Source: Candidatus Methanophagaceae archaeon GoMg1 (GTDB lineage: Archaea; Halobacteriota; Syntropharchaeia; Alkanophagales; Methanospirareceae). From it: DNA of 64,000 bases. The notes beneath the pieces were generated by a model. It saw nothing but the letters and a program-made list of their open reading frames with translations, did no database searches and was not told the origin of the DNA. Both the position numbers and the translations under genes were made by a program. The stretch spans positions 2,483 through 66,482 of the forward strand of contig QBUL01000189.1 of assembly GCA_013180605.1 (NCBI GenBank), read 5' to 3'. Below are positions 1 to 64,000 of this stretch, one piece after another; within the stretch, counting starts at the first letter, position 1; every line of letters starts with the position of its first letter.

Positions 1-400
1 GAGGTTGTATTCCCGCAGGCTTAGCTATGAGGTGAAAAGGGGTGAGAAGGCTTCTATATCGCTGACTGCTTCGAATGCTGGTAAGGGCGGTACGATAACG
101 AATATAAAACCTGAGATAAGCGCTCCAGAGGGCTGGACTGCAACGATAAATCCCAAAGAGGTGACAAGTTTGAAACCTGGTGAGAGCGAGACTTTTACGA
201 TGAAAATAACGCCTCCCGGGGATATTACGCCCAGCGATTACAAGGTGACGGTGAAGATTAAAAGCGACCAACTGGAGGAGGAGGAGGATTTTAGAATAAT
301 CGTCGAGGAATCGTCTAATGTAGCCCTCTATGGCACGGTGATCATCGTTATAGTGATACTGGCTTTGGCTTTTATGTTCAGGAAGTATGGGAGGCGGTGA
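1..400 (+). CDS. 3' part of a gene for a COG1361/CARDB-like cell-surface protein with a C-terminal TM anchor; the gene appears to begin upstream of the window
   Basis: ORF runs from the window edge. The motif 'KPGESETFTMKITPPGDITPSDYKVTVKIKS' resembles the N-terminal domain of the 4042..5325 protein. It ends with a hydrophobic helix and a basic tail (RKYGRR). Confidence 0.45.
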   Translation, partial: RLYSRRLSYEVKRGEKASISLTASNAGKGGTITNIKPEISAPEGWTATINPKEVTSLKPGESETFTMKITPPGDITPSDYKVTVKIKSDQLEEEEDFRIIVEESSNVALYGTVIIVIVILALAFMFRKYGRR

Positions 401-693
401 TCCATCGTCTCGGCTATTCCTCACTCTTCACTTCAACAAAACCACATTTCCCGTTCCTCTCCTTCTCCGCTCTGCCAATCCTTTACTTTCAAGTAAATCC
501 AACGACCTGCTGACATTTGCTTTTGGCAGCCCGGTTTTCTCCACTATTTCGCTCTGCTCGATAATTCCATCCGATTCAAGAATCGTTTCGTATATCTATT
601 TCATCAAAGTAAATTATAGACACAGATTAACGCAGATTGCGAAACGAAAAAGTTTTTTTTGTGAGTAGGAGGAAGAGTTATAAAACATAAGAT

Positions 694-1701
694 ATGAAAC
701 TGGCATCCGCTTCGGGAAATTTGGAGGTAATTGGACTGGGCGCCTTGAATTACGATGTTTTATATGCCGTTGAGCGCATAGCGAAAGGAGGCGAGGAGGT
801 AGGGATTACGGATGTGAAAAAGGCGCCTGGGGGTTCTGCAGCAAATACAATCGTTGCTTTAGCACGGTTAGGCGTTGATGCGGGTTTCGTTGGCACGGTA
901 GGTAACGATGAAGAAGGCAAACGGATTCTGGAAGACCTTAGGGAAGAAGGGGTGGAGATAAGGATAAAAAAACGTGAAGGTTACACAGGCTCCGCAGTAG
1001 CGTTCGTTGATGCCCGGGGAGAACGAGCACTTTATATCCTTCCCGGTGTGAATGCCCAACTGTGCACAGACGATATAGACCGTGAATTTGTGAACCACGC
1101 GAAATTTCTACACACGAGTTCGTTTGTAAACCGAGAGCAGTTGGAAACGCAGCGTGAATTGGCGAAGCGCATACACAACAAGACAAAACTCAGTTTTAGT
1201 CCCGGTATGCTCTGTTTCAAATACGAACTTGACGATTTGACCGAGCTAATAGAACGAAGCGAAGTGGTTTTTATCAGTGCTGATGAATTGAAATCGGTGA
1301 TAAAGGATACGAACTACGAAAAAGGTGCAGAATTTCTTTTGGACGTCGGTGCCCGGATTGTCTGTGTGACGCTGGGCAGGAAAGGCTGTTATGTCGCTGA
1401 TAGCAGCACGGGAGAATCGCATTTGATAGATGCTTATCCAACGGATGTGGTGGACACGACAGGTGCAGGGGACGCATTCGCAGCAGGATTCTTGTTTGCG
1501 TTGCTGCGTGATAAGAGCCTATACGAAAGTGGAAAGGCGGGCAATTTAGTTGCTTCGCTCTGTATACGCGAATATGGCGGTAGAAAAGGATTGCCTTACA
1601 AGAAATTTATCCCCGCAACGCTACAAAAAGGAGTGAAAAAAAATAAATCGTTGACACAGATTAACGCTTGTGGGCTCTGCCCACATTCCCGCAAGCCCTG
1701 A
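694..1701 (+). CDS. PfkB/ribokinase-family sugar kinase
   Basis: Gly-rich N-terminal motif 'KKAPGGSAANTIVALARLG' and C-terminal 'DTTGAGDAFAAGFL' are PfkB signatures. The last ~20 codons (…KSLTQINACGLCPHSRKP) are encoded by a repeat element (see finding on repeat-encoded C-termini). Confidence 0.8.
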   Translation: MKLASASGNLEVIGLGALNYDVLYAVERIAKGGEEVGITDVKKAPGGSAANTIVALARLGVDAGFVGTVGNDEEGKRILEDLREEGVEIRIKKREGYTGSAVAFVDARGERALYILPGVNAQLCTDDIDREFVNHAKFLHTSSFVNREQLETQRELAKRIHNKTKLSFSPGMLCFKYELDDLTELIERSEVVFISADELKSVIKDTNYEKGAEFLLDVGARIVCVTLGRKGCYVADSSTGESHLIDAYPTDVVDTTGAGDAFAAGFLFALLRDKSLYESGKAGNLVASLCIREYGGRKGLPYKKFIPATLQKGVKKNKSLTQINACGLCPHSRKP

Positions 1702-1830
1702 AAGGGCTTAATTAACACAGATAAAAGGAGCTATACCGTTAAAAATAGCCCAACCCAGCCCAGCAAAAGAAAAAATCAGTGTGAATCTGTGTCTTAAATA
1801 GAAGGAAGTTATACATTATATGCAATAATA
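1637..1830 (+). repeat. Variant copy of the CAGATTAAC promoter cassette. It contains an internal 'gctctgcccacattcccgcaagccctgaaagggcttaattaa' hairpin module and ends in the conserved extended promoter motif AAATAGAAGGAAGTTATACATTATAT.
   Basis: Near-identical cassettes at 9586-9720 and 13766-13880. The hairpin module reappears inverted at 13062-13110. Confidence 0.8.
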
Positions 1831-1887
1831 AAGCAATAAATTCTTATACCCCTAAAGCAAGAAGCTATTTTAGGAAGGTCTTATAAA

Positions 1888-3270
1888 ATGCGCGAGTATG
1901 CAGGCGTAGGTGGTGGCGAAGGCGAAAGCATAGTACAAAAGGCGCGGATGGCAAACAGCGCTGCGGTTAAATTGGCTAATGCCACAACGGATGAGAAAAA
2001 CCGGGCACTGCGCAGGATCGCGGATTTGGTGGACATGAACATGGAGCGAATACTTGCGGCTAATGATAAGGACGTTGAAGTTGCGTTGGGCTTAACAAAG
2101 GCAGGGAAAATGTCCACATCACTACTCAAAAGGTTGAAATTAGACAGCGCTAAAATAGACGAGATAATAAAAAGTGTGCAGGACGTAGCGAAATTGGATG
2201 ACCCGGTTGGCAAAACCATGTCGGCGATAGAACTGGATACGGGGCTGGAACTTTTTCAGGTTTCCTGCCCTATCGGTGTTATCGGTGCGATATTCGAATC
2301 ACGACCTGACGTTCTGGTTCAGATTTCCTCGCTGTGTTTGAAAACGGGCAATGCCGTAATGCTAAAAGGCGGCTCAGAAGCACAGAATTCGAACGAGGTG
2401 CTATTTGAGGTGGTTTCAGAAGCCGCATCAGCGACAGAGGGAATACCCGATGGCTGGATTCAACTGCTGGAAACGCGAGAAGAAGTAAATGAAATGTTAA
2501 AACTAAATGAATACATAGACCTTTTGGTGCCGCGTGGCAGCGAACAATTTGTGAAGTATATCCAAAATAACACTAATATAATGGTCTTAGGGCATTCGGA
2601 GGGTGTGTGTCACGTTTATGTTGACCGTGATGCGGACCTGAATATGGCAGAAGACATATGCTACGATGCTAAGGTTCAGTACCCTGCGGTATGCAATGCT
2701 GCTGAGACGCTGCTTGTTGATTCGCCGATTGCTGCTGCTTTTTTACCTCCTATGATAGACAGGTATCGGCAGGCAGGGGTGGAGGTCCGGGGCTGTTCAA
2801 AAACGCTGGAACTTTTAGCGAGCGGTGAACACAACGAGAAACAGAGACATAAAATAAAGCGTGCATCAGAAGAAGACTGGCATACTGAGTATAACGATTT
2901 AATCATTTCAATCAAAGTAGTTGATGGTGTGGATGAGGCTATTGAGCACATCAATCGCTACGGTTCGGGACATACGGATGCGATTGTTACCGCGAATAAA
3001 GAAACAGCGTTAAAATTTATGCGGTTTGTGGATTCATCTTCGGTAATGCATAATGCGTCAACACGGTTCAGTGACGGATTCAGATATGGCAAAGGTGCCG
3101 AAGTAGGCATAAGCACGAATAAAGTGCACGCACGCGGTCCTGTCGGATTAGAGGGGTTAGTTATCTATAAGTATCTAATTGTCGGTAAGGGGCATGTAGT
3201 GGCTCCGTACACAGGTTCTCATGCGAAAGCATTTACACATAAACCCATGTCAAAACAGTTTTATCTTTAA
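1888..3270 (+). CDS. proA: gamma-glutamyl phosphate reductase (glutamate-5-semialdehyde dehydrogenase)
   Basis: Collinear with ProA throughout: 'EKNRALRRIADLVD', 'GVIGAIFESRPDVLVQISSLCLKTGNAVMLKGG', 'NASTRFSDGFRYGKGAEVGISTNKVHARGPVGLEGL'. An alternative start is the Met at 1948 (MANSAAVK). Confidence 0.85.
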   Translation: MREYAGVGGGEGESIVQKARMANSAAVKLANATTDEKNRALRRIADLVDMNMERILAANDKDVEVALGLTKAGKMSTSLLKRLKLDSAKIDEIIKSVQDVAKLDDPVGKTMSAIELDTGLELFQVSCPIGVIGAIFESRPDVLVQISSLCLKTGNAVMLKGGSEAQNSNEVLFEVVSEAASATEGIPDGWIQLLETREEVNEMLKLNEYIDLLVPRGSEQFVKYIQNNTNIMVLGHSEGVCHVYVDRDADLNMAEDICYDAKVQYPAVCNAAETLLVDSPIAAAFLPPMIDRYRQAGVEVRGCSKTLELLASGEHNEKQRHKIKRASEEDWHTEYNDLIISIKVVDGVDEAIEHINRYGSGHTDAIVTANKETALKFMRFVDSSSVMHNASTRFSDGFRYGKGAEVGISTNKVHARGPVGLEGLVIYKYLIVGKGHVVAPYTGSHAKAFTHKPMSKQFYL

Positions 3271-3342
3271 GAAATTTAAATATGCGCTTTCATATATTTT
3301 GTAATATACTGAAAGTTCAGAAAATCCCGAAAAAGAAGAAAG

Positions 3343-3840
3343 GTGGGAAAAATGACGGAATCATCTAAAAACGAATTTATAGAACTTATCGCGGAAAACA
3401 GTAAAGTCAACGGTCTTGATGAGCTATCATCAAAGATCATCGGTATCCTGTTTATAGAACCGGAAGAAGTCGCTCTCGACGAACTGGCGAATAGAACAGG
3501 CTATAGCCTATCCGCAGTAAGCACAGCACTGAAGTTTATAGAAAGAGCAGGAATAGTGAAAAGGTCAAAGAAACCAAAATCAAAAAAGGTGTATTTCTAC
3601 ATGGGGAAGGATATATTGGCTATGTTCCTACAAATCATGAGGAGAAAATACGAAAAGATCATATTGCCATCAAAACAAAAACTACCAAAAATAATTGAGA
3701 AGTATAAACAGGAAAGCACAAAAGAGTCGGAAGAGGAGTTAGGAATTGTAGAAAATTATTACAAAGAGCTATTATTTTTTGAACAAATATTAAAAGAATT
3801 TATTGAGACGTTTGAGCAGTATGAGGTAAACAAAAAATGA
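3343..3840 (+). CDS. Winged-HTH transcriptional regulator (MarR/GbsR-like); first gene of the surface-protein/ABC exporter cluster
   Basis: The 'DELANRTGYSLSAVSTALKFIERAGIVKR' HTH-wing pattern; followed by a Lys/Glu-rich coiled region. Confidence 0.5.
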   Translation: MGKMTESSKNEFIELIAENSKVNGLDELSSKIIGILFIEPEEVALDELANRTGYSLSAVSTALKFIERAGIVKRSKKPKSKKVYFYMGKDILAMFLQIMRRKYEKIILPSKQKLPKIIEKYKQESTKESEEELGIVENYYKELLFFEQILKEFIETFEQYEVNKK

Positions 3841-3856
3841 TGAAAAAGGAGGTGTT

Positions 3857-4045
3857 GTGGAAAAAATGTATAAAAAATTTTTAGTAGAAATGAAAATACC
3901 AACAGAAGAAGTCGAAAATGTAGATGAACTTGTTAGAGAGGGCTATTATGGGAGAGACGTAATCTACGATATAATCAGACGTAGAGCGACACAACTCAGA
4001 CCAAGACGTTGGTTTGTTAAAGCAGAAGGAGGTAATATTATATGA
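3857..4045 (+). CDS. Small hypothetical protein (62 aa), possibly a ribbon-helix-helix-like partner of the regulator
   Basis: Short ORF preceded by GGAGGTG and ending in ATGA, which overlaps the next gene's start codon. Confidence 0.3.
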   Translation: MEKMYKKFLVEMKIPTEEVENVDELVREGYYGRDVIYDIIRRRATQLRPRRWFVKAEGGNII

Positions 4046-5325
4046 TGAGCAAGAAAGACGTCTTTGCGATGGGTTTGGCTGTGGCATCTCTGTTGCTGCT
4101 TGCAACCGCCTCAGTATCCTCAGCTGAGGGTCCTGCCGTTATGATTACAAATTACACGGTGGAGCCAGAAGTCTTGATGCCCGGCGACACCGGCTCTATC
4201 ACAGTCACGATAAAAAACATGGACACTCTGTCATCAGAGACCGAGAGGACTACTACCGGAAAATTTTCTACATCCGAAACCACAACGACATCAACGAGTA
4301 GTATAAGTGCAGAAATAGAAACTATACGGCTGAGTAGCAGAAGCAGAGAGATAGAATGGTTGAGAGAAAGTGTTCAACGCACCGAATACTACAACGTGGG
4401 TGCTTTGGGACCTGATGAAAGCATAAAAATCTCATTACCGATAAAAGCTGCTGCCTCTGCCCATGACGGCACGTATTTCCCTGAAGTCTACATAGAAGTG
4501 GACAATGGAAAAAACGTGCGGTTTCCTGTCCGTGTAAAAGTAGACAGCAGTGAGGTGGAAATACTTGAGAAAGATATCCCTTCAGAGATTTCGCTCAGTG
4601 AGTCAAAGCAGATAGCGATAGTGGTGGCGAATAACAGACCTAATTCAGTGAGAGGTGTGAATGTGGAAGTAAAATCAAAAAGTGGCGGTTTAGAATTCAC
4701 GCCCGATGGAATATACATCGGTAATTTGGAAGCGTATGAACAAAGAGCGCTGAATTTTACGCTTACCCCTCTTTTCGAAGGGGATAACGACATCTATTTC
4801 GAAGCCGATTACAAAAATGGTGATAATGAGCATCACAGTGCGTTTACATCGTATGTATTGGTAAAGAGCACCGCAGATGTGAGGCTTATCCTGGTGAATG
4901 CACCGGAATTTGTTTTTAAAGGTGACGTCACGAGGATAGACTTTGACGTGGCTAATGGAATGGCAAAGGATATCAAAGCGGTGTCCGTGATGCCAGCGAT
5001 AGAAGGGCTCAGAATACTGCCTTCTGAATATTTCATCGGGGACATGGAAGTAGGTGACGTCTTTTCTGCTTCTTTTGACGTTTATACCACCGATTTGAGC
5101 ATTGGAGATACCACAATACCCTTTACAGTGGTGTTCAAAGATGTTGACACGGACAAGCAATACGAAATGCAAGGTTACGAGGTGCATGTAGAGATACGAG
5201 AACCGCAGAAGAGTGTGTTACCGAATCCGGTGCTCATAGGTGCACTGGTTGCCATTCTTGTCTCTGTCGCTGTGGTTATCTGGGTAAGGGTAAAGCGAAA
5301 GCGGGGAAGGCGTGAGAAGAAATAA
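4042..5325 (+). CDS. Cell-surface protein (COG1361/CARDB-like repeats) with signal peptide and C-terminal TM anchor plus a basic tail
   Basis: N-terminal signal 'MGLAVASLLLLATASVSSAEG'. Ser/Thr-rich linker 'TTTGKFSTSETTTTSTSS'. C-terminus 'LIGALVAILVSVAVVIWVRVKRKRGRREKK'. This is the classic partner of MacB-like ABC systems in archaea. Confidence 0.6.
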   Translation: MMSKKDVFAMGLAVASLLLLATASVSSAEGPAVMITNYTVEPEVLMPGDTGSITVTIKNMDTLSSETERTTTGKFSTSETTTTSTSSISAEIETIRLSSRSREIEWLRESVQRTEYYNVGALGPDESIKISLPIKAAASAHDGTYFPEVYIEVDNGKNVRFPVRVKVDSSEVEILEKDIPSEISLSESKQIAIVVANNRPNSVRGVNVEVKSKSGGLEFTPDGIYIGNLEAYEQRALNFTLTPLFEGDNDIYFEADYKNGDNEHHSAFTSYVLVKSTADVRLILVNAPEFVFKGDVTRIDFDVANGMAKDIKAVSVMPAIEGLRILPSEYFIGDMEVGDVFSASFDVYTTDLSIGDTTIPFTVVFKDVDTDKQYEMQGYEVHVEIREPQKSVLPNPVLIGALVAILVSVAVVIWVRVKRKRGRREKK

Positions 5326-5352
5326 AAAGCGAAGGATAAGAAAGAGTAATAA

Positions 5353-6015
<663 letters not shown>

Positions 6016-6018
6016 GCA

Positions 6019-7209
6019 ATGAGAGATAAATTACTTATGGCGTACCGGAGCATAAGGGAAAGACGAACTCGCTCGATACTCACCGTGCTGGGTATCGCGG
6101 TGGGAATAGCGGCTATCGTTTCTTTGATGAGCGTTGGCTATGGTATGGAGGAGGCGATAACAGGTGAATTGACGGGGTATGCTGATTTCATCGGGGTGTT
6201 TCCAGCAAAAATAACTGGTACGACCTACGTGGAACTGGGGAGTTTTACTGATAGAGATTTAAAAGACGTGCAGCGGATAGGCGGTATAAAGGAGTTCTCG
6301 GCAATGACGTTCGACTCCGCAGAAGTGGAATACAGGAACAAAAGAGTGCCCATTTTTTTCATCAGTGGTGATACTAAGGAGCTGGAGAGCATGTATGTGG
6401 AGCCCGTAGGGCTCAAGGAAGGGCGGTGGCTCAGAGAGAATGATTATAAAGGCTGCGTCATTGGAGACCGGGTAGCCAATGACTACTTCGATGAAGTTGT
6501 ACACGTGAACGATAAGCTGATAATAAACGGCGAGAAATTTATTGTCGTTGGTGTTTTTGAAAAGGCAAGCACGCTGTATGCCTCTGACATAGATCCTTAT
6601 ATTTTCCTCACGTTGCGTGCTACAAAGGAAGCTCTGCAAACTGATGAGATAAATTACATCATGGTACGGGTCTATGACATAGAGGAAGCGGAAGAGATAG
6701 CAGAGGAGATCAAGGAAGCGATAAATGACAATCATGGACTCGATGATTTCGCCAACGCAATGACGATGGGTAGCATGATAGAAATGATGGGGGATGTTTT
6801 TAATATTATACGTGGCGTTCTGGTTGGAATAGCGGCAATTGCACTCGTTGTTGCATCCATTGGTATCATGAACACGATGTTGATGTCTGTAATGGAGCGT
6901 ACGCATGAGATCGGTGTGATGAAGGCAATCGGTGCGAAGAGCAGCGATGTCCTCTCTCTTTTCCTATTAGAATCGAGTATGGTGAGTCTGGTGGGCGGTG
7001 TGGTTGGCTGTGTACTGGGCGCTGTGGCGGCGAAAGTCATCAGTCTCGGTGCAGGCACTGCATTGGGGATTGAATTTGGTGCGGTTGTAAAACCCGAAGT
7101 GTTACTTGGCGGCATGGTAGTTGCAATGGTTGTGGGCGTTCTAGCAGGGTTCTATCCCGCGCGTAAGGCGTCAAGAATGAGTCCGGTCGAAGCGGTGAGG
7201 CACGAATAA
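6019..7209 (+). CDS. ABC transporter permease, FtsX/MacB-like (N-terminal TM, large extracytoplasmic domain, C-terminal 3-TM FtsX module)
   Basis: 'NTMLMSVMERTHEIGVMKAIGA' FtsX motif; C-terminal 'PARKASRMSPVEAVRHE'. Confidence 0.85.
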   Translation: MRDKLLMAYRSIRERRTRSILTVLGIAVGIAAIVSLMSVGYGMEEAITGELTGYADFIGVFPAKITGTTYVELGSFTDRDLKDVQRIGGIKEFSAMTFDSAEVEYRNKRVPIFFISGDTKELESMYVEPVGLKEGRWLRENDYKGCVIGDRVANDYFDEVVHVNDKLIINGEKFIVVGVFEKASTLYASDIDPYIFLTLRATKEALQTDEINYIMVRVYDIEEAEEIAEEIKEAINDNHGLDDFANAMTMGSMIEMMGDVFNIIRGVLVGIAAIALVVASIGIMNTMLMSVMERTHEIGVMKAIGAKSSDVLSLFLLESSMVSLVGGVVGCVLGAVAAKVISLGAGTALGIEFGAVVKPEVLLGGMVVAMVVGVLAGFYPARKASRMSPVEAVRHE

Positions 7210-7236
7210 ACCTTCTTTCTAAAGAAAGAAGCTTTA
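7203..7236 (+). terminator. Perfect palindrome CTTCTTTCTAAAGAAAGAAG immediately after the permease stop codon
   Basis: Seen directly. The same hairpin family recurs at 8466-8530 and 54797-54835. Confidence 0.5.
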
Positions 7237-7279
7237 TCAAGAAAGATTGTTTTTGCAAAGCAAAAAAGGGTGTTGAGCA

Positions 7280-8467
7280 ATGAAGGATGCATTTCTGTTA
7301 GTATATAGGAACATGAAGGAGCGAAAAGCTCGGTCTGCACTCACGGTACTGGGTATTATGGTGGGCATAGGCGCCGTAATCGCATTAATGTCCGTTGGCT
7401 ACGGGATGCAGGAATCAATAACAGGTCAGCTCGTTGAGATGGCAGATGTCATTATGGTAATGCCGATGAGGATGGAATTAGGCAGCATTGGCGCATTTGG
7501 CAGCTTTACCGACCGTGATCAGGAAGCGGTGAGGCGGATAGGAGGTATAAAAGATGCTGTGGCAATGAGAGGCGAGATGGAAGAAGTAGAATACAAGGGC
7601 GAAAAGTTCATGGTGCATGTCATTGGTACAGACCCCAAAGATGTAGGTGCGCTATTTGGAGCGATAGTGAAGCCAGAAGAGGGAAGATACTCAAAGGCAA
7701 ACGACCACAAAACATGCACCATCGGGTACAGCATTGCTAATGATTACTTCGATGACGAGATTGGAGTTAACGATAGGCTCACGATAAATGGCAGTAAGTT
7801 CAGGGTCGTTGGGGTATTGGAGAAGCAAGGAGGGTTCAGGTCCGAAACGGATTCGGAGATATACGTAACGGCACGAGATTCGGTGAGTATTCTCGATAAC
7901 GAGGATATTTCGGAAATCTTCGTGCGTGTGCGGAATATAGGCGAAGCGGAGGAGATAGCGACGGAGATAGAGGAGCGGATAGATGACAATCACAAGCTGG
8001 ACGATTTTACGTCTGCAATGACAATGGGAAGCGCGATAGAGCAGATGGAGTCCATCTTCGGGATATTGCAAGCGGTTTTAATCGCCATCGCGTCTATTTC
8101 ACTTATCGTTGCTGCAATGGGGATAATGAACACGATATTGATGTCGGTGATGGAGCGTACGCATGAGATTGGCGTGATGAAAGCAATCGGCGCGAAGAAC
8201 AGGAATATTCTTTTTCTGTTCTTACTCGAAGCTGGAGTAGTGAGTGCAATAGGAGGCGTGTGTGGCTGTATTTTCGGCGTGATTGGCGCTCATGCTATAA
8301 GTTTCGGTATACATACGGCGTTTGACGTGGAAATCGCAGCGATTGTGAAACCCGAAGTTCTGCTCGGTGCGGTAGTGGTTGCGATGCTTGTGGGTATTCT
8401 ATCCGGGTTGTATCCCGCGAGGAAAGCGTCAAAGATGAGTCCTGTTGAGGCGGTGAGGTATGAGTAA
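7280..8467 (+). CDS. ABC transporter permease, FtsX/MacB-like (paralog of the preceding gene)
   Basis: Collinear paralog: 'NTILMSVMERTHEIGVMKAIGAKN' and 'PARKASKMSPVEAVRYE'. Confidence 0.85.
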   Translation: MKDAFLLVYRNMKERKARSALTVLGIMVGIGAVIALMSVGYGMQESITGQLVEMADVIMVMPMRMELGSIGAFGSFTDRDQEAVRRIGGIKDAVAMRGEMEEVEYKGEKFMVHVIGTDPKDVGALFGAIVKPEEGRYSKANDHKTCTIGYSIANDYFDDEIGVNDRLTINGSKFRVVGVLEKQGGFRSETDSEIYVTARDSVSILDNEDISEIFVRVRNIGEAEEIATEIEERIDDNHKLDDFTSAMTMGSAIEQMESIFGILQAVLIAIASISLIVAAMGIMNTILMSVMERTHEIGVMKAIGAKNRNILFLFLLEAGVVSAIGGVCGCIFGVIGAHAISFGIHTAFDVEIAAIVKPEVLLGAVVVAMLVGILSGLYPARKASKMSPVEAVRYE

Positions 8468-8532
8468 ACAAACCGTCTTTCTAAAGAAAGAAGCTTTACC
8501 AACAACCTTTCTTTAAAAAAGAAAGCTTGACC
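8466..8532 (+). terminator. Two consecutive palindromic hairpins (CTTTCTAAAGAAAG and CTTTCTTTAAAAAAGAAAG), each followed by TTGACCAA
   Basis: Seen directly; same family as 7203-7236. Confidence 0.5.
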
Positions 8533-8796
8533 AAAGAAACAAGAGTATTTTTGCTTCGCAAAAACCACTTAAAGAGTTTTAGTAATCCATGTCAAAGAAA
8601 CCTGTTTTAGATCCAACCTTTTGCTTCTCTAATTATATAGCGGGGAAGGTATCGGAAAACCCGAAGGGGGTTTCTGATTGTTTTAGTGGATTACCTTCTG
8701 CGTACTCTGCGCTCTCCGCTGTAATAAATCGCAGACTATATTTTTAAATAGTACCCTTTATTACTATATAATGCATACATAGTTAACCAAACAAGA

Positions 8797-9507
8797 ATGA
8801 GGAAAATAGTGAACAAGCCACCAGACTTGAAACTGTTTCTGTTCTATGGATTAGTGCTTATACCAACGTTCTTTTTGTGCTGCTCGCGAAACGACATGGC
8901 TTTCTTCTTTGTTCTCGTGGCGATGCTTCTGACAAGCGTGATAGAGATACCCATCTACGGGCTTAGAACAAAGAAGCCAGGATATAGTGCGCTTGAGGCA
9001 GCGTGTATCGGTGATTTTTATGGCGTGCCAATATCAGAGGAGATGCAGGCAGACAATGGAAGGACATATAAAACACAGGTAACACTGAATGTCGGCGGCT
9101 TCATTATACCACTGCTTTTCTCAGTTTATCTGCTGCTGAACTATTCCACACTCTTGTTAGACATATCGCTGGCTATCTTGCTAATGGCTCTCTTTTCCTA
9201 CATGCTTTTAGAGGTAAAAGCAGGCGTGGGCATCGTAATTCCCAGTTACGTAGGTGTGTTTGCCATTCCTCTTGCATTTATACTCGCACCCGAAGTACAA
9301 GCCGAAGCACAAGCAGTGAATACGGCAATAGCGGGGTTGATATTTATACTGGCAATTTTTGGCATTCTATTGGGGCTGCTAATAGCGGTGGCAACACTGT
9401 CCAGAGAAGAAGTAGGAAGCGCTTTTTTTAATCTCGGTGGCATAGGCAGCTTTCAGCCCATATACCTTATCTCCATTCTGGCTTTGTTAATTGGAACCGT
9501 ACCGTAG
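8797..9507 (+). CDS. Polytopic membrane protein of unknown function
   Basis: 6-7 hydrophobic helices ('NVGGFIIPLLFSVYLLLNY'). No catalytic motif recognised. Confidence 0.45.
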   Translation: MRKIVNKPPDLKLFLFYGLVLIPTFFLCCSRNDMAFFFVLVAMLLTSVIEIPIYGLRTKKPGYSALEAACIGDFYGVPISEEMQADNGRTYKTQVTLNVGGFIIPLLFSVYLLLNYSTLLLDISLAILLMALFSYMLLEVKAGVGIVIPSYVGVFAIPLAFILAPEVQAEAQAVNTAIAGLIFILAIFGILLGLLIAVATLSREEVGSAFFNLGGIGSFQPIYLISILALLIGTVP

Positions 9508-9585
9508 CATAGCACAGCGCCGCATACTATCATGCACAAAATTCGTGGGATTTTTTAACAGACATCGAGAAAATAGACAAGAAAA

Positions 9586-9720
9586 AATAAATTGTTGACA
9601 CAGATTAACGCAGATTAACACAGACAGATGATAAAAATCAACACGGTTAAACTAAAATAAATCTGCGTAAATCAGTGTAAATCTGTGTCTTAAATAGAAA
9701 GAAGTTACACTTTATAACTA
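9586..9720 (+). promoter_or_regulatory. CAGATTAAC cassette, followed by a TAAATAGAAAGAAGTTACACTTTATAA promoter motif
   Basis: The element reads TTGACA-CAGATTAAC-g-CAGATTAAC-a-CAGA…AAATCTGCGTAAATCAGTGTAAATCTGTGTC. About 90% identical to 13766-13880. Confidence 0.8.
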
Positions 9721-9722
9721 CA

Positions 9723-10418
9723 GTGAAACGTAAAGTAATATTAAAATTAGGTGGCAGTCTGATAGAAAAATCACGGGACATCCTGCGGGTTCTTGTAGAT
9801 TATGCCCGTGAGCGTGATGGAGATAAAAATGGAGATTTCACCCTGGTACTGATTCCCGGTGGTGGACCTTTTGCTGAAACGGTAAGAAATATCTCTGCGA
9901 CTATGTCAATACCCGATGAAACAGCACATTGGATGGCTGTTCTCGCAATGCACCAGTATGGGCTTTTTTTGGCTGCTTGTAGCGGAGGTGAAGCCGGGAT
10001 ACCTTTGGTCGAAAGCGAGGATGAGGATGAAATAGACTGTGCTGGACCGATATGCATATTACTGCCCTATAAGATTCTAGAACAGGATGATTGCTTACCT
10101 CATACCTGGGACGTCACGTCGGACACGATAGCTGCGTTTGTCGCAAACAGGCTGGGTGAAAAAAGATTCATAAAATTGACCGATGTAGATGGAATACGTG
10201 ATAAAAAGAGCGGGCATCTTATCGAAAAAATCCGGGCGAACGAGCTGGCGGGGGAACAGGCAGCTGGTCTGAATTGTATTGATGCGGAGCTTCCAGGATT
10301 TTTAATGCAGACCAAAATGAGCTGCATTATTGTAAACGGCAACTACCCAAACAGGATAATAGATGCAATCGAGGAGAAAGAGAACGTGAACAAGACGGTC
10401 TGCACAAAAATCTTTTAG
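9723..10418 (+). CDS. Amino-acid-kinase-family protein (UMP-kinase / MfnE / isopentenyl-phosphate-kinase-like). GTG start. Exact substrate not assignable.
   Basis: 'VILKLGGSLI' phosphate loop, 'LIPGGGPFAE', and 'HTWDVTSDTIAAFVANRLGEKRFIKLTDVDGI' resemble the archaeal UMPK/IPK fold. There is no ProB-type 'VSSGA' motif. Confidence 0.65.
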   Translation: MKRKVILKLGGSLIEKSRDILRVLVDYARERDGDKNGDFTLVLIPGGGPFAETVRNISATMSIPDETAHWMAVLAMHQYGLFLAACSGGEAGIPLVESEDEDEIDCAGPICILLPYKILEQDDCLPHTWDVTSDTIAAFVANRLGEKRFIKLTDVDGIRDKKSGHLIEKIRANELAGEQAAGLNCIDAELPGFLMQTKMSCIIVNGNYPNRIIDAIEEKENVNKTVCTKIF

Positions 10419-11335
10419 AGTGCAGATGTCGCAGAAGCTTTCTTTCTACGAGAACGCGGACGTGGTCGTGGGGAAAGAGAATCCACATCCAAGTCTAACC
10501 CTTTTTCCAGTTCCTTATACCTATTTCGGATTGTAATCTCCGTTGTACCTACTACCTTGGCTATTTCCTTCTCCGTTCGGTACTCGCCACTTAAAACCGC
10601 GGCAATGTATATCGCCGCTGCTGCTGTTCCTATTGGTGCCCAGCCCCTCGCAGTTCCCGTTCCCTCATTCCTCTTTAGTATCTCTATTGCCTTTTCCCTT
10701 ATCGCCTCGCTTAATCCTAATGCGGAGCAGAACCGAGGAATGTAATGCGATGGGTCAGCAGGGGCAATCTTCAATCCGAATTTCCTTAAAAGGAAAATAT
10801 ACGCACGCCTTATTTTCTTCAGGGGGCTTCTTGACACCCGCGCAATTTCCTTCAGCGTTCGTGGAATCCCATTTTGCCTGCAAATAATGTACAGCATTGC
10901 TGAGACCAATTCTTCTATACTGCGTCCCTTAATCAAATTTCGTTTCGCCGCTTTTCGGTACAGCACAGAAGTCATCTCTTTAATATCATTCGGCAGCTTA
11001 AGTGCGCATGCCATTCTATCTATCTCGATAAGTGCGAAGGCAAGGGTCTTCTCGCTACTGTCCATGTTTACCCACTTTAATCTCTGTATCCCGGCGGGTA
11101 ATTTTGGCGTTGGTGTGCTCAGCCCTTTATCATGAATTCTATAACTCATACCCGGACCTGTTCTTACCCTTTTTGATGCTTGCTCGGAATCGTACGCACG
11201 CCATTCTGGTCCGAGGTCCACGAGATTCTCCGCTATCACCATCCCGCAGTTGGCACAGTACAGTTCTGCATGCTTAGAATCAGACACAACGTTTTTTGAT
11301 CCGCATTCTGGACATATTTTTAGTTTGTTTGCCAT
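10415..11335 (-). CDS. tfb: Transcription initiation factor IIB (TFB)
   Basis: N-terminal Zn ribbon 'CPECGSKNVVSDSKHAELYCANCGMV' and two cyclin folds. Start placed at MANKLK (the six-frame ORF reads through upstream). It has an unusual Arg/Pro-rich C-terminal tail 'SPRPRPRSRRKKASATSAL'. Confidence 0.9.
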   Translation of the reverse strand: MANKLKICPECGSKNVVSDSKHAELYCANCGMVIAENLVDLGPEWRAYDSEQASKRVRTGPGMSYRIHDKGLSTPTPKLPAGIQRLKWVNMDSSEKTLAFALIEIDRMACALKLPNDIKEMTSVLYRKAAKRNLIKGRSIEELVSAMLYIICRQNGIPRTLKEIARVSRSPLKKIRRAYIFLLRKFGLKIAPADPSHYIPRFCSALGLSEAIREKAIEILKRNEGTGTARGWAPIGTAAAAIYIAAVLSGEYRTEKEIAKVVGTTEITIRNRYKELEKGLDLDVDSLSPRPRPRSRRKKASATSAL

Positions 11336-11379
11336 ACCAGAGATGTTTATATTTTTTCTGTTATATAATACTTTCGTTT

Positions 11380-11430
11380 TTATTGTATATAAAGTGTAAC
11401 TTCCCTCTGTTTGAGACACGGATTTTTTCT
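11380..11430 (-). promoter_or_regulatory. tfb promoter carrying the same extended motif, TCTCAAACAGAGGGAAGTTACACTTTATATACAAT (on the minus strand)
   Basis: Reverse complement of 11388-11425 matches the cassette's 3' motif. Confidence 0.6.
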
Positions 11431-11526
11431 TTTGTTCTTGAGACCGAAAACTTTTTATATTGCCTCGACATATTTTAAAAGCATGACAAAAGTTAGCGAA
11501 AGGGATATTAAAAAAAAAGGAGGTGA

Positions 11527-11850
11527 TTGAAAATGGTAGAAGAAAAACAGGGGGGATTGAAACAGTTGTTTGTTTACGAACATGATGCAAGTCGGCTGGA
11601 ACTTTTCATCAGAATCGTGTATTCGTTCGTTGTAATGCTGGTGTTAGCTGTGTACGGATTTATCGCAGAGATATGCATGCTTATTCAGTGGTTTGTGGTA
11701 TTGATACTTGGACGCAGAAGCGAGGGGTTAAGCAACTTCATTAAAGGGTATCTGGAATATTTTGTGCACGTGATAGGCTATGTTTACTGGATGACCGACG
11801 ATAGACCCGGAATATTCCCAAAGCCTGTTGAGATATACGAGAAAAAGTGA
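11527..11850 (+). CDS. Small membrane protein, DUF4389-like
   Basis: Two TM helices and a 'WMTDDRPGIFP' tail typical of that family (from memory). Confidence 0.4.
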   Translation: MKMVEEKQGGLKQLFVYEHDASRLELFIRIVYSFVVMLVLAVYGFIAEICMLIQWFVVLILGRRSEGLSNFIKGYLEYFVHVIGYVYWMTDDRPGIFPKPVEIYEKK

Positions 11851-12000
11851 ACGAGGTATTCATCAATAAATCGGTGAATACCCGTAATAACCTTTTTCTT
11901 TTTTTTTCTTTTTATACTTTATTCATGACATAATTTCAATTTGAGGATATCTATAACTTTACATATAGGTGATAGAATACTTACACAATAAAAAAATAAA

Positions 12001-12990
12001 ATGAGAACTGCGTGGCTGAAGATAAGGATGGGGATGTGTGTATTGCTCCTGTTTGCGGTGATATATGCGCTATTAATCGTTATAGCTACCCTCTTAGGAG
12101 GTACAGGGTCTGGTATGATGATAATTTATGCTTTAATCGCATTCGTGCTGGTGGGTATTCAGTTCTTTATAGGTCCGAAGATAGTGGAGCGGTCAATGCG
12201 TGTTCGCTATGTTTCGGAACAAGAGCAGCCGGAATTGCACCGGATGGTGACCGAATTAGCGATGAAGGCAGGGATACCCAAACCAAGGGTAGGGATTTCT
12301 GAGATTTCTATACCCAACGCTTTTGCGTTCGGCACCTCGAAAAAGAAAGCGAGGGTTTGCGTCACGCGAAGATTAATGGAGATGTTAAGCAGGGACGAAT
12401 TAGAAGCGGTTTTAGGGCATGAACTTTCGCACATAAAACATCAAGATATGGTAGTTATAACGGCGCTGAGCGTGATACCGATGATATGCTACTTCATCTA
12501 TTTCAGCTTCTTCTGGTCGGGTATCTTCGGCGGCGGCATGGGCAGAAGTAGAGATGGAGCGTTACCAATGATGGCTATTGCTTTAATCGCCTTCGTGGTG
12601 TATTTCATAAGTAACCTTATCGTGCTTTACGTGTCTCGTATAAGGGAGTATTATGCGGATGCAGGAAGTGCAGAGCTAACGAGAAAGCCTCATGAACTCG
12701 CTTCTGCGCTATACAAAATGATTTATGGTAGTGCAGGAGCGAAGCCGGAAAAGGTAAAAAAGGAAATGGAAAGTATGCGAGCTTTCTTCGCTGCCGACCC
12801 TGTAACTGCAAGGAGGGATTTAAAGGATTTGCGCGCTGCCGATTTAAATAAAGATGGAAAGATAGATGAATATGAACTAAGAGCTTTTGCAGAAAGGGCA
12901 AGAGTAAGCCGTGCTGATAGGTTGATGGAAATCTTTTCCACGCATCCTACCCCGGTTAGCAGGGTTAAAAAGCTGGGAGAGTATCTTTAA
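12001..12990 (+). CDS. htpX: M48-family zinc metalloprotease HtpX homolog with an inserted EF-hand-like loop
   Basis: 'HELSHIKHQD' (HExxH), downstream Glu and a C-terminal 'FSTHPTPVSRVKKL' motif. Canonical EF-hand loop 'DLNKDGKIDEYE' at aa ~281-292. Confidence 0.8.
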   Translation: MRTAWLKIRMGMCVLLLFAVIYALLIVIATLLGGTGSGMMIIYALIAFVLVGIQFFIGPKIVERSMRVRYVSEQEQPELHRMVTELAMKAGIPKPRVGISEISIPNAFAFGTSKKKARVCVTRRLMEMLSRDELEAVLGHELSHIKHQDMVVITALSVIPMICYFIYFSFFWSGIFGGGMGRSRDGALPMMAIALIAFVVYFISNLIVLYVSRIREYYADAGSAELTRKPHELASALYKMIYGSAGAKPEKVKKEMESMRAFFAADPVTARRDLKDLRAADLNKDGKIDEYELRAFAERARVSRADRLMEIFSTHPTPVSRVKKLGEYL

Positions 12991-13145
12991 GATAGCGGTT
13001 TGGCGGTTTAGACGGTTAGCGGATTGCTCAAAAGCCCTGAAACCTAAAACCGGACACCTGTTTGGTCTGTGTTAATTAAGCCCTTTCGGGGCTTGCGGGA
13101 ATGTGGGCAGAGCTCCCTTAGCGTTCATCCGTGTCAACAATTTAT
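12991..13145 (+). repeat. Composite of three repeat families: internal fragment of the MITE-like element, inverted hairpin module (13062-13110), inverted start of the CAGATTAAC cassette (13110-13145)
   Basis: 'gcggtttggcggtttagacgg' matches 18945-18975. 13062-13110 is the reverse complement of 1676-1725. 13113-13142 is the reverse complement of 'aaataaattgttgacac(a/g)gat'. Confidence 0.7.
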
Positions 13146-13684
13146 TTTCTATTTTCTCGTAGCTTCACACAACCATTTGCCACCTTTATCACCACCTCTA
13201 TATCCCTCTCGCTCCACCTTGAAGAATCTATCACCATGTCGTAAATGGAAAGGTCGTCCAAATCTATTCCATAATATTGCTCGTATCGCTTATTTTCTGA
13301 GCGTTCTCGGTTGTTCATAGCAGAAAGAGCTTCTTCGTAGGCTATTGCTTCCCGATGCGCAATTCGCTTCGCTCTTACTTCTACCGGTGCTTTTAGCCAT
13401 ATCTTTAGGTCTGCGTCAGGAACAGAGAATCCGGACAACCTGCCTTCTACAATGACATTCTCCCGCTTCATCGCCTCTTCTCCCTGCCGCTCATCTATTT
13501 GTCTATCGAAATCGTCATCGGTTTCTGCCAATTTGTTAAAATGCTCTAACTGCAGTTTCTTTTCCTTCGCTATTTGCCTAAATAGCTCGCCCGCGGAAAT
13601 TAGCTCTACTGATAATTCTTCTGATAGCAACTTCGCAACCGTTGTTGTGCCACTGCCCGGAAGACCACTTATTGTTATTCGCAT
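13142..13684 (-). CDS. cmk: Archaeal-type cytidylate (CMP) kinase
   Basis: 'MRITISGLPGSGTTTVAKLL' P-loop. About 180 aa, collinear with the archaeal cmk family. Confidence 0.75.
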   Translation of the reverse strand: MRITISGLPGSGTTTVAKLLSEELSVELISAGELFRQIAKEKKLQLEHFNKLAETDDDFDRQIDERQGEEAMKRENVIVEGRLSGFSVPDADLKIWLKAPVEVRAKRIAHREAIAYEEALSAMNNRERSENKRYEQYYGIDLDDLSIYDMVIDSSRWSERDIEVVIKVANGCVKLRENRK

Positions 13685-13765
13685 AAACTTTTTCTTATTT
13701 ACTTTACGATATACTAATTATGTATTTACCCAAATATTTTTGTGTTAGCAGAACGAACGGAAATA

Positions 13766-13880
13766 AATTGTTGACACAGATTAACGCAGATTAACACAGA
13801 TGATAAGAATCAACACGGTTAAACTAAAATAAATCTGCGTAAATCTGTGTCTCAAATAGAAGGAAGCTATACTTTATATA
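13766..13880 (+). promoter_or_regulatory. CAGATTAAC cassette, followed by a TCAAATAGAAGGAAGCTATACTTTATATA promoter motif
   Basis: Near-identical to 9586-9720. Confidence 0.8.
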
Positions 13881-13882
13881 CA

Positions 13883-15142
13883 ATGAAAAAGGGGCACATA
13901 TCAAAAATGACGAATAACACGATATATATCATTGACGTCACAAACAGAGACGGTGTGCAGACATCGAAATTGGGCTTAGCGAAGTTAGAGAAGACCATGC
14001 TGAACCTTTACCTGGATGAGATGGGTGTCTTCATGAGCGAGTTCGGTTTCCCAGTCACGAGGCACGAGACGAACTATTTGAATGCCAATCTGGCGTTAGC
14101 AGAGATAGGTGCTCTGAAACGCATACGACTTAGCGGGTGGTTGAGAGCAATAAAGGGGGATGTCGAAGAAGCTTTTCGATTGGTGCCGAAACTGAAGCAC
14201 GTTAATTTGAGTATATCAACATCTAAACAGATGATAGAGGGCAAATTCAGGGGAAAATTCGGCTGGAAGGACATAATAAGAGAGATGTGCGAGGCAGTTG
14301 ATGCAGCGAGGGAACACGGTGCAGAGACTATTGGAGTCAACGCAGAAGACGCTTCGAGGACAGAACTCGAACGGCTGATAGAATTTGCCGAAGCTGCAAA
14401 ACAGCATGGTGCAGACCGGATAAGATACTGCGACACGCTCGGCTATGACGACTCGTTCACCATTTACGAGCGAGTAAAAGCACTCGCAGAGGCGGTGTGT
14501 ATTCCCATCGAACTGCACTGTCACAACGATTTGGGTATGGCAGTCGCCTGCTCGATTGCGGGCGCCAAAGGAGCAATGGATGCGGGTGTTGATGCGTACA
14601 TTAACACCACGATTAATGGACTGGGCGAGCGAGCTGGTAACGCAGACCTGGTTTCGACAATACTCGCGGTAAAGAAAGCAAGTGGTTTTGAACACAAATA
14701 TCGGTTACAGGAGGTAGATTTAAGCCACGCATGGCGGATCTGCAACTACGCTTCTCTTTCTTTTAGCGTCCCTATCCCGGTCAACCAGCCTGCGGTAGGC
14801 GATAACGCCTTCGCCCATGAATCCGGGATACACGTTGATGGGACGTTAAAAGACAGTAGAAATTATGAACTGTATGACTACACAGAAGTAGGCAGAGGGC
14901 ATATCGAGCAGATTGAGACGGGTAGGCTTATAACAACGGGAGAATATTCGGGAATAAAGGGGTTCAAGAACGTGGCAGGTAAATACGAGTTGGAATTCCG
15001 AGATGACAAAGAAGCTCGTGAAATACTAGAACTCGTGAGGTATGCGAACGTCCACACACAGAAGCCTGTGACGGAGGACGAAATGAAGTTCATTGCAAAA
15101 TACCCGCAGCAGGCAAGAAAGATTATGTCGGTGCAACCATAA
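13883..15142 (+). CDS. LeuA/NifV-family acyl-CoA:2-oxoacid condensing enzyme; candidate Re-citrate synthase given the aconitase + IDH genes immediately downstream
   Basis: 'DVTNRDGVQT' and 'HCHNDLGMAVA' HMGL-like motifs. Start ambiguous: 13847, 13883 or 13907, depending on which TATA-like octamer is used. Confidence 0.7.
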   Translation: MKKGHISKMTNNTIYIIDVTNRDGVQTSKLGLAKLEKTMLNLYLDEMGVFMSEFGFPVTRHETNYLNANLALAEIGALKRIRLSGWLRAIKGDVEEAFRLVPKLKHVNLSISTSKQMIEGKFRGKFGWKDIIREMCEAVDAAREHGAETIGVNAEDASRTELERLIEFAEAAKQHGADRIRYCDTLGYDDSFTIYERVKALAEAVCIPIELHCHNDLGMAVACSIAGAKGAMDAGVDAYINTTINGLGERAGNADLVSTILAVKKASGFEHKYRLQEVDLSHAWRICNYASLSFSVPIPVNQPAVGDNAFAHESGIHVDGTLKDSRNYELYDYTEVGRGHIEQIETGRLITTGEYSGIKGFKNVAGKYELEFRDDKEAREILELVRYANVHTQKPVTEDEMKFIAKYPQQARKIMSVQP

Positions 15143-15321
15143 ACATAAATCTCAATGTCAAATACTACCAAATCCCAAGTAAATCCCAATTTCCAAATCC
15201 CAAAGAGAAAGGATAAATTGTGGTATATCTTTTTACAAAAGAAGGAGAAGAAAATAGAAAGGCAACAACCTTTTTATTTAAGCCCACCACTTTAATTATT
15301 GTGTAGAAAAAACAAGATAAA

Positions 15322-15534
15322 ATGAGGACTTATATCTTTAAGGTGGCAATTGAACCGGATGATGATAAGTGGGTTGCTTACTCCCTGGAACTCAAAGACA
15401 GAGGAGGAGCAACCTGGGGTGAGACCAAAGAAGAAGCATTAAATAATTTACAAGATGTAATTCGGTTAGTCATTGAAGATATGGAGGAATGCGGAGAGTT
15501 ACCCTCTTTTGAATCGGAGATTTTCTTTTCATAA
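15322..15534 (+). CDS. HicB-like (UPF0150) antitoxin-fold protein, orphan
   Basis: 'VAYSLELKDRGGATWGETKEEALNNLQDVIRLVIEDMEE' matches the HicB N-domain pattern. No HicA partner detected. Confidence 0.45.
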   Translation: MRTYIFKVAIEPDDDKWVAYSLELKDRGGATWGETKEEALNNLQDVIRLVIEDMEECGELPSFESEIFFS

Positions 15535-15690
15535 AGGAAGCCAGACTTTCAGTCCTAAAATCCTCAAAATTATGATTGAGGACCAGGCAAGATGGAGTGA
15601 AGATGATTTAAAGTGCTTAAAAATACTGAAATAAAAATAAATATCGAAAAAGTAACATATACGATTGATTTAAATTATGGAGTGATTAAT

Positions 15691-17628
15691 ATGTCTGGAA
15701 CAGTTGCAGAAAAGATAATTAACGAGCATATTGTAGATGTAGAGGGAGAAATAGTGCCTGGAGAAGAGGTTGCTTTGAAGATTGACCAGACGCTTACCCA
15801 GGATGCAACGGGTACAATGGCTTATCTGCAGTTCGAAGCTATTGGTATACCAAGGGTGAGAACAGAACTGAGCGTTAGTTATGTTGACCACAACACGCTG
15901 CAAACAGACTTCAAAAACCCTGATGACCATAGATACCTTCAATCCATAGCTAAGAGATTCGGTTTGTATTTCTCCCGCCCCGGTAATGGTATCTGTCACC
16001 AGCTCCACCTGGAAAGATTCGCCTGTCCGGGCAAGACGCTGATTGGTTCTGACAGCCACACACCTACGGCGGGTGGTATAGGTTCGTTTGCCATAGGCGC
16101 GGGTGGTCTTGACGTGGCGGTCGCCATGGCAGGTATGCCGTACAGAATAAAGTATCCAAAGATTACGGGTATAAAACTTACAGGAAAACTTCCTGATTGG
16201 GTCTCAGCTAAGGACGTCATACTGGAGGTTCTTCGCAGGATAGACGTCAAAGGCGGAAGGGGGAAGGTGCTGGAGTATTTTGGTCCCGGAGTTAAGACGC
16301 TTAGCGTACCAGAGCGAGCAACAATAACCAATATGGGCACTGAAACAGGAGCGACGACGAGCGTATTCCCGAGCGATGAAGTGACACGGAGCTTCATGGA
16401 AGCACAGGCACGTGGCGACCAATGGGTTTCGCTTGAAGCCGATGCAGATGCAGGATATGACGAAATCATAGAGATTGACCTGAGCGAAGTAGAGCCACTG
16501 GTTGCTATTCCTCACAGTCCGGGGAACGTCAAGCCGGTGAGAGAGATTGCAGGAATGGATGTGCAGCAAGTAGCGATTGGCTCGTGTACAAACTCCTCGT
16601 TACGCGACCTCAAAAAGGTGGCAAATATACTGAAAGGGCATACGATTGCGGATAACCTGCATCTTACTATAAACCCGGGTTCGAGGCAGGTGGTAGAGCA
16701 CCTCATCGAGAGCGGTGAGATGCGGTATCTCGTAGCTGCGGGTGCACGGATACTTGAAAACGCCTGCGGTCCTTGCATAGGTATGGGCGCCGCACCATCT
16801 TCGCAGGGCATATCTATACGAACGTTTAACAGGAACTTTGAGGGCAGGAGCGGAACAAAGGACGCAGAGATATTTCTTGTAAGCCCTGAAGTCGCAGCAG
16901 CTACGGCAATTAACGGTGTTCTTACAGACCCACGGGACCTCGGCGATTGCCCTCAGATAGAGATGCCTCGGCGGTTTATAATCAACGACAACATGTTTTT
17001 ACCGCCACTTCAATCAGAGCAGCATCTAGCCAATTTAGTAGAGATTATGAGGGGACCGAACATTAAGCTACTGCCGGATTTCCCGCCATTGCCTGATACG
17101 CTTAAGGGCGAAGTGCTCATTAAGGTTGGGGATAATATCACTACCGACCACATCATGCCTGCTGGAGCGAAAATCCTCCCGTTGAGGAGCAACATACAGG
17201 AGATATCGAAGTATGTTTTTGAGGCGGTTGACCCCGGTTTCCCCTCAAGGGCTCTGGACCGGGGTGGTGGATTCATAATAGGTGGTGAGAACTACGGTCA
17301 GGGCTCAAGCAGAGAACATGCCGCACTTGCACCCAAATATCTGGGCGTTAAGGCGGTAATTGTCAAGTCTTTCGCTCGCATCCATCTCGCGAACTTGATA
17401 AACTTCGGAATAGTGCCTCTGACATTTAAAGATCCAGCGGGCTACGATTCCATAGACCTGGGGGATAAGTTAGAGGTTATTATAGGAGAATTGCGGGACG
17501 ATGTCGGACTCAGGAATCTGACAAAAGGGGATGAAATCGAACTTACACACTCCCTTTCACAACTTGATGCTGAGATATTGAAGACCGGAGGTAAACTGCC
17601 CTGGGTAAAGGCAAAGGTTGGAAAATAA
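15691..17628 (+). CDS. acn: Aconitase-family hydratase (aconitate hydratase, ~650-aa single-chain type)
   Basis: 'GICHQLHLERFACPGKTLIGSDSHTPTAGG' and Fe-S ligand Cys in 'IGSCTNSS' and 'NACGPCIGMG'. Swivel domain 'GGENYGQGSSREHAALAPKYLGVKAVI'. Start set at MSGTVAEKIINEH; the ORF track begins at 15613. Confidence 0.85.
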   Translation: MSGTVAEKIINEHIVDVEGEIVPGEEVALKIDQTLTQDATGTMAYLQFEAIGIPRVRTELSVSYVDHNTLQTDFKNPDDHRYLQSIAKRFGLYFSRPGNGICHQLHLERFACPGKTLIGSDSHTPTAGGIGSFAIGAGGLDVAVAMAGMPYRIKYPKITGIKLTGKLPDWVSAKDVILEVLRRIDVKGGRGKVLEYFGPGVKTLSVPERATITNMGTETGATTSVFPSDEVTRSFMEAQARGDQWVSLEADADAGYDEIIEIDLSEVEPLVAIPHSPGNVKPVREIAGMDVQQVAIGSCTNSSLRDLKKVANILKGHTIADNLHLTINPGSRQVVEHLIESGEMRYLVAAGARILENACGPCIGMGAAPSSQGISIRTFNRNFEGRSGTKDAEIFLVSPEVAAATAINGVLTDPRDLGDCPQIEMPRRFIINDNMFLPPLQSEQHLANLVEIMRGPNIKLLPDFPPLPDTLKGEVLIKVGDNITTDHIMPAGAKILPLRSNIQEISKYVFEAVDPGFPSRALDRGGGFIIGGENYGQGSSREHAALAPKYLGVKAVIVKSFARIHLANLINFGIVPLTFKDPAGYDSIDLGDKLEVIIGELRDDVGLRNLTKGDEIELTHSLSQLDAEILKTGGKLPWVKAKVGK

Positions 17629-17637
17629 ATAGAAAAA

Positions 17638-18849
17638 ATGACAGATAAAATCCAGATGAGGACCCCATTAGTGGAAATAGACGGAGACGAGATGACAAGG
17701 GTAATGTGGAGCATGGTAAAGGAGAAACTTCTTTATCCCTACATTGACCTCAAAACCGAGTACTATGACCTTGCTCTTGAAAAGAGGGACGAGACCGAAG
17801 ACCAGATAACCATAGAGGCAGCAGAGGCGATAAAGAGGTATGGCGTGGGTGTTAAGTGCGCCACAATAACACCAAATGCAGCAAGAGTCACGGAATACAA
17901 CCTGAAGCAGCAGTGGAAGAGCCCAAATGGCACAATCAGAGCCATTCTGGATGGTACTATTTTCAGGCAGCCTATAATGGTGCGGAATGTAAAACCCGCG
18001 GTAAGAAACTGGAAAAAGCCAATAATATTGGGCAGGCATGCCTACGGCGATGTGTATAAGAATGTCGAGTACAGGATTAGCGGTCCAGGGAAGGCAGAGA
18101 TGGTGTTCACGCCCGAGAACGGTGAGGAAGTTAGGCACACAATACATGACTTCAATGGGTCTGGCATAATACAGGGGATACACAATCTTGACGGCTCAAT
18201 AAACAGCTTTGCCGACACCTGCTTCGCTTACGCTCTCGACCAGAAAGTGGACCTATGGTTCTCTACAAAGGACACCATATCCAAGACATACGACAATAAT
18301 TTTAGGGAGATATTCGAGAAGGTCTATGAAGAGAAGTACAAGGGTAAGTTCGAGGAGGTGGGAATAACATACTTCTATACGCTGATAGACGATGCCGTAG
18401 CAAGGATAATCAGGTCGGAGGGCGGCATGCTCTGGGCGTTGAAGAACTATGATGGCGATGTAATGTCGGATATGCTTGCCTCGGTTTTCGGGAGTTTAGC
18501 CATGATGACCTCGGTCCTGGTATCGCCACACGGCTACTTCGAGTATGAAGCGGCACACGGTACGGTGCAGAAGCACTACTACAAGCATCTCAAGGGCGAG
18601 AAGACATCTACTAACTCCATTGCACTCATATTCGCGTGGAGCGGTGCGTTACGAAAGCGCGGAGAACTGGACGGCATACCTGAGCTTGCAACGTTCGCAG
18701 ACAAATTAGAAGCTGCTGCTACGGGCACAATAGAAGACGGTATAATGACTGGCGACTTGGCAAAACTGGCTGAACCACCTGCGAAGCGAGTGGCGAATAC
18801 GGAAGAGTTCATGGAAGAGGTAAAGACGCGGCTCGATAATGTGCACTAA
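17638..18849 (+). CDS. icd: NADP-dependent isocitrate dehydrogenase (eukaryotic IDH1/2-like subfamily)
   Basis: '[24 protein letters not shown]' and '[21 protein letters not shown]'. Starts 10 bp after the aconitase stop. Confidence 0.9.
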
Positions 18850-18900
18850 AATATAGTCATTCCGAAAATTATTAACCACAGATTACACAGATTTATTTAA

Positions 18901-19040
18901 CTTGACAATGCCAGATTAACCGCAGAGTTCACAGAGAGTGCAGGAGATGGCGGTTTGGAGGTTTAGCGGGTTAGAACGGACTAACACAGGATACCTAACA
19001 CCTAATTCCCTCTGCAGACTCTGCGTTCTCTGCGGTGAAT
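18901..19040 (+). repeat. MITE-like element with terminal inverted repeats (TTAACCGCAGAG…CTCTGCGGTGAA); flanked by degenerate CAGATTA motifs at 18871-18900 and an inverted CAGATTAAC doublet at 19092-19122
   Basis: About 85% identical to the reverse complement of 53627-53754. Related copies at 21451-21586, 30033-30136, 31055-31219 and 60634-60774. Confidence 0.75.
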
Positions 19041-19575
19041 TTTGAAATGCGACACTGTCAAATTAACTCTAACATTATTGATTCTGACTGTCAATCTGTG
19101 TTAATCTGCGTTAATCTGTGTCATCAATTTATTTTTTCAGATACGTTGCCGCGATCCCAAATCAGTGTGCCTGTCTCATGGACACGCTATTCAAGCGAGC
19201 AAGGAGATTCTTCACGGTTGATGCACTGTGACGGCTTCCATTGTAGACAAAATAAAGTCGTAAGCTAAGTTAAGTTTCTTTATCTCCATGGGAAGAGGAT
19301 GGTCCTGGCGCCATTTTTTTTTTGGTAGAGTGTGTCGTCCTGTTCGGCGCTCAGATCAGCGACACATCCACTGGCATGGCCAATAATGAGCTTAATGGCA
19401 CCAATATTGCATAAGAAGGGCATTTAAGCTTACAGTTGATGATATGTAGGTGGCACATCTAATTCTGTTCAGGTGTTTATAATAAAGGAATAAATTATTG
19501 TGGGTCCAACGACATTGCCTAAATCAAAATATTCGCTAGTTTTATAAGGAATAAAAGCGATATTAACAAGTAAAT

Positions 19576-21435
19576 TTGGAGGTTGGTAAAAAGATGGCAA
19601 AAACAATAGGTATAGATGTAGGAACGAGCAATTCCGCTGCGGCTGCATTGATCGGTGGTAAGTCCACGATAATCCCAAGCGCGGAGGGGACAAGTCTTGG
19701 AGGCAAAGCATTCCCCTCGTATGTGGCATTTACGAAAGATGGGCAGATGCTGGTTGGAGAACCTGCGAAAAGGCAGGCGGTGTCCAATCCTGAAGGGACG
19801 GTGATGGCAATCAAGCGTAAGATGGGCACGGACTACAAGGTGAAGGTTCATGGCAAGGAATACACGCCACAGCAAATAACCGCTTTCATTCTCCAAAAGA
19901 TAAAACGTGACGCAGAAGCATTCTTGAGCGATAAAGTTGACAAGGCGGTCTTAACCGTGCCGGCATACTTCAATGACAACCAGAGGACTGCGACAAAGGA
20001 TGCAGGTGCGATTGCCGGTTTAGAAGTCGTCAGAATAATTAACGAACCCACAGCCGCGGCGCTTGCTTACGGAATTGACAAAGCAGAGAAAGAGCAGAAG
20101 ATCCTGGTATTCGATTTTGGCGGTGGCACACTTGACGTAACGACTATGGAGTTCAGCGAAGGTGTATTTGAGGTCATATCCACGAGTGGAGACACCCAAT
20201 TGGGAGGCACAGACATGGATAGCGCAATCGTGGATTACGTAGCGGAAGAGTTCAAGAAGGAATCGGGGATTGATGTGAGGAAGGATAGTATGGCGGTGCA
20301 AAGGCTGCGGGAGGCGAGTGAAAAGGCGAAGATAGAACTTTCTAATGTGCTTGAGACCGATATAAACCTGCCTTTCATCACCGCGGACGCCTCTGGACCG
20401 AAGCACCTCGTCATGAAACTCACGCGGGCAAAATTAGAGGAACTCGTGAGACCAATCGTGGATAAATGTAAAACTTCAGTAGACAGGGTATTACAGGATG
20501 CTAAACTCTCTCCCCCGGACATCACCAAAATCATTTTCGTTGGTGGACCGACGAGGATGCCAATAGTGCAGAAATTTGTCGAGGATTACGTGGGTGTGAA
20601 AGGAGAGCGTGGCGTTGACCCGATGGAATGCGTAGCGACGGGTGCTGCAATACAGGCAGGTGTTCTGACTGGCGAAGTAAAGGATGTACTGCTGCTGGAT
20701 GTCACTCCACTCTCGCTTGGTATTGAGACCTTAGGCGGCGTGTTCACCAAATTAATCGAAAGGAACACCACGATTCCCACGCGGAAGGGCGAAATATTTT
20801 CGACTGCAGCGGATAATCAAACGAGCGTAGAGATCAATGTTCTGCAAGGCGAGCGCGAATTTGCGAGGGATAACACTTCCCTTGGGAGGTTCCATCTGAT
20901 GGATATTCCGCCCGCGCCAAGAGGCGTGCCTCAAATTGAGGTTACCTTCGACATTGATTCCAACGGCATATTAAATGCCACAGCCAAGGACATGGGCACG
21001 GGGAAGCAGCAGGCAATCACAATCACAGCGTCAACTAAACTAGCTCAAAGTGAGATAGACAGGATGGTTGATGAGGCGACACGATTTGAAGATGAGGATA
21101 AAAGGCGTCGTGAAGCGGTGGAAACGAAAAATCAGGCTGAGAATCTTGTATATACCACTGAAAGGTCGCTCACGGATTTGGGCGATAAGGTCACGAGTGA
21201 CGAACGGACGAGGATTAATGCGATTACAGAACGATTGAAGGAGACAATAAAGAGCGAAGACGTCCACAAGATACGGGCTGAGATGGAGGAATTGACACGT
21301 GCATTCCACGAGATTTCAACGCGTGCATATCAACAAGCAGGAGCACAGTATCAGCAACGAGAAGGTCCAAAGGCAAAGGAAGAGAAAAAAGGGCCCGAGG
21401 ATGTGGAATACAAGGTGATGGATGAGGAGGAATGA
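19576..21435 (+). CDS. dnaK: Hsp70 chaperone DnaK
   Basis: '[13 protein letters not shown]', '[11 protein letters not shown]', '[14 protein letters not shown]'. No grpE upstream in this window. Confidence 0.95.
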
Positions 21436-21450
21436 AAAAAGTGCATTTGT

Positions 21451-21586
21451 TTACCGCCGAGATCACGGAGAGCGCTGAGATGACGTGAAGGTATGAGTTG
21501 TAAGTAAGCCAAACTCCTCAAACCTGAACCCTCAAACCTCACACCTACGCTGACTCTCTGTGTTCTCTGCGGGCTTTGCGGTGAGT
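21451..21586 (+). repeat. MITE-like element, subfamily with internal 'aaggtatgagttgt' and 'aacct-aaacct' tracts
   Basis: TIRs 'accgccgagatcacggagagcgctgag' and 'ctctctgtgttctctgcggg…gcggtgag'; close relative of 60634-60774. Confidence 0.7.
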
Positions 21587-21602
21587 AACAAGTACAAAAA
21601 TT

Positions 21603-21977
21603 TTAATCATTCCCTCTCCCCTCTCCAAGGTTCTTTATGCTTTTTACCCGAAATTTGTTGAGTTCAATGTCTTTTCCCTCCCGGAAAACATTCTCTATAA
21701 ACTTATTGCCTTCATCCATCATCCTGCGTATTTCAGGCGTGGTGTAGCCAATAGGTTCAATCTGTTTCGACTTCAAAAAGTATAATTTCGCCTGCCTCTT
21801 GAACCACTCATCCGGGAAGTCATCAGATACCAGAAGAAGGTCAATATCACTGTGCGGATAAAAGTCACCTCTGCTCCTCGAACCAAACAATACCACTCGC
21901 TTTAATCTAAACTCGCGGTCAACTCTTCTGCAATATTCGATTACCCGCTCTATTATTGAGCCCGTTTCTCTGCCCAT
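21603..21977 (-). CDS. Minimal nucleotidyltransferase (MNT/Pol-beta superfamily), solo with no HEPN partner
   Basis: 'VVLFGSRSRGDFYPHSDIDLLLVSDD' is the GS…D.D motif. Confidence 0.7.
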   Translation of the reverse strand: MGRETGSIIERVIEYCRRVDREFRLKRVVLFGSRSRGDFYPHSDIDLLLVSDDFPDEWFKRQAKLYFLKSKQIEPIGYTTPEIRRMMDEGNKFIENVFREGKDIELNKFRVKSIKNLGEGRGND

Positions 21978-22316
21978 TCAAGCAACCTCCTGCTATTTTT
22001 TAGACATTCTTCACTTCTTTTGAGTAGACTTGTTGCTAATTAAAGATACTCCATACGCAAAGGCTTTTAGTTAGATAGGACAAGTATAATAAATTATGAT
22101 ATCTCTTAACGATAGGGTAATGAGAGCCACAACAGGGCTCTATCCGCATCAGAATTCAATCACCTGGCGAAGCGTTCCGGTCAAGCAAAAACAACTCTCT
22201 TTTAAGTGCTGTCTCTAACAGGCCAATCGCTGTCGCAACATCCGGAACCTCAAGCGTTATCATTTTGCATTTTGCATTGTCAGCACAAAAACCATCGGTT
22301 TTTTGTGTTGACTCGC

Positions 22317-24218
22317 CTAGACACCCCTGTTGAAATGCCCCCGAGTGTGTTTCCGCAGTACGGACTTTTTAGCGGGTTTTCCATCTAGGATATACCGGTA
22401 CAGACGAATTATCTTCTCTGCTTTCCCGTCTGTAAGGTCAAGAAAGAATTTCATTATTCCCGAATCCCGAAGCATGGTTATGTCGTTGAAGATACCAATG
22501 GGCAAGCTGTTAAGTATCTGAGTGTAATTGAATTCCTTTCGTACGGGAAAAGCAAAACCACGTTCGTCCTTCAACGATCGCACTTTAAGCGGATATTTGG
22601 TGGTCATAAGTACCGGTCTGCCGTGAACAAGAACCGCGAAATTTTTGTTCGCGAATTCCTGGAGCTCATCGCAATTGAGCTCCAGAGAGATTATCGGAAC
22701 GGCACCCTTAACAAAAGCCATATCTATATCGTTAAAGACGTTAGTGGAATAGTCGAGATAACTTTTGGATCCGGATAGCGCAGATAACAGCCCGCCGTTT
22801 CCGAGCAGTACCGCCTCTGAATCCTTCACCATACTTATAGCGTACTTTGCATTGGAGTCCGACAGGATCCGAGGGATATATGGTAACGCATCGGCATCGT
22901 GAAAATCGCGTGCGAAGACCGAGTAAAAGACATAGTCAGCACCTGCTCTTGATGCGCCCATTGCGTCCTCTTTAGAATATACCTTTGCTAATATCTCAAG
23001 ACCGTCTGATTCAGTCTTTTCGATTTCAGGTATTTGTAGCCGCTGCTTTGATCTTACCGGCGTGCCTATTTTGGGTTTTGGCTTTACAGGTGCATACTGA
23101 GTCTTCTTCCGTGACGAGGTCTTGTAGATTCTATCACCTGCATCTACACGGATGAACAGTTTTATTCTTTCGCCCGTACATGCTGAAGCGACCGAGCCAC
23201 CGTCTTTTTCCAGTCGCTTTATAACCGCGCCATCAATCCCGTTTTTGGTCCAGATGCTGATCCCGTCACTAACCGCGAGGTCTTCATGCAGTGTAATCAT
23301 TGTGTCCTCTTCAATCAGACCCAGAAAGACACCACGATTCTTCGGGCTGTCATCGGCTATGATCTCTCGTGCACCGAACATGTAGCCCTCGGTAAATCCG
23401 CGATTGAAAACAAGTGCTAACGCCTTCAATTCCTGTTCCGGCAGCCTGAAATTCCCAGCATAATATGAATCCACCGAAAGGCGGTAGACACGCGTTGCAA
23501 GTGCAGTATACTGCGGACTTCTGAGCCGCCCCTCGATCTTTAATGATGTCACTCCTGCCGATATTATCTCAGGAATCCTGCCGGCGAGGCATAACTCCTT
23601 TGTGCTCAACAGGTAGCTGTTGTTGTATCTCTTTCGGCACGGCTGTGCGCATACACCGCGGTTTCCACTTCTGCCACCTAATAAACTTGAGAATAGACAC
23701 TGGCCACTGTAACTGAAGCATAAAGCACCATGGACAAATACTTCGGTCTCTAGCCCTATCTTATCGACAAAATATTTTAGCTCTGCAAGTGTAAACTCCC
23801 TTGGAATCGTGACCCTATCGGCACCGGAAAGTAACGTAGAAAAGTAAGTGTTTGTTATCCCTGCCTGCGTTGACATATGGATTCTCAAATCTGGGAACGC
23901 ATCTTTAAGTATGCGTGCAAAAGAGATGTGCTGGATTATTATTCCGTCTATGCCACTGGCATATGCATCGGATATTGTATAGAAGAACTCACGCAGTTCA
24001 CTGTTTTTTATCAGGATATTAAATGCGCCGTATGCGCGTACACCATTATCATGTGCGTATGCTACGGCATCACGGAGCTGTTTTACAGTGAAACTCTCTG
24101 CACGCTGTCTCGCATTGAAGCTACCCACGCCGAAATAGACTGCATCTGCCCCGTTTTCTACTGCCGGCTTGAGTGATTTACAACCTCCTACTGGTGACAG
24201 AACTTCTACTTTTTTCAC
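22317..24218 (-). CDS. Peptidase-U32-family protein (633 aa, with C-terminal extension)
   Basis: The N-terminal ~300 aa match the U32 fold: 'VEVLSPVGGCKSLKPAVENGADAVYFG' and 'ALCFSYSGQCLFSSLLGGRSGNRGVCAQPCRKRY'. Confidence 0.8.
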   Translation of the reverse strand: MKKVEVLSPVGGCKSLKPAVENGADAVYFGVGSFNARQRAESFTVKQLRDAVAYAHDNGVRAYGAFNILIKNSELREFFYTISDAYASGIDGIIIQHISFARILKDAFPDLRIHMSTQAGITNTYFSTLLSGADRVTIPREFTLAELKYFVDKIGLETEVFVHGALCFSYSGQCLFSSLLGGRSGNRGVCAQPCRKRYNNSYLLSTKELCLAGRIPEIISAGVTSLKIEGRLRSPQYTALATRVYRLSVDSYYAGNFRLPEQELKALALVFNRGFTEGYMFGAREIIADDSPKNRGVFLGLIEEDTMITLHEDLAVSDGISIWTKNGIDGAVIKRLEKDGGSVASACTGERIKLFIRVDAGDRIYKTSSRKKTQYAPVKPKPKIGTPVRSKQRLQIPEIEKTESDGLEILAKVYSKEDAMGASRAGADYVFYSVFARDFHDADALPYIPRILSDSNAKYAISMVKDSEAVLLGNGGLLSALSGSKSYLDYSTNVFNDIDMAFVKGAVPIISLELNCDELQEFANKNFAVLVHGRPVLMTTKYPLKVRSLKDERGFAFPVRKEFNYTQILNSLPIGIFNDITMLRDSGIMKFFLDLTDGKAEKIIRLYRYILDGKPAKKSVLRKHTRGHFNRGV

Positions 24219-24238
24219 TATGATATAATATATATAAA

Positions 24239-24667
24239 ATGGAAAGATTTAAAAGGGTCTTCTTCTCGTGCTCGATGCGTGGTGGGTTTGGACGAGTCGC
24301 ACAGGAAGAGCTGAGGAAAATACCGGATATAATAGAAGAGCTGGGGATGGTGGTGATAAGCAGACATCAAACGAGCGAACGATTTATGGAAAGTGAGTCA
24401 CGATTGACAGATAAGGCGATTCACGATCGTGATTACGGATGGCTTAATGATGCAGACACGGTAATAGCAGAGATAACGAACCCGAGCCTCGGTGTCGGTG
24501 CGGAAATAGCAGATGCGGTTAACCTGGGTATTCCTGTGTTATGTGTATATAGAACAGATTATGAACGCCAGATTTCGGCATATATACGCGGTAAAGCGGG
24601 TGTTGTGTGTAGGGCATATTCAGATCATGACGAGCTGAAAGATGTGATCAGGGAGTTTGTGCTTTGA
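24239..24667 (+). CDS. 2'-deoxynucleoside 5'-phosphate N-hydrolase, DNPH1/Rcl ortholog (nucleoside 2-deoxyribosyltransferase-like fold)
   Basis: Aligns along its length with mammalian Rcl from memory: 'VFFSCSMRGG' vs 'VYFCGSIRGG', and 'IHDRDYGWLNDADTVIAEITNPSLGVGAEIADAVNLGIPVLCVY' vs 'IHEQDLNWLQQADVVVAEVTQPSLGVGYELGRAVALGKPILCLF'. Confidence 0.8.
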   Translation: MERFKRVFFSCSMRGGFGRVAQEELRKIPDIIEELGMVVISRHQTSERFMESESRLTDKAIHDRDYGWLNDADTVIAEITNPSLGVGAEIADAVNLGIPVLCVYRTDYERQISAYIRGKAGVVCRAYSDHDELKDVIREFVL

Positions 24668-24775
24668 TTCTTGTTGTATATAAGGTATAACTTCTACTTA
24701 TCCAAGACGCAGATTTACACTGATTTAATTTCTTCTGCGTTAATCAGCGTTAATCTGTGTCAATAATTAATTTTA
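24661..24775 (-). promoter_or_regulatory. Inverted copy of the CAGATTAAC cassette. Its promoter motif (reverse complement of 24661-24700: ATCTGCGTCTTGGATAAGTAGAAGTTATACCTTATATACAAC) points leftward into the 3' end of the DNPH1-like gene and toward the U32 gene.
   Basis: Reverse complement of 24700-24775 is 'ttgacacagattaacgctgattaacgcag…aatcagtgtaaatctgcgtc', the cassette consensus. Confidence 0.6.
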
Positions 24776-24945
24776 GTTGGATATTATGCTTTCTTGTTAT
24801 TGGAGATGGACGGTATTTTTCAGAAAATATCTCATACATAATCATCGCTAACCTTTTTCTCGCTTCAGCTAAATCGAAGTCATATTCCTTTTCTTTTTCT
24901 TTATCTACAACTAATACCTATTCCTTTTTACTTTTAGATTCCTTT

Positions 24946-25743
24946 TCAGCTATCTCCAAAAGGCAAATCTTTAACTAATTGACTTATTTCTTCACGTTCG
25001 GGCTTGGTCTTTTTTTCATAAATGTCACTCAGTTTTGCCATCTCATCCATTGAAAGGTATTTAATTCCATTGTCGGTTATTAAACACATGTCCGTTGATT
25101 TTCCTACTCCCTGGGATACTTCTGCATTCCTCTTTGCTTCATAAACTAAATATACTGCGTGATTTATAGAATTTTTAGGCGTATAATTGTTTAACATAAA
25201 TGTTGAAAGGGCATGAAGTTCACCAGACCCAATAGCATTGTATCCTAATGAATCATAACAGTCTGAAACACCTGGATCACGAACACCATGGATATGCGCA
25301 CCTTCATTATCTAATCCTACAATCAGAATCTCTAATTCATATTCTGTCTCTTCTATTTTTTTATGTATACCGACAACGATCTCAGCAGGTAATGAATCTG
25401 CATACTCCTTATAAAACGACTCCAAAGTCATTCCCTTTGGTTTGAGATACAGCTCTTCTACCCTGTTTTTTCTTTGTTCCACAAAACTATCCTTAATGCT
25501 CTTGGTGATTCGTGAAACCAATGGCTTGGAGATAGTAGCAAGGTCAGATTTCACCTCTCTAAAGAGTTCTGTATGGGCTAAAGCAGAACCTGCCGTGAGG
25601 GCTACGCAAGTGTCTGAAAGTTCCTCTATTTTTGGTGTATCATGTTCAAATTCGATTGGGGGATACCAGGCAGTCACCATCTTGTCAGATGCCACTACCG
25701 CAGCTTTATATTCATCACATATCGCTCCGATACATATTGTCAT
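24946..25743 (-). CDS. Proteasome-beta/HslV/Anbu-like N-terminal-nucleophile hydrolase (Thr directly after the initiator Met, no propeptide)
   Basis: 'MTICIGAICDEYKAAVVASDKMVT…DTCVALTAGSA…YNAIGSGELHA' follows the T1-peptidase fold pattern 'TTxVGI…vvLAaD.R.t…A.tiAGs…GSG'. Length 265 aa with a C-terminal extension. Confidence 0.6.
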   Translation of the reverse strand: MTICIGAICDEYKAAVVASDKMVTAWYPPIEFEHDTPKIEELSDTCVALTAGSALAHTELFREVKSDLATISKPLVSRITKSIKDSFVEQRKNRVEELYLKPKGMTLESFYKEYADSLPAEIVVGIHKKIEETEYELEILIVGLDNEGAHIHGVRDPGVSDCYDSLGYNAIGSGELHALSTFMLNNYTPKNSINHAVYLVYEAKRNAEVSQGVGKSTDMCLITDNGIKYLSMDEMAKLSDIYEKKTKPEREEISQLVKDLPFGDS

Positions 25744-25834
25744 CCTATCCCTTTATCCCCCCCCTCGTCATTTCAATATTAAAGTAGTAGTTCATAATAT
25801 AAATTAATGCGGCTATTAAATAACATATATAGCT

Positions 25835-26977
25835 ATGCCAAAGAAAGATTATTACGAGATACTCGGCGTTAGCAGAGACGCCAAAGAGAAAGATATAAAA
25901 AAAGCATATCGAAGATTGGCAAAGCAATATCACCCCGATACATACAAAGGCGATAAAAAAGAGGCTGAGGAGAAGTTCAAAGAGATTTCTGAGGCATACG
26001 AGGTGCTGGTTGACAAGGATAAACGTGCGAAGTATGACCAGATTGGGTCAAGGGTAGCGGACGAAGCTTTTGGACCCGAAGGTTTCAATTGGAGCCACTT
26101 CACGCATTCTCAGGATGTTGAGGACATCTTCGGGAATGCAATATTTGATTCGTTCTTCAGGTCTGCCGCCAGTCCTGGATTTGCAGGCAGTGGTGGAATA
26201 TTTGACACCCTCTTTGGAACACGAGAAGGGATACAAAGACCGGTTGTTCGCGGCGTTAACGTGCGTTTGAATTTGGATATTACGCTTGAAGGTGCAGCTC
26301 TGGGTGCAGAAAAGACGATTGAAGTCCCGATGTCACGGACATGCAAAGCTTGTGGAGGTTCCGGAACTCGTTCCGGGAAATCCGGTGCGTGTCCCTATTG
26401 CAAAGGTACCGGTCAGATAAGAAACGTGCAAAATAGAGGGGGTACCCGCGTGATAACCGCTGCGGTCTGCCCTCAGTGCAGAGGCACGGGGAGAGCCACT
26501 TACGACCTCTGCAACGTATGCGGTGGAACGGGTACCGTATCAAAGCGAACAAAGATATTGCTTAAGATTAAGAAAGGTGCTTATACTGGCTATGAAATAA
26601 AGATACCAAAAGCTGGAAGAGCTCCAGAGTCCAGGATTGGCGGAGAACCAGGCGACCTGTACGTGGTATTAAACGTTTTACCACATCCAATCTTTGAAAG
26701 ACGAGGAGATGACCTTTATATGAAAACGCCGGTAAGTTTTGCCCAGGCAGCCCTGGGTGGTGAAGTCGTGGTCACCACAATAGACAAAAAACGTGTGAAG
26801 GTGAAAATCCCGTCGGAAACGCAGACAAATACGCAATTTCGCTTGCACAGACTGGGAATGCCAAGGATTGATGGTGGAGGTCGTGGAGATGTATATGTGG
26901 AGGCGGTCGTGCAAACGCCAAAGAATCTTACGGAGAGGCAGAAGGAACTGTTACGGGATGCGTTAGTTGATATGTGA
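25835..26977 (+). CDS. dnaJ: Hsp40 co-chaperone DnaJ
   Basis: J-domain '[31 protein letters not shown]', Gly/Phe region, four CxxCxGxG zinc-finger repeats. Confidence 0.95.
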
Positions 26978-27111
26978 AAACTTAGAGATATTACTTTACA
27001 GGAGCTTTGCCCTTTTAAAATATCAAATAGTGATACACACTTTTTTTTCTGGCATATTTGGTAAGGTCGTTTACAGCAGTAATAGCAGGATTACCACTAC
27101 CAATTACCGCT

Positions 27112-28107
27112 TTACATTTGTGGCACAATATGCACGCCAACAATCATCGGATACGCACCGTATTCCAGCCTACCAATGCCGTAATCCGTATAAGTAAGAC
27201 CAACAGCGAGATAAGTATCGTTTTTCTTTAAATACAGGAGCATTCTCAGCCCGTAAGTCCAGCGATGCTTTTTCTTTAGCTCGTTCCATGTTTTGTAGAA
27301 GTCATCACACCTGCACGACCATCTTCGGTAGGTTCTGCCTGAGGAATCCTTGAAGTTAAAACGGATGTACAGTTCATAGCCTTTGCCTTTTCCCGTTTTC
27401 TTTCCCGCAGGCTCTTCATAGACATGCAAAATGCGTGGTTTTATCAATCCTAAGCTCCTGCCTCTTTTGAATACTTCATCTACTGAACCATCAACGTTTC
27501 GCTCTAAGAAATCTCTTTTCTCTTCTTCGCTTAGCTCCCTTTCCACGCTATCGGCATAAACAAAAAACCTGTCCTCTTTTCGTGGTCGCCTGCCTCTCCA
27601 CGCATCAACGTATATTTTTGAGATGCAGAGGTTTTTGAAATTTGCTCCTCCAGCTCCAGCACAAAAAACATCGTGTTCATAAACGCCTTGTGGCCTTATC
27701 CATTTACCGTTCTCGTCTATACCTGCGATGCAGACCCGTCCATGCTCAGGTCTTGCAACTGCCAGTACGGTAAGACGCTGCGCGGGTGCGCGATTTAACG
27801 GGGCAATATTCGCAGTAATCTCTGTTATTCGTGTGTATTTCCCTGCATTCACTCTTTTCTCGCTTCCTGCTCGCGCCGCATCAGGAACACGTGCGTTTTC
27901 TATCTTCAGCACGTCGCCTGCTTTTATATCGCCGTGAATAACGAGTTCTGCCTTTTCATCCCAGCACGATACCCTCTTGTAATCGAATTCATCGGCTATT
28001 ATGAGGTCAACGACCTTTTTGGTTTCGTCACCAACATCCACTTCTCTAAGTGGCATAATTCGAAGTACTTTTCCGGTTATGGTTATAGTTCTGGTTATGT
28101 TCGCCAT
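27112..28107 (-). CDS. Protein with an N-terminal RPA-like OB fold fused to a ~220-aa uncharacterised, Cys-containing C-terminal domain
   Basis: 'ITITGKVLRIMPLREVDVGDETKKVVDLIIADEFDYKRVSCWDEKAE' matches the archaeal RPA OB-fold pattern. The C-terminal part ('RVCIAGIDENGKW…WSCRCDDFYKTW') is unrecognised. Confidence 0.5.
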   Translation of the reverse strand: MANITRTITITGKVLRIMPLREVDVGDETKKVVDLIIADEFDYKRVSCWDEKAELVIHGDIKAGDVLKIENARVPDAARAGSEKRVNAGKYTRITEITANIAPLNRAPAQRLTVLAVARPEHGRVCIAGIDENGKWIRPQGVYEHDVFCAGAGGANFKNLCISKIYVDAWRGRRPRKEDRFFVYADSVERELSEEEKRDFLERNVDGSVDEVFKRGRSLGLIKPRILHVYEEPAGKKTGKGKGYELYIRFNFKDSSGRTYRRWSCRCDDFYKTWNELKKKHRWTYGLRMLLYLKKNDTYLAVGLTYTDYGIGRLEYGAYPMIVGVHIVPQM

Positions 28108-28402
28108 TGCCGAAGCACCTGTAAATGTTCCTTTTTTCTTTAGTAAAAGTTTCTTTTTTTGTATCTAATCAGGTTTTTAAAGTTTTTCTTTTTTGATAAA
28201 ATAGCGGTTTGCGAAATTATCTCGTTGTATATAATGTATAGCTTCTTTCTATTTAGAGGATTTTGATTTACTCCTTGTAATAGTCTCTTCTCTATATACT
28301 TTTGTGGTATTTTCACTCGTTTTTGGGTTCCTTTTTTTCAGCCCAGAATGAAAAATAGTGTGTGATAATCGTTAAAAAATCTAAAACAATCGTTTTATAA
28401 TT

Positions 28403-28905
28403 ATGCTCTGGTTCATATTCGCATTTTTAACGGCACTCTTCGAGGCAACGAAAGACGTCCTCAGCAAGAAAAGCCTGAAAGACATAGACGAATACGTAGT
28501 TGCATGGTCATTGCCGTGCTTTGCGCTGCCCTTTCTGTTACCCCTCCTGTTTTTTATATTTTTCTGATTGTTACAGGCTCGTATCTGCTGAACATAAACC
28601 ACAGTAAAAAATACCGATCTCATGGATATAAAAATAGATACCTTGCCCCGTTTAAAGCGCTGCTGAAAGAAAAAGGTCCAAGATTGATGCTGGTGGTGGC
28701 ATTCATCTGGAGTTTAACCGCCAACATTGACAAGATTGGACTGCAAAATTCGTCTCCACTCTTTTGGGTAATTGCCGTAGACATCTATGTTGCACTACTC
28801 ATGTTACCGCTATGTAACCTGATATTCAAAGAGAAGGGTATAAGAGAGCGATTAGTGGGTGCAATCGTGATGGTATTTGGTGTTTTATTTATAACGCTGT
28901 TTTAG
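28403..28905 (+). pseudogene. Frameshifted EamA/DMT-family transporter remnant
   Basis: The N-terminal 'MLWFIFAFLTALFEATKDVLSKKSLKD…' runs in frame 2 to a stop near 28566. The continuation 28504..28905 is in frame 1. The combined length is shorter than intact EamA proteins. Confidence 0.4.
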
Positions 28906-28922
28906 TATTTAAAAGCAAGGAA

Positions 28923-29978
28923 GTGCCTACCATGTACCGTCCAAACTTCACCATTACGAACAAAATCCTCAACCACATAGCAGATATTTCTGCTTCTCGC
29001 GAGGTCATACTTAACGCACCGCTGCTCCCGAAATGGGAGGTCAAACTGAGAAAGGAAGCAATTCTAAAGATGACGCACCATTCTACAAGTATCGAAGGGA
29101 ACAGACTCACAATGGAAGAGGTTAATAGGCTGCTCCGCGGTGAAGATATAGCGGCATGGGAAAAGGACAAAAAAGAGGTCTTAGGATATGTGAAGGTTCT
29201 GGAATACATAGACAAGTTAGGAGAAAAAGGTGCTGACAATATTACTGAGGACATAATCCTGGAAATACACAGGTTAAATACCATGGGAATTCTTACGGAT
29301 TCCGAAGCCGGGCACTATCGAAAAGTGGAGGTAGCAGTGGTTAACGGTCTGGGAAGGGTAACCTTTCAACCACCGGAAGCATCACAAGTTCCCGCTTTAA
29401 TGCACGATTTTGTTGCTTGGCTAAACGGTAAAGAAGCAAAAGAATTATATTACACTGTTTTGGTGAGCGGGATTGCACATTACGAACTCGTTCGGATACA
29501 CCCATTTGTAGATGGCAACGGTAGAACTGCGCGGGCACTGGCAACGTTGATTCTATACCTCCGCGATTTTGACACGAAACGTTTTTTTGCGTTGGATGAT
29601 TATTATAATGAAGAACGCAGCAGATACTACGCAGCTCTGCAAACCGTTGACCAAGAAACAATAAACATCTCACAATGGTTAGAGTACTTTACGGAAGGCG
29701 TTGCAGTAAGTATGGGACGCGTGAAACAAGCCATTTTAGACCTGAGTGTAGACCTGCATCTAAAAGAACAAAGGGGACAAATATACTTAAACGATAGGCA
29801 GATGAAGATTCTCAAGTATCTTCAGACTAATCCAAGAATTACCATCAGTGAGATACAGAAAATGTTCGATAAAAAAATTAGTAGAGACACTGCAAACCGT
29901 GCTCTCAAACCACTGTTAGAAAATAAGTTGGTGAAAAGGATAGGTAAAGGGAGGGCGATATACTATGAACTGGCATAA
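28923..29978 (+). CDS. Fic-domain (AMPylation-family) protein with an N-terminal inhibitory helix and a C-terminal winged HTH
   Basis: Fic motif 'HPFVDGNGRTARAL'; inhibitory (S/T)xxxE(G/N) motif 'STSIEGN' at aa ~54; C-terminal 'ITISEIQKMF…KLVKRIGKGRAIYYEL'. Confidence 0.85.
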   Translation: MPTMYRPNFTITNKILNHIADISASREVILNAPLLPKWEVKLRKEAILKMTHHSTSIEGNRLTMEEVNRLLRGEDIAAWEKDKKEVLGYVKVLEYIDKLGEKGADNITEDIILEIHRLNTMGILTDSEAGHYRKVEVAVVNGLGRVTFQPPEASQVPALMHDFVAWLNGKEAKELYYTVLVSGIAHYELVRIHPFVDGNGRTARALATLILYLRDFDTKRFFALDDYYNEERSRYYAALQTVDQETINISQWLEYFTEGVAVSMGRVKQAILDLSVDLHLKEQRGQIYLNDRQMKILKYLQTNPRITISEIQKMFDKKISRDTANRALKPLLENKLVKRIGKGRAIYYELA

Positions 29979-30000
29979 TGTAAACAATCGTCAGATTATC
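29966..30000 (+). repeat. Short tandem repeat (CGTCAGATTAT), about 2.7 copies, straddling the Fic stop codon
   Basis: Seen directly: 'aatcgtcagattatcgtcagattatcgtcagg'. Confidence 0.6.
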
Positions 30001-30032
30001 GTCAGATTATCGTCAGGTGGGGCACAGTCTAA

Positions 30033-30136
30033 AAATATAGTGATTTATCACCGCGGAGAGCGCCGAGTCCGCAGAGTTTTAAGACTGTTTCAATCGTTGC
30101 TCGTTTTTTCTGGTGCCTCTGCGTTCTCCGTGTGCT
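30033..30136 (+). repeat. MITE-like element (subfamily with internal 'cttaagactgtttcaatcgttgctc'), with shared 5' flank 'aaaat(a)tagtgatttatcaccgc'
   Basis: TIR 'tcaccgcggagagcgccgag…ctctgcgttctccgtgtgctctgcggtga'; paralog of 31055-31219. Confidence 0.75.
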
Positions 30137-30214
30137 CTGCGGTGATTTTTGAGGATATAGCAATTTCACTGAAAAATTTGACAGTGCCGTCAGGTGGTAA
30201 AAACGGATAAATAA

Positions 30215-30985
30215 TTGGGAGAAGGACAGAAAATGGGAAAAGTATATCTCGTGGGTGCAGGACCGGGAGACCCGGAACTGATAAGTTTGAAGGCGTATCG
30301 GCTTATACAAGAAGCAGACGTGGTATTAGTTGACAATTTGGTTTTAGGCGTGAAGAAGCTGATCCCTGAAGGTAAGAAAGTCATTGACATCGGAAAAACG
30401 GCAAAGGAGCACAAACTTTCGCAGGATGGGATAAACATGCTCATGGTTGACCTATCGGAACAATATGATAAGGTAGTGCGATTGAAAGGCGGAGATCCCT
30501 ACATTTTCGGTAGAGGTGGCGAAGAGGCGGTGTTTCTCAGGAAGCACGGTGTTGATTTTGACGTGGTGCCCGGGATAACATCGGCAGTTGCCGCACCTGC
30601 TTATTTCTACATTCCGCTTACATACCGCGGCATTTCTTCTGCCGTTACTGTAATCACGGGGCATGAGATGGACGAAAAAGAAGAAAGTGATAGTAATAGC
30701 ATCAACTGGGAAGCGATTGCGAATTTGAAGGGCACGCTCGTCATTCTGATGGGTGTGGGAAATCTTGCTAAAAATGTAGACAAACTTCTGAAACACGGAC
30801 TGCATGCCGAAACGCCTGTTGCTGCGATTGAAAAAGGATTTACCCCTGATGCGCGGGTTGTAGTTGGAACGCTGGGGAACATCGTGGATGTAGCAGCGAA
30901 AGAAAAGGTGAAGCCACCTGCGGTGATTGTGGTTGGAGAGGTGGTTAATGTGAGGGAGAAGTTGGTTCTACACCCTGAGAAGTGA
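30215..30985 (+). CDS. cobA: Uroporphyrinogen-III C-methyltransferase (SUMT)
   Basis: 'VYLVGAGPGDPELISLKAYRLIQEADVVLVD' and 'GGDPYIFGRGGEE'. Confidence 0.9.
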   Translation: MGEGQKMGKVYLVGAGPGDPELISLKAYRLIQEADVVLVDNLVLGVKKLIPEGKKVIDIGKTAKEHKLSQDGINMLMVDLSEQYDKVVRLKGGDPYIFGRGGEEAVFLRKHGVDFDVVPGITSAVAAPAYFYIPLTYRGISSAVTVITGHEMDEKEESDSNSINWEAIANLKGTLVILMGVGNLAKNVDKLLKHGLHAETPVAAIEKGFTPDARVVVGTLGNIVDVAAKEKVKPPAVIVVGEVVNVREKLVLHPEK

Positions 30986-31054
30986 AAAACCATATTGCTC
31001 GAAGTTCCTTCCGATCAAAAGAAAAGGCATTTTTTATCCACGAGGCGACACTAT

Positions 31055-31219
31055 CTAAAAATCAAGTGATTTATCACCGCCGAGATCGCAGAGACCACAG
31101 AGTCTTAAGACTGTTTCAATCGTTGCTCAGATTTTCTGACACAGATTTACACTGATTTACGCGGACTTATATCTGTGTCTATAATTTATGTCTCTGCGTT
31201 CTCCGTGTGCTCTGCAGTG
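31055..31219 (+). repeat. MITE-like element with a nested CAGATTA-type element ('tgacacagatttacactgatttacgcggacttatatctgtgtc') inserted in its middle
   Basis: Same ends as 30033-30136, with a ~55-bp insert at 31137-31190. Confidence 0.7.
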
Positions 31220-31280
31220 AAATTTAAGGATATATATAGCAATTTCGCAGATTAAGAATAGGGCGATTGCTCGCCCATTC

Positions 31281-32196
31281 TCATCTCAGAACGGTACGTG
31301 AAAGTTTCCCCTCATACCGCTCAAGCATTTCATAACCCTTTCTGTATCGGGCAGCAGTTTGGTTCCGTGGCATTTGGTCTTTTGATTTTAGTTTAACTGC
31401 TCTTGTAATTCTGGCTTGCAGCCTGTTAACATGTTTTTCAGCCTTTTTCCAGTCGATATCCATCCACCTGATTTTTGGTTGAATGTCTGTAAGTCTCTCG
31501 CCTATTGTAGGCGTAATTGAACTACTTACATTCACAGGTTTGCCTCCATGCATACAATGAAACACCTTTCGGTAAGTCAGCACCCTTTCGAGTTAGGGCA
31601 AATTTTGAACCCCTATACGCCTCATTACAAGATGTCATTCGCTTTTTACCGATTCCTCTACCCTATATGCCATCGTTTACCCTTACGAGGTCCCTACCCA
31701 GCGATTCCGGGAGCATATAGGGCTTACCAAGTTCTACATCGCAGATAACTATGAACGCCTTAGAAGCCATCTGTGAGCCGAGAACCGTTTGTCCATCCAC
31801 CATAACGTCCCAGTAGCCGTTATGGCCTGATTCCGCACCTTTTGGTCTAAGCGTATCAACCCAATTTCGCTTATTCTAATTTACGACTCCCACAATGGTT
31901 CGCATTACACTCTTCATAGCGTTCTTATCCTGGCAGTTGATCTGAGCTGGGTTCTCGGATTTTTCCACGTTGTCCTGCAAGCTTACCACGCAAGCGTTAC
32001 CCCCGGCGTGTTCCGCAGTAGGATTACCCCTGATGGATGGGGTAGCCACAAAGCAATCCGCGATGCAACTTCTTGTCAACAAACTGGAAAATTAGATAGT
32101 GCCAGAAACTTTAGCTTACGACCTTACGACCGTGCTATTCTTTGGGGTTAGTTGTCCTCTGGCGGAACTGGGATACAACCCTGAGAGGATTCGCCG
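31281..32196 (-). mobile_element. 5' portion of a group II intron (RNA domains I-III plus the first ~100 codons of the intron-encoded reverse transcriptase), truncated at its 3' side
   Basis: ORF 31281..31583 (minus): '…IDWKKAEKHVNRLQARITRAVKLKSKDQ' is the conserved N-terminal 'W..I.W…V..LQ.RI..A' segment of group II IEPs. The ~600 nt upstream (minus orientation) is structured non-coding RNA-like sequence beginning near GTGACG at 32196. Confidence 0.5.
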
Positions 32197-32469
32197 TCAC
32201 CAGGTAAATCTCGCAGTGCTGGTATCAAAGCATGATAAAAGTTCTTGGTCAGATAGACCATGCCATTGCTGAAGCACTAACAGCTTGACCATTAACACCT
32301 CATCGAGGTTTGGTCTGCCGCCTCGCTCGCTCCTGTTCTCATACATCTCCCCCACTATTCGACGAAAAGCTCCCCAGTCTATCACTGACCCGATCTCCAT
32401 TAGCCTGTCTCCGAGCTGTTTAACTCGCTCATACTCCTCATTAAGTGCAAAATCGATAATGGACTTCAT
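32197..32469 (-). pseudogene. N-terminal fragment of an IS5-family DDE transposase, interrupted by the group II intron remnant
   Basis: 'GRPNLDEVLMVKLLVLQQWHGLSDQELLSCF' is the IS5/DDE_Tnp_1 N-terminal motif (GRP…L…LLQ.W..LSD.EL). Confidence 0.5.
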
Positions 32470-32820
32470 GTATATGTTTATACCGATAACAACATATAAC
32501 CTTTTACGCTTTTAGCGCTTTGAAGCTCAATTTGTGTATCTTTTTTCTCATGATTGGTTCCATCAGCTCCCGTTGGTTATATGATTCTTTAACTGTCTTC
32601 TTCAAGGAGTGGGGGTTTTTCAAAATTTTCTTAAGGTTAATATCGAGTTGGATGATATGTCTTTGAAAGAGGTAAAATCAATGGCATTCGTAATAAAAAA
32701 TGTTATATATGATCAAGCATAGTTAATAACATAGCAGTATACCCGAGTGTCCCACCTTCATTCCGAAGTCAACTGGAAAAATGCTTGTTATAGTACAAAT
32801 GGCAATCAAGACATTTTGAA

Positions 32821-34719
32821 TTATTTTCTCCTCCTCCTCATTCTTATGATGAAATAAGTTCCTGTCACCAAAGCCATTATCTCTAACATGCTCAGTGCTG
32901 GTATTGCCTTCGATGGCTTTATCAATAAAAATCCGTTTTCCACTTCAAAAGGGGCGTCATGATTGTTATCATCCTTTAGCCTTTTTACTTCTAACCCAAG
33001 CTCACTACTTTCATTTTCTTTTCCTATGGCTCTCAATTTTAGCTCTGCGAATTTTATATCTCCCTTTACTTTTGCACCTGGCGTGACAGGACTAATCGAT
33101 TCGATAAAATCTGTGTGCCCACCAGTTCCAGCACAAGGATAGGTATACGGTCTGCTAATCCTGATGTTCCCCGGTGGTTTAATTCTGCCTTTATGTGTTC
33201 CCATAATGCTTGGGTAAGTGACAGTACCAGTGCCAAAGCGAATTGGTTTTACACATGCTGCCCTGTCAGATAAAGTGCCAAAGTTAAAGTTTACATAATA
33301 GTCACCAAGGCCATGGTATATACCATTCAAATATGTGACAGCTTTTTCCCTGCTTAGCTCACTAATATTTAAATCTTGATATAACTTGTGCTGGGTCTTT
33401 ATAAAGCCATGTTCATAAATATGGTAAATATCATAAGCGATAGGATATTGTATTATGCTTGCGGTTTCAATATAGGCAACGCTGTCATTACAAGTAATGC
33501 TATTGAAATGTCCATGACCTGAAAGAACTGCTACAACATTTGGATAGTTATCTAATAAGTCCTTAAATTCTTTTCTATTATCGATGTATGGGCTCCAACT
33601 TGGAATGCTCGGAAGTTCAGGCAACTCATTAACTAAAAAGTGTAAGCATATTATGGTTGGCATTGCATTAAGTGCTTTTAAATCATCGTGTAACCATTTC
33701 ATAATATCTTTGGTAAGGATACCTTGGTTGGGGTTAGTATCGTTTGCACTATCTAATATTATAAAGTGCCATCCTAAGAAATCAAAGCTGTAAGTAGAGT
33801 TTTCATGAAATAATTCAGCCCATTTTGTTATCCATGAGCCCTCAAATTTGTCGTGATTGCCGATAACCGTATAGAAAGGTTTATCTAAGTGATTCAAATG
33901 TTCACTTACATTATCAAACTCATATGATTGACCATTATCAGTTAAGTCACCTAATAAGACAGTAAAGTTAACGTCTTCCGCATTGATCGCTGAGACCAGG
34001 TCTGCTAAAAGCTGGTTGCTATAATTATACATATGACCAACTTTACTTATACTATCAGAACTTGACCAATGAATATCAGTTGCAACTGCAAACGAAAAGA
34101 GGTAATTTCCAACCCCCAATGGAAGTGTTGTAAAGTTGTTTGTTTCGTTAAAAGAGCAGTTAATTCTATAATAATAGGTTTTTTCTTCATCTAGTCCTTT
34201 TATCTTAACCCAATGGAATTTTGTTGATAGATCCGGTGCAGGAAGAATGTTATTCAAGTCAGAAGAAGAGAGACCATAGTCAAAGAAGCAACGTGATTCT
34301 GTTGATGTAACCCAGCTCATATCAAAACTATTCGAACCAACCGAAACAACTTCGTCTCTAGTATAATTGCGTTCTTCTAAACTGCTAACGGATCCACTCA
34401 AATAGCCATCAATAATAGTACTATTTCTGTATTCTCCCATAAGTATAAGCTCAAAGTACGTTCCATTATAAACAAAAATCGTATCTCCAACGCTTGCATT
34501 ATCTACAGTCGCCGGAATCGTTGAATAATCGTCAGGAACATAAATAGCGGTTGAAGACAAAGAGACATTTGAACCAGATATCTTGTTTGTTGGATTTGAA
34601 GTGACAACGCTACCACTTGCAACTATCACCAAGGCGATTGAGATTGCCAATATCTTCATCGTGTTTTTGCTTTCTATTTTGAACCACCACCTATAGTTTG
34701 AATTTGGCACGCCGGTCAT
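32821..34719 (-). CDS. Secreted calcineurin-like metallophosphoesterase (purple-acid-phosphatase-like) with an FN3-like N-domain, a shared 'GTHxGxIKP…YTYPCxGTGGHT' domain and a C-terminal TM anchor
   Basis: 'FAVATDIHWSS', 'VLLGDLTDNG', 'VIGNHD', 'VLSGHGHFN' metallophosphatase motifs; N-terminal signal; C-terminus '…MLEIMALVTGTYFIIRMRRRRK'. Confidence 0.7.
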   Translation of the reverse strand: MTGVPNSNYRWWFKIESKNTMKILAISIALVIVASGSVVTSNPTNKISGSNVSLSSTAIYVPDDYSTIPATVDNASVGDTIFVYNGTYFELILMGEYRNSTIIDGYLSGSVSSLEERNYTRDEVVSVGSNSFDMSWVTSTESRCFFDYGLSSSDLNNILPAPDLSTKFHWVKIKGLDEEKTYYYRINCSFNETNNFTTLPLGVGNYLFSFAVATDIHWSSSDSISKVGHMYNYSNQLLADLVSAINAEDVNFTVLLGDLTDNGQSYEFDNVSEHLNHLDKPFYTVIGNHDKFEGSWITKWAELFHENSTYSFDFLGWHFIILDSANDTNPNQGILTKDIMKWLHDDLKALNAMPTIICLHFLVNELPELPSIPSWSPYIDNRKEFKDLLDNYPNVVAVLSGHGHFNSITCNDSVAYIETASIIQYPIAYDIYHIYEHGFIKTQHKLYQDLNISELSREKAVTYLNGIYHGLGDYYVNFNFGTLSDRAACVKPIRFGTGTVTYPSIMGTHKGRIKPPGNIRISRPYTYPCAGTGGHTDFIESISPVTPGAKVKGDIKFAELKLRAIGKENESSELGLEVKRLKDDNNHDAPFEVENGFLLIKPSKAIPALSMLEIMALVTGTYFIIRMRRRRK

Positions 34720-34877
34720 AGTTAGATTAATTAAGCTTATATTTAAATCCTCTGTATCATGTGGGCATACTTCTTAAAATGTTCATTGAAAAGTTTATCA
34801 TTCGATCACCGAAAAGCTTTTATATGCATAAACCTTTCAAATATATGCGACTTTCAGTCGTTGTAAAATTTTAGGAG

Positions 34878-36035
34878 GTGAAAAAGAAAAAGATGAAAAA
34901 ACAACTTGCAATAGTGGTGGTAGCAATTTTAGTGTTGTCTGGTATACCCATGGTGTCAGCAAACCAAGCAGCTGCAATCAATGAGCAAAACGAAATTAGT
35001 AAGATGCTTAAAATTGCCAGTCAGGCTGAATACATAAGGTCTATGACAGAATGTGACATGCCGTCTTCGTTCAGCTTGATTGAAAGAGAAGGCGTTAAAA
35101 AGGTTGATAAAGAAAAAATAGGCATCACACAAATACCTGTGCAGCCCTCAGCTCAAAACATAAGCTTTGCTTTCCCGGCAGGCGACTTAAATGGTGACTC
35201 TGCGGATGATGTGTTGCTACATGTTTATAAGTACAATCCAGCTACGGAGTTAAGCACATGCGGGATTATTGCACTAAATGGAAATAATGGTACAGAACTC
35301 TGGAATCAGACATTTAACAATGCGTTGGCAGTTGCATATCCCGCTGGGGACTTAAATGGAGATGGAACGAATGACATCATAATAGACGTTGTAATGGGAA
35401 TAGGATTATACCCATATAGTAAAATAATCGCAGTAGATGGAAACAATGGAGCAGAAATTTGGAGCAACACAGAACCTTTTGCAGTAACTCTTGCATTTCC
35501 CAGTGGCGATCTTACTGGAGATAACATCACTGAATTGATGGTTCATGTATATAGCCTAGACATGATAAACGAAACAATCATAACCACAATAAGCCCTGTG
35601 GATGGAAGCAATGGGGAAGAGCTCGGGAGCAGGAGGTTTGACAACGCCATTGCAATCGCTTATCCTGTTGACGATTTAACCAGCGATGGCATGGATGACA
35701 GTATTGTAGGCGTTTATAGAATTGAAATAGCAGAAATTGAAACAGAAGAAGCTCCAGTTCCTATTTCTAGTGAAATCGTTGCCATAGATGGAAGCGATGG
35801 CTCAAATCTTTGGAATAAAACCTTCAACAATTCACTAGCAATCGCCTATCCTGCAGGGGATTTAACAGGTGATGGCGCCATCGATTTGCTAATAGGAAAT
35901 TACATATTTGAATCCGAAAACGAGACTACAATTATTAGCGAGATAATGGCAATAAGAGGCTATGACGGCATGGTTCTGTGGATAAGAGACAGTGATGGCA
36001 TAGTACCGTGTGGAGTGAGTAAATTGTTAGCTTAG
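34878..36035 (+). CDS. Secreted FG-GAP/VCBS-repeat beta-propeller protein
   Basis: Five or more repeats of '(I/V/L)A(F/Y)P(A/S)GDL(N/T)GDGxxD(L/I)(L/I)': 'FAFPAGDLNGDSADDVLL', 'VAYPAGDLNGDGTNDIII', 'IAYPAGDLTGDGAIDLLIG'. Confidence 0.7.
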   Translation: MKKKKMKKQLAIVVVAILVLSGIPMVSANQAAAINEQNEISKMLKIASQAEYIRSMTECDMPSSFSLIEREGVKKVDKEKIGITQIPVQPSAQNISFAFPAGDLNGDSADDVLLHVYKYNPATELSTCGIIALNGNNGTELWNQTFNNALAVAYPAGDLNGDGTNDIIIDVVMGIGLYPYSKIIAVDGNNGAEIWSNTEPFAVTLAFPSGDLTGDNITELMVHVYSLDMINETIITTISPVDGSNGEELGSRRFDNAIAIAYPVDDLTSDGMDDSIVGVYRIEIAEIETEEAPVPISSEIVAIDGSDGSNLWNKTFNNSLAIAYPAGDLTGDGAIDLLIGNYIFESENETTIISEIMAIRGYDGMVLWIRDSDGIVPCGVSKLLA

Positions 36036-36134
36036 CACGAGTAAGGAAGAACTGGCTGGAAAACGTTAAAAAATTAGCCGCTTAATGCGGCTTTATTTTT
36101 TATTTCTTTTATTCTCTCGTCACTCCGTTTTTTT

Positions 36135-37175
36135 TCACGCTTTCCTTCTGTGCCTAAGCACCAAATACGCAACTGCAAGGAGTCCAGCAATAGCAAAAAC
36201 GGCTTCAAATCCTGGTGTTGGAGTTGGCTGAGGTGACACTGTTGGAGTTGGCGTGGGAGATGGAGTTGATGGTGGACCCGGCGAAGGCGCTACAATCACA
36301 CTTGGCGTTATTGTTGATAGAGGCGTGGGCATAGGGGAGAGGGTTGGTGTGGGGGTTATAACGGGCGTAGGAGTTGGCGCTGGCGTGGTGTCTGGTGCTC
36401 CACTTCCATCCTTTCCCCCGCCATCTCTACCATCAGATGACGGTGTTGATGTAGGAGAAGGCATTGGACTCGGAGAAGGTGAAGAGGTTGGAATTGGTGT
36501 GGGTTCAGTAAGAACAATTTTAACTGTCCTTTCTATTCCTCCAGCAGTAATCAAAAATTCACCAAGAGGGACACCCCCTGTATTTATGTCAAGTTCAAAA
36601 TCACCATTTGAATCAGCATTGACTTTAATCGACATGCCAGTTGTCAGGATTACAGAAGTTGCCTCATCTGCTACCGCACCGTATACCTTAACATTTCTCT
36701 TGCCCTCGATATCGATTGTATCCCCTAAAATTGATAACGGAAGCGAAATAGAAAGTGTAGCAATACCATTCGTTGCTTTTTTGGGTCCTTCTAGGGGGTA
36801 TTTAAATGTCCCAAAGCCAAGAATTGGTATCGGGCCTAATGAAACTCGAATATCTTTTATATTCTCAGCAGTTACAGAAAATCTTTTTTCACCAGCAGGG
36901 AAGTGAATGTCATTGAATTCACGAGCATATTTAGCATCTGATACAGGTAAAGAAATCACAAATGATGATTTTAACCATACCTCTTCGTTTGGCGATGCCT
37001 TCCCTGATATTGATAACGTCTCACCTTGTACAACTATTTGAGGGTTTACATTCAGTCCAGTTACGCTTGCGCCAGAAATTGTTACAGAAGCTATACCAAT
37101 AAACGCACAGAGTAACAACAGACCAATGCAAGATGCTACTTTAATATGTTTCATGTTCATCTCCATCTCAATCAC
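36135..37175 (-). CDS. Cell-surface (S-layer-like) protein with a Pro/Thr/Ser linker and a PGF-CTERM archaeosortase sorting signal
   Basis: C-terminus 'PTPTPGFEAVFAIAGLLAVAYLVLRHRRKA' (PGF, then TM, then a basic tail). Linker 'TPIPTSSPSPSPMPSPTSTPSS…PTPTPVITPTPTLSPMPTP'. Confidence 0.7.
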   Translation of the reverse strand: MIEMEMNMKHIKVASCIGLLLLCAFIGIASVTISGASVTGLNVNPQIVVQGETLSISGKASPNEEVWLKSSFVISLPVSDAKYAREFNDIHFPAGEKRFSVTAENIKDIRVSLGPIPILGFGTFKYPLEGPKKATNGIATLSISLPLSILGDTIDIEGKRNVKVYGAVADEATSVILTTGMSIKVNADSNGDFELDINTGGVPLGEFLITAGGIERTVKIVLTEPTPIPTSSPSPSPMPSPTSTPSSDGRDGGGKDGSGAPDTTPAPTPTPVITPTPTLSPMPTPLSTITPSVIVAPSPGPPSTPSPTPTPTVSPQPTPTPGFEAVFAIAGLLAVAYLVLRHRRKA

Positions 37176-37202
37176 TCCTAATCAATTTGTCATTATAGCT
37201 TA

Positions 37203-38348
37203 TTAATATAATATTTTAATAGCTGGAATCCAATCATAATATACCTTTCCATTTGCAGCCTCGAATTGTGTGCATGTGATTGTTCCCCCGGTCACATTTG
37301 CCGTGCGTTCATGTATGATTTGTGGATAAGAGCCTGTGTGAATGGTGTAGTTGTATGTTTCCCCTGCATCGAGCGTAATTTCATCAAAAGTTATATTATG
37401 CCAATCTCCTCTATATCCAGTACAATTTGCTTCTACAATAACTCGGGTATCATTCCAGATTTTTACTCGTTCTGTGTGCCCACCTGTACCTGGACATGGA
37501 TACGTATATAGTTTGGATACCGTAATTGTTTGATTTGGCTTTATTGTCCCGTGGTGTGTTCCACAGATACTGGGATAAGGATTTTCTGGCGACCCTGTAT
37601 CGAATACTGGCGTTGGTATAGGTGGAGTTGGTGTAGGAGAAGGCGTTGGACTTGGAGAAGGTGGGGTGGTTGGAGTTGGTGTGGGTTCAGTAAGGACAAT
37701 GCTAACTGTCTTTTCTATTTCACCCGCGGTTATAAAAAATTCACCCGTCGGGACCCCCTCGGTAGTAATATTGAGAGAAAAATCACCGTTTGAATCGGCG
37801 GTGACTTTGATTGACATATTAACATTCAGGGTTACAAAATTTGCATCCTCTGCTACATCTCCATATATCTTAACGTTTTTTCTGTCATTGATATTAATAA
37901 TTATATTCTCCCAGGTTATCGGAAACGAAATAGAAATAGTGGCGGTGCCATTAGTTGCTTTCTTAGGTCCTTCCAGAGGATATTTAATGGTCTGTCGGAA
38001 TACCGGACTTAATACTATTCGAATATTTTTTATATTCTCAGCGGTTACAGAGAATGCTTTCTCACCAGCAGGGAAGTAAATACCATTGAATTCACGAGAA
38101 TATTTAGCATCAGAAACAGGTAAAGAAATCACCGATGATGAACTTATCCATATCTCTTCGTTTGGCGATGCCTTTCCATATATTGATAACGTCTCACCTT
38201 GCACAACTACTTCTGGGTTTACATTCAGTTCAGTTACATCTGCACCTGTGATAGTGATAGTTATGAAAAATGCAAATGTGAACATCAACGCTAAAGCAAA
38301 TATGGTAAAAATCCCATTTTTTTTCTTCATCTCTATTCTTTTCTTCAT
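37203..38348 (-). CDS. Cell-surface protein paralogous (N-terminal ~230 aa) to 36135..37175, but ending in a soluble 'ETYNYTIHTGSYPQI…WIPAIKILY' domain instead of PGF-CTERM
   Basis: 'NVNPEVVVQGETLSIYGKASPNEEIWI' vs 'NVNPQIVVQGETLSISGKASPNEEVWL'. Its C-terminal domain is shared with 32821..34719 and with the pseudogene at 54849. Confidence 0.6.
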   Translation of the reverse strand: MKKRIEMKKKNGIFTIFALALMFTFAFFITITITGADVTELNVNPEVVVQGETLSIYGKASPNEEIWISSSSVISLPVSDAKYSREFNGIYFPAGEKAFSVTAENIKNIRIVLSPVFRQTIKYPLEGPKKATNGTATISISFPITWENIIININDRKNVKIYGDVAEDANFVTLNVNMSIKVTADSNGDFSLNITTEGVPTGEFFITAGEIEKTVSIVLTEPTPTPTTPPSPSPTPSPTPTPPIPTPVFDTGSPENPYPSICGTHHGTIKPNQTITVSKLYTYPCPGTGGHTERVKIWNDTRVIVEANCTGYRGDWHNITFDEITLDAGETYNYTIHTGSYPQIIHERTANVTGGTITCTQFEAANGKVYYDWIPAIKILY

Positions 38349-38480
38349 CTTCGTTCTTATTATTACTTGTGGAGAAGTTTGTAGGAGTGAACTTCAGAAT
38401 TATGTATGATTTTTATAAAAATAAAAAGGTCCCTATAGATAGCCTATAGGGCGCTATCCTTTTCTTTTTTCTTTATGGGT

Positions 38481-39434
38481 CTAGGTTGGTGGTAATTTTT
38501 TTAACGACTGTTCTGCAAGCTCATATGGAATCGTTGTTATTGGGAAGCCCCATCGCTCGAGATCCACACCCGTCACATATCCCCCCCTATCTAAGTATAC
38601 CGCAATCGAATACTTCGTCTCCGTCTGCCCATACAGTATCTCATTGGTCCATTTGGCTGCCCATTCCTCATCCACAAATGTAAACTTATAGCGGATTTTA
38701 CTGACGTCGATCGGCTCAGTTATCATTTGCTGGTATTCTTCTGCACTTACTCCTGTTAACTGTACTTTTTCAGGCACTCCATCCGCAGTAAACACATAAT
38801 CCGCCGCAACTGCTGGATTCTGCACAAATTTCCCAATACTAACACTGACGTTCGTTAGCACTATTGAAGCTGGTAATGACAAGACCAAACTTCCATCCAC
38901 TGAAACCGTTGGTAACGTCAGCGTTGCCTCCGAAGGGCCACCAAAAGGCGACATAATCGACGTTATTCCACCTGGACTATAATCTATGTTTTGTGTAGTA
39001 GTCGCTATATCTCCCCCAATGTTAGTAGATACATTCACCTTCTTTGACGGATTTGCATTGTTTGCTGTAAAGATGGCATACCCGTAATATCCGCTGCTGT
39101 CCCAAAGATCAACCCTTGCTATTTCTTCACCGCCAGTAGTAGGCGCCACTGCACCAAATCCCGCTGGTATAGTTATTGTTAGCGAGATAAATCCAGTTGT
39201 ATTCACTACTACGCTGTATGCATCTACCGCACCTGCCCAACCTGTATCTGGCGTTATCGTAAAAGAAGTAACGTTCGCCGCGGCAACTGATATAAACGCA
39301 GTCATCACCAAGCTCACCAGCATCGCTGTCAACACGACAGTCGGCAATTTTTTACTCTTCTTTCGCGCTTCCCCCTTTCCGCTTTCTTTTTTCATCCTTT
39401 TCATCATCTTTTTTTCACCTCCTATAAATACCAC
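38481..39434 (-). CDS. Secreted/membrane-anchored hypothetical protein (Lys-rich N-terminus, one TM, Thr/Gly-rich ectodomain)
   Basis: ORF with 'KKLPTVVLTAMLVSLVMTAFISVAAA' signal/anchor. No recognisable domain. Start codon uncertain (several Met). Confidence 0.4.
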   Translation of the reverse strand: MVFIGGEKKMMKRMKKESGKGEARKKSKKLPTVVLTAMLVSLVMTAFISVAAANVTSFTITPDTGWAGAVDAYSVVVNTTGFISLTITIPAGFGAVAPTTGGEEIARVDLWDSSGYYGYAIFTANNANPSKKVNVSTNIGGDIATTTQNIDYSPGGITSIMSPFGGPSEATLTLPTVSVDGSLVLSLPASIVLTNVSVSIGKFVQNPAVAADYVFTADGVPEKVQLTGVSAEEYQQMITEPIDVSKIRYKFTFVDEEWAAKWTNEILYGQTETKYSIAVYLDRGGYVTGVDLERWGFPITTIPYELAEQSLKKLPPT

Positions 39435-39521
39435 ATGTTGATGTCCTATATAAGCTTTTCGGTGTAAATGAGCTCACTCTTTTTAAGAAGATTTCTCCCT
39501 TCTCCCTTCGGAAATCGCAAA

Positions 39522-40112
39522 TCAATGCGCAAATTCCTGCCTTTCAACTCTCTTCCAGAAAAATACCAGCGCAGTAAGGGTGCTAACAGCGGCGATGAAA
39601 ACCACCTGCGTTGCGGCACCACCTTCCAAATTCAGCATTCCTCCTCCAAGAAGAAGCGCTATGACAAGCAAAGAAAAACTGAGAAGTGCAGCAAAAATGC
39701 CTCTCCTTGCGTTATCCCTTGAAAACTCATAAAAGAGGGTAATCAATACCGCGCAAACAAATACTTCCCTTACAAACCAACCAATAACAAAAGCGCTAAT
39801 GATAAAGATAAAGGGTATTTTTATTTTAGCGAAACTTGTTTTTTCTTCCCTTAACCTTAATCCTGAATCGAGTAATAATAACGATGGCGTTATGACGCTC
39901 AGCACCGTAATTAAATCCAATTCATACAAGTTCGCTACCTTAAATTCGTAACCAATAGCCAGAGCATAAACAAAGAACACCAAGAGAAATATATCCTTCT
40001 TATTCTTAAATTTTGATACGTAAATTAGTGGGAGCAACAGCAAAGGCATTTTCAATCCCGCTATCAGTCCTCCTATTGCCGCAGCAATCACTGCTATTAT
40101 CATCGCTATCAT
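39522..40112 (-). CDS. Membrane protein of unknown function, last gene of the MoxR operon (start overlaps the DUF58 gene's stop by 4 bp)
   Basis: 5-6 hydrophobic helices; ATGA overlap at 40109-40112. Confidence 0.45.
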   Translation of the reverse strand: MIAMIIAVIAAAIGGLIAGLKMPLLLLPLIYVSKFKNKKDIFLLVFFVYALAIGYEFKVANLYELDLITVLSVITPSLLLLDSGLRLREEKTSFAKIKIPFIFIISAFVIGWFVREVFVCAVLITLFYEFSRDNARRGIFAALLSFSLLVIALLLGGGMLNLEGGAATQVVFIAAVSTLTALVFFWKRVERQEFAH

Positions 40113-41437
40113 TCTAATGCGCCGCTCCTTCTAATCGTTTCCAAAAGGTCCGAAGGTCCCAAATCGAAAGTAGGAACTATTCCATTCAGTCTTTTTATAA
40201 CCTCTTCTCTTTCCTTATATCTCCCGTAAAGCCATATAAGTGCTTCCCTGTCCAGTCTCGCCTCGTCGTAAAACAAAATGGGATTAGGCGTCAGGAGCAG
40301 TATTTTATACCCTTTTCTCAATTCCAATAAAATCTTTGTCAGTTCGCTCGTATTCGCAGTGATGTCAGAAATAAAAATCAAAAAAGCCGTGGATGGAAGA
40401 GAGCTTATCGCCTCTATCAGTCCGGTAGCGGAACTCCTTCTCCCCTTTATCGCTGGCAATATCTTCTTAATAAACTTCCTGCTTTCTTCTTTTAATTTCA
40501 ACTTCTTCTCCTGTAAGGGCAACTTTATCCCCATAAGATTTGTAGGTATAGTTCCTATCTTCAGCGATGCTGCTATCTTCTCCACCTGCTCAGCACCTTT
40601 AGTTCTCGCTGCTTCTACCCTCTTAACCCCGTAATCATCATATACTATCAATCCTGCCCGGCAGTTTCTTAAAGCATAAGTGAGTTGAAGCGTCAGAGTA
40701 GTTGCAAAATCTATCTTTGAGCTCTTTATCCCCTTTCTCATCTCTTTACCCGCATCCAAAACTATATATATATCCCCCTCCGTTTCCTTCAAGAAATCCT
40801 TAACTATCAATTCTCCAAGCCTCGTTGTCGCCTTCCAGTCAATATGTCGTCGCTCATCGCCGGGCTGGAACTCCCTCAGCGAATCAAATTCCACCGTCTG
40901 TAAACCAAAGAAGGTTTGATACACTTCGGTGAACTTGTGCGTCTGTTCCGCTTCGGTCTCCTCTTTTATTCTGTCTAAGTTCGGGTACACCTCAACCTCT
41001 TTCTCTGACTTCGAATCAGGCATAAAATCCTCGCAATAAAATTCCCGTAAATCCTTTGCTCTTATCCTGGGACCCTTTATTTTAAATATTCCCCTCACGG
41101 GTGTAATAAAATATTCCACCTCCTTTACCTCACGGGCACTCAAAAACAGCGAAGCCTTGTCGGCTTTAAATCCTGCCGGTAAATTCTCTAAAACTTCTAT
41201 TTTCGATTTCTTATTGCTGAGATTCTTCACTCTCAGCCTCGTTTTTACTCGCGCCCCATCCTTCAACTTCCTATCTATCGCTCTCTCCGATTCTATCCGG
41301 GGTGAAAACTCCACACGAAGATATATTAAATAGAGTAAAATCGGTGCTGCAAGCAAAGCAGGGAAAACATTTCTGAAGAAATATCCCTGCACGAAAAGCA
41401 AGAAAACCAGAAGCAACAAAATATCTTCTCTCTTCAT
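40109..41437 (-). CDS. DUF58-family protein (vWA-like, MoxR-associated), N-terminal TM
   Basis: Position directly downstream of MoxR; the length and 'FQPGDERRHIDWKATTRLGELIVKDF' motif are typical of DUF58. Confidence 0.65.
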   Translation of the reverse strand: MKREDILLLLVFLLFVQGYFFRNVFPALLAAPILLYLIYLRVEFSPRIESERAIDRKLKDGARVKTRLRVKNLSNKKSKIEVLENLPAGFKADKASLFLSAREVKEVEYFITPVRGIFKIKGPRIRAKDLREFYCEDFMPDSKSEKEVEVYPNLDRIKEETEAEQTHKFTEVYQTFFGLQTVEFDSLREFQPGDERRHIDWKATTRLGELIVKDFLKETEGDIYIVLDAGKEMRKGIKSSKIDFATTLTLQLTYALRNCRAGLIVYDDYGVKRVEAARTKGAEQVEKIAASLKIGTIPTNLMGIKLPLQEKKLKLKEESRKFIKKILPAIKGRRSSATGLIEAISSLPSTAFLIFISDITANTSELTKILLELRKGYKILLLTPNPILFYDEARLDREALIWLYGRYKEREEVIKRLNGIVPTFDLGPSDLLETIRRSGALE

Positions 41438-41498
41438 ATAACCACCTGATTACACAGATTTTCACAAGATTCCTTTTTTTCCTCCAAACTATACATTT

Positions 41499-42452
41499 TT
41501 ATTTCACAACCTCTACCTCATCTAAAATCTCTGTAACCAAATACACACTATTAAAACCGTCTATTGCATGCTCTGCCTTTAATATTATTCGATGGCTCAT
41601 TACGTACGGTGCCAATTCTTTTATATCATCGGGTATGACATATTCTCTTCCTCTCAGGAAGGCTAATGATTTAGAAGCGAATAATAAGTGTTCAGAAGCC
41701 CTCGGGCTCGCACCCAACAAAACACGTTCATCATTTCTCGTCCTCGACGAAATCTCGTATATATAATCGAGAATAGCTTCGCTTACTTTAACCTCTTTCG
41801 CATCCTTCATTAACGAAAGAACATCTTTGCCATCCATTATTTCCGCAACGCTATTGAAATCCCCCATCTCCTTCCTTCTTAGTAAAAGCAGTTCATTATC
41901 CCTGTCGAGGTATTCAATCGGGACTTTTATCATGAATCTATCGAGCTGAGCTTCGGGTAAATTGTAAACACCCTCGATTTCAACAGGATTCATGGTTGCT
42001 ATTGTGAGGAAAGGTTTCGGCAGAGAAAAAGTAGCTCCTTCTATCGTAACTTGCTGCTCTTGCATCGCTTCGAGCAATGCTGATTGAGTCTTTGGTGTCG
42101 CTCTGTTTATTTCGTCAGCTAAGATGATATTCGCGAATATCGGTCCCTTCCTCACACCGAATTCCATCTCTTTCTGGTCATAAAACACACTACCTATGAT
42201 GTCCGCAGGCATCAAGTCAGGAGTTAATTGAATGCGGAAAAAAGATAAGCCGATAGCCTTTGTGAAAGCCTTGGCAATCGTCGTCTTTGCAACTCCTGGG
42301 ATTCCTTCAAGTAGGATGTGCCCGCCGGAAAGCATAGCAACTGCCAGCAGTTCTATTACATCTTCCATCCCTACAACTACATTACTGACCTCCTCTTTTA
42401 TCCTTTCTATAAATTCCCTTCCTCCTCTTCCCTCGTTCATATCCTTCACCAA
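41499..42452 (-). CDS. moxR: MoxR-family AAA+ ATPase
   Basis: 'HILLEGIPGVAKTTIAKAF', 'ILADEINRATPKTQSALLEAMQEQQVTI', 'TMNPVEIEGVYNLPEAQLDRFM'. True start is probably the internal Met (~42440), given the 71-bp overlap with the upstream gene. Confidence 0.9.
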   Translation of the reverse strand: MVKDMNEGRGGREFIERIKEEVSNVVVGMEDVIELLAVAMLSGGHILLEGIPGVAKTTIAKAFTKAIGLSFFRIQLTPDLMPADIIGSVFYDQKEMEFGVRKGPIFANIILADEINRATPKTQSALLEAMQEQQVTIEGATFSLPKPFLTIATMNPVEIEGVYNLPEAQLDRFMIKVPIEYLDRDNELLLLRRKEMGDFNSVAEIMDGKDVLSLMKDAKEVKVSEAILDYIYEISSRTRNDERVLLGASPRASEHLLFASKSLAFLRGREYVIPDDIKELAPYVMSHRIILKAEHAIDGFNSVYLVTEILDEVEVVK

Positions 42453-43446
42453 ATTTTGACCCTGTCTTTATTTCATTAATTATTCTTTTAAGTATTTTTT
42501 TATCTATTCCTTCAGGTAACCCTTCAAATATATCCCCCCCTCTCCGTGCAGGTATTAATCCCCCGATAGACTGAGCAATTGCCCTCGCAATCCCGCTTTC
42601 TATAAAAATCATTAACGCCGCAACGAAAGCAAAAACCTGGAGTGCTTTTACCCTGTCAAGTTCCCGGTGTATGTAAACAGTGGTGATTGAATATGGATTG
42701 AAGTCAGAATGGTGAGCGTCATCGAAATAGAAGAGGTCGGAGCCGAGATAACCCACGAGATTATCTATAAATTTCCTGTTTTCCGTAGCCATATCGTTTA
42801 TTAAAATGTCAGGGTCTGAGAGCAAGATTACTCTTCCCGCACCGTATCTTGTTTCTGCCAGAATAGGATAACTCCTCCTGTTTTTTCCTTCACCTACTAC
42901 GCTGACTTTTGAAGAGAAGACCTCTTCTTCACCTTCTAATTCTGTAATAACCGATGGTATATTCAAAACGAGCTTTTCAACACCGTAAGAGAGCTGTGGG
43001 TCCTCTATTCTTGCAACTGCCGGGAAATCCGCTTTTTTACAGTAGAATATATCCCCCAAGGGTTTATCAGAAAACTTCCCTTTTACTCCTAATCCCTCCA
43101 AAAGTGAATTCGCGAGTCCGAAATCATCGGCGATAAAAAGTGTCCCGCCTTTTTCAAGGAAACTCCTTACTTCTTCTATCTCAAGCGATGAGAACCCCAC
43201 ATCCGGACCCACAATAATTACAGCACCTTTTTCCTTAAAGTCAATGGAATTGTAAGGATACAAAACAGGAACGAGTTTACCCCTGTCAAATAAAACCTTT
43301 GCAAACTCTGAACAGCCATTCCAGTTCGTGTTGAACATGCTAAAATCCGCAGATGTTTTTATCATCGGGACAGCGAGCGGAACAATAAGCAAGAAAATGC
43401 CCGCGAAGACCAAAAAAGCATACAACCATCTCATCTCTTCTTTCAC
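42382..43446 (-). CDS. DUF4350-like, N-terminally anchored protein of the MoxR operon
   Basis: Signal/anchor followed by 'GAVIIVGPDVGFS…GGTLFIADDFG', as in DUF4350 (from memory). Confidence 0.5.
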   Translation of the reverse strand: MKEEMRWLYAFLVFAGIFLLIVPLAVPMIKTSADFSMFNTNWNGCSEFAKVLFDRGKLVPVLYPYNSIDFKEKGAVIIVGPDVGFSSLEIEEVRSFLEKGGTLFIADDFGLANSLLEGLGVKGKFSDKPLGDIFYCKKADFPAVARIEDPQLSYGVEKLVLNIPSVITELEGEEEVFSSKVSVVGEGKNRRSYPILAETRYGAGRVILLSDPDILINDMATENRKFIDNLVGYLGSDLFYFDDAHHSDFNPYSITTVYIHRELDRVKALQVFAFVAALMIFIESGIARAIAQSIGGLIPARRGGDIFEGLPEGIDKKILKRIINEIKTGSKFGEGYERGKRRKGIYRKDKRGGQ

Positions 43447-45785
43447 CCCTTAAAATATCTTAAAATTTCTTCTATCCCTTTGAAATAACTCTCTTCCTCT
43501 CCATCCATAGGCTCTCTATTCCCATAAACTGCTTTTTCGTATATTTCAGTTACTCCCTCAAGCATATTCGCAAAAGGTTCTTTTTTCTTTTTTATTAGTT
43601 CTAAGAGCTCTCTCGGCGTAAAGCTCTTTTTAAAACTATATTTGTCAACAATAGTATCGAACAGCAATTTGTAAGCCCCTTCAAGATCAACGCCTTCCAG
43701 GATATTCACTTCAGAAACTTCTTCATATCGCTCTTTTTCTTTTTCCACTTCTTCTTCCGCTACGTCTATTCTAAGATTTTCAATAGTCTTATTTTGCTCC
43801 GTCCTTTTTTTCTGCATTAAAGCACGGAATTTGTTCTTGCTCTTGCTAAAAGCGTGAAATTTGCCTTTAAAAACACGAGCATAAATGACTGTAAGGATTG
43901 AAGCTATTGGAGCAAAGGTTTTCTCTATGAAAACATGCATTTTTCCCCTTAAAGTGTGAATTTTGTCTTTTAAAGTGCGTGTATACAAGCTTGCAAAGAG
44001 CGAAGCCATTGGAGTTAGGATTTTCTCCTTGAAAACATGGAGTTTACTTCTCAAAGCGTGCATCTTTACTTTTGGAGCCCGAGAATGGAGGCGTGTGAAG
44101 GAAAAACCTGCTGGAATATGAAGCCTTTCCCCTGAAGCGTGCAGCTTTCTCTTTAAAGTGCGGGCATACAAACCTGCAAAGAATGAAATAATTGCAACGA
44201 AGATAAGCAATAAATAAAAAAATATGTTAAATTCCCGGGAAATGTTTATTATTTCTTCTACTCTCTTGTCACCAACAATTTCTACCTTCTTAGTAACAGT
44301 AATCTTTATCACATTCGATTTCGCAGGTTTATACACAGAATCACCGGGGAAAAAGGCATATACTTCGTATGTCCCGGGACTTGAAAAAGACAAAGAGAAA
44401 TTAAAATCTTTCTCTGCTGTGAGCTTTTTCACTCTTGTGCCGTTAACATATATGATGAGTGGGACAGTATAGTTTGGGTTTATGCCATGAACGGAACCAG
44501 TGAAGTTTACCGTTTCATTAACATTGACGTGCGTCTCATCTGCCTCGATATGAAGCGATACTGAAAATCTCGAGAAGAAAATAGATATGTTTGCACTGCG
44601 CTTGCTCTTATAAGTATTGTTTCCCGGGTAGACGGCAGATACATTTAGATGCCCTTCAGAACTTCTTGTGCCATCGAACACGAAACTTCCGCTTCTATCC
44701 GTTGTTAACTCAGTTTCTTCATCTCCTGCTTTAACTGTCACGTTTGCTCCGTGCAAAGGCAGGTTATAATAATCTACAAGAAGCCCGGTTATTTTTACTC
44801 GTTCATTCACCAAAGCTGCATATTTTGACGAAAGGACAATGAAAGTGGGTATTTTGCTTACATAAACTTTTACGATGTTAGATGTTATGTTTTCTCCATC
44901 ACCTTTCATTCCTTCTGCATAAATCTCGTGCTCTCCAGACTCTTCAAAACTATGTTTCTTCGTTTGTTCTCCTGTTTGATTTTTTAGTTCATAGGTGGCG
45001 TTGCCAATAACCAATGAAAGAGAGGAGACATTCTTTGCATACACATGTATCGTTATCTCTTCATATAGAAATGGATACCCGTCTGAGACCACAACCACGA
45101 GTAAGTACTCCTCAAACGCAGGAGCTTCAAATTCGTACTTCTCAAGTAACTTTTCGTAATACTCTATAAGCGCATAAACGTCTTTTAGCTTGTCTCTCAG
45201 GTCTGGAACGTTAAAAAGAAGCATTGAGGTTTCATTCCACAGTTCTATCCGCTCAACTCCATCTAAAGAACAATTTATTTCATCGGCTCCTGTCCTCATG
45301 TTTACAACCGCAGTTCTTGCTCTCACGTAAGCCTCGTAATCACTTTCGTTCTTTAGAATCTCGTAGTTCGTGAGGAAAACCACTTGAAAAAATGTTATTT
45401 TTTTGGTTCCGCCGGATAGAGAGCAGAAAGGGCTTAACACTGATGACACGTTGCTTTCAATACCCTTAGCAGCATAGAACCTGCTTTCTTCTTCTGTAAG
45501 TTTGATTTCGGATTCAAGAGAAGATGCGAACTTATCGGCATCTGGACTTTCCTCAAGAAATTTATCCATACAGTTCCCAGCTTCTTCGAGGATGTCAGAG
45601 AAAAAAGAGTGGATGCCTTCGTCACTTGAACTCGCCTCAGAATAAATTTGATGTCTAACCCCGCCAGCGCTAACAGGGGAAAGGAACATCAATACTAAGA
45701 TGAGCAGGGTTAAGACAGTTATTTTCCGTTTCCTTTTCTCAGCCATTGCTCTTGTTTGCATATTCGTAAAATAAAGATAAAACAA
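43443..45785 (-). CDS. Large DUF4129-like membrane protein with extracellular Ig-like repeats, one TM, and a cytoplasmic region containing four tandem ~33-aa repeats
   Basis: Signal peptide; beta-rich ectodomain; TM 'IFFYLLLIFVAIISFFAGLY'. Repeats of 'LY(A/T)RTLK(R/D)K(L/I)H…K(M/L)HVF(K/I)EK' encoded by ~100-bp DNA tandem repeats at 43830-44200. C-terminal 'TPRELLELIKK…EIYEKAVYGNREP' is DUF4129-like. Confidence 0.5.
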   Translation of the reverse strand: MFYLYFTNMQTRAMAEKRKRKITVLTLLILVLMFLSPVSAGGVRHQIYSEASSSDEGIHSFFSDILEEAGNCMDKFLEESPDADKFASSLESEIKLTEEESRFYAAKGIESNVSSVLSPFCSLSGGTKKITFFQVVFLTNYEILKNESDYEAYVRARTAVVNMRTGADEINCSLDGVERIELWNETSMLLFNVPDLRDKLKDVYALIEYYEKLLEKYEFEAPAFEEYLLVVVVSDGYPFLYEEITIHVYAKNVSSLSLVIGNATYELKNQTGEQTKKHSFEESGEHEIYAEGMKGDGENITSNIVKVYVSKIPTFIVLSSKYAALVNERVKITGLLVDYYNLPLHGANVTVKAGDEETELTTDRSGSFVFDGTRSSEGHLNVSAVYPGNNTYKSKRSANISIFFSRFSVSLHIEADETHVNVNETVNFTGSVHGINPNYTVPLIIYVNGTRVKKLTAEKDFNFSLSFSSPGTYEVYAFFPGDSVYKPAKSNVIKITVTKKVEIVGDKRVEEIINISREFNIFFYLLLIFVAIISFFAGLYARTLKRKLHASGERLHIPAGFSFTRLHSRAPKVKMHALRSKLHVFKEKILTPMASLFASLYTRTLKDKIHTLRGKMHVFIEKTFAPIASILTVIYARVFKGKFHAFSKSKNKFRALMQKKRTEQNKTIENLRIDVAEEEVEKEKERYEEVSEVNILEGVDLEGAYKLLFDTIVDKYSFKKSFTPRELLELIKKKKEPFANMLEGVTEIYEKAVYGNREPMDGEEESYFKGIEEILRYFKG

Positions 45786-45837
45786 AGGATATATTAAATT
45801 AAAAGTTTTGCTGCTGATAAATAAGTGTTAAACTAAC

Positions 45838-46593
45838 ATGAAGAAAGGCAAATATATCGCTGGGGGCGTGTTGATAGCAATTGGTGCAGTGTTCGCATTC
45901 AAAGGCGCTATGGAAGGGGATCAGAGCGTGATAAATGTTGGAATAGGGGGCATATTTTTGGGTATTATTGTTCTTACTTTTTCAACCTCGGATTACGTCA
46001 AGTACGATGCTTTTAAAGCAATGGTTTTGCCATACTTTCAGCTATGCAAAGGTCTTATCAACTCATTAGAATTGAAAAGCAAAGCGGTTTATATCCCTGC
46101 TTATGGCAATTTGCCTGAAGGCGGAATTTTTATACCCTTGCATGATAATTTTGACCTCGACCTTGCTAAACTTGACGAAAACTCGTTTTTTATCACTGAT
46201 GTCGGAAGGGAGAAGGAAATGGGTTTGTTCTTAGCGCCCCTTGGGAAAGACCTGATGAAGATGTATGAAGAGTATTCCGAGATGGACTTCACAAATGCTG
46301 GATTACACGCTGTTGAGAATGCATCCGTGGTTTTGAAATCGCTTGGTCTCGCAGCGAACGTAGTTGTGGAAGAAAAAGAAGAGGAAATCAGGGTGCTCGT
46401 AGGAGGTGTGAAGACAAAAATATGCTCGAAAACATGTGAACAGGTTGCTTGTCCAATTTGCAGCTCTGTTCTTCTTTCAATTGCTAAGAGTTTACAGGAA
46501 TTAATAGTGGTAGAAAGTTTTAAAATTGAAATTGAGCACGGATATGTGGAAATCACTGTGAGGAGAATAGGAGGGATTAATAAATGGATGTAG
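45838..46593 (+). CDS. Hypothetical N-terminally anchored protein with a C-terminal CxxC…CPxC cluster
   Basis: ORF with two TM helices; 'CSKTCEQVACPICSS'. Confidence 0.35.
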   Translation: MKKGKYIAGGVLIAIGAVFAFKGAMEGDQSVINVGIGGIFLGIIVLTFSTSDYVKYDAFKAMVLPYFQLCKGLINSLELKSKAVYIPAYGNLPEGGIFIPLHDNFDLDLAKLDENSFFITDVGREKEMGLFLAPLGKDLMKMYEEYSEMDFTNAGLHAVENASVVLKSLGLAANVVVEEKEEEIRVLVGGVKTKICSKTCEQVACPICSSVLLSIAKSLQELIVVESFKIEIEHGYVEITVRRIGGINKWM

Positions 46594-47061
46594 AAGATAT
46601 AATAGTTCTGATTATATCGGCTTGGGCAGTTCTTTCTTTCTCACTGATACCGAGGGTTGAAGTCTATCTTACGCTATTGCTTATAGGGCTCTTAGTGGTT
46701 ATGGAAGTTGCAGGTAGTTTTATAAATCCTGAGATAAGAAAAGGGCTAAAACCTGCTATATACTTTATCCTTTTCATTTTTTTGATAATTATAGCGAAGA
46801 AGGTTATGGAAGTTCTGAGTTAAATTCATGTGCGATCTAATTTTAATTTAATTGATTCTTTTTGTTGCGACTCTTTTCGGCGTACTTCACGTTGGGAACC
46901 TCGCTCTTTGGGATTGCGTGCTTGCTTTTTCTATCGGATTCATCTTTTCAATAGTGCGAAAAAAAAAGGGGTCTATATACGGAATAAGCATTTCGCACGG
47001 TATTATAAACACCATTTTGTTCTTGATTGCACCTGCAATTGCAATTACAATTTTTCCATAA
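46584..47061 (+). pseudogene. Possible split CPBP (CAAX/Abi) intramembrane protease: two small ORFs in different frames
   Basis: The second ORF has 'FGVLH' (FxxxH) and 'HGIIN' (HxxxN) motifs. The first has only a weak EExxxR candidate ('NPEIRKG'). Confidence 0.3.
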
Positions 47062-47279
47062 CTTTCAAGAAATTTGAAACTCACTATATTTCTTTTTGGG
47101 ATTCAGAATCTCCCCCTTCAGGGGAAACGAGAATTTTGGAACTACTTAGCAAGTTCTTCCAATTTCCCGGGGGGTATTTATTGACTCAAGCGTCTTCCTA
47201 AACTTCTTAGAACATGACTTTCGGCTATAAATAATCCTGCGACGGAGTAAACTGTATAATATTTGAGTCCATAGTCCAA

Positions 47280-48783
47280 ATATAGTGACAATAATGAACC
47301 AAGCTAATCGCTTAGCAGAGATTTTACGAATCATGAAAGAAGTGGAAAACTCTTCGCTATCGGTCAGTCGGTATTTTAAGGAGAAATATGCGCCTTTTGG
47401 ATATGTGCAATATTACACCTACAAGAAGGCGCTGAGGGAAAGAGGCGTAGAAGGCTTATAATGACCAAAGAAGCAAAGGCAATCATTTAAAATTTACGAA
47501 AGAGATACGGGATTTTGTGAAGGGTTTGCTCAAATATAATCGGACTATGACCCCCTTGGATGTCCAAAATGCGATCAAAAGGCGGGTTCACTTCTGAATA
47601 TAATAACTTGCCTCAGGTGAGAGAATCGAGATTCACGCCATTAGAAGAGAATTGAAATACCTTCAGGTGTCCAATGAACTGATAGAAGTGACGGCAAAGT
47701 TCTGGATTGACTTCCGGAGCCGCAGGAATAAGTCGGACACCATTTTCGCATGCTATTATATCGGTGGTAACACTAAAGCGCTGTGGTCATCGAAGTCGTG
47801 TCACAAAGGTAAGGTCACGATGCTGGGCAGGGTAATGAACTGCCTGGAGCAGGTGTTCGTCCACGATGGTCAGGGACATCCCCTGTACTTTCAGACGTTC
47901 AATGGCCATGCGGATCTTGGAAAGAACGCATTGAGGATGATGGATACGATAAGTGAATATCTCAAGAATACCACCACCTTAAATCAATTCAACGTGAACA
48001 GGATTTTGATAATGGATGCTGGGGGTAATAGCGTTAAGACGCTGTGTGAGCTGTCAGATTCTGGCTACTACTTCATAACGATGCTGGATTCCAACCAGTC
48101 CAATGAGAGGAAGGTCAAGTCCGTATCAGGGGAGAAGAGATACGACTATGGGGATGCGCATCTGGTGGATTGCACCGTGGAGCTGGAGGATTCCAACGAG
48201 AAAGGTTACATCTTCGAGACAAGGGCGGTGCAAGTCAATTGGGACAATGGTAGAACGTCCGTTCTCATCACAAGCGTGCCTGAGGCGATATTTTCCATGG
48301 ATAATGTCGTGAAGTCATATTTTGACCGACGGCACGCGCAGGAATTGGATTTCAATGATATGAAGGGCAGTGTCAATCTACATCGAGGGTGTGGGTTATG
48401 GTAAGAAATTGGTGGACAATAAAAAGGCTGAACTCGCAAGGATCATTGATAAGAAGAAGATATACCGTGTGGATGTGGAGTTGGACCAGATAATGACCTG
48501 TTTCAGGATTTCATTCGCGGATATCTGCGCTTATCTGCTGGATGAATGCTTCAATGGCGAGAAAATGACTTTACATCTGCTTTTTGAGACCATATTTGAG
48601 CTTCGTGGTAAAGCGAGGGTCGAGGGCGATCAACGAAATATATTTATAGAGAGAAATCCAAAACAGAGATATATTATGAGGAAGTCAGAATCGGCATTTG
48701 ATGTTATCAATCGTATGGAGGTAGAAGATATAAATGGATGCAGGTATAATTTCAAACTTGTTCAATTTAATGTGTCGCTATAA
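47280..48783 (+). pseudogene. Fragmented DDE transposase (IS4/IS1634-like), three ORF pieces in different frames
   Basis: 'ILIMDAGGNSVKTL' is an acidic-residue-containing core. Pieces at 47280-47450, 47652-48404 and 48370-48783 are separated by stops and frameshifts. Confidence 0.45.
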
Positions 48784-48869
48784 TCTAAATGGCCGAAAGT
48801 CATGTATAATAAATAACTCAACTATTATTTATGTATAAAAAAAACCTCTTCTTTTAGAAAAAACGTTTT

Positions 48870-49439
48870 TTGCAAGCAAAAATGAGAACAGCAAGTGTAA
48901 AAAGGAAGACAAAAGAAACGAATATTGAGGTGGAATTGAACCTTGACGGTACGGGAACGCACGAAATAAGCACCGGGATAAAATTCTTTGACCACATGCT
49001 CGCAACGTTTTCAAGGCATGGGTCTTTTGACCTCGTTGTGCACGCAACGGGTGACTTGAGCCACCACGTCATAGAAGACACCGGGATTGTGTTGGGTGAA
49101 GCGTTAAAAAAAGCAATCGGCGGAGAACCTGAAGAAAGGGAAAAGACCGTGAGGTTTGGCTATGCAGTTATACCGATGGACGAATCCCTTGCAAGATGCG
49201 CATTGGACATCGGTGGTATAGGCGGTGGAAGGAGTTATACGGTGTTCGAGGTGGAGCTTGGTAAAGAACGAGTAGAGGATGTTAACACTGAGAACATACC
49301 GCATTTCTTTTACTCGCTCGCTACGCACGCAAACTTCACCGTTCACGTGTATGCAACGGGCGAGAACGAACACCACAAAATAGAAGCGATTTTTAAAGCC
49401 TTGGGTGTTGCATTGAGCAAGGCAACAAGGATAAAATGA
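48870..49439 (+). CDS. hisB: Imidazoleglycerol-phosphate dehydratase
   Basis: 'KTKETNIEVELNLDGTG', 'FFDHMLATFSRHGSFDLVVHATGD', 'HHVIEDTGIVLGEAL'. Confidence 0.9.
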   Translation: MQAKMRTASVKRKTKETNIEVELNLDGTGTHEISTGIKFFDHMLATFSRHGSFDLVVHATGDLSHHVIEDTGIVLGEALKKAIGGEPEEREKTVRFGYAVIPMDESLARCALDIGGIGGGRSYTVFEVELGKERVEDVNTENIPHFFYSLATHANFTVHVYATGENEHHKIEAIFKALGVALSKATRIK

Positions 49440-49651
49440 AGGTAGAAACCATGGCGGATTTGGAATCACTTCCAGAAGATGAATGGATAGAAGTACCTGA
49501 GGGACTGCATGCAAAGTTTGTCCACAGTATAGATCAGGAGAGTAACAAATTGACAATTACACTTCCAGAGGAAGTCGCTAAGAGGATGGGAGATATGCTT
49601 TCTGCCTATTTCAAAGATGGTAAGATAGTTATAAGCGAGATTGATGGATGA
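49436..49651 (+). CDS. Small acidic hypothetical protein, start overlapping the hisB stop (ATGA)
   Basis: ORF only. Confidence 0.3.
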   Translation: MKVETMADLESLPEDEWIEVPEGLHAKFVHSIDQESNKLTITLPEEVAKRMGDMLSAYFKDGKIVISEIDG

Positions 49652-49765
49652 TTCTTAACAAGATGAAACGAAGAGAGGCGAATGTTGCCCCGTAGTAGTG
49701 GTTCCTTTCTCGTTCCTTTGCGTTCCTCTCAACCCCAAAATTGTTGCAATTGCAATCGAAAAGTT

Positions 49766-50251
49766 TTAAGTTTTTATTTGCCAAAAGTGTATAGATATTA
49801 ATTTGGAGATTGCTATAATCGTGGGAATAATAATAGAGCTTGCAAATTTTATCTTTATCTTTATATCAATGGGCCAAACTGGAAATTTTCCAGTTTCGTT
49901 ATAAATATCTTTGAGATACTTAATGTCGGTTAGGAATTTATCGCCGTTATCTTTATCTAAATTTTTAACATTCTTCGTAATAGATTTTAATATTGTATCA
50001 ATTTTATTGGCAATCTCATCTACTGCTTTCATATGGGCTACTTTCTTCTTAACCATTGTCTTGTGTATCATGTACAAGGGATAAAAAAAGGAGAACATAA
50101 TTCCAATGACAAATATAACAAAACCAATAGCACAGTAATTAGGACCGTAATATCTCCAATATAAACTCCATATAGCAAGCCAGAATGTTGCGGGAATTAG
50201 TGTAAAAACATTATAAACCTTAACTCCGTCTGGGTAGGGAATATGTTTCAT
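49766..50251 (-). CDS. Hypothetical membrane protein in an AT-rich stretch
   Basis: Three TM helices, Lys-rich C-terminus. Local GC is clearly below the window average. Confidence 0.35.
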   Translation of the reverse strand: MKHIPYPDGVKVYNVFTLIPATFWLAIWSLYWRYYGPNYCAIGFVIFVIGIMFSFFYPLYMIHKTMVKKKVAHMKAVDEIANKIDTILKSITKNVKNLDKDNGDKFLTDIKYLKDIYNETGKFPVWPIDIKIKIKFASSIIIPTIIAISKLISIHFWQIKT

Positions 50252-50333
50252 TATATCTCCCGCAATATCTCACCTTTTGCAGATCAACAGTAAATAAGAA
50301 CCGACATCATTATATAGGCATATTCCCCCTCTA

Positions 50334-52930
50334 TTGAATATGGAACAATGGGCCAAAGAATGGCTGAAGGAACAGAGGGGTCAGGGTGTAAAATGCCTTG
50401 AGGTAAAGATGCAGGAAAATGCCACTATGTCTATCATTCGACTACATACTGGGATAAAGCACTCAAAAAACCAAGAAAAAACTCAAAATATCTTGGAATG
50501 CTTAATCCAGATAAAGGGCTTATCAAATCAGGTGGAAGACATAGAATTCATCCGTCCGATATCAGAAACATCACCGAATATGGTAACTCGATGCTGTTGC
50601 ATGAAACAATGAACATGGATTTTCAATGACATAATTAACGTAATATTTTCATACTCAAACAAACTTTAATTTCTTTTCTTACTCCTTCAATCGTTTTTTA
50701 AACCGTCCTGCTAGTCTTTAGGCATTACGCAATTACGAGTGTAATAGGAAATTTGTGTTACTTAAACACGAAGAATTAGGCATCCAGAAAAAAAAAGTTT
50801 CTGCTCTAAAATCGGTTTAACAAACCTCCATTTTCACTTCTTTTTTAAATAAGCACGGATTGGCGCCTGATGGAATATCTAGAACATGTACCATAACAAT
50901 CAAAATACAAGCTTATTTGCGTAAGGTGAAGACGTGAAGAAAACCCTGTTAAATGGCGATAGAAGCCAATGCCTGCCTAAAATCCCCCAGAATCGGGTGT
51001 TCGCATTACGCAAATTATGCGTGTGAAAATCCATGATGGAATATCTCATGCCTCTATTGAAAGGGGGTTTTCCAGTCTATTGGACTGAAATCTGTGCTCT
51101 TACTATGGTGCGTGTCACTGGCAATGTACCGTTGAAACGGGTAAAGGATGCATGGGAGAAACTCTACAATGCAGAAGACATCAAACCACATCTAAATCCG
51201 AAGAATCTCACCAAAGTTATGCGTGAAGTAGGTGTAAACCGGGCTGGCCAGAACGTTATCTTCAAGGAACTTGCAGATCTGAGCAAACAGCTTGTTTATG
51301 ATCTAAGCTCAGTGTTCTCACGCTCTATGAGTATCAGCCAGGCGGAAAAGGGCTATAACAAGGATAAGATACACGTACCTCAGATTAATCTCGCACTTCT
51401 CTGCAGTGCCGATTCAGGATTGCCAACAATGATACGATCCCTGCCTGGCAGTGTGAAGGATATAAAAACCCTGTATTACTCGATCGATGAACTCGATATA
51501 GGTGGGAAGATTCCCATTTCTACGGTACGCGCATCCATCTCAACAAGCACCTTTACTATCACAATCGTTTGATCATGTGTGGGAAACGAAAGTGTGACAA
51601 TATCTTCCTGTACTTATTCAAGGATCAGGATCTCATGCTGGAAGAGCGTAAGACCCTGTATACCTAAGTTTCAGAGTATAAATAATCATAGACATTCTAT
51701 CAACAAACTTTGCCACTATTTCCAGTAAACGGAGGAGGCATTTGATTAGCTATTCGCATACGTAGTCAATAACAGATATGCGTCACCACGGAAATAAAAG
51801 CACCCTTTGTGAACAGCTATCGTCCCAGATAACCTTAAATTTACGGGCAAAGCAGAAATAAATCGAGAAGCTTTTTATTGTGTATTCACTAACTTAAACA
51901 TTATGCAACTGAAGGTTGTTTCAAAGGTTAAAGCGATAGTGAAGGGCGTGAGTACCTATTTCAAATGCACATACGCCTCAGAGGGGGGCCGGATAACAAT
52001 TGATTTTAATAGGCGTGATGGTAAAATAGCGGATGCTGAGCGACTTGATGGTAAGTACGCATTGGTGAGCACGCGGATTACGATGAGCGCAAAAGAGATA
52101 ATTTCTGCATATAACGGGGCTCCGCCCCGTTGACCCCGAAAACCCTGTAAGGGTTTAATGACAAGGACGGGATAGAAAAGGCGTTTTGCTGCATTAAACA
52201 GCCGATTGGACTCAGACCGATAAGGCATTGGTTGGATGGAAGGGTTAAAGCCCACATATTCATATGCTACCTTTCATATCTATTGATGAAAACTCTTGAA
52301 TACATGCTCCAAAAAGGAGGATTGAAGATGAGCGCCGAGTATGCGTTGAAACAACTGGGTCGGGTGAAGTATGTTGTAGTCACTAATCCAAATGGGGGCA
52401 TCACAACATCTAAATTGTCCATTCCCTCACGGGAACAAAGGCAAATTATGGATGTGCTGGGGGTCGAGTATATAAAGTCTGAAACTTAGGTGTATAAGAA
52501 ACTGGATGAGAACAAGATGGATAAGAAAGAGCTAAGGGCGCAGATGAAGAAGGCTGGGAAGATCCTCATACTCTCAAATCTTGATCTCGAAGAACATGAG
52601 ATTTGTGAGCTACATAAGAAACGTGAATGGGTTAAGAAGATGTTTGACACCTACAAAACAATGCTTAATGCTGATAAAATCTACTTACAGGACGATGAGA
52701 GTGTCTTTGGACATGTGTTCATATCGTTTCTGTCCCTTTACATCCACTGTAAACTGGAACAGCTCTTAAAGAAGGCAAAACTCAATCATAAGCTCACTCC
52801 GATTGATCTATTATTCAAATATGGCAAAGTATATCATGTCAAGCTGGGCAATAGCAGCATGATCACCGAGGTTCCAAAGAAGGTAGGGGATCTGGAGGAA
52901 AAACTTGGGTTGAACATATTCCCTAGGTGA
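50334..52930 (+). mobile_element. Decayed IS4/IS1634-family insertion-sequence remnants (at least two truncated transposase 3' modules back to back)
   Basis: 'DGKYALVSTRITMSAKEIISAYNG…RPIRHWLDGRVKAHIFICYLSYLLMKTLE' and 'GKILILSNLDLEEHEICELHKKREWVKKMF…SVFGHVFISFLSLYIHCKLE' both match the IS4 C-terminal module (GKy.lvTN…ei…Y..RW.IE…H.f..fLa..l). Five ORF fragments in different frames. Confidence 0.55.
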
Positions 52931-53000
52931 TACGGTGTTAAGGTTAATAGAGATAAAAGTGAAAAGGAACCACTGTTGATCCGAAAAAGAAGGCAACGAC

Positions 53001-53678
53001 ATGGTAAAAAGAACCGACTTGAACACGGACAGATATTACAAAAGAGCGAAGGCAGAAGGTTACAGGGCACGTTCCGCGTTTAAACTGTTGCAAATCGTCA
53101 ATAAGTTTGAAGTGATAAAAGAAGGCGACATTGTTGTGGATCTGGGTGCGGCCCCTGGCGGATGGTCGCAGGTTGCAAAAGAGATAGTTGGAGAGAAAGG
53201 AGTAGTTATAAGCGTGGATTTGCAGCAAATAGAACCAATAGAAGGTGTGGAATCACTAAAAAGCGATATAACAAACGAAATGGAAACGATAAAGACGATC
53301 AAAGAGACGCTATTAATGAAGATTTCGAAAGGAAAGGATCTGGTGGACGTCGTTTTATCGGATGCATCGCCAAAGTTAAGTGGGAACAGAGATTATGACC
53401 ATTTTCGGTCATTTGAGCTGGCTAAATCCGTATTGAACGTTGCTTCTGCGCTTTTACGTAATAACGGCAGTTTTGTTGCAAAAATATTCCAGGGTGTTTG
53501 CTATAACGAATTTTACAAGGATGTACAGGAAAAATTCGCGTATACAAAGGCATATTCGCCAGCAGCCACACGTAAAAGAAGTGCAGAGGTTTACGTGATA
53601 GGAAAAGGTTTTCTTGGCAATCAAAATTCACCGCAGAGAACGCTGAGTTCGCAGAGAAAATTAGATGTCAGGTGTTAG
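53001..53678 (+). CDS. rlmE: 23S rRNA (uridine-2'-O)-methyltransferase RlmE/FtsJ
   Basis: 'YRARSAFKLLQIVNKFEVIKEGDIVVDLGAAPGGWSQVA' is the SAM-binding motif. The last ~17 codons lie inside a MITE-like element. Confidence 0.85.
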   Translation: MVKRTDLNTDRYYKRAKAEGYRARSAFKLLQIVNKFEVIKEGDIVVDLGAAPGGWSQVAKEIVGEKGVVISVDLQQIEPIEGVESLKSDITNEMETIKTIKETLLMKISKGKDLVDVVLSDASPKLSGNRDYDHFRSFELAKSVLNVASALLRNNGSFVAKIFQGVCYNEFYKDVQEKFAYTKAYSPAATRKRSAEVYVIGKGFLGNQNSPQRTLSSQRKLDVRC

Positions 53679-53754
53679 TAGCTGTTCTAAACCGCTAAAC
53701 TGCTATCCTCTGCGCTCTCTGTGAACTCTGCGGTTAACCGGCTGGTATTGTCAA
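53627..53754 (-). repeat. MITE-like element (inverted relative to 18901-19040); its left end supplies the rlmE stop region
   Basis: Reverse complement is ~85% identical to 18901-19040. Confidence 0.75.
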
Positions 53755-53834
53755 GTTAAATAACTACGTAGGAAGTTATACATTATGCACATTAATAAGC
53801 AAAAAGGCTAAGGGGGATATTATTACGGATAAGA

Positions 53835-54797
53835 ATGCAAATGAACTTCCTGCTTGCTCATCTGGCTATTTTTGTAATCGCAATACTTATGGACGTAACG
53901 GTAGGCGACCCCCCGGAGAGAACGGAAAAATATTACCCGATTGTGTGGATAAGTCGGCTGATGTATTTCTTTGATAGAATAACGAAGAGGGGGAATGCGA
54001 GAAAGGAGAAAATCCTTGGCGTAATATATCCCATATTGATACTGTTTATTTTCTGCTTGCCTTGTTTAATGCTCATCCGCATACCCCTCCACTATCACTA
54101 CGGGCTTTTATATGTTGTCCTGGTAGCGCTCATTTTCAAGATGACTTTCACGGTAAAGGGGTTAGAAAGATATGGAAGATATGCAATGGAAGCGGTGGAT
54201 TTAGAAGCGAAGAGAGAAGCAGTAGGAAAGATAGTCGGGAGAGACATAGCGGATTTAGATATGGAACATCTCGATTCTGCGGCAGTAGAATCCGTAGCAG
54301 AGAACATAACTGATTCGGTCATAGCCCCTCTCTTCTATTTCGCATTCTTCGGCGTCTTTGGTGCTATGTTTTATCGCGTGATAAATACGTTAGATGCTAC
54401 CGTGGGGTATAAGACCACGAGATACCGGCATTTCGGCTGGTTCTCTGCGAAAGCCGATGACGTACTGAATTACGTGCCAGAGCGGATTGCTGCAGGTTTG
54501 ATTCTATTGTCGGGTGGTTCAAGTACAAAACACGGAGATTTGAGAAGTCATGGTTATGCGAACGAAACTGCTCCTTTGACAATAGCGGCAATGAGCCGAG
54601 TGTTAAAAGTAAAGTTGGAGAAGGTCGGGCATTACGTCGTGGGCGAACGCTTTGAAGGTGCGAGAAGTGAGCATATAGCGGGCGCGATAAGAACAGCAAA
54701 AAGAAGCACGTTTATTTTCGCTCTTGTCTGTATCACGGTTATGATTATTCTTTATTTGGGCGGGTGGAGCTGGTTAAAAATGCAACCTTTCTTTTGA
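53835..54797 (+). CDS. cbiB: Adenosylcobinamide-phosphate synthase CbiB (CobD-family membrane protein)
   Basis: 'LLAHLAIFVIAILMDVTVGDPPE…YPIVWISRLM' is the CbiB N-terminus; about 320 aa polytopic. Confidence 0.85.
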   Translation: MQMNFLLAHLAIFVIAILMDVTVGDPPERTEKYYPIVWISRLMYFFDRITKRGNARKEKILGVIYPILILFIFCLPCLMLIRIPLHYHYGLLYVVLVALIFKMTFTVKGLERYGRYAMEAVDLEAKREAVGKIVGRDIADLDMEHLDSAAVESVAENITDSVIAPLFYFAFFGVFGAMFYRVINTLDATVGYKTTRYRHFGWFSAKADDVLNYVPERIAAGLILLSGGSSTKHGDLRSHGYANETAPLTIAAMSRVLKVKLEKVGHYVVGERFEGARSEHIAGAIRTAKRSTFIFALVCITVMIILYLGGWSWLKMQPFF

Positions 54798-54835
54798 AAA
54801 GAAAGGTTGACCAACATTTTTTTTTTTACCTGCGG
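54797..54835 (+). terminator. Hairpin CCTTTCTTTTGAAAAGAAAGG followed by TTGACCAAC and a T11 run
   Basis: Seen directly; same family as 7203/8466. Confidence 0.55.
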
Positions 54836-54848
54836 TAAAAAACCTTGA

Positions 54849-57421
54849 CTAAAAATATAGTTTAATAGCGGGAATCCAGCCATAATAAATCTTTCCATTT
54901 GCATCTCTGAATTCAGTGCAGTTTATCCCGCCGTTTGCTGTTGGCAGTGCAGGTGTGTGGTGAATTTGTGGATAAGAGCCTGTTTTTATGGTGTAGTTGT
55001 ATGTTTCTGCTTCAAGCGTGGATGGTAATAGGAACATTATACGGTGTGTCCGGTCCATGGGAAGTGCTGGAATAGTGCCTTATCCCTTCAGTAAAACATA
55101 TAGAATGCATCTCCACCACAATCCCAAGTTGATGGAGCACCTTGCCAGTAATAAATATGTCCACTAGCAAACCCTAATCTGTTTCCAACATAATATCCTA
55201 TTGGACATGGAATAGACTCCAATTGTTCCCAATTATCAGATGAGACACTATAACGATAGAAGTTATATCCAGGGGCTTCTAAACAACTACCACCACCAAG
55301 AGCGAATATATAATCTGGATACTCATTAACCCATAGCAAAGAGCCGCCATCTCCAACGCCTTCACTCTCAGGTATAGGACTCATATCTTCCCAAGCCTTT
55401 GTGGAAATATGGTAGCGAGCAAAATCTCCATTTGGAACAGTCTCATCATATTCTCCCCGCAGTGCATATAAATATTCTCCCCCTGTCCAAACTAAAGAAG
55501 CTCCGTCATCGGTATCCGTCCAAGTTGGATTAAAAGGGAGAGCATTCTAGGAATTGGTAGAAATATTATAGCAAGCAAAAGCAGTTCCATGACCTTTGCT
55601 TCCTATTATGGCATAAATGTTATATCCCGACCATGTTATGGCATCACCAGCACCTTGGGCATGAGTAGTATCTGTTAATTGTTCCCAACTGTTAGTTGAA
55701 ATATCATAGCGATAGAAAAGGCGACGGTTACTATCGCTATATCTCCCACCAAGTAATACATAGATTGAATCGTCATAATTCCACGCAAGTGCTGCGCCAT
55801 TTCTAAATGCTCCGGTTTGAAGTCCTGATGTATCTCTCGGATCCCAACTATTCGTTGTTGGATTATACCGCCAGAAATAAGGAGTAGAAGAAGCATGCAT
55901 GCATCTCGCAATGTATATGTGGCTGCTTGTTCCAACCACTGCTTCTCCGTAACCACCAGCTTTAGGCGTATCTGCTTTCTCAATCCACCCATGACCTCCT
56001 TCCTGAATGTTAACAGCATAATCTTCTGTATCTCCATAGGTATAGCTTCCACATGGACCGTGATAGGAATAATACTGCTGAACTATTCTCATCCTGGTAC
56101 TTCCCAAAGTGGCATCACTGGGAATGTTAACATTGGCAGAAACAATACCGCCATCTGATGAGCAATGACCCATCTCTATCCCCTCTCCACTATCTTCAAA
56201 ATCTAAATCGTGATTCCAGTCGAAATATGCTTTTACGTATTCTGACCAGCTATCAATCTGACTTATGGTTACCTCTAAGGAATAGGTGCGTCCTCTGACC
56301 ACATCGGTGGAAATAGAAGTATAGTTCGCATAACCATCCCCACCGGAGCTTTTATCAATGGTATTGAACTGAACTCTTGAAATCCATTCCTCATTATAGA
56401 TTGTCCCACCGCAGGAACAATAACCTGAAGGAGGTGTGGGAGGAGTCCTATTCCTATAAGCCATCGTGTATGAACCGTAATTGGTACTATAACCTGAGGC
56501 CTGGATGTAGTACGTGCCTGGGGAGGTTATGCTATACGTGATCTTCGCATTAGTGCCATCACATGCATCATCGTTAGATGTGAGAAATCCTCCTGCTGTA
56601 TCGAAAAGGTAAAGATAGGAATCGTAATTATCACTCCCTCCATCCGCAGAGCAGAGAGAGAACTCATACGTGCCAGTTGTAGTTATGCTCACCGCATATC
56701 GCTTCGTATCTGTGGATGAACTGAGGGAACCTGAAACGGTCTGCCAGCTCGTAGTTGGATAGAGCGTGGTGACATTTGTGGAAGCAGTTCTACCATTGCA
56801 AGTCGTTATTAGACCTGGAGGTGGAGGAGGTGTTGGCGGTGGTGTTGGCGGTGGTGTATCTGTTGTGAAAGTCAGATCGGATCCGTAATCGGTGCCTACA
56901 CCGCTTGATGCTACTGTTCTGAAGTGGTAAGTGGTATCATCATCCAAGCTTGATATGCTTGTACTAAATGAGCCTGCTGATGATTTTGACTGTTCAGGTG
57001 TGGAATAGCCATAAGATGCTGTTTTTCCGTATTCAAACCATAGCTGGCAAGTAATAGAACCCGAATGTTCTTTTACGGGCGCGCCTGTTGAATCAAGGTT
57101 ACCATTTAGCGTTGCTGATATTGTAGTAACACTTGTTGCCACATTGGTTGTAACTTGTGGAGGGCTGTAATCGCTACACAGTGCATAATAAGGAGCACAT
57201 GTCGCTGAGAGTGAAGTCCCGTCACAGCAACAATAACCGATACCGCCATGAGAACATTGGTAACTGCAAACCCCACCGTGCCAAGAACAACATCCGGAGT
57301 GTGCTTCTATGTCTCCGATTGACGCAAATAAAAACAAAGAGACAAGTATTAAAACTATCAGAACCTTCAGAAAACGTATATATCCCTGTTTTGTTTCTTT
57401 TTCCTTATCCTTTCTCTCCAT
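54849..57421 (-). pseudogene. Disrupted gene for a large secreted Kelch-repeat surface protein, split into three or more ORFs (55547..57421, 55088..55384, 54849..55058); C-terminus carries the shared 'ETYNYTIKTGSYPQI…WIPAIKLYF' domain
   Basis: Kelch-like 'YRYDISTNSWEQL' at the end of the first ORF continues as 'YRYSVSSDNWEQL' in the next ORF, in a different frame. Signal peptide and a PPTPPPTPPPPP linker are present. Confidence 0.5.
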
Positions 57422-57536
57422 AGAACCCCTTCCCTAAATACAAAGTTTTCAACTATAAGTATATCTTTCTATACTTAAGTATATAATAATGAACTATAAC
57501 CCTTTATAATAAAACCACCTAACTAACATCTGAGGG

Positions 57537-57878
57537 ATGTTCATGGTGGGTGGAAGAAAAGGATTCGAACTGCTAAATATGATACTGAGCGAGGGGTCGT
57601 TAGAAATACTTGAGGTTGCAAAAGATGGGGAGCCAAAGCATTTTACGGACTTCAGAGAGTTAGTTAATTCTCGAACAGGGAATGTATTTTCACCCAATAC
57701 AATATCCACCCGGTTAAAAGAGCTTGTTGAAGTTGGAGCATTAGAAAGAATCATAACAAAAACGAAGAGAGAGAGGGATGTCGTGGGCTATAAAATAACA
57801 CCAGAGGGGTTAAAAGCACTGGAGATTTCTTATAGATATGAAGAGGAATTGCAAAACTGCTTTGGGAAGGAGAAATAG
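57537..57878 (+). CDS. Winged-HTH transcriptional regulator (HxlR/MarR-like)
   Basis: 'HFTDFRELVNSRTGNVFSPNTISTRLKELVEVGALERI'. Confidence 0.5.
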   Translation: MFMVGGRKGFELLNMILSEGSLEILEVAKDGEPKHFTDFRELVNSRTGNVFSPNTISTRLKELVEVGALERIITKTKRERDVVGYKITPEGLKALEISYRYEEELQNCFGKEK

Positions 57879-58021
57879 AGGGAGCACCTAAGTTTTTTCT
57901 GCAAAAAGTATTAGATAAAGTCTTAAATGAAATAGCCACAATACGGAATTGAAAGTTATTCATATCCAATATCCTTTTTCCTCTAAAATATCACTTATAA
58001 AAGATTCAACAGGAGCGGAAA

Positions 58022-59104
58022 TTGGTCAAACCAAGAACGGCAATACAGGGAATAGAAATTTGTGAGCACGGCGGGAAACGGGAAAAGGATGGAGCGGGTG
58101 GAGTAATAGACTTCAGTACGAATTTGAACCCGTATGGACCGCCGGATTTTGTTTTCCGTGCGATAAAAGAAGCGACACTCGAAATAAACACGTATCCGGA
58201 CACCGAATCCCGCAAGCTGAGGGAGCAGATATCGAAAAAATGTGGATGTGAAGAAGAGGAAGTGTTAGTAGGTGCGGGTGTTTCTGAACTAATCCAGCTT
58301 GTAGCTCTCGCTTTTGTACGAGATGGGGTGCTAATGCTGAAGCACACGTATGGCGAATATGAAGTTGCAGCGAAGATGATGGGCGGAACAATCAAACGAA
58401 TAGAAATGCCGGGTCCTGGTCTGCGTGTGTATCCTGAGCGGATTGTAGAGGAAATGAAACCCGATGACGTGGTATTCCTTTGCAATCCGAATAATCCAAC
58501 AGGGCAGTACCTTGGCAAAGAGGAATTGTGGCAGATAATAGAAGAAGCGGAGAGAGTGGATGCACAGGTAGTGATGGATGAAGCGTATATTGACTTTGTC
58601 GAAAATGCTTTTCTATTGCATACCTTTTCCACGCGGAATTTAGTTATTCTAAGGTCACTGACGAAATCTTATGCAATCCCGGGTATACGGATTGGATACG
58701 CGATTTCGTCTGCAGAGAACATAATGGCGATGAGAAAAGTAAAAGTTCCATGGAGTGTTACCGCATTTGCACAGCGCACAGGGTCGGCAGTGATAAGCGG
58801 CGCAGAAGGTTCAGACGAGTTTTTAGCGGATACGAGGAAGAAGATAAAAAGAAGCAAGGTAAAAATAGAAAACCGGCTTAGAGAGCGGGATATGCACGTA
58901 GAATCAGATGCCAATTTTTATGTTCTGGATGTGGGGCATGAAAAAGCAAGTGAAGTGAAAAGAGAACTTTTGAAGCAGGGGCTTCTGGTGAGAGATTGCA
59001 CGTCCTTTGGCTTGCCTTCGCATATAAGGTTTTCCGTGAGGCAGGAAGAGGAGAATGAGCGGTTAATGGATGCACTATTAGCCCTCAAAAAATCCAAATC
59101 ATAA
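58022..59104 (+). CDS. cobD: L-threonine-O-3-phosphate decarboxylase (CobD/CobC type; class II aminotransferase fold)
   Basis: 'EHGGKREKDGAGGVIDFSTNLNPYGPP' parallels Salmonella CobD 'AHGGNIREAA…LDFSANINPLGMP'. PLP-Lys context 'LRSLTKSYAIPGIRIGY'. Confidence 0.75.
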   Translation: MVKPRTAIQGIEICEHGGKREKDGAGGVIDFSTNLNPYGPPDFVFRAIKEATLEINTYPDTESRKLREQISKKCGCEEEEVLVGAGVSELIQLVALAFVRDGVLMLKHTYGEYEVAAKMMGGTIKRIEMPGPGLRVYPERIVEEMKPDDVVFLCNPNNPTGQYLGKEELWQIIEEAERVDAQVVMDEAYIDFVENAFLLHTFSTRNLVILRSLTKSYAIPGIRIGYAISSAENIMAMRKVKVPWSVTAFAQRTGSAVISGAEGSDEFLADTRKKIKRSKVKIENRLRERDMHVESDANFYVLDVGHEKASEVKRELLKQGLLVRDCTSFGLPSHIRFSVRQEEENERLMDALLALKKSKS

Positions 59105-59196
59105 GCACCAAAATCTAAACAAATTCAAATATCTAAATTAAAAATTCTTGTGGAAATCTGTGTAATCTTGTGGTTATAAAAGGAGCAAAGCACGGT

Positions 59197-60246
59197 ATGA
59201 AAATAGAAAGAGAGAAAGGATATATTGCGGTGCATGCGAATGAGGATTTTAATGTCCTGAGTTCTGCAGTCTATAACGGTGGTTCTGTCAGGGCGAGCAG
59301 CACGATAATAAACTTGAACGTGAGCGAGGATTTCCATGGCGATGCTTTTGCGGTCTTTGATTCATTTATCGAGAAAAAAAAATTAGAACGGGAAAAGGTG
59401 GTTGGAATAATGACTGCGGTGCCAATGGAGAATGCCGTAATCAAGAAGAAAGGAGCTATAACGGCGATTATCACCGCGGGCATATCCGCATCAACGATAA
59501 ACATAATCTTAGCGATAGAGAAGAACCTGTCTCAGGCTGCGATGGCAAATACGCTAATTGTAGCAACAGAAGCTAAAACAGCAGCTCTATTTGATCTCGA
59601 TATGCGAGATGAGCAGGGAGACCTGTTTACGGGTGATTCTACTGATTCCGTGGTTGTTGCCTGTTATAGTAAAACCCATTTAGAGAAGGGAGAAGAGGAG
59701 GAGATATTTGCAGGTAAGGCGACGAAGTTAGGAAGTGCCGTGTACGAGGTGGTGAGAAAAGGCGTAAAGGAAGCTCTTTTTCGATACAATGGGTTAACGG
59801 CGGACAGACCGATACTGAAAAGGCTGGAAGAACGAGGGATATATTTGGAAGATATGGTATCAACAGCTCTGGAACTCTATGTGCCACCAGTAGAAGGAGA
59901 AGCAGGGACAGGAGAACAAGAGCTAGAAAGGAGGTTGGAGGCGACAATAAAGAAGGAATGTTCGGATGTGAACGTGGCATTGCTACTGGCAGCGGCGCTT
60001 CATTCGGATGAGGAAGAGATAAGAAAGGGCAGAGCAGGTAAGGCAGGCGAGGAAGATGCAGCATGTATTGTCGCTGATGAGCTAATAGGAATTGACATAG
60101 CGGAATATATAGGGGGAAAAAAGGCGCTTTTTAATTTTTTCTATTACGATACGAGGAAGCCCGGGATATTGAGCCAACTGGATGTTTTCATGGACGATGC
60201 CATAGGTGGACTGATAGCGGGCTGCATGAGTAAGATGCTTGGCTAA
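59197..60246 (+). CDS. cbiZ-cobZ: Fusion of adenosylcobinamide amidohydrolase CbiZ (N-terminal) with a PgpA-like alpha-ribazole-phosphate phosphatase CobZ domain (C-terminal)
   Basis: 'VLSSAVYNGGSVRASSTIINLNV' (CbiZ). C-terminal 'FNFFYYDTRKPGILSQLDVFMDDAIGGLIAG' resembles the PgpA 'FDI.KP…DD..AG' motif. A TATA-like 'TTATAAAA' sits at 59163-59170, so start is taken at 59197 rather than 59170. Confidence 0.6.
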   Translation: MKIEREKGYIAVHANEDFNVLSSAVYNGGSVRASSTIINLNVSEDFHGDAFAVFDSFIEKKKLEREKVVGIMTAVPMENAVIKKKGAITAIITAGISASTINIILAIEKNLSQAAMANTLIVATEAKTAALFDLDMRDEQGDLFTGDSTDSVVVACYSKTHLEKGEEEEIFAGKATKLGSAVYEVVRKGVKEALFRYNGLTADRPILKRLEERGIYLEDMVSTALELYVPPVEGEAGTGEQELERRLEATIKKECSDVNVALLLAAALHSDEEEIRKGRAGKAGEEDAACIVADELIGIDIAEYIGGKKALFNFFYYDTRKPGILSQLDVFMDDAIGGLIAGCMSKMLG

Positions 60247-60294
60247 CACTTTTTCATTTTTACAAAAAAGAAAACCTGTGCTAAAAGAAAAAGT

Positions 60295-60510
60295 ATGCAT
60301 GAGTCAGCTACAATTCAAGACGTATACGAAGCGCTGAAGAGACTGGGAGAGAAGATGGCTACACGAGAAGATATTGAAGCACTCGTTGATTCCGTTGAAA
60401 TTATCAGCAATCCAAAAACGATGGAAGCACTCCGAAAAAGTGAAGAAGATATTAAAGCAGGCAGGATTAAGGCAATCACTTCTGTTGAAGATATGCTTAC
60501 TGAGCTGTGA
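60295..60510 (+). CDS. Orphan antitoxin-like small protein (RelB/Phd-type C-terminal motif)
   Basis: '…EEDIKAGRIKAITSVEDMLTEL' is a typical antitoxin C-terminus. No toxin gene adjacent. Confidence 0.4.
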   Translation: MHESATIQDVYEALKRLGEKMATREDIEALVDSVEIISNPKTMEALRKSEEDIKAGRIKAITSVEDMLTEL

Positions 60511-60633
60511 AAATAATCCGGGTAGTAAAGCGAACAGACATGTTCCTTAAACGCCCCTAGTCATTCTTACTTATATGGTGAAAATAATCTGGATAGTAAA
60601 ACGAACTGACACTTTTCTAGCATCTCTCAAAAG

Positions 60634-60774
60634 CTACCGCCGAGATCACGGAGAGCGCTGAAATGACAGAAGGTATGAGTTGTGAGTTGTCAGATGTGAG
60701 TTGTGAGTAGCCCTGGAATGGAACCTAAAACCTCGCACCTATACTGTCCTTCTGTGCTCTCAGCGGTAAACAAG
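60634..60774 (+). repeat. MITE-like element (same subfamily as 21451-21586)
   Basis: Shared 'accgccgagatcacggagagcgctga(g/a)atgac…aaggtatgagttgt' and 'aacctaaaacct' tracts. Confidence 0.7.
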
Positions 60775-60782
60775 AGCACCAC

Positions 60783-62597
60783 TCACAAATAATAATACCG
60801 CCCGCGCTTCTTCTGTTCCCTGTCCTTTGCTGACCCTATCTTATTTATCCGTGGTCGAAGCGTGTTTTCATCACGCCTGAACGTCAAACCCAAATCGTGC
60901 AAAAATAAATTCATCCCCTCTTGCATCCCAAAACACCCCTTTATCTCCCCTCGTACGCCTGGCTCACCGTCGAAAACCATTAGCCTATCGCTTAACAAAT
61001 CTATCAAATATATGTCATGGTCTACAATCAATCCCGATGCGCCTCGTCGCTCCATATACCGCCTTAATGTTTTTATCAACCGTGCCTTCTGCTCCACATC
61101 GAGATGCGCTGACGGCTCGTCCAGCATATACAATGATGCATCCTGACAAAGACACGCAGCTATCGCAACGTTTTGTAATTCACCGCCACTTAGTTCTCTC
61201 AGGTTCTTTTCCTCTAAGTCCGCAATTCCCAACGGGTCTATCACGTCAATGAGGTCCGCTTCGCTTAATTCCCCTTTTACAGAATGAATAAAATCCTTCA
61301 CGCGTATATCCCGCTCGCCACTCTGTAAAGACTTAATATATTGCGGCTTGTAAGAGACGTTAATATCAAATGATTGTGCGGCTTTTTTTCCCGCTGTCGG
61401 CTCTGTTTCACCTGCTAATACGCTCACAAACGTGCTTTTACCAATGGCGTTTCTTCCCACTATCCCCAATATTTCCCCTTTCCCTATACTGCCCGGCTTC
61501 GCATTCAATACGAACCCATCACCGTCACCGTATCTCTTCTCAAACCCGTCATATTCGACGAAGACATTCCTCACCTCTTGTTGCTCCCTCGGTGGATGTA
61601 CATTGAATTCTATTGGCTTATCTCGTATTCGCACGTTTTCTGCATGCAAGAAACCACTTAAATATTCGTTTATCCCTCTGTTCGTGCTCTTTGGCATTGT
61701 TACAACACCATACTTGCCGGGCTCACCATAGATGAGATGCACATAATCCGCAAGCATGTCGAGGATAGCGAGGTCGTGTTCCACCACAACTACTGCCTTA
61801 TCCTTCAAAACTTCTTTCATTCCTCTCGCTACTCTCGCTCTCTGATAAATGTCCAGATAGGGTGTTATTTCGTCAAAGAAGTAGAAATCCGCATCTTTTA
61901 TCATTGTTGCTATGATGGCAACCCGCTGCAATTCGCCGCCGCTCAGCTCCTTTATGTCCCTCCCCCGCGCTTCTTCAAGTTCAAAATCCTTCACAAGCCG
62001 TTTCCCTACTCCTCGTTCGTCGGTAATATCCAGCAACTCCTGAACTTTACCATCAAAGTATTCAGGAATTGTATCTATATACTGCGGCTTATAAGCCACC
62101 TTAATATCCCCTTTCGCCAGCTTATCGAAGTAATTCTGTAATTCAGACCCTGCATACCGCTTTTTTATCTTATCCCAACTCGGCTTTTCTTTTTCTTCTT
62201 CTGCCTCAAAGTTTACTTTGCCAAGGTTTGGAACCTGCAATCCCGATAGTATTTTAATTGCCGTGCTCTTTCCTATCCCATTCTCTCCTATCGTTCCCGT
62301 TATCTTACCCGCCTTTGGAATCGGCATTCCGTAAAGGACGAACCCGTTTTCACCATATCTGTGCGTCTCCTTACCTTTCAGCTCTTCTGGCAACCCGATT
62401 ATGGAAATAGCATTAAAGGGGCACTTTTTTATGCAAATCCCACAACCCTCGCATAAATCCTCGGATATTACTGGCTTGCCATGTTCACCCACAACTATCG
62501 TTTCTACCCCTGTGCGTACCATCGGGCAGTATTTTATGCATTCATACTCGCATTTCCTCGGTTGGCACTTATCATGCTCCAATATCGCTATCCGCAT
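60783..62597 (-). CDS. abce1: ABCE1 / RNase L inhibitor-type ribosome recycling factor
   Basis: N-terminal 4Fe-4S '[15 protein letters not shown]…[12 protein letters not shown]' plus two ABC domains. Confidence 0.95.
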
Positions 62598-62992
62598 TTC
62601 ATTGTACGTTCTAAAATTCGTAAAGCAAGCAAAGCAGCATTTTCGCCGTTGTCTATGCCTACTACCGCTACAGGAACACCCGGCGGCATCTGCACCATGG
62701 AAAGCAGAGCATCCATACCGAGCAACTTCCCACTCACGGGAATACCAATCACGGGCTTTTTCGTTTTTGACGCTATTACGCCCGGCAATGCCGCCGATAA
62801 CCCTGCAATTGCTATTATCACGTCCACTTCTTCTTCGCTTTCTTTTAAATATCTATCCAGCTCATCGGGATTCCTGTGTGCAGAAATCACCTTCACGTCA
62901 TAAGAAATCTTATGCTCATCCAGCACCTTTACCACTTTGTCCGCTATCGCCCTATCGCTCTCCGAGCCCAGTATCACCGCTATTTTATCCAC
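62588..62992 (-). CDS. purE: N5-carboxyaminoimidazole ribonucleotide mutase-type PurE (short archaeal form)
   Basis: '[10 protein letters not shown]…[13 protein letters not shown]…[20 protein letters not shown]'. Confidence 0.8.
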
Positions 62993-63274
62993 TTTTGTTT
63001 CACCATCATTGCCTCAAAAGAATAAAAAGAGAAAAGGTTTATAAAGAGATTATTTATCTTTTATTATAAAGAGGTATTTTCACAATGGAAGCGAACATAA
63101 GCGTATCAAAAGCCATGGGTTGGGTAGGCTTAGGAATCCTGTTCGCTATCGCAATCTATCTGGCTCTTCTTATTGCAGGAGTTGTCCATTAAAACCACGA
63201 GATTTCACGAGATTAACACAAGAAAATGAAGCAATAGGGGCAGAATAGTCAATGGGGTACTGAAACATAATTAT

Positions 63275-63310
63275 TGTATTCTCGTGGAAATCTGTGTAAT
63301 CTTGTGGTTC
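63275..63310 (+). repeat. Third short repeat family, 'cgtggaaatctgtgtaatcttgtggtt' (also at 59143-59170, and inverted at 41440-41470)
   Basis: 27/28 identity between 59143-59170 and 63282-63309. Confidence 0.7.
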
Positions 63311-63318
63311 ACTTTGCT

Positions 63319-63987
63319 TTAGCCCTTCGCTCTTTCCTCCATCATACAGGTGAACTCTTCAGGGTCTCTTATCTTTTTCAACTCCTCTTTCCTTATCAAA
63401 ACCGTATTATCTACTTGCACTCGTTTGACATTACCATTCACCACGAGCACCGATTTCGTTCGCGTAACCTGCGACAAACTGCTTATTATTCTCGCTTTTT
63501 TTATCATTCGCTCGGTGTATTTGCTTATACCCGTGAGAATTTTCATCCTTTCGCTTTCCTCTCCGCTCAGTCGTTGCGATTGTGGAAGCGAAACGGCATT
63601 AAAAGGAGCATACGCAGTTCTAAATATCTCAAATCCTATCTCTTCCATTACTCCTAAAATATCCTCCTCTAAATCCGAAGCCACTTCTTCTACTCGCGCT
63701 CCCGGAATGTCCCGCGCCTGCCGTGGCAAAGAGTTTTCAAATTCGGACTTTAAAAACTCCAGAATTTCTATTAGCTTTGTATCTAATATTTCCTCCAGTT
63801 TTAGTGCAATGTCTATTGTCGTACTCGCCCCGCCTTCCTCATATTTGCTGACACTCCTCCTTGAAACACCTAATTCCGCAGCAACGTCACCTAAGGAAAG
63901 TTCCTTCCGCTCTCTTGCCCACTGCATCTCTTCGCCGTCTATATTAACATACAAGCCACCCGTGGCAGAATAGACGTAGGGGTGCAC
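63319..63987 (-). CDS. HTH (XRE-type) transcriptional regulator with a C-terminal COG1395-like domain
   Basis: 'LSLGDVAAELGVSRRSVSKYEEG' HTH. Confidence 0.5.
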   Translation of the reverse strand: MHPYVYSATGGLYVNIDGEEMQWARERKELSLGDVAAELGVSRRSVSKYEEGGASTTIDIALKLEEILDTKLIEILEFLKSEFENSLPRQARDIPGARVEEVASDLEEDILGVMEEIGFEIFRTAYAPFNAVSLPQSQRLSGEESERMKILTGISKYTERMIKKARIISSLSQVTRTKSVLVVNGNVKRVQVDNTVLIRKEELKKIRDPEEFTCMMEERAKG

Positions 63988-64000
63988 GCCTCCGATGAAA

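Follow-up and report, generated by a model that had tools for sequence, protein, structure and literature searches.

Three full copies of a short repeat, here called family A, lie on the plus strand of the window, the whole 64,000-nucleotide stretch of ANME-1 (Methanophagales) DNA analysed, each of them upstream of a gene. The first (type 1, 9578..9722) directly precedes the start codon (GTG 9723) of an MfnE-like kinase gene. It is made up of a left flank (9578-9596), a left arm of three 10-nt units (9597-9629), a spacer (9630-9660), a right arm (9661-9689), and a putative promoter module (9690-9722) with TTAAATAG at 9690-9697 and a degenerate AT-rich box at 9711-9718; the nhmmer promoter match covered 9685-9716. 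The second copy, also of type 1 (13759..13883), precedes a LeuA/homocitrate-synthase-like gene with a conserved start at ATG 13907. Its left arm (13773-13801), spacer (13802-13832), and two-unit right arm (13833-13851) are followed by TCAAATAG, a box of the TTAAATAG type, at 13852-13859, by TTTATATA at 13873-13880, and by CAA at 13881-13883. The third copy (1640..1825) carries a type-2 spacer and lies 5' of proA (ATG 1888). Here, a ~43-nt double-hairpin insert (1668-1710) separates one left-arm unit (1653-1667) from the rest of the left arm (1711-1722), and the right arm (1775-1793) leads into the promoter module (1794-1825). A pfkB-family open reading frame (694-1701) runs into this cassette. 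The initial annotation had described a cassette of ~110 bp at 9586-9720, 13766-13880, and 1637-1830. The sequence is present at all three sites and the core of the proposed unit stands, but its left boundary does not, as the unit continues leftwards into a conserved CAAGAAAATAAATTAT flank. Likewise, the hairpin module noted inside the proA-proximal copy is present, but is really a separate insert.

At least eight further copies, whole, partial, or nested, bring the family to at least 11 copies and fragments within the 64 kb. Two inverted copies reported earlier at 24700-24775 and 19092-19122 proved to be real. The former (24674..24796, minus strand) is a ~123-nt member of a compact subfamily with an intact promoter module; because it lies between convergent genes (24239-24667 on the plus and 24946-25743 on the minus strand), no open reading frame follows its promoter. 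The latter (19063..19138, minus strand) consists of left flank, left arm, and spacer only, lies 3' of the IDH gene and points at its 3' end, and is fused to the arms of a second repeat family (CGCAGAG units with a 9-nt period, 18993-19052). The half-cassette recognized previously in the tfb promoter is also genuine: one right-arm unit and a promoter module form a solo piece 5' of tfb (11383..11425, minus strand). Downstream of this piece lies another TATA-like sequence, GTATTATATAAC, whose conservation extends to relatives. The earlier list of copies was correct for the sites that it named but incomplete. A left flank with the beginning of a left arm (one and a half units) occurs 5' of the pfkB-family gene (607..646, plus strand), and a decayed right arm with promoter module occurs 5' of the gene at 27112-28107 on the minus strand (28225..28273, minus strand). 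A left flank, a degenerate left-arm unit, and a double-hairpin module were found in the gap where the genes for an M48 peptidase and a CMP kinase converge (13061..13157, minus strand); runs of GCGGTTTAG repeats at 12990-13020 precede this copy. A partial promoter module, AGGAAGTTATACATTATGCACA, lies 5' of cobD (53770..53798, plus strand; ATG 53835) and is a weak profile match (E = 0.01). Finally, a compact copy without promoter module (31133..31187, minus strand) is nested in the spacer of a palindromic repeat of another family, B (31049-31240), which is also present in the window as an uninterrupted copy (30023-30160). With up to one mismatch, CAGATTAAC matched the window 31 times against 17.5 expected, a number that none of 100 shuffles reached, and two arm units in 10-nt phase occurred 15 times, compared to 0.23 times in shuffles.

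The full unit of ~130 to 150 nt opens with the A-rich left flank, and the left arm comprises two or three repeats of the 10-nt unit (A/G)C(A/G)GATTAAC. After a spacer that is specific to the subfamily, the right arm follows in inverted orientation, with units that read GTAAATC(T/A)G(T/C) and with GTGTC at its end. In most subfamilies this is followed by an outward-facing TTAAATAG-AAGGAAGTTATAC-TTTATATA-CAA module, a predicted archaeal core promoter. Unit sizes ranged from ~123 to 190 nt among the window copies, the compact subfamily, and the aligned copies, with no open reading frame inside any of them. The arms (19 to 33 nt) are imperfectly complementary, and they are sub-terminal because conserved flanks continue past them; a ACAAGAAA-like string at both ends of many copies is part of the conserved unit. 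The direct and inverted doublets described initially were confirmed as arms but not as true complements, since left units read GATTAAC and right units, on the other strand, GATTTAC. An A-A mismatch is conserved in each arm unit, and the order of the units is not mirrored. The number of units per arm differed between aligned type-1 copies in 10-nt steps, and this strict phasing places the arm sites on one helix face. The base 5' of GACAC can be A, T, or G across the family; TTGACA, taken previously as part of the cassette, is not consensus. Its reading as a meaningful bacterial -35 box was likewise rejected, given an archaeal host and the variability of that base across family members.

In an alignment of eleven type-1 copies from non-orthologous sites in 10 MAGs, mean column identity was 84% with the spacer counted, and the spacer was as conserved as the arms. 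Pairwise identities ranged from 84 to 97%, and the copies did not cluster by genome. The ~43-nt double-hairpin module recurred as an insert at one and the same unit junction in many loci (L037, L047, L065, L069, L072, L081, L095, and L109). The compact subfamily, with a 7-nt spacer and several copies per genome, showed the same sharp boundaries in L003, L013, L014, L042, L043, L087, and L113.

Genomes of ANME-1 (Methanophagales) and of related archaea contain family A in abundance. The 15-mer GACACAGATTAACGC was found at no fewer than 116 genome loci; among the matches listed, 75 came from ~26 archaeal MAGs, most of them labelled Methanophagales or ANME-1, and the family A unit recurred in at least 25 MAGs related to the window. 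The 27 matches of the 15-mer in viral contigs were used as a negative control: a second in-phase unit followed the seed in 69 of 83 archaeal matches versus none of these 27 chance matches. Viral carriage of the ANME cassette was rejected, as all 27 lacked phased repeats and look protein coding. Arm clusters occurred at a rough density of ~0.3 to 0.9 per 10 kb (0.3 to 0.5 away from seeds), and copy numbers are approximate because loci were picked by seed and the matches listed are a lower bound. In a MAG labelled Syntrophoarchaeum, the cassettes were the sole strongly conserved DNA in common with other loci. For a selfish MITE, one would not normally expect the whole unit to be so highly conserved between species, with no drift particular to each of them. 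Unexpectedly, arms of the same type with 10-nt phasing were also present in palindromic repeats of diverse bacteria and in some contigs of the viral collection. A blastn search of plasmids with the bacterial version of the element returned no match.

Forty-eight promoter modules were identified in ~0.5 Mb. An ATG-initiated open reading frame (at least 70 codons, or at least 35 where it runs off a contig end) lay within 130 nt of 31 of them, and one further module lay 5' of tRNA-Phe. Between TTTATATA and the ATG, the median distance was ~16 nt, and in ~60% of cases the two are too close together for TTTATATA to act as a TATA box. Well-defined N-termini and Shine-Dalgarno sequences start 8 to 15 nt after TTTATATA, so that under standard archaeal spacing it would not be the TATA box; this candidate was rejected, with start codons or Shine-Dalgarno sequences 8 to 21 nt after TTTATATA in most copies. 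The start-codon positions suggest that TTAAATAG is the putative TATA box and TTTATATA an AT-rich stretch just 5' of the transcription start, which would fall at CA(A), ~22 to 24 nt after TTAAATAG. In archaeal core promoters, an A/T-rich TATA box lies ~22 to 27 bp 5' of the start and the gene follows at once; the location of TTAAATAG agrees with the start codons and Shine-Dalgarno sequences. The ATG followed TTAAATAG by at least 23 nt in all but one copy, and no start codon in the set of promoter modules lay 5' of the predicted transcription start. With a start at CA(A), the mRNAs would be leaderless or have very short leaders. Where its right end faces a gene, the cassette would supply or replace the promoter of that gene. 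The archaeal BRE is purine-rich and located directly 5' of the TATA box; here, the arm end ATCTGTGTC takes that position before TTAAATAG and is not rich in purines. Furthermore, a variant in L064 has lost the stretch between TTAAATA and the start codon and thereby leaves its gene unable to use the proposed TATA box, which counts against the explanation that we favour, namely, a repeat family delivering a putative promoter.

The L064 variant implies transcription across the cassette, as would be the case if the unit were a transcribed RNA element, read through from an upstream promoter. In such an element, the long hairpin would serve the processing or stability of the RNA, or would insulate or terminate transcription between cistrons, in the manner of bacterial REP/BIME or Correia sequences. 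A strong hairpin is predicted (z = -7.1 for RNA and -3.4 for DNA), and many copies lie between co-directional genes; in L170, from the viral collection, similar palindromes occupy the intergenic spacers of genes that run in one direction. In addition, the reversed left flank gives T-runs 3' of genes, such as ATTTATTTTTT after IDH. Still, an RNA element appears quite improbable. The conserved A-A mismatches and the non-mirrored order of units were accompanied by no compensatory changes in the type-1 alignment, solo promoter halves exist, and neither the promoter module nor its fixed distance to the start codon would be explained. The unit also matched no Rfam family: scans of the window and 18 bacterial loci at gathering thresholds and a permissive scan of the cassette returned nothing beyond tRNAs, fragments of group II introns, and weak matches to generic hairpins. 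The spacer was also considered as a C/D-box sRNA or riboswitch and dismissed, with no proper boxes seen by eye.

Relatives of the window revealed considerable turnover at orthologous sites. In L078, which is syntenic with the window (90 to 97% nucleotide identity in flanking genes), the cassette is absent 5' of the LeuA-like gene; at the same site in L146, the left arm has been lost. At the kinase site, L078 carries a cassette with a different spacer, and the gap between the DUF1614 and kinase genes contains no cassette in L148, L149, and L155. The tfb half-cassette is present in L147 and absent in L078, L148, and L155, and the copy at 13061..13157, which L078 also has, is missing from that site in L146 and L155. 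The site 5' of cobA is occupied by one repeat family in the window and by another in L048. Presence/absence polymorphism at orthologous sites was in this way observed between the window and L078, L146, L147, L148, and L155, and nested and chimeric copies also occur (e.g., 31133..31187 and 19063..19138). As a mechanism, we propose that the unit could be copied whole into intergenic DNA and there be lost, truncated, or exchanged.

These comparisons bear on the idea, put forward in the initial annotation, that the cassette is a pathway-specific operator whose inverted doublets bind a dimeric regulator of genes for glutamate, proline, and 2-oxoglutarate supply. In the window, proA, the kinase gene, and the synthase-aconitase-IDH operon do each follow a full copy. 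The gene names on which the idea was built held for ProA (NF001221, 552 bits versus a cut-off of 289), aconitase, and NADP-IDH. The names of the other two were less secure: the amino-acid-kinase-family gene is nearest to MfnE of methanofuran synthesis (153 bits, under the model cut-off of 300), which points to cofactor rather than amino-acid synthesis, and the synthase is LeuA/homocitrate-synthase-like and falls under every equivalog cut-off. Where a metabolic theme had been anticipated, the 48 promoter-bearing copies in the ~0.5 Mb precede a functionally mixed set of genes. Some targets elsewhere are amino-acid-linked (OCD, DapF, an aminotransferase, Lrp/AsnC, and an IDH/IPMDH-family enzyme), ~8 of the 31 downstream genes touch amino-acid metabolism, and there may be a mild, post hoc excess of such targets. 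The majority are unrelated and include tRNA-Phe, RpoE, LysRS, SecF, V-ATPase F, cobA, TldD, a nitroreductase, and a NACHT protein. Both expectations for a regulon failed, that is, conservation at orthologous promoters (kinase, tfb, and LeuA-like) and a shared downstream function, and the pathway operator is therefore rejected as largely refuted. Copies between convergent genes (24674-24796 and 13061-13157) or nested in other repeats, the occurrence of the same arms in bacteria, and a spacer as conserved as the arms, which a binding site would not need, also speak against an operator, and we give it very little credence.

Taken over all copies compared, the cassette is probably a short, non-coding, MITE/REP-like interspersed palindromic repeat family that delivers a putative promoter. 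The mobile promoter-bearing element offered initially as a second reading agrees with the polymorphism at orthologous sites, the sharply bounded subfamilies, the deletion derivatives, the nested and chimeric copies, and a strong bias towards positions before start codons, and from these features we infer mobility. As in MITEs, the elements are small (under ~300 to 500 bp) and non-coding, have sub-terminal inverted repeats, and occur in many dispersed copies with subfamilies and deletion derivatives; as in REPINs, an intergenic inverted doublet of a short repeat is predicted to form a hairpin. The arms would be the conserved 'ends' of the element, presumably recognized by a protein that copies or binds it. 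Since the right arm abuts the TATA box, a protein bound to the arms could also affect transcription.

No transposase domains were found in the 64-kb window, nor was a parent insertion sequence: arm pairs 350 to 5000 nt apart in the 116 listed genome loci, the metagenome and first-viral-scan loci, and the window enclosed only ordinary genes between separate cassettes. All-against-all clustering of 2161 open reading frames from the 116 listed genome loci and the window revealed no protein family enriched near the elements. A tblastn search for RAYT/TnpA with approximate IS200 TnpA and E. coli RAYT queries gave one truncated Y1_Tnp (L027, 7123-7368), which is IS200-like and not located beside arms. 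Likewise, four comparisons of filled and empty sites, including the tfb, kinase/tfb 3', and nested sites, gave no consistent target-site duplication.

The lack of a transposase in these loci and of a duplication at these sites also fits a host regulatory or architectural module. Here, the arms would be phased sites for an abundant DNA-binding protein, such as a global regulator or a chromatin protein, and the unit would be under selection and spread between promoters by recombination or gene conversion rather than by transposition. The IDH genes of the window and L061 share 84% identity, compared to 86 to 93% for the cassettes. Across species, conservation of the entire unit exceeds that of neighbouring coding DNA, and conservation of this kind would agree with purifying selection for a cellular function no less well than with a mobile element. 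The arrangement of arm sites on one helix face, the contact of the right arm with the putative TATA box in all promoter-bearing copies, and the different subfamily members found at one site in close relatives, as from gene conversion, are also in its favour. However, promoterless copies, fragments, and 3'-3' spacer copies are common, subfamily boundaries are sharp, and binding to the arms does not explain the conservation of the spacer. We therefore regard a host module as doubtful, and it overlaps and is compatible with the promoter-delivering repeat family that we prefer.

A more far-reaching proposal, which we consider rather unlikely, is that inverted arms of the form (A/G)C(A/G)GATnnnn in 10-nt phase represent an unnamed, REPIN-like, self-propagating repeat class across Bacteria and Archaea that is kept or copied by a probably single-copy host or viral protein. 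In ANME-1 and its relatives, one lineage of such repeats would then have captured a complete core promoter, which would serve about one gene in ten and be a main route of regulatory evolution. If a common protein does recognize the phased arms across bacteria and viral contigs, they would represent a widespread and so far unnoticed repeat system.

The methane-oxidizing ANME-1 archaea exert much of the control over methane flux from marine sediments and are uncultured and without genetic tools. The consensus portable promoter, located before many of their genes, is a candidate for a strong native ANME-1 promoter, and it could aid the annotation of transcription units in MAGs and be a part for heterologous expression. 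Acquisition, exchange, and loss of promoters in cassette form among close relatives would also bear on the evolution of archaeal regulatory networks. Caution is needed, as a shared upstream motif in ANME-1 genomes is not evidence of a regulon. Literature searches with sequence strings and on the topics of ANME-1, repeats, and MITEs found nothing on this element.

Archaeal operators overlapping the BRE or TATA box, such as TATCAC-N5-GTGATA of the Thermococcales glycolytic genes and GGAA-N6-TTCC of NrpR, are short, mark sets of functionally related genes, and persist at the promoters of orthologues. Family A resembles them in placing an inverted repeat beside the core promoter of several genes, but is conserved as a whole over ~130 nt, has mixed targets, and fails in orthologous conservation. 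REP and REPIN sequences are mobilized by RAYT transposases, which recognize a GTAG-type end motif and are Y1 HUH enzymes encoded by a single-copy gene with the repeats on either side. Like the REP/BIME/REPIN sequences of Proteobacteria, family A forms short, imperfect, intergenic palindromes that build mosaics with other modules, keep a conserved 'master' sequence across related species, and contain no internal transposase; in family A, the sites compared also showed no consistent target duplication. In contrast to REPINs, its ends read GACAC...GTGTC without GTAG, its arms are made of 10-nt units in tandem, it carries a complete putative promoter, its host is an archaeon, and tblastn revealed no RAYT-like gene near the elements at the sampled loci.

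Correia elements (CREE) occur in hundreds of copies in a single bacterial genus and have sigma-70 promoter halves at their ends, 26-bp terminal repeats without 10-nt phasing, a TA target duplication, and an IHF site. Family A shares with these Neisseria elements a length of ~100 to 155 bp, inverted ends, intergenic copies, length variants and subtypes, outward-reading promoters for neighbouring genes (predicted ones in family A), and presence or absence among strains. In family A, the predicted promoter is instead of the archaeal TATA type and confined to one end, and the sites compared showed no consistent target duplication.

Prokaryotic MITEs, including archaeal ones (review, PMC10969869; census, PMC11602168), are likewise small, non-coding, multi-copy, and intergenic, with inverted ends, deletion derivatives, and subfamilies. 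A term search of the census gave Methanosarcina spelaei as the sole 'Methano' match, and none of the passages found dealt with ANME. Unlike typical MITEs, family A has no terminal repeats matching a transposase-bearing element in the loci searched, and no consistent target-site duplication was detected at the sites compared. A parallel in outcome is that of the 'putative mobile promoters' described by Matus-Garcia, Nijveen and van Passel in 2012 (PMC3488235; PMC3575422), a similarity census of prokaryotes in which near-identical upstream regions before non-homologous genes, within and between genomes, were reportedly read as promoter propagation. Compared to those regions, family A has a defined carrier, consisting of phased inverted arms, a flank, and spacer subfamilies, and its hosts belong to an uncultured lineage of archaea.

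The cassettes that the initial annotation placed at 1637-1830, 9586-9720 and 13766-13880 could be read directly from the window, and a repeat finder tied these three together and to further sites in the same stretch. The two inverted copies proposed at 19092-19122 and 24700-24775 were recovered as a left half (19063-19138, minus strand) and a compact full copy (24674-24796, minus strand), and the promoter half at tfb was likewise found (11383-11425, minus strand). All of the sites originally listed are real, but the list was incomplete. The window also holds a left-end fragment (607-646), a left end with a hairpin insert (13061-13157, minus strand), two promoter halves (28225-28273, minus strand, and 53770-53798) and a compact copy nested within another repeat (31133-31187, minus strand). 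CAGATTAAC was matched 31 times in the window at no more than one mismatch, compared with 17.5 expected, a count reached in 0 of 100 shuffles. Paired units in 10-nt phase numbered 15, versus 0.23 in shuffles.

Alignment of eleven copies from ten genomes resolved, from left to right, a flank rich in A (CAAGAAAATAAATTAT), the left arm (GAC-ACAGATTAAC-GCAGATTAAC-ACAGAT), a spacer by which subfamilies are told apart, the right arm (ATCTGCGTAAATCAGTGTAAATCTGTGTC) and a promoter module (TTAAATAG-AAGGAAGTTATAC-TTTATATA-CAA). Similarity is lost abruptly at either end, and the number of arm units changes by 10-nt steps. The arms are inexact complements (left units GATTAAC, right units read GATTTAC), so that every unit of a hairpin would contain a conserved A-A mismatch; despite these mismatches, the predicted hairpin is strong (RNA z = -7.1, DNA z = -3.4). 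The "internal hairpin module" ascribed to the copy at 1637 is present, but as a separate insert of ~43 nt common to many loci. This double-hairpin module, TTGTGGGCTCTGCCCACATTCCCGCAAGCCCTGAAAGGGCTTA, occurs at 1668-1710 and 13066-13113 (minus strand) and in ten other loci (L037, L047, L049, L065, L066, L069, L072, L081, L095 and L109), always at the AAC(G/A)C^AGAT junction of left-arm units (in L049, one unit further along, at the corresponding junction), and looks like a tiny site-specific insert. A pfkB-family open reading frame (ORF; 694-1701) extends ~50 nt into the cassette and ends at a stop codon within the hairpin module; the insertion thus appears to have remodelled the 3' end of the gene.

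A scan for GACACAGATTAACGC in one genome per species returned at least 116 loci, which are therefore seed-selected. Of the 116 listed, 75 are archaeal and come from about 26 metagenome-assembled genomes (MAGs), most labelled Methanophagales or ANME-1, with one labelled Syntrophoarchaeum and one Methanoperedens. A second in-phase unit followed the seed in 69 of the 83 archaeal matches listed, versus 0 of 27 chance matches in viral contigs. Away from the seed, the density of arm clusters is ~0.3-0.5 per 10 kb in the other MAG loci and 0.9 in the window, which as a rough estimate would put the copy number of a genome at around a hundred or more. At L109 (1-420, minus strand), tRNA-Phe lies between two cassettes, one ending 22 nt before its 5' end and the other starting 6 nt past its 3' end. 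One public MAG contig (L014, 4500-4549) ends in an Illumina adapter, AGATCGGAAGAGCACACGTCTGAACTCCAGTCAC, right after a cassette, an assembly artefact.

Of the 48 promoter modules in these seed-selected loci, 31 have within 130 nt an ORF that starts with ATG and spans 70 codons or more (35 or more if it is cut off by the contig end), and one more module precedes a tRNA. For roughly six of the remaining 17, the contig ends too close by for an assessment, and at least four modules point towards the 3' end of a gene in the opposite orientation. In most copies the ATG follows closely on the end of TTTATATA (gaps of 2, 2, 2, 8, 9, 9, 10, 10, 10, 11, 13 ... 24 nt), several of the N-termini are unambiguous (e.g., MKRYKIAVIPGDGIG and MGKVYLVGAGPGD), and several Shine-Dalgarno sites begin 10-12 nt past TTTATATA. 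As the archaeal TATA box is usually centred about 26 bp before the start, this closeness of ATG and Shine-Dalgarno sites would rule out TTTATATA as the TATA box of these genes. TTAAATAG sits 21 nt upstream of TTTATATA, a position that would put the beginning of the transcript at the conserved CA(A). Three start codons coincide with this predicted start and none precedes it. In L078 (Methanophagales CSMAG_2436), the native promoter of the LeuA-like gene, which is free of any cassette, shows the same layout, a TATA-like box followed by an AT-rich run ending at the ATG. However, a variant in L064 lacks the intervening 22 nt and contradicts the TTAAATAG start model for that gene. The GTG start of the kinase gene lies only ~5 nt past a degenerate AT-rich box, which would be compatible with a leaderless transcript.

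The initial annotation suggested a palindromic operator serving glutamate and proline supply. Gene calls, made by simple ORF logic with Pfam and NCBIfam support, confirmed its proA. The LeuA-family synthase is better described as LeuA/homocitrate-synthase-like, and the kinase (9723-10418) does belong to the named family, but its nearest relative is MfnE of methanofuran biosynthesis (153 bits, under the model cut-off of 300) rather than an amino-acid kinase. The targets of the 48 promoter-bearing copies are functionally mixed and include nitroreductase, TldD, a NucS-like protein, class I LysRS, SecF, DapF, a tRNA-guanine transglycosylase C2/PUA-domain protein, an ornithine cyclodeaminase-like protein, PS decarboxylase, a NACHT protein, an IDH/IPMDH-family enzyme, RpoE, a CBS protein, V-ATPase F, an ABC ATPase, Lrp/AsnC, an aminotransferase, cobA and tRNA-Phe. 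About 8 of 31 are amino-acid related, a possible mild excess that was counted post hoc.

L078 is syntenic with window positions 8697-16814 at 90-97% identity, which identifies the window as DNA of an ANME-1 genome. L078 and other relatives differ from the window at orthologous sites. Upstream of the LeuA-like gene, the window has a full cassette, L146 a copy without the left arm, and L078 only a 57-nt spacer; all three share the gene start ATGACGAA. In front of the kinase gene, the type-1 cassette of the window is replaced in L078 by one with an unrelated spacer and is missing from L148, L149 and L155, where DUF1614 and the kinase are 30-50 nt apart. The tfb promoter half is present in the window and L147 and absent from L078, L148 and L155. 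Cassettes are also found where two genes converge, at 24674-24796 and 13061-13157 in the window and in L033 and L043. Given these orthologous-site differences, mixed targets and non-promoter contexts, a pathway-specific operator is not supported. The same region varies in other ways: the synthase and aconitase genes are separated in the window by ~500 nt more than in L078 (15143-15640), and this DNA carries a 70-amino-acid ORF with weak HicB-like and DUF7387 matches, and a DUF4389 ORF (11450-11850) kept in the window, L147, L148 and L155 is lost in L078.

The other initial proposal, a mobile promoter-bearing element, would best account for the patterns of identity, deletion, nesting and site turnover. 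Copies at unrelated sites are 84-97% identical over the whole unit and do not group by genome. In a qualitative census, each subfamily (type-1 spacer, type-2 spacer, the compact form, and one that lacks the promoter and is flanked differently) occurred in many genomes with several copies per genome. Deletion derivatives at tfb, L050 and L146 keep their ends. A cassette is nested in a second palindromic family at 31049-31240, and an empty copy of that family lies at 30023-30160; chimeras of the cassette with this second family, whose arms have a 9-nt period, occur at 18993-19138 in the window and, in L078, in the insertion that separates kinase and tfb. The site upstream of cobA carries different repeat families in the window and in L048, which are 93% identical. 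The MAG labelled Syntrophoarchaeum has no strongly conserved nucleotide sequence in common with the other loci apart from the cassettes. The window showed no transposase domains. Across the window and the 116 listed loci, no protein family was enriched close to cassettes and no arm pair enclosed a transposase-like ORF. No consistent target-site duplication was seen at the filled and empty sites compared, and literature searches returned no paper on the element. A truncated IS200-like Y1 transposase ORF in an ANME-1-type MAG (L027, 7123-7368; Pfam Y1_Tnp, E = 1.5e-7) adjoins no arm.

Other repeats share the intergenic mosaic. The second palindromic family has 9-nt arm units (CGCAGAGnn/CTCTGCGnn) with its own conserved flanks and spacer, occurs at 8697-8730, 18993-19052, 21452-21598, 30023-30160, 31049-31240, 53621-53750 and 60635-60667, and both forms chimeras with the CAGATTAAC family and hosts its nested copy. 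Rfam matches to group II intron domains (31252-31324 and 31951-32044, minus strand; RF00029, 55 bits; RF02012, 37.9 bits) directly adjoin the nested repeat at 31049-31240, and the flank by the intron 3' end has a CGCAGATTAAG unit. Runs of the 9-nt unit GCGGTTT(A/G)G (12990-13020 and 18940-18975; L038 and L089), another short-period module of the mosaic, lie downstream of genes and, at some loci, within cassette spacers. A further inverted-repeat family has 10-nt units CAC(A/G)AGATTn (e.g., CCACAAGATTACACAGATTTCCACGAGA; 41425-41480, 59135-59190 and 63280-63309). The palindrome CAACCTTTCTTTTGAAAAGAAAGGTTGACCAA occurs twice (8503-8534 and 54783-54814), and related sequences lie inside the cassette spacers of L028, L057 and L090.

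Phased arms also occur outside ANME-1. In-phase units continue after the seed in 23 of the 43 bacterial matches listed, and nine have an inverted partner within 170 nt. The bacterial intergenic palindromes (in L002, L007, L010, L016, L023, L036, L041, L086, L093, L104, L106, L115 and others) and the ANME-1 cassette have 10-nt-phased (A/G)C(A/G)GAT arms in common, and an identical 15-mer is found in bacterial loci. The MAGs, several of which give more than one locus, are labelled Anaerolineae, Planctomycetota, Beta- and Deltaproteobacteria, Rhodospirillales, Microcoleus and others, labels only as reliable as the binning. The GC content of the loci ranges from 0.40 to 0.64, and misbinned ANME contigs cannot explain those at 60% with a different element architecture. 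A scan for sets of three CAGAT units in 10-nt phase revealed the same kind of palindrome in nine places in viral contigs, with viral-collection loci including L163, L170, L180, L183, L252 and L261; L170, mostly ORFs without a Pfam match, has palindromic elements or arms in five spacers between co-directional genes. No Rfam family or plasmid match was found for these elements, literature searches gave no paper on, or name for, the repeat class, and we know of no name for it.

Overall, the sequence comparisons best support the cassette as a MITE/REP-like interspersed palindromic repeat with an outward-facing archaeal core promoter. It would be gained, lost and exchanged within intergenic DNA and could in this way supply promoters to unrelated genes. 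Its whole-unit conservation between species is unusually high and would also be compatible with a function of the arms that is selected by the host; the arms might, for example, form a phased protein-binding array beside the TATA box or a terminator on the reverse reading of the unit. The closest known systems are the Correia elements, the REP/BIME/REPIN elements and the "mobile promoter" concept (PMC3488235). Unlike these, the cassette showed none of the defining links to a transposase and target duplication in the loci compared. It also differs from each of the three in host domain, arm architecture and the attached TATA-type promoter.

Follow-up and report, generated by a model that had tools for sequence, protein, structure and literature searches.

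Re-citrate synthases condense acetyl-CoA with oxaloacetate to citrate by addition to the Re face, and are oxygen-sensitive enzymes that depend on Mn2+ or Co2+. The enzyme of Clostridium kluyveri, CKL_0973, was reportedly described by Li et al. in 2007, and Amador-Noguez et al. are said to have noted in 2010 the gene order synthase, aconitase and isocitrate dehydrogenase (IDH) in Clostridium acetobutylicum (CAC0970-0972). For its part, cbdbA1708 (EC 2.3.3.3), a Re-citrate synthase from Dehalococcoides sp. CBDB1, was reportedly the subject of a 2011 study by Marco-Urrea et al. This enzyme is counted among the activities of D. mccartyi that have been validated by experiment (PMC4720418). Another type, represented by HM1_2993, Teth514_0415 and the C. 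difficile 'AksA' protein, comprises NifV-like enzymes of ∼380 to 410 amino acids that had been mislabelled 'homocitrate synthase' (PMC12016533). In ANME-1 archaea, only an oxidative partial tricarboxylic acid (TCA) route to 2-oxoglutarate is present and no citrate synthase has been recognised; citrate was proposed to arise through a reversed ATP-citrate lyase (ACL), a solution called 'not typical' by its own authors (Chadwick et al. 2022, PMC9012536). A full-text literature search found no report of a Re-citrate synthase in ANME-1 and nothing relevant on one in Methanosarcina, and the papers mentioning 'Re-citrate synthase' found there do not concern ANME. Re-citrate synthases and their Dehalococcoides-type lineage are already known, and it is the candidate archaeal (ANME-1) member that is new.

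The DNA analysed here, a stretch of 64 kb referred to as the window, belongs to an uncultured methane oxidiser, an archaeon of the ANME-1 group (Methanophagales), and its nearest genomes are of the same group, with protein identities of up to 94%. Three genes on its forward strand were studied. The first one (positions 13907 to 15142) encodes a LeuA/homocitrate synthase (HCS)-family condensing enzyme of 411 amino acids, a candidate citrate (Re)-synthase. The second (15691 to 17628) encodes a 645-amino-acid aconitate hydratase of the fused, mitochondrial-like type, and the third (17638 to 18849) an NADP-dependent IDH of homodimeric subfamily II with 403 amino acids. A preliminary description had placed the start of the first gene at 13883. 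However, the homologs are proteins of 411 to 413 amino acids with the N terminus MT(K/N)N..IYIID, DNA homology of the window with the closest genome starts at 13904, and the ATG at 13883 falls within a lineage-specific repeat insertion, 3 nt past a TATA-like box. The start was therefore corrected to the conserved ATG at 13907, the upstream ATG being an unlikely initiation codon.

The condensing enzyme consists of an HMGL-like (DRE-TIM) catalytic domain (PF00682, 160 bits) followed by an HCS post-barrel subdomain (HCS_D2, PF22617, 40.5 bits), ∼410 amino acids in total. No other domain was returned by the Pfam search, and the C-terminal regulatory domain of LeuA was not found. The fold is fixed by sequence homology to solved structures of isopropylmalate synthase (IPMS) and HCS (E = 1e-38). 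As had been described beforehand, the protein carries the RDGxQ and HxHNDxGxAxA motifs of the LeuA/NifV family, which read RDGVQ and HCHNDLGMAVA in the translation. In the alignment, the metal-binding and catalytic motifs were kept (R14-D15, E147, H204/H206, GERAGN and H304-ESGI-H309). The canonical DTTLRDGEQ is replaced in this protein and its relatives by a clade signature, DVTNRDGVQT, and residues D10, V11, T12, N13, D15, V17, Q18, T19 and H204 were invariant across the clade alignment, with H206 nearly so.

The Dehalococcoides protein CAI83711 (cbdbA1708) was 61.5% identical to the condensing enzyme over 403 amino acids (BLASTP, 493 bits, E = 6e-178), the reference, like the other Re-citrate synthase sequences used, having been machine-read from the PDF of Table S1 of PMC12016533 with a few single-residue dropouts. 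In neighbour-joining (NJ) trees, which are distance based and were bootstrapped with Kimura distances, CAI83711 was nested among the relatives of the window enzyme (77/100 for the subclade), and the whole DVTNRDGVQT family was separated from NifV, LeuA, CimA and the other Re-citrate synthase types (94/100). Thus, the phylogeny that had been proposed as a check did not place the protein with IPMS or citramalate synthases. A search of 1.84 billion representatives returned full-length members of the family with at least 259 bits and all other full-length LeuA/NifV relatives with no more than 200. The member names of ten 50%-identity representatives, all of them metagenomic, were uninformative, whereas one database source independently calls a clade member (P0370) 'Citrate (Re)-synthase'. 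The Dehalococcoides and window enzymes share their length (∼410 amino acids), the DVTNRDGVQT signature, the HCHxDLG, NGxGERAGNADL and FAHxSGIH motifs and the annotation 'homocitrate synthase', and differ in that the latter, a candidate enzyme, belongs to an archaeal host.

The preliminary description had invoked the C. kluyveri enzyme as the relevant precedent, a comparison that was not borne out. Both are LeuA-superfamily proteins that would take the place of Si-citrate synthase and catalyse the same reaction. Nevertheless, the identity to the lineage of CKL_0973, SYN_02536 and CAC0970 was only 24 to 28% (∼27% to CKL_0973 and CAC0970), while members of that lineage are 49 to 65% identical to each other; they carry DTTFRDGQQ and HGHNDF motifs, measure ∼450 amino acids and form a separate deep branch, that is, an independent Re-citrate synthase lineage. 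Membership of the HM1_2993 type was rejected as well, since its members, despite a comparable length and the same mislabelling, are 35 to 38% identical to the window enzyme, keep DTTLRDGEQ and branch with NifV-like sequences.

Both downstream genes scored above the NCBIfam equivalog cut-offs. The aconitase reached 963 bits with PRK07229 (cut-off, 612) and 938 bits with TIGR01342 (cut-off, 719); its best solved relative was mitochondrial aconitase (361 bits, versus 250 bits for homoaconitase/isopropylmalate isomerase), and the translation shows GSCTN and CGPCIG, the motifs with the three Cys ligands of the 4Fe-4S cluster. The IDH reached 653 bits with PRK08299 (cut-off, 335), its best solved relatives being homodimeric NADP-IDHs such as 4aou (658 bits). 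Replacement of the two genes by leuCD and leuB homologs was looked for, and the original calls, aconitase and NADP-IDH, were both confirmed. With respect to their orthologs in two ANME-1 contigs (L001 and L009), identities were 95 to 96% for the aconitase and 93 to 94% for the IDH.

A change of only a few residues can switch substrate specificity within the LeuA family, and an identity of 61.5% to a validated Re-citrate synthase is not, by itself, proof of substrate. Taking the clade, the neighbouring genes and their recurrent association together, we consider a Re-citrate synthase of the Dehalococcoides type, mislabelled 'homocitrate synthase', to be the most likely identity of the first protein, and the central reading of the preliminary description, Re-citrate synthase, aconitase and IDH for the synthesis of 2-oxoglutarate, is supported. 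That these three enzymes make 2-oxoglutarate in this archaeon appears to us quite probable.

The order Re-citrate synthase, aconitase, aclB, aclA and IDH was found in four ANME-1 contigs (L001, L009, L091 and L092), with two different upstream neighbourhoods among them. This is the ACL/aconitase/IDH cluster of Chadwick et al. (2022; PMC9012536), and its aconitase and IDH genes are the same as those of the window. Since ACL is encoded in the same cluster, most ANME-1 relatives possess another route by which citrate could be made or consumed. It could be argued that citrate is made mainly by a reversed ACL, as in the published scheme, which contains no citrate synthase; ACL would be encoded in our organism elsewhere in the genome, and the LeuA-like enzyme would have an auxiliary or different role. 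We regard this as unlikely. The aclB-aclA pair occupies the junction between aconitase and IDH in the relatives, whereas the window has 9 nt there between the aconitase stop codon and the IDH start, so that the two genes are kept together while aclBA is missing. Searches of the 64-kb window with AclA and AclB (tblastn) gave no match, and neither a Citrate_synt nor an ATP-citrate lyase domain was detected in the 40 window open reading frames (ORFs) outside the cluster (39 of at least 150 amino acids), in agreement with the earlier statement that the window contains no Si-citrate synthase gene. Moreover, in every ANME-1 locus with ACL the cluster starts with the LeuA-like gene, a conserved arrangement. 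Compared with these loci, the window locus either lost aclBA or did not possess it at this site, and has gained a 496-bp insert with a hicB-like ORF and an upstream repeat cassette (see below).

The association with TCA genes recurs outside ANME-1. In Syntrophoarchaeum, the ortholog lies directly upstream of a prokaryotic-type IDH gene. In a synteny scan of 88 related loci, performed with split queries and loose cut-offs, the ortholog adjoined aconitase-family genes in 22, 15 of which also contained an Iso_dh gene; in the other 66, the clade member was not beside TCA genes. The 22 aconitase-linked loci span Dehalococcoidia, Omnitrophota, Gastranaerophilales, Elusimicrobia and Thermodesulfobacteriota. 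As in the window, the orthologs of other Dehalococcoidia adjoin aconitase-family and Iso_dh genes, although the partners differ: in the window, the aconitase is fused and mitochondrial-like and the IDH is an NADP enzyme of subfamily II, and in the Dehalococcoides type the aconitase is LeuCD-like with two subunits and the Iso_dh is of the prokaryotic type.

A homocitrate synthase would fit the database labels better, either as AksA, using the 2-oxoglutarate of the neighbouring IDH for coenzyme B, or as NifV, whose homocitrate would go into the nitrogenase cofactor. Nearly all relatives are labelled 'homocitrate synthase' or 'NifV'; the best NCBIfam match was nifV_homocitr (TIGR02660), the HCS_D2 domain is present, and an ANME archaeon needs coenzyme B, for which the adjacent IDH would yield the precursor. 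Yet the nifV score was 265.5 bits against a cut-off of 462.9, and identity to a genuine NifV, that of H. modesticaldum, was 33.5%, against 61.5% to the validated Re-citrate synthase. The clade is abundant in bacteria without coenzyme B or FeMo-co synthesis from this locus, among them Dehalococcoidia, Omnitrophota and Gastranaerophilales, and the neighbours are aconitase and IDH genes instead of aksDEF or nif genes. The label itself is a documented misannotation of Re-citrate synthases (PMC12016533). Homocitrate synthesis is thus a very improbable function for the first gene. An IPMS or citramalate synthase for branched-chain amino acids, placed beside TCA genes by chance, can be practically dismissed, given that, although the protein belongs to the LeuA family, several IPMS models match it at E values of ∼1e-50 to 1e-67 and JGI labels some homologs 'isopropylmalate/homocitrate/citramalate synthase', the scores fell far under the cut-offs (227 versus 517 bits for the best IPMS model and 98.8 versus 450 for citramalate synthase; no NCBIfam IPMS, citramalate synthase or homocitrate synthase cut-off was reached), the identities were 31.6% to LeuA and 27% to CimA, the 411-residue protein carries no C-terminal LeuA regulatory domain, and its linkage to aconitase and IDH genes is seen again in several phyla.

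Returning to the Re-citrate synthase, we infer from the sequence its substrate and stereochemistry, the direction of flux and the transcription of the genes as follows. The candidate enzyme, a DRE-TIM metallolyase, would hold on Asp15, His204 and His206 a divalent metal that binds the 2-oxo acid, here oxaloacetate, and the enolate of acetyl-CoA would attack its Re face; the acetyl-CoA would come, in these archaea, from the methyl branch and CODH/ACS. The aconitase would then convert citrate into isocitrate, and the NADP-IDH would render 2-oxoglutarate and NADPH, for glutamate and tetrapyrrole synthesis. The first gene would probably have its own promoter, provided by the inserted repeat cassette, while the aconitase and IDH genes (acn-icd) could be transcribed by read-through from that promoter or from a start inside the 496-bp insert.

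The Re-citrate synthase-type gene would be a simpler candidate for citrate synthesis in ANME-1 than a reversed ACL, providing an ordinary first step toward 2-oxoglutarate through the oxidative branch, and a strongly exergonic one. With moderate confidence, we extend this proposal to ANME-1 as a whole, and probably to Syntrophoarchaeum and other carriers, which would make citrate by an overlooked Dehalococcoides-type Re-citrate synthase and not by reversed ACL; the window would then represent a natural aclBA-less variant of the cluster, which would show that the oxidative branch can do without ACL. Were the assignment correct, a widespread misannotation would be amended, with hundreds of archaeal and bacterial orthologs labelled homocitrate synthase, and ANME-1 biomass should show Re-type labelling of glutamate, with the acetyl carbons in C1/C2. 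The position-specific 13C pattern of glutamate-derived biomass would be altered accordingly, which matters when isotopes are used to follow how methane-oxidising consortia assimilate carbon. The significance is that of an incremental correction to the reconstruction of central metabolism, not of a new kind of system.

The first gene is separated from acn-icd by an insertion of 496 bp relative to the closest genomes (15144 to 15639), homology to L009 breaking at 15143 and resuming at 15640; in related genomes, the gap between the synthase and aconitase genes is 55 to 190 nt. Beyond its first 31 nt, the insert had no match in any comparison locus. Within it lie T5 tracts, at ∼15229 and at ∼15271, and, as previously noted, an orphan hicB-like ORF of 70 amino acids (15322 to 15534, forward strand). 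The ORF matched PHROG 497 ('HicB-like', E = 1.1e-7) and stayed below the Pfam gathering scores (HicB_lk_antitox, 23.2 versus 27; DUF7387, 24.8 versus 27.9). No hicA ORF was found near it in any frame, nor a homolog in the related loci. Because the insert, with its T5 tracts and hicB-like ORF, lies between the first gene and acn-icd, it is uncertain that the cluster constitutes one operon, as had been assumed, and the insert may uncouple the two parts. A Shine-Dalgarno-like sequence, GGAGTGAT, precedes the aconitase ATG.

Upstream of the cluster (13757 to 13891, forward strand) lies one copy of the CAGATTAAC cassette, an intergenic repeat built of modules. Its inverted-repeat arms, GACACAGATTAACGCAGATT and AATCTGCGTAAATCTGTGTC, come first, and after them a module that resembles a promoter, AAATAGAAGGAAGCTATACTTTATATAC. 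The CAGATTAAC element occurs 10 times in the window versus 0.74 expected, a second, near-identical full copy of the cassette is located at 9581 to 9729, and more full or partial copies are present elsewhere in the window. No Rfam RNA family was detected between 13 and 19 kb of the window; the hairpin of the cassette had a predicted folding energy of −29.7 kcal/mol (z = −6.7). At the corresponding site of L009 and L001 the cassette is absent, and the spacer between the CMP kinase and Re-citrate synthase genes is only ∼55 bp; relative to these closest genomes, the cassette is a recent insertion. The preliminary description had the cluster driven by this cassette. Such a promoter role is plausible, since its TATA-like box (13872 to 13879) lies 27 to 35 nt upstream of the ATG at 13907.

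The four-gene layout of the preliminary description was borne out by ORF listing and family scans, all four genes being located on the + strand. The first (13907-15142) encodes a 411-aa protein of the LeuA/HCS family, in which HMGL-like and HCS_D2 domains were identified. It is followed by a 70-aa HicB-like ORF (15322-15534), a 645-aa aconitase (15691-17628; PRK07229, 963 bits versus a cut-off of 612) and a 403-aa NADP-dependent isocitrate dehydrogenase (NADP-IDH) (17638-18849; PRK08299, 653 bits versus a cut-off of 335) whose gene begins 9 nt beyond the stop codon of the aconitase. Among solved structures, the aconitase scored higher with mitochondrial aconitase (361 bits) than with homoaconitase or IPM isomerase (250 bits), while the NADP-IDH matched homodimeric NADP-IDHs (up to 658 bits). 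Thus, the neighbors of the first gene are not leuCD/leuB look-alikes, in agreement with their earlier assignment as aconitase and IDH. For its part, the start of the first gene, originally placed at 13883, should probably be moved to the ATG at 13907. The homologs are 411 to 413 aa long and start at the equivalent methionine, DNA homology to the closest genome begins at 13904, and the ATG at 13883 sits within an inserted repeat, 3 nt from its TATA-like box.

In four ANME-1 contigs the genes for ATP-citrate lyase (ACL) share one cluster with the Re-citrate synthase (Re-CS)-type gene, with aclB-aclA between the aconitase and IDH genes (L001, 6725-9872; L009, 10426-13576; L091, 12382-15536; L092, 7997-11142). 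The order Re-CS, Acn, AclB, AclA, IDH was found in these four contigs within two upstream neighborhoods. The 3.2-kb aclB-aclA segment of L009 and L001, the loci closest to the window, is absent from the window, where both genes are cleanly missing at the acn/icd junction (17628/17638) and only the short spacer is left. The window alone, among all fetched loci, carries a 496-bp insert (15144-15639), with the orphan hicB-like ORF and two T5 tracts, that parts the first gene from acn; the same gap measures 55 to 77 nt in L009 and L001 and 55 to 190 nt across related ANME-1 clusters. No hicA partner was found for the HicB-like ORF of this insert. The spacer 5' of the first gene is also longer, ∼55 bp in L009 and L001 and 222 bp in the window, including a copy of a repeat cassette. 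Co-transcription of all three enzymes in the window is uncertain.

As previously stated, the window contains no ordinary (Si-type) citrate synthase gene: neither a Citrate_synt domain nor an ATP-citrate lyase was detected in 40 ORFs elsewhere in the window, 39 of which are 150 aa or longer, and AclA and AclB of a relative, used as tblastn queries, had no match within the 64 kb. An ACL working in reverse, encoded in the genome beyond this 64-kb window, is considered an unlikely main source of citrate.

The first-gene protein reached no curated NCBIfam cut-off, the top match being nifV (265.5 bits versus 462.9); the IPMS and citramalate synthase models fell much further short of theirs. Among 1.84 billion representatives searched with HMMER, full-length members of its own family scored 259 bits or more, and all other full-length LeuA/NifV relatives 200 bits or less. 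All characterized and proposed Re-CS sequences, transcribed from Table S1 of PMC12016533, were compared with the protein by BLASTP. The highest identity, 61.5% over 403 aa (493 bits), was to CAI83711 (cbdbA1708) of Dehalococcoides CBDB1, compared with 35 to 38% for HM1_2993, Teth514_0415 and the C. difficile type, 33.5% for NifV and 31.6% for LeuA. The C. kluyveri, C. acetobutylicum, C. thermocellum and Syntrophus types showed only 24 to 28%, so that the relevant precedent is the Dehalococcoides enzyme and not, as invoked earlier, that of C. kluyveri. The transcribed CAI83711 sequence had, as expected, Dehalococcoidia loci as top matches (66 to 74%), and PMC4720418 includes the Dehalococcoides Re-CS in its list of D. 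mccartyi activities validated by experiment. In a neighbor-joining tree CAI83711 was nested among the relatives of the window protein; the family as a whole had a bootstrap value of 94/100, and the subclade one of 77/100. Phylogeny with characterized enzymes had been one of the checks proposed. Together with the aconitase/IDH context, these data support the first gene as an archaeal member of an already known kind of enzyme, Re-CS, as judged from sequence comparison.

Existing annotations and the sub-threshold nifV match would favor a homocitrate synthase (AksA or NifV), but the identity values, the phylogeny, the host range and the synteny are all at odds with this. Re-CS splits into distinct clades and is commonly misannotated as homocitrate synthase (PMC12016533); one clade member, P0370, is already named "Citrate (Re)-synthase" by one database source. 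The window family has the motif DVTNRDGVQT, versus DTTLRDGEQ in IPMS, HCS and NifV, and keeps the metal and catalytic motifs of the superfamily (RD, AEDASRT, HxHND, NGxGERAGN and HESGIH). Assignment as an IPMS or a citramalate synthase conflicts with the low scores, with the gene context and with the absence of a regulatory domain.

The closest relative, Methanophagales archaeon CSMAG_2436, is collinear with the window (94% protein identity, 89 to 97% DNA identity). The first-gene protein is 91% identical to that of a MAG labelled Methanosarcinales, 84 to 85% to those of Syntrophoarchaeum, where IDH directly follows the Re-CS-type gene, and 79% to that of ANME-1 GoMg2. Bacterial members (62 to 72%) belong chiefly to Omnitrophota, Dehalococcoidia and Gastranaerophilales, with single loci from Planctomycetia, Elusimicrobia and others. 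An aconitase-family gene adjoins the ortholog in 22 of 88 related loci, and 15 of these 22, from several phyla including Dehalococcoidia, also contain Iso_dh. Many bacterial loci (L014, L017, L020, L047-L049, L053, L054, L071, L078, L085 and others) carry, after the ortholog, an aconitase-family pair of two LeuCD-like subunits and an Iso_dh of the prokaryotic type, whereas ANME-1 has a fused aconitase and a subfamily-II IDH; assembly of the pathway module seems to have taken place on more than one occasion. In one bacterial lineage (ortholog 73% identical) a class I/II aminotransferase gene lies immediately 5' of the Re-CS-type gene (L006, 1-1784; L007, 4981-7448), suggesting a possible connection with aspartate/oxaloacetate or with glutamate.

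By homology, and drawing on solved IPMS and HCS relatives plus family knowledge, the enzyme would be a DRE-TIM Claisen-condensing metalloenzyme in which a divalent metal on Asp15, His204 and His206 would bind oxaloacetate, the acetyl-CoA enolate adding to its Re face. Citrate would then be converted to 2-oxoglutarate by aconitase and NADP-IDH. Re-CS places the acetyl carbons at C1/C2 of 2-oxoglutarate, while ACL, which is pro-S specific, or Si-citrate synthase places them at C4/C5. By this established stereochemistry, the Re-CS and ACL routes are experimentally distinguishable. The sole 2-oxoglutarate route found in ANME-1 by comparative genomics (PMC9012536) agrees with the aconitase/IDH route. 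The Re-CS-type gene heading the ANME-1 cluster, and the window cluster devoid of aclBA, offer a simpler explanation than the published scheme of ANME-1 central metabolism, and the Re-CS reading would revise that scheme.

The repeat cassette formerly described proved real, CAGATTAAC occurring 10 times in the window versus 0.74 expected. The copies at 9581-9729 and 13757-13891 are full; further full or partial ones are found at 1638-1833, 24669-24778 (-), 606-646, 19063-19138 (-) and 31126-31170. Its inverted-repeat arms, built from CAGATTAAC units, form a strong predicted hairpin (z=-6.7), and its 3' end is a conserved TATA-containing promoter-like module, AGAAGGAAGYTATACWTTATATAC, usually aimed at the downstream gene. 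The module also occurs without arms (11377-11425 [-], 28220-28255 [-] and 53770-53798), upstream of a TFB gene among others. A TATA-like box at such a distance as that of 13872-13879, 27 to 35 nt before the ATG at 13907, suits a near-leaderless mRNA in archaea, and this box fits an archaeal promoter for such a first-gene transcript. Copies in L009 occupy sites differing from those of the window, and one lies between aclA and icd, which points to a mobile, promoter-bearing cassette. The cassette shows the behavior of a MITE-like element with a putative promoter, and is plausibly the predicted driver of the first gene, as had been suggested. A 53-nt element occurs in two inverted copies, 94% complementary and separated by 11 kb (1674-1726 and 13061-13113), one copy inside a cassette copy and the other just 3' of the CMP kinase gene.

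A second GC-rich intergenic repeat family, CTCTGCGTTCTCCGTGTGCTCTGCGGTG-like and TACCGCCGAGATCACGGAGAGCGCTGA, was found at 19007-19052, 21553-21598, 30114-30159, 31189-31234 and 53705-53750, and also at 21452-21484 and 60635-60667. Rfam matches to group II intron domains (RF00029, 55 bits; RF02012, 37.9 bits) lie at 31252-31324 (-) and 31951-32044 (-); the interval between the two matches has no ORF of 150 aa or more, so they may mark a group II intron without an ORF. Two tandem duplications were also observed, one of two MacB/FtsX-type permeases (6019-8467 [+], ∼69% identical) and the other of two PGF-CTERM surface proteins (36135-38348 [-]) with repeat blocks 77 to 83% identical.

Follow-up and report, generated by a model that had tools for sequence, protein, structure and literature searches.

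What are the hairpin-forming repeats that recur between the genes of Candidatus Methanophagaceae archaeon GoMg1, and by what means have they come to lie there? The window, i.e., the whole stretch of DNA analyzed here, comprises 64,000 nucleotides of contig QBUL01000189.1 from this ANME-1 archaeon, and a sequence-only reading had described in it a family of non-autonomous transposable elements, which were said to be bounded by terminal inverted repeats and to sit only after stop codons. Having compared the window with close relatives and with bacterial and viral sequences, we regard the copies, on balance, as probably a non-autonomous, non-coding, palindromic dispersed repeat, namely a REPIN/MITE-like "foldback" cassette that is moved in trans.

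Elements in the window

The motif TCACCGCAGAG, with one mismatch at most, is present at 11 places in the window, where 0.68 are expected from shuffled sequences, and a periodicity scan of the window has found that the 7-mers C[GA]CNGAG and CTCNGYG run at an exact period of 9 nt, with two to three units per run and with a right-type run (CTCNGYG) 35-90 nt past each left-type run (C[GA]CNGAG). The family of non-coding hairpin repeats of 100-170 bases is therefore real, and its six complete and two partial members lie where the sequence-only reading had put them (Table 1). An arm consists of three 9-nt units (C[G/A]CNGAG plus NN) in a row, and the two arms face each other around a variable core, with the consensus TTYACCGCAGAG-NN-CGCAGAG-NN-CGCAGAG ... 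CTCTGCG-NN-CTCTGCG-NN-CTCTGCGGTRAA. Of the three tandem units of an arm, TCACCGCAGAG, which had been taken for a simple terminal inverted repeat, is the one farthest out, and in subfamily 3 it is internal.

The division into three subfamilies by internal sequence holds: the cores, 86-97% identical in pairwise comparisons within subfamilies, pair copy 1 with copy 5, copy 2 with copy 6, and copy 3 with copy 4. All six copies fold on either strand, about equally, as long interrupted hairpins (z-scores of -1.6 to -6.6), the stems of which are 7-bp helices with 2x2 internal loops between them. The two fragments noted earlier also exist, one as a reversed half of a subfamily-3 element and the other as a relative of the subfamily-1 core, which has no CGCAGAG arms and is kept at the same place in the related contig L122.

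Assignment of the flanking genes by Pfam (M48 peptidase, isocitrate dehydrogenase, Hsp70, Fic, tetrapyrrole methylase and FtsJ/RlmE) agrees with the names previously given to them. The window also carries an ABCE1/RLI gene and TATA-like promoter motifs, both of which point to an archaeon, and its isocitrate dehydrogenase shows 100% identity to the enzyme of ANME-1 cluster archaeon GoMg1. No tRNA genes were found in the window.

Table 1. Coordinates of the hairpin repeats and associated features in the window.
Feature	Positions	Strand	Description
Solo half of subfamily-3 element	8697-8755	-	One arm plus outer end; GGTACTATTTAAAAATATAG...CAGCGGAGAGCGCAGAGTACGCAGAA on the - strand
Armless relative of subfamily-1 core	12991-13060	+	9-nt periodic (CGGTTTRGN); not a full element
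Family-B hairpin around copy 1, B-left	18877-18892		
Copy 1, subfamily 1	18917-19038		68 nt past icd stop; left arm TAACCGCAGAG-TT-CACAGAG-AG-TGCAGGA; core GCGGTTTGGAGGTTTAGCGGGTTAG...; right arm CTCTGCA-GA-CTCTGCG-TT-CTCTGCGGTGA
Family-B hairpin around copy 1, B-right	19094-19120		
Copy 2, subfamily 2	21452-21584		Core AAGGTATGAGTTGT...AACCTCACACCT; between convergent dnaK (+) and nucleotidyltransferase gene (-)
Left 9-bp target duplication	30012-30020	+	GTCAGGTGG; single in the empty site of L126
Copy 3, subfamily 3	30021-30188		Complete 168-bp insertion; hairpin core 30048-30145
Right 9-bp target duplication	30189-30197	+	GTCAGGTGG
Copy 4, subfamily 3	31047-32103		Hairpin core 31074-31220; two inserts inside; left end GACACTATCTAA at 31047; right end TTAGATAGTGCC at 32092-32103
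Family-B-like half hairpin in core of copy 4	~31137-31187		
Degenerate group II intron in copy 4	~31250-32082	-	~835 nt; Rfam domains at 31252-31324 and 31951-32044; ORF with RVT_N domain only
IS5-type N-terminus (DUF772)	32203-32475		Incomplete; next to copy 4
Copy 5, subfamily 1	53628-53736		Inverted relative to copy 1; RlmE reading frame enters it and stops at 53678
Copy 6, subfamily 2	60635-60769		Between small + ORF (60295-60510) and convergent ABCE1/RLI (-)

Nested insertions and a related hairpin family

Copy 1 lies within the loop of a larger hairpin of a second family, family B, and the core of copy 4 holds a nested family-B-like half hairpin. The right outer part of copy 4 is split by a degenerate group II intron, and because this intron was inserted within it the copy reaches position 32103. 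A group II intron as the cause of the elements was considered and rejected, since it is a single degenerate insertion in copy 4 and 18 hairpin-bearing bacterial loci are intron-free.

In ANME-1, family B is built on the same plan from 10-nt units, its left array reading GACACAGATTA-ACGCAGATTA-ACACAGAT and its right array ATCTGCGTAA-ATCAGTGTAA-ATCTGTGTC. It is located directly 5' of start codons and is followed by TTAAATAGAAGGAAGTTATAC, which resembles an archaeal promoter. With the family-B pattern CNCAGATNNNCNCAGATNNNCNCAGAT, 119 viral loci were matched, and the hairpins in these loci read TTAAC-CGCAGATGNA (three times) ... GTTAA, their termini being the same as those of the CGCAGAG type, hereafter type A. 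A Latescibacterota MAG and a viral contig also contain B-like arrays nested in A hairpins. The nested module CAAGCCCTNNNNGGGCTTAATTA is not widespread, with 0 viral matches and one bacterial locus (L021).

Insertion of copy 3 into an empty site

In the JGI contig L126, the cobA gene of which is 93% identical to that of the window, the Fic-cobA spacer is empty and reads ...CGTCAGGTGG joined directly to TAAAAACGG, and the window has 168 extra bases at this place, bordered on both sides by the 9-bp duplication. The insertion begins with GGCACAGTC and finishes with GACAGTGCC. Its outer ends, GGCACAGTCTAAAAAT... and ...AAAATTTGACAGTGCC, constitute a 9-nt terminal inverted repeat with one mismatch, and the terminal inverted repeats (GGCACAGTC / GGCACTGTC) stand at the very ends of the subfamily-3 shell, at positions 30021 and 30188. 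Since the ends of the insertion are defined by the empty site of L126, the CGCAGAG arms of copy 3 are internal, being set back from its true termini GGCACAGTC...GACAGTGCC by 27 and 43 nt. In the Fic-cobA spacer of a third relative, L125, a hairpin of another family is present.

Subfamily 3 has, in addition, the form of a classical MITE: its shell ends in terminal inverted repeats, and copy 3 shows a 9-bp duplication and is missing from the empty site of L126. We take the 9-bp duplication and the GGC..TGT..AA end of its shell to resemble those of the IS903 group of the IS5 family. The description of the family as a non-autonomous transposable element is borne out insofar as the repeat is non-coding, multi-copy and palindromic and has one empty site with a duplication, while its anatomy had been misstated.

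Other variable sites between close relatives

Presence/absence polymorphism was found at orthologous sites, L126 being empty at Fic-cobA and L132 at rlmE/cobD. The two genes abut in L132, a family-B element lies between them in L129 and L130, and in the window the place is taken by copy 5 together with the promoter-proximal part only of family B. The RlmE frame extends 51 nt into copy 5, by which ~10-13 residues are added in comparison with relatives (225 aa in the window vs 212-215 aa).

On the 3' side of icd, L122 (icd 94% identical) has an orthologous subfamily-1 copy with the same flanks at its positions 11290-11406, and L121 (icd 97% identical) has a bare subfamily-3 hairpin, which nearly fills the 105-nt spacer. 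The gene next to icd is a CoA-binding gene in both of these relatives and dnaK in the window, and therefore the synteny of the window is broken at the element. In the divergent spacer of a Ni-insertion gene, a subfamily-3 hairpin of L122 corresponds to a family-C hairpin of L121, with identical flanks.

These comparisons show that whole cassettes have been gained, lost and replaced at intergenic sites among close relatives. A target duplication accompanies one of the four variable sites (Fic-cobA), and none was seen at the rlmE/cobD, icd and Ni-insertion sites; these three resemble whole-spacer replacement, for which homologous recombination between strains could be an alternative source.

The orthologs of copy 1 in the window and L122 differ by 6 substitutions in ~115 aligned positions plus four indels, and the right flank is 96% identical. 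For the copy and its flanks this amounts to ~5% substitutions vs 19% at the four-fold sites of icd (81% identical). Such slower change can mean that the copy is under purifying selection, which would imply a function, that copies have converted one another, or that they were exchanged recently. Four of the substitutions are located in the arms, and these are not compensatory.

Triple-unit arms outside ANME-1

One genome per GTDB species, 596 Gb in total, was scanned with the pattern CTCNGYGNNCTCNGYGNNCTCNGCGGT, by which only one arm is forced and for which ~4 chance matches are estimated in 596 Gb at uniform composition. At least 120 matches were obtained, and those listed include ~18 bacterial phyla (Acidobacteriota, Chloroflexota, Planctomycetota, Verrucomicrobiota, Cyanobacteriota, Nitrospirota, Thermodesulfobacteriota, Gemmatimonadota, Pseudomonadota, Myxococcota, Elusimicrobiota, Latescibacterota, among others) and, in addition, one Methanophagales MAG. 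For the genome loci among the matches listed, exactly three units are present in 180 of 187 arms, and an inverted partner lies at most 500 nt away for 112 of the 187. The cores are unrelated from taxon to taxon.

The scan of IMG/VR viral sequences gave at least 120 loci. As a control, the reversed pattern, which has the identical composition, was used and matched 30 viral loci; an inverted partner is present in 34 of the 120 real-pattern loci listed and in 0 of the 30 control loci. That unrelated short periodic sequences have mimicked a family, through chance or low complexity, is a reading to which we give practically no weight. It could appeal to the 9-nt periodicity that arises in coding tandem repeats and to the control loci themselves, some matches having 7 or 9 units, but the excess of the motif in the window, the pairwise sharing of cores, the lack of inverted partners in the control and the orthologous conservation of copy 1 all stand against it, and the shuffle and reversed-pattern controls already refute it.

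Arrays are not always paired. Single arrays without a partner were found in Microcoleus and in the viral contig L154, where they lie on the sense strand, 5-30 nt past stop codons, and the hairpin is accordingly not always required. Single arrays that appeared to be inside ORFs of high-GC contigs depend on crude ORF calls and were left out as untrustworthy.

When an arm was compared by BLAST with phages and plasmids that carry annotation, matches fell in Gemmatirosa and in several plasmids of cyanobacteria, and no annotated features lie beneath them. At the Rfam gathering threshold, nothing covers the elements in the window or in 35 related loci (18 bacterial and 17 further), and at E<=10 only chance-level matches were obtained around copies 1 and 2. 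Matches to Acido-Lenti-1 in L021 and L072 fall away from the elements. A search of open-access full text for the arm sequences found only primers and unrelated papers, which does not prove that the family is undescribed.

From the listed bacterial loci and viral contigs, 64 distinct hairpins were drawn, with a median length of 118 nt (range 67-525 nt) and the flank consensus TTT[C/A]-ACCGC ... GCGGT-[G/T]AAA. At position -1, 25 of the 64 have A and 27 have C, and at position +1, 20 have T and 34 have G. Complementarity between arms at the free positions (230 of 455 vs 197 +/- 9 in GC-matched partner shuffles) is significant but weak, and the motif is therefore conserved more strongly than the pairing. 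Among the 89 ORFs nearest to the hairpins there is no recurrent Pfam family. Adjoining the arms of the 64 hairpins, no target-site duplication was found beyond the shuffled-partner expectation.

Position relative to genes

Mapping the ORFs of the window in a simple way gives 27 tandem, 9 convergent and 8 divergent spacers that are 30 nt or longer, and the six copies occupy three tandem, three convergent and no divergent spacers, a distribution that is not significant alone. In the tandem spacers of the window, the element is placed between the upstream stop and the downstream promoter. For the bacterial loci among the matches listed, with crude gene calls, 12 convergent, 15 tandem and 4 divergent positions were counted, and 13 of the 15 tandem hairpins lie within ~50 nt of the upstream stop. 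The copy of L122 in a divergent spacer is a counter-example to the claim that the elements sit only after stop codons. What survives of that claim is the bias in the bacterial loci: the elements tend to lie at 3' ends without being confined to them.

This tendency brings up the reading in which the copies are functional 3'-end elements, i.e., transcript-end, mRNA-stabilizing or protein-binding arrays under selection after stops, their spread being secondary. We think it rather unlikely, while acknowledging that the positions in bacteria, the sense-strand arrays of L154 and the conservation of orthologous copy 1 above that of icd four-fold sites speak for it, as do runs of T4-T5 that lie 3' of the right arm in copies 1 and 3, oligo-T being an archaeal termination signal. 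Yet copy 5 points the opposite way to the gene upstream of it, so that its T-run is on the wrong strand, and it changes the C-terminus of RlmE; L126 and L132 do without an element at the same sites; one copy of L122 is in a divergent spacer; and the substitutions in the arms do not compensate each other. Moreover, both strands fold equally well with no consistent difference in energy, and G:T and C:A mismatches between the arms of the 64 hairpins are about equal (90 vs 71). Strand-specific RNA structure was rejected on these last two grounds. In view of the position bias and the conservation, the elements may nevertheless have a functional role at 3' ends.

Search for a mobilizing enzyme

Pfam analysis of 22 ORFs in the window found no intact transposase, and the sole transposase-like piece is the DUF772 fragment next to copy 4. 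Its 81 homologues are all short remnants of 54-159 aa, and five contigs with such a homologue represent the same degraded locus, from which ends matching the elements are absent. Neither an autonomous partner nor a parent insertion sequence with matching ends was found in the window or among the DUF772 homologues. No Y1_Tnp was detected among the ORFs scanned within the 64-kb window, which also has no integrase and no cassette array. In more than 240 loci, no segment of transposase size lies between arm pairs, the maximum being ~525 nt.

These results bear on the model of the sequence-only reading, a classical cut-and-paste MITE with the termini TCACCGCAGAG/CTCTGCGGTGA and a DDE transposase gene having the same ends. 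Inverted arms, small size, the lack of an ORF, the presence of several copies and the 9-bp duplication at one of them would all suit such a MITE. We consider it improbable, however, as the duplication and the true ends of copy 3 are outside the arms, no arm-adjacent duplication beyond shuffles accompanies the 64 hairpins, transposase-sized segments between arms are missing from the loci collected, and each arm has its unit three times in direct repetition instead of once.

Even more doubtful to us is a reading as attC-like integron sites, or as another single-strand hairpin substrate of a tyrosine or HUH recombinase, marking the 3' ends of cassettes. The elements recall attC in that imperfect hairpins of ~60-140 nt (67-525 nt in our collection) lie directly 3' of ORFs, no target duplication adjoins the arms of the 64 hairpins, and replacement at fixed sites is cassette-like. 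In about a third of the copies the flank consensus TTTAAC...GTTAAA resembles attC cores (RYYYAAC / GTTRRRY), and AAC...GTT forms the stem base in this subset, but the majority variant TTCAC...GTGAA violates the AAC/GTT that is invariant in attC. Positions -1 and +1 are variable in the 64 hairpins, and window copies have 1-2 mismatches to each core. Besides, the neighbors are housekeeping genes instead of promoterless cassettes, neither cassette arrays nor an integrase (intI) accompany the elements in the window, and the three strongly conserved 7-mers per arm are foreign to attC.

Comparison with known repeats

REPs are single imperfect palindromes of 20-40 nt tagged by GTAG or CGTC (PMC3733652), and the ends of our elements read TTYACCGC...GCGGTRAA, not GTAG or CGTC. 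Both are short, non-coding, extragenic palindromes with many copies, which are enriched after genes and between convergent genes and show no target duplication, in our case next to the arms of the 64 hairpins; the doublets of REPs form a larger hairpin as the mobile unit (REPIN), and the two inverted arrays of our elements do likewise in extragenic positions. The RAYT (Y1 HUH) enzyme of REPs is encoded elsewhere as a single copy, and no RAYT was seen among the ORFs scanned in the window. REPs are, however, lineage-specific and mostly inherited vertically, whereas the arm sequence found here crosses phyla and domains, and its arms consist of three direct 9-nt units without the GTAG/CGTC tag.

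The likeness to MITEs (Correia/NEMIS, ERIC, RUP, Nezha and SM1-4 of Sulfolobus) concerns subfamily 3 as a whole, which is 168 bp long without an ORF and has 9-nt terminal inverted repeats, the 9-bp target duplication and an empty site in a relative. It differs from them in the conserved CGCAGAG arms inside its shell, which occur also without the shell (L121), and in that its parent insertion sequence with matching ends was not found in the searches described above.

Small dispersed repeats (SDRs) are units of 21-27 nt restricted to cyanobacteria, which are nested in other hairpin repeats and have no obvious target duplication and no known enzyme; they are reportedly those treated for Nostoc and its relatives by Elhai et al. 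in 2008. Our elements share with SDRs the nesting of tiny repeats in hairpin-forming repeats, insertion that (copy 3 apart) leaves no obvious target duplication, and the lack of a known enzyme, and differ from them in sequence and in the triple-unit architecture. The Foldback (FB) elements of Drosophila likewise have inverted arms of short tandem sub-repeats around a variable middle, but they are eukaryotic, of kilobase scale and of other sequences, so that this likeness is architectural only.

Interpretation

Several results count against the foldback cassette moved in trans, which we prefer: no autonomous element or cognate enzyme turned up in the searches described above, a target duplication goes with one of the four variable sites, copy 1 and its flanks change more slowly than the four-fold sites of icd, the bacterial hairpins cluster just past stops, and some arrays are unpaired. 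A mechanism for it may be proposed as follows. The two inverted triple-unit arrays are the conserved part, enclosing a free core, and a trans-acting recombinase or transposase may bind to them, with three sites on each arm, as at the ends of Mu or Tn7; we infer protein-binding sites as the simplest reading of the triple arrays. The enzyme would act on the paired ends or on an extruded hairpin. The hairpin core would move without target duplication, and in being duplication-free it is closer to mobility of the REP/REPIN, IS200/IS605 or recombinase type than to DDE cut-and-paste, while the shell of subfamily 3 would have been moved by an IS5-family enzyme. The stretch from a stop codon to the following promoter is presumably where an insertion is least harmful, and most surviving copies would be found there for that reason.

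A wider proposal, which we put forward tentatively and hold to be possible at most, is that the ANME-1 elements are a branch of a pan-prokaryotic "triple-unit hairpin" superfamily, served by one mobile protein family not yet recognized and co-opted at gene boundaries. Such a superfamily would comprise type A (CGCAGAG+NN, 9-nt period) and type B (CGCAGAT+NNN, 10-nt period), both ending in TTAAC...GTTAA, with A located after stops and B, carrying promoters, before starts. Its hosts would be archaea, ~18 bacterial phyla and viruses, and the protein family would recognize three sites in tandem on each arm.

As a rule, small dispersed palindromes like REPs and MITEs are confined to particular lineages, and here the arm sequence and the three-unit layout are common to an archaeon, many phyla and viral contigs. 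The arm design is common to domains and viral contigs, and no known machinery explains this sharing. Sharing across domains points to a broadly transferred mobilizing enzyme or to a conserved host factor not yet tied to these sites.

The elements are an obvious source of assembly breaks and of mis-called small ORFs. In ANME-1 they mark rebuilt intergenic regions, with swapped spacers, the break of synteny between icd and dnaK and the rewritten C-terminus of a gene, and a related hairpin family brings promoter-like sequence between genes that formerly abutted. They are thus of relevance to the annotation and the genome evolution of uncultured methane oxidizers.

Junctions and remnants beside the type A elements

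At the icd gene, synteny between the window and two close relatives (contigs L121 and L122, with icd 97% and 94% identical) is broken: the gene after icd is dnaK in the window and, in both relatives, a CoA-binding gene in convergent orientation. The icd-dnaK junction of the window consists of repeat modules throughout. Directly 3' of the Fic gene lies an 11-nt tandem repeat (cgtcagattat twice, then cgtcaggtgg), which is kept in the relatives L125 and L126 and whose last unit is the target duplicated by type A copy 3.

The right outer part of copy 4 is the insertion place of a degenerate group II intron, the ORF of which has shrunk to 100 aa with RVT_N as the sole domain left. Nearby, a truncated N-terminus of an IS5-family transposase (DUF772) was found; since all homologues found for this fragment (81/81) are 54-159 aa long, the gene seems, as judged from these sequences, to persist solely as remnants in ANME-1 and relatives.

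Coordinates of features found in the window, related loci and plasmids
Feature	Sequence	Position	Remark
Synteny break after icd	window	18850-19575
	L121; L122	1317-1420; 11213-11486
11-nt tandem repeat	window	29989-30020
Group II intron	window	about 31250-32082	- strand; Rfam Intron_gpII 31252-31324, D1D4-7 31951-32044
DUF772 fragment	window	32203-32475	- strand
Right-type arrays (CTCTGCGTTCTCTGCGTTCTCTGCGGTTAA)	L154	1754-1780, 3219-3245, 5263-5289, 5921-5947, 11407-11433, 13055-13081	single
Type A arrays	NC_007412.1	177078-177104	plasmid
	NC_019730.1	120051-120080	plasmid
	NZ_CP007129.1		plasmid; 9 places
Family B hairpins	window	606-646, 1638-1833, 9585-9729, 13761-13891, 24706-24774
	L125; L129; L130	870-960; 3640-3740; 1530-1640	relatives
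Family C hairpins or arrays (CCACGAGATTACACAAGATT... / TCTCGTGGAAATCTGTGTAATCTTGTGGTTATAAAAGG)	window	41425-41480, 59135-59190, 63280-63309
	L127; L121	2120-2260; about 6575-6700
Nested hairpin module (GTGGGCAGAGC...GCAAGCCCTGAAAGGGCTTAATTA)	window	1674-1726, 13061-13113	mutually inverted, 94% complementary
Part of nested module	L021	124-142
Acido-Lenti-1 (RF01687)	L021; L072	53-98; 6474-6519
Paralogous genes	window	36135-37175, 37203-38348	- strand

Arrays in a viral contig and on plasmids

In the high-GC viral contig L154, all six right-type arrays are on the gene strand, mostly 5-30 nt past stop codons, and none of them has a left arm. One array of this contig is split by a tiny hairpin (11300-11350), and a variant array, CCGTTCAATCCGTGCAATCCGTGGTTAA, terminates in the same GGTTAA. 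Unannotated type A arrays are also present on plasmids of the cultured hosts Trichormus variabilis ATCC 29413, Oscillatoria nigro-viridis PCC 7112 and Gemmatirosa kalamazoonensis.

Other repeats and hairpin families

Two adjacent paralogous genes of the window are 77-83% identical along long stretches (repeats D2, D3 and D13) and contain coding repeats of the GGTGTTGGAGTTGG type; the first of the two, at least, has a PGF-CTERM sorting signal.

The CAAGCCCT-N4-GGGCTTAATTA part of a small nested hairpin module, present in two copies in the window, was found again in a Thermodesulfobacteriota MAG (L021). The module pattern gave zero matches in the viral collection. Several short palindromic repeats together form a mosaic over the first 600 nt of L021. 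Matches to the Rfam Acido-Lenti-1 RNA motif share the 8-kb loci of two bacterial hairpins (L021 and L072) and do not overlap the hairpins.

Family C, a third hairpin or array family, adjoins TATA-like sequence upstream of genes. Family B, the second hairpin family, has the layout of type A, but its units are of 10 nt (ACNCAGATTW, three per arm). Start codons lie directly downstream of its hairpins, which are followed by TTAAATAGAAGGAAGTTATAC, apparently similar to an archaeal promoter. Because rlmE and cobD abut in one relative (L132) and are separated by family B in two others (L129 and L130), we suggest from this comparison that family B may be a mobile promoter cassette.
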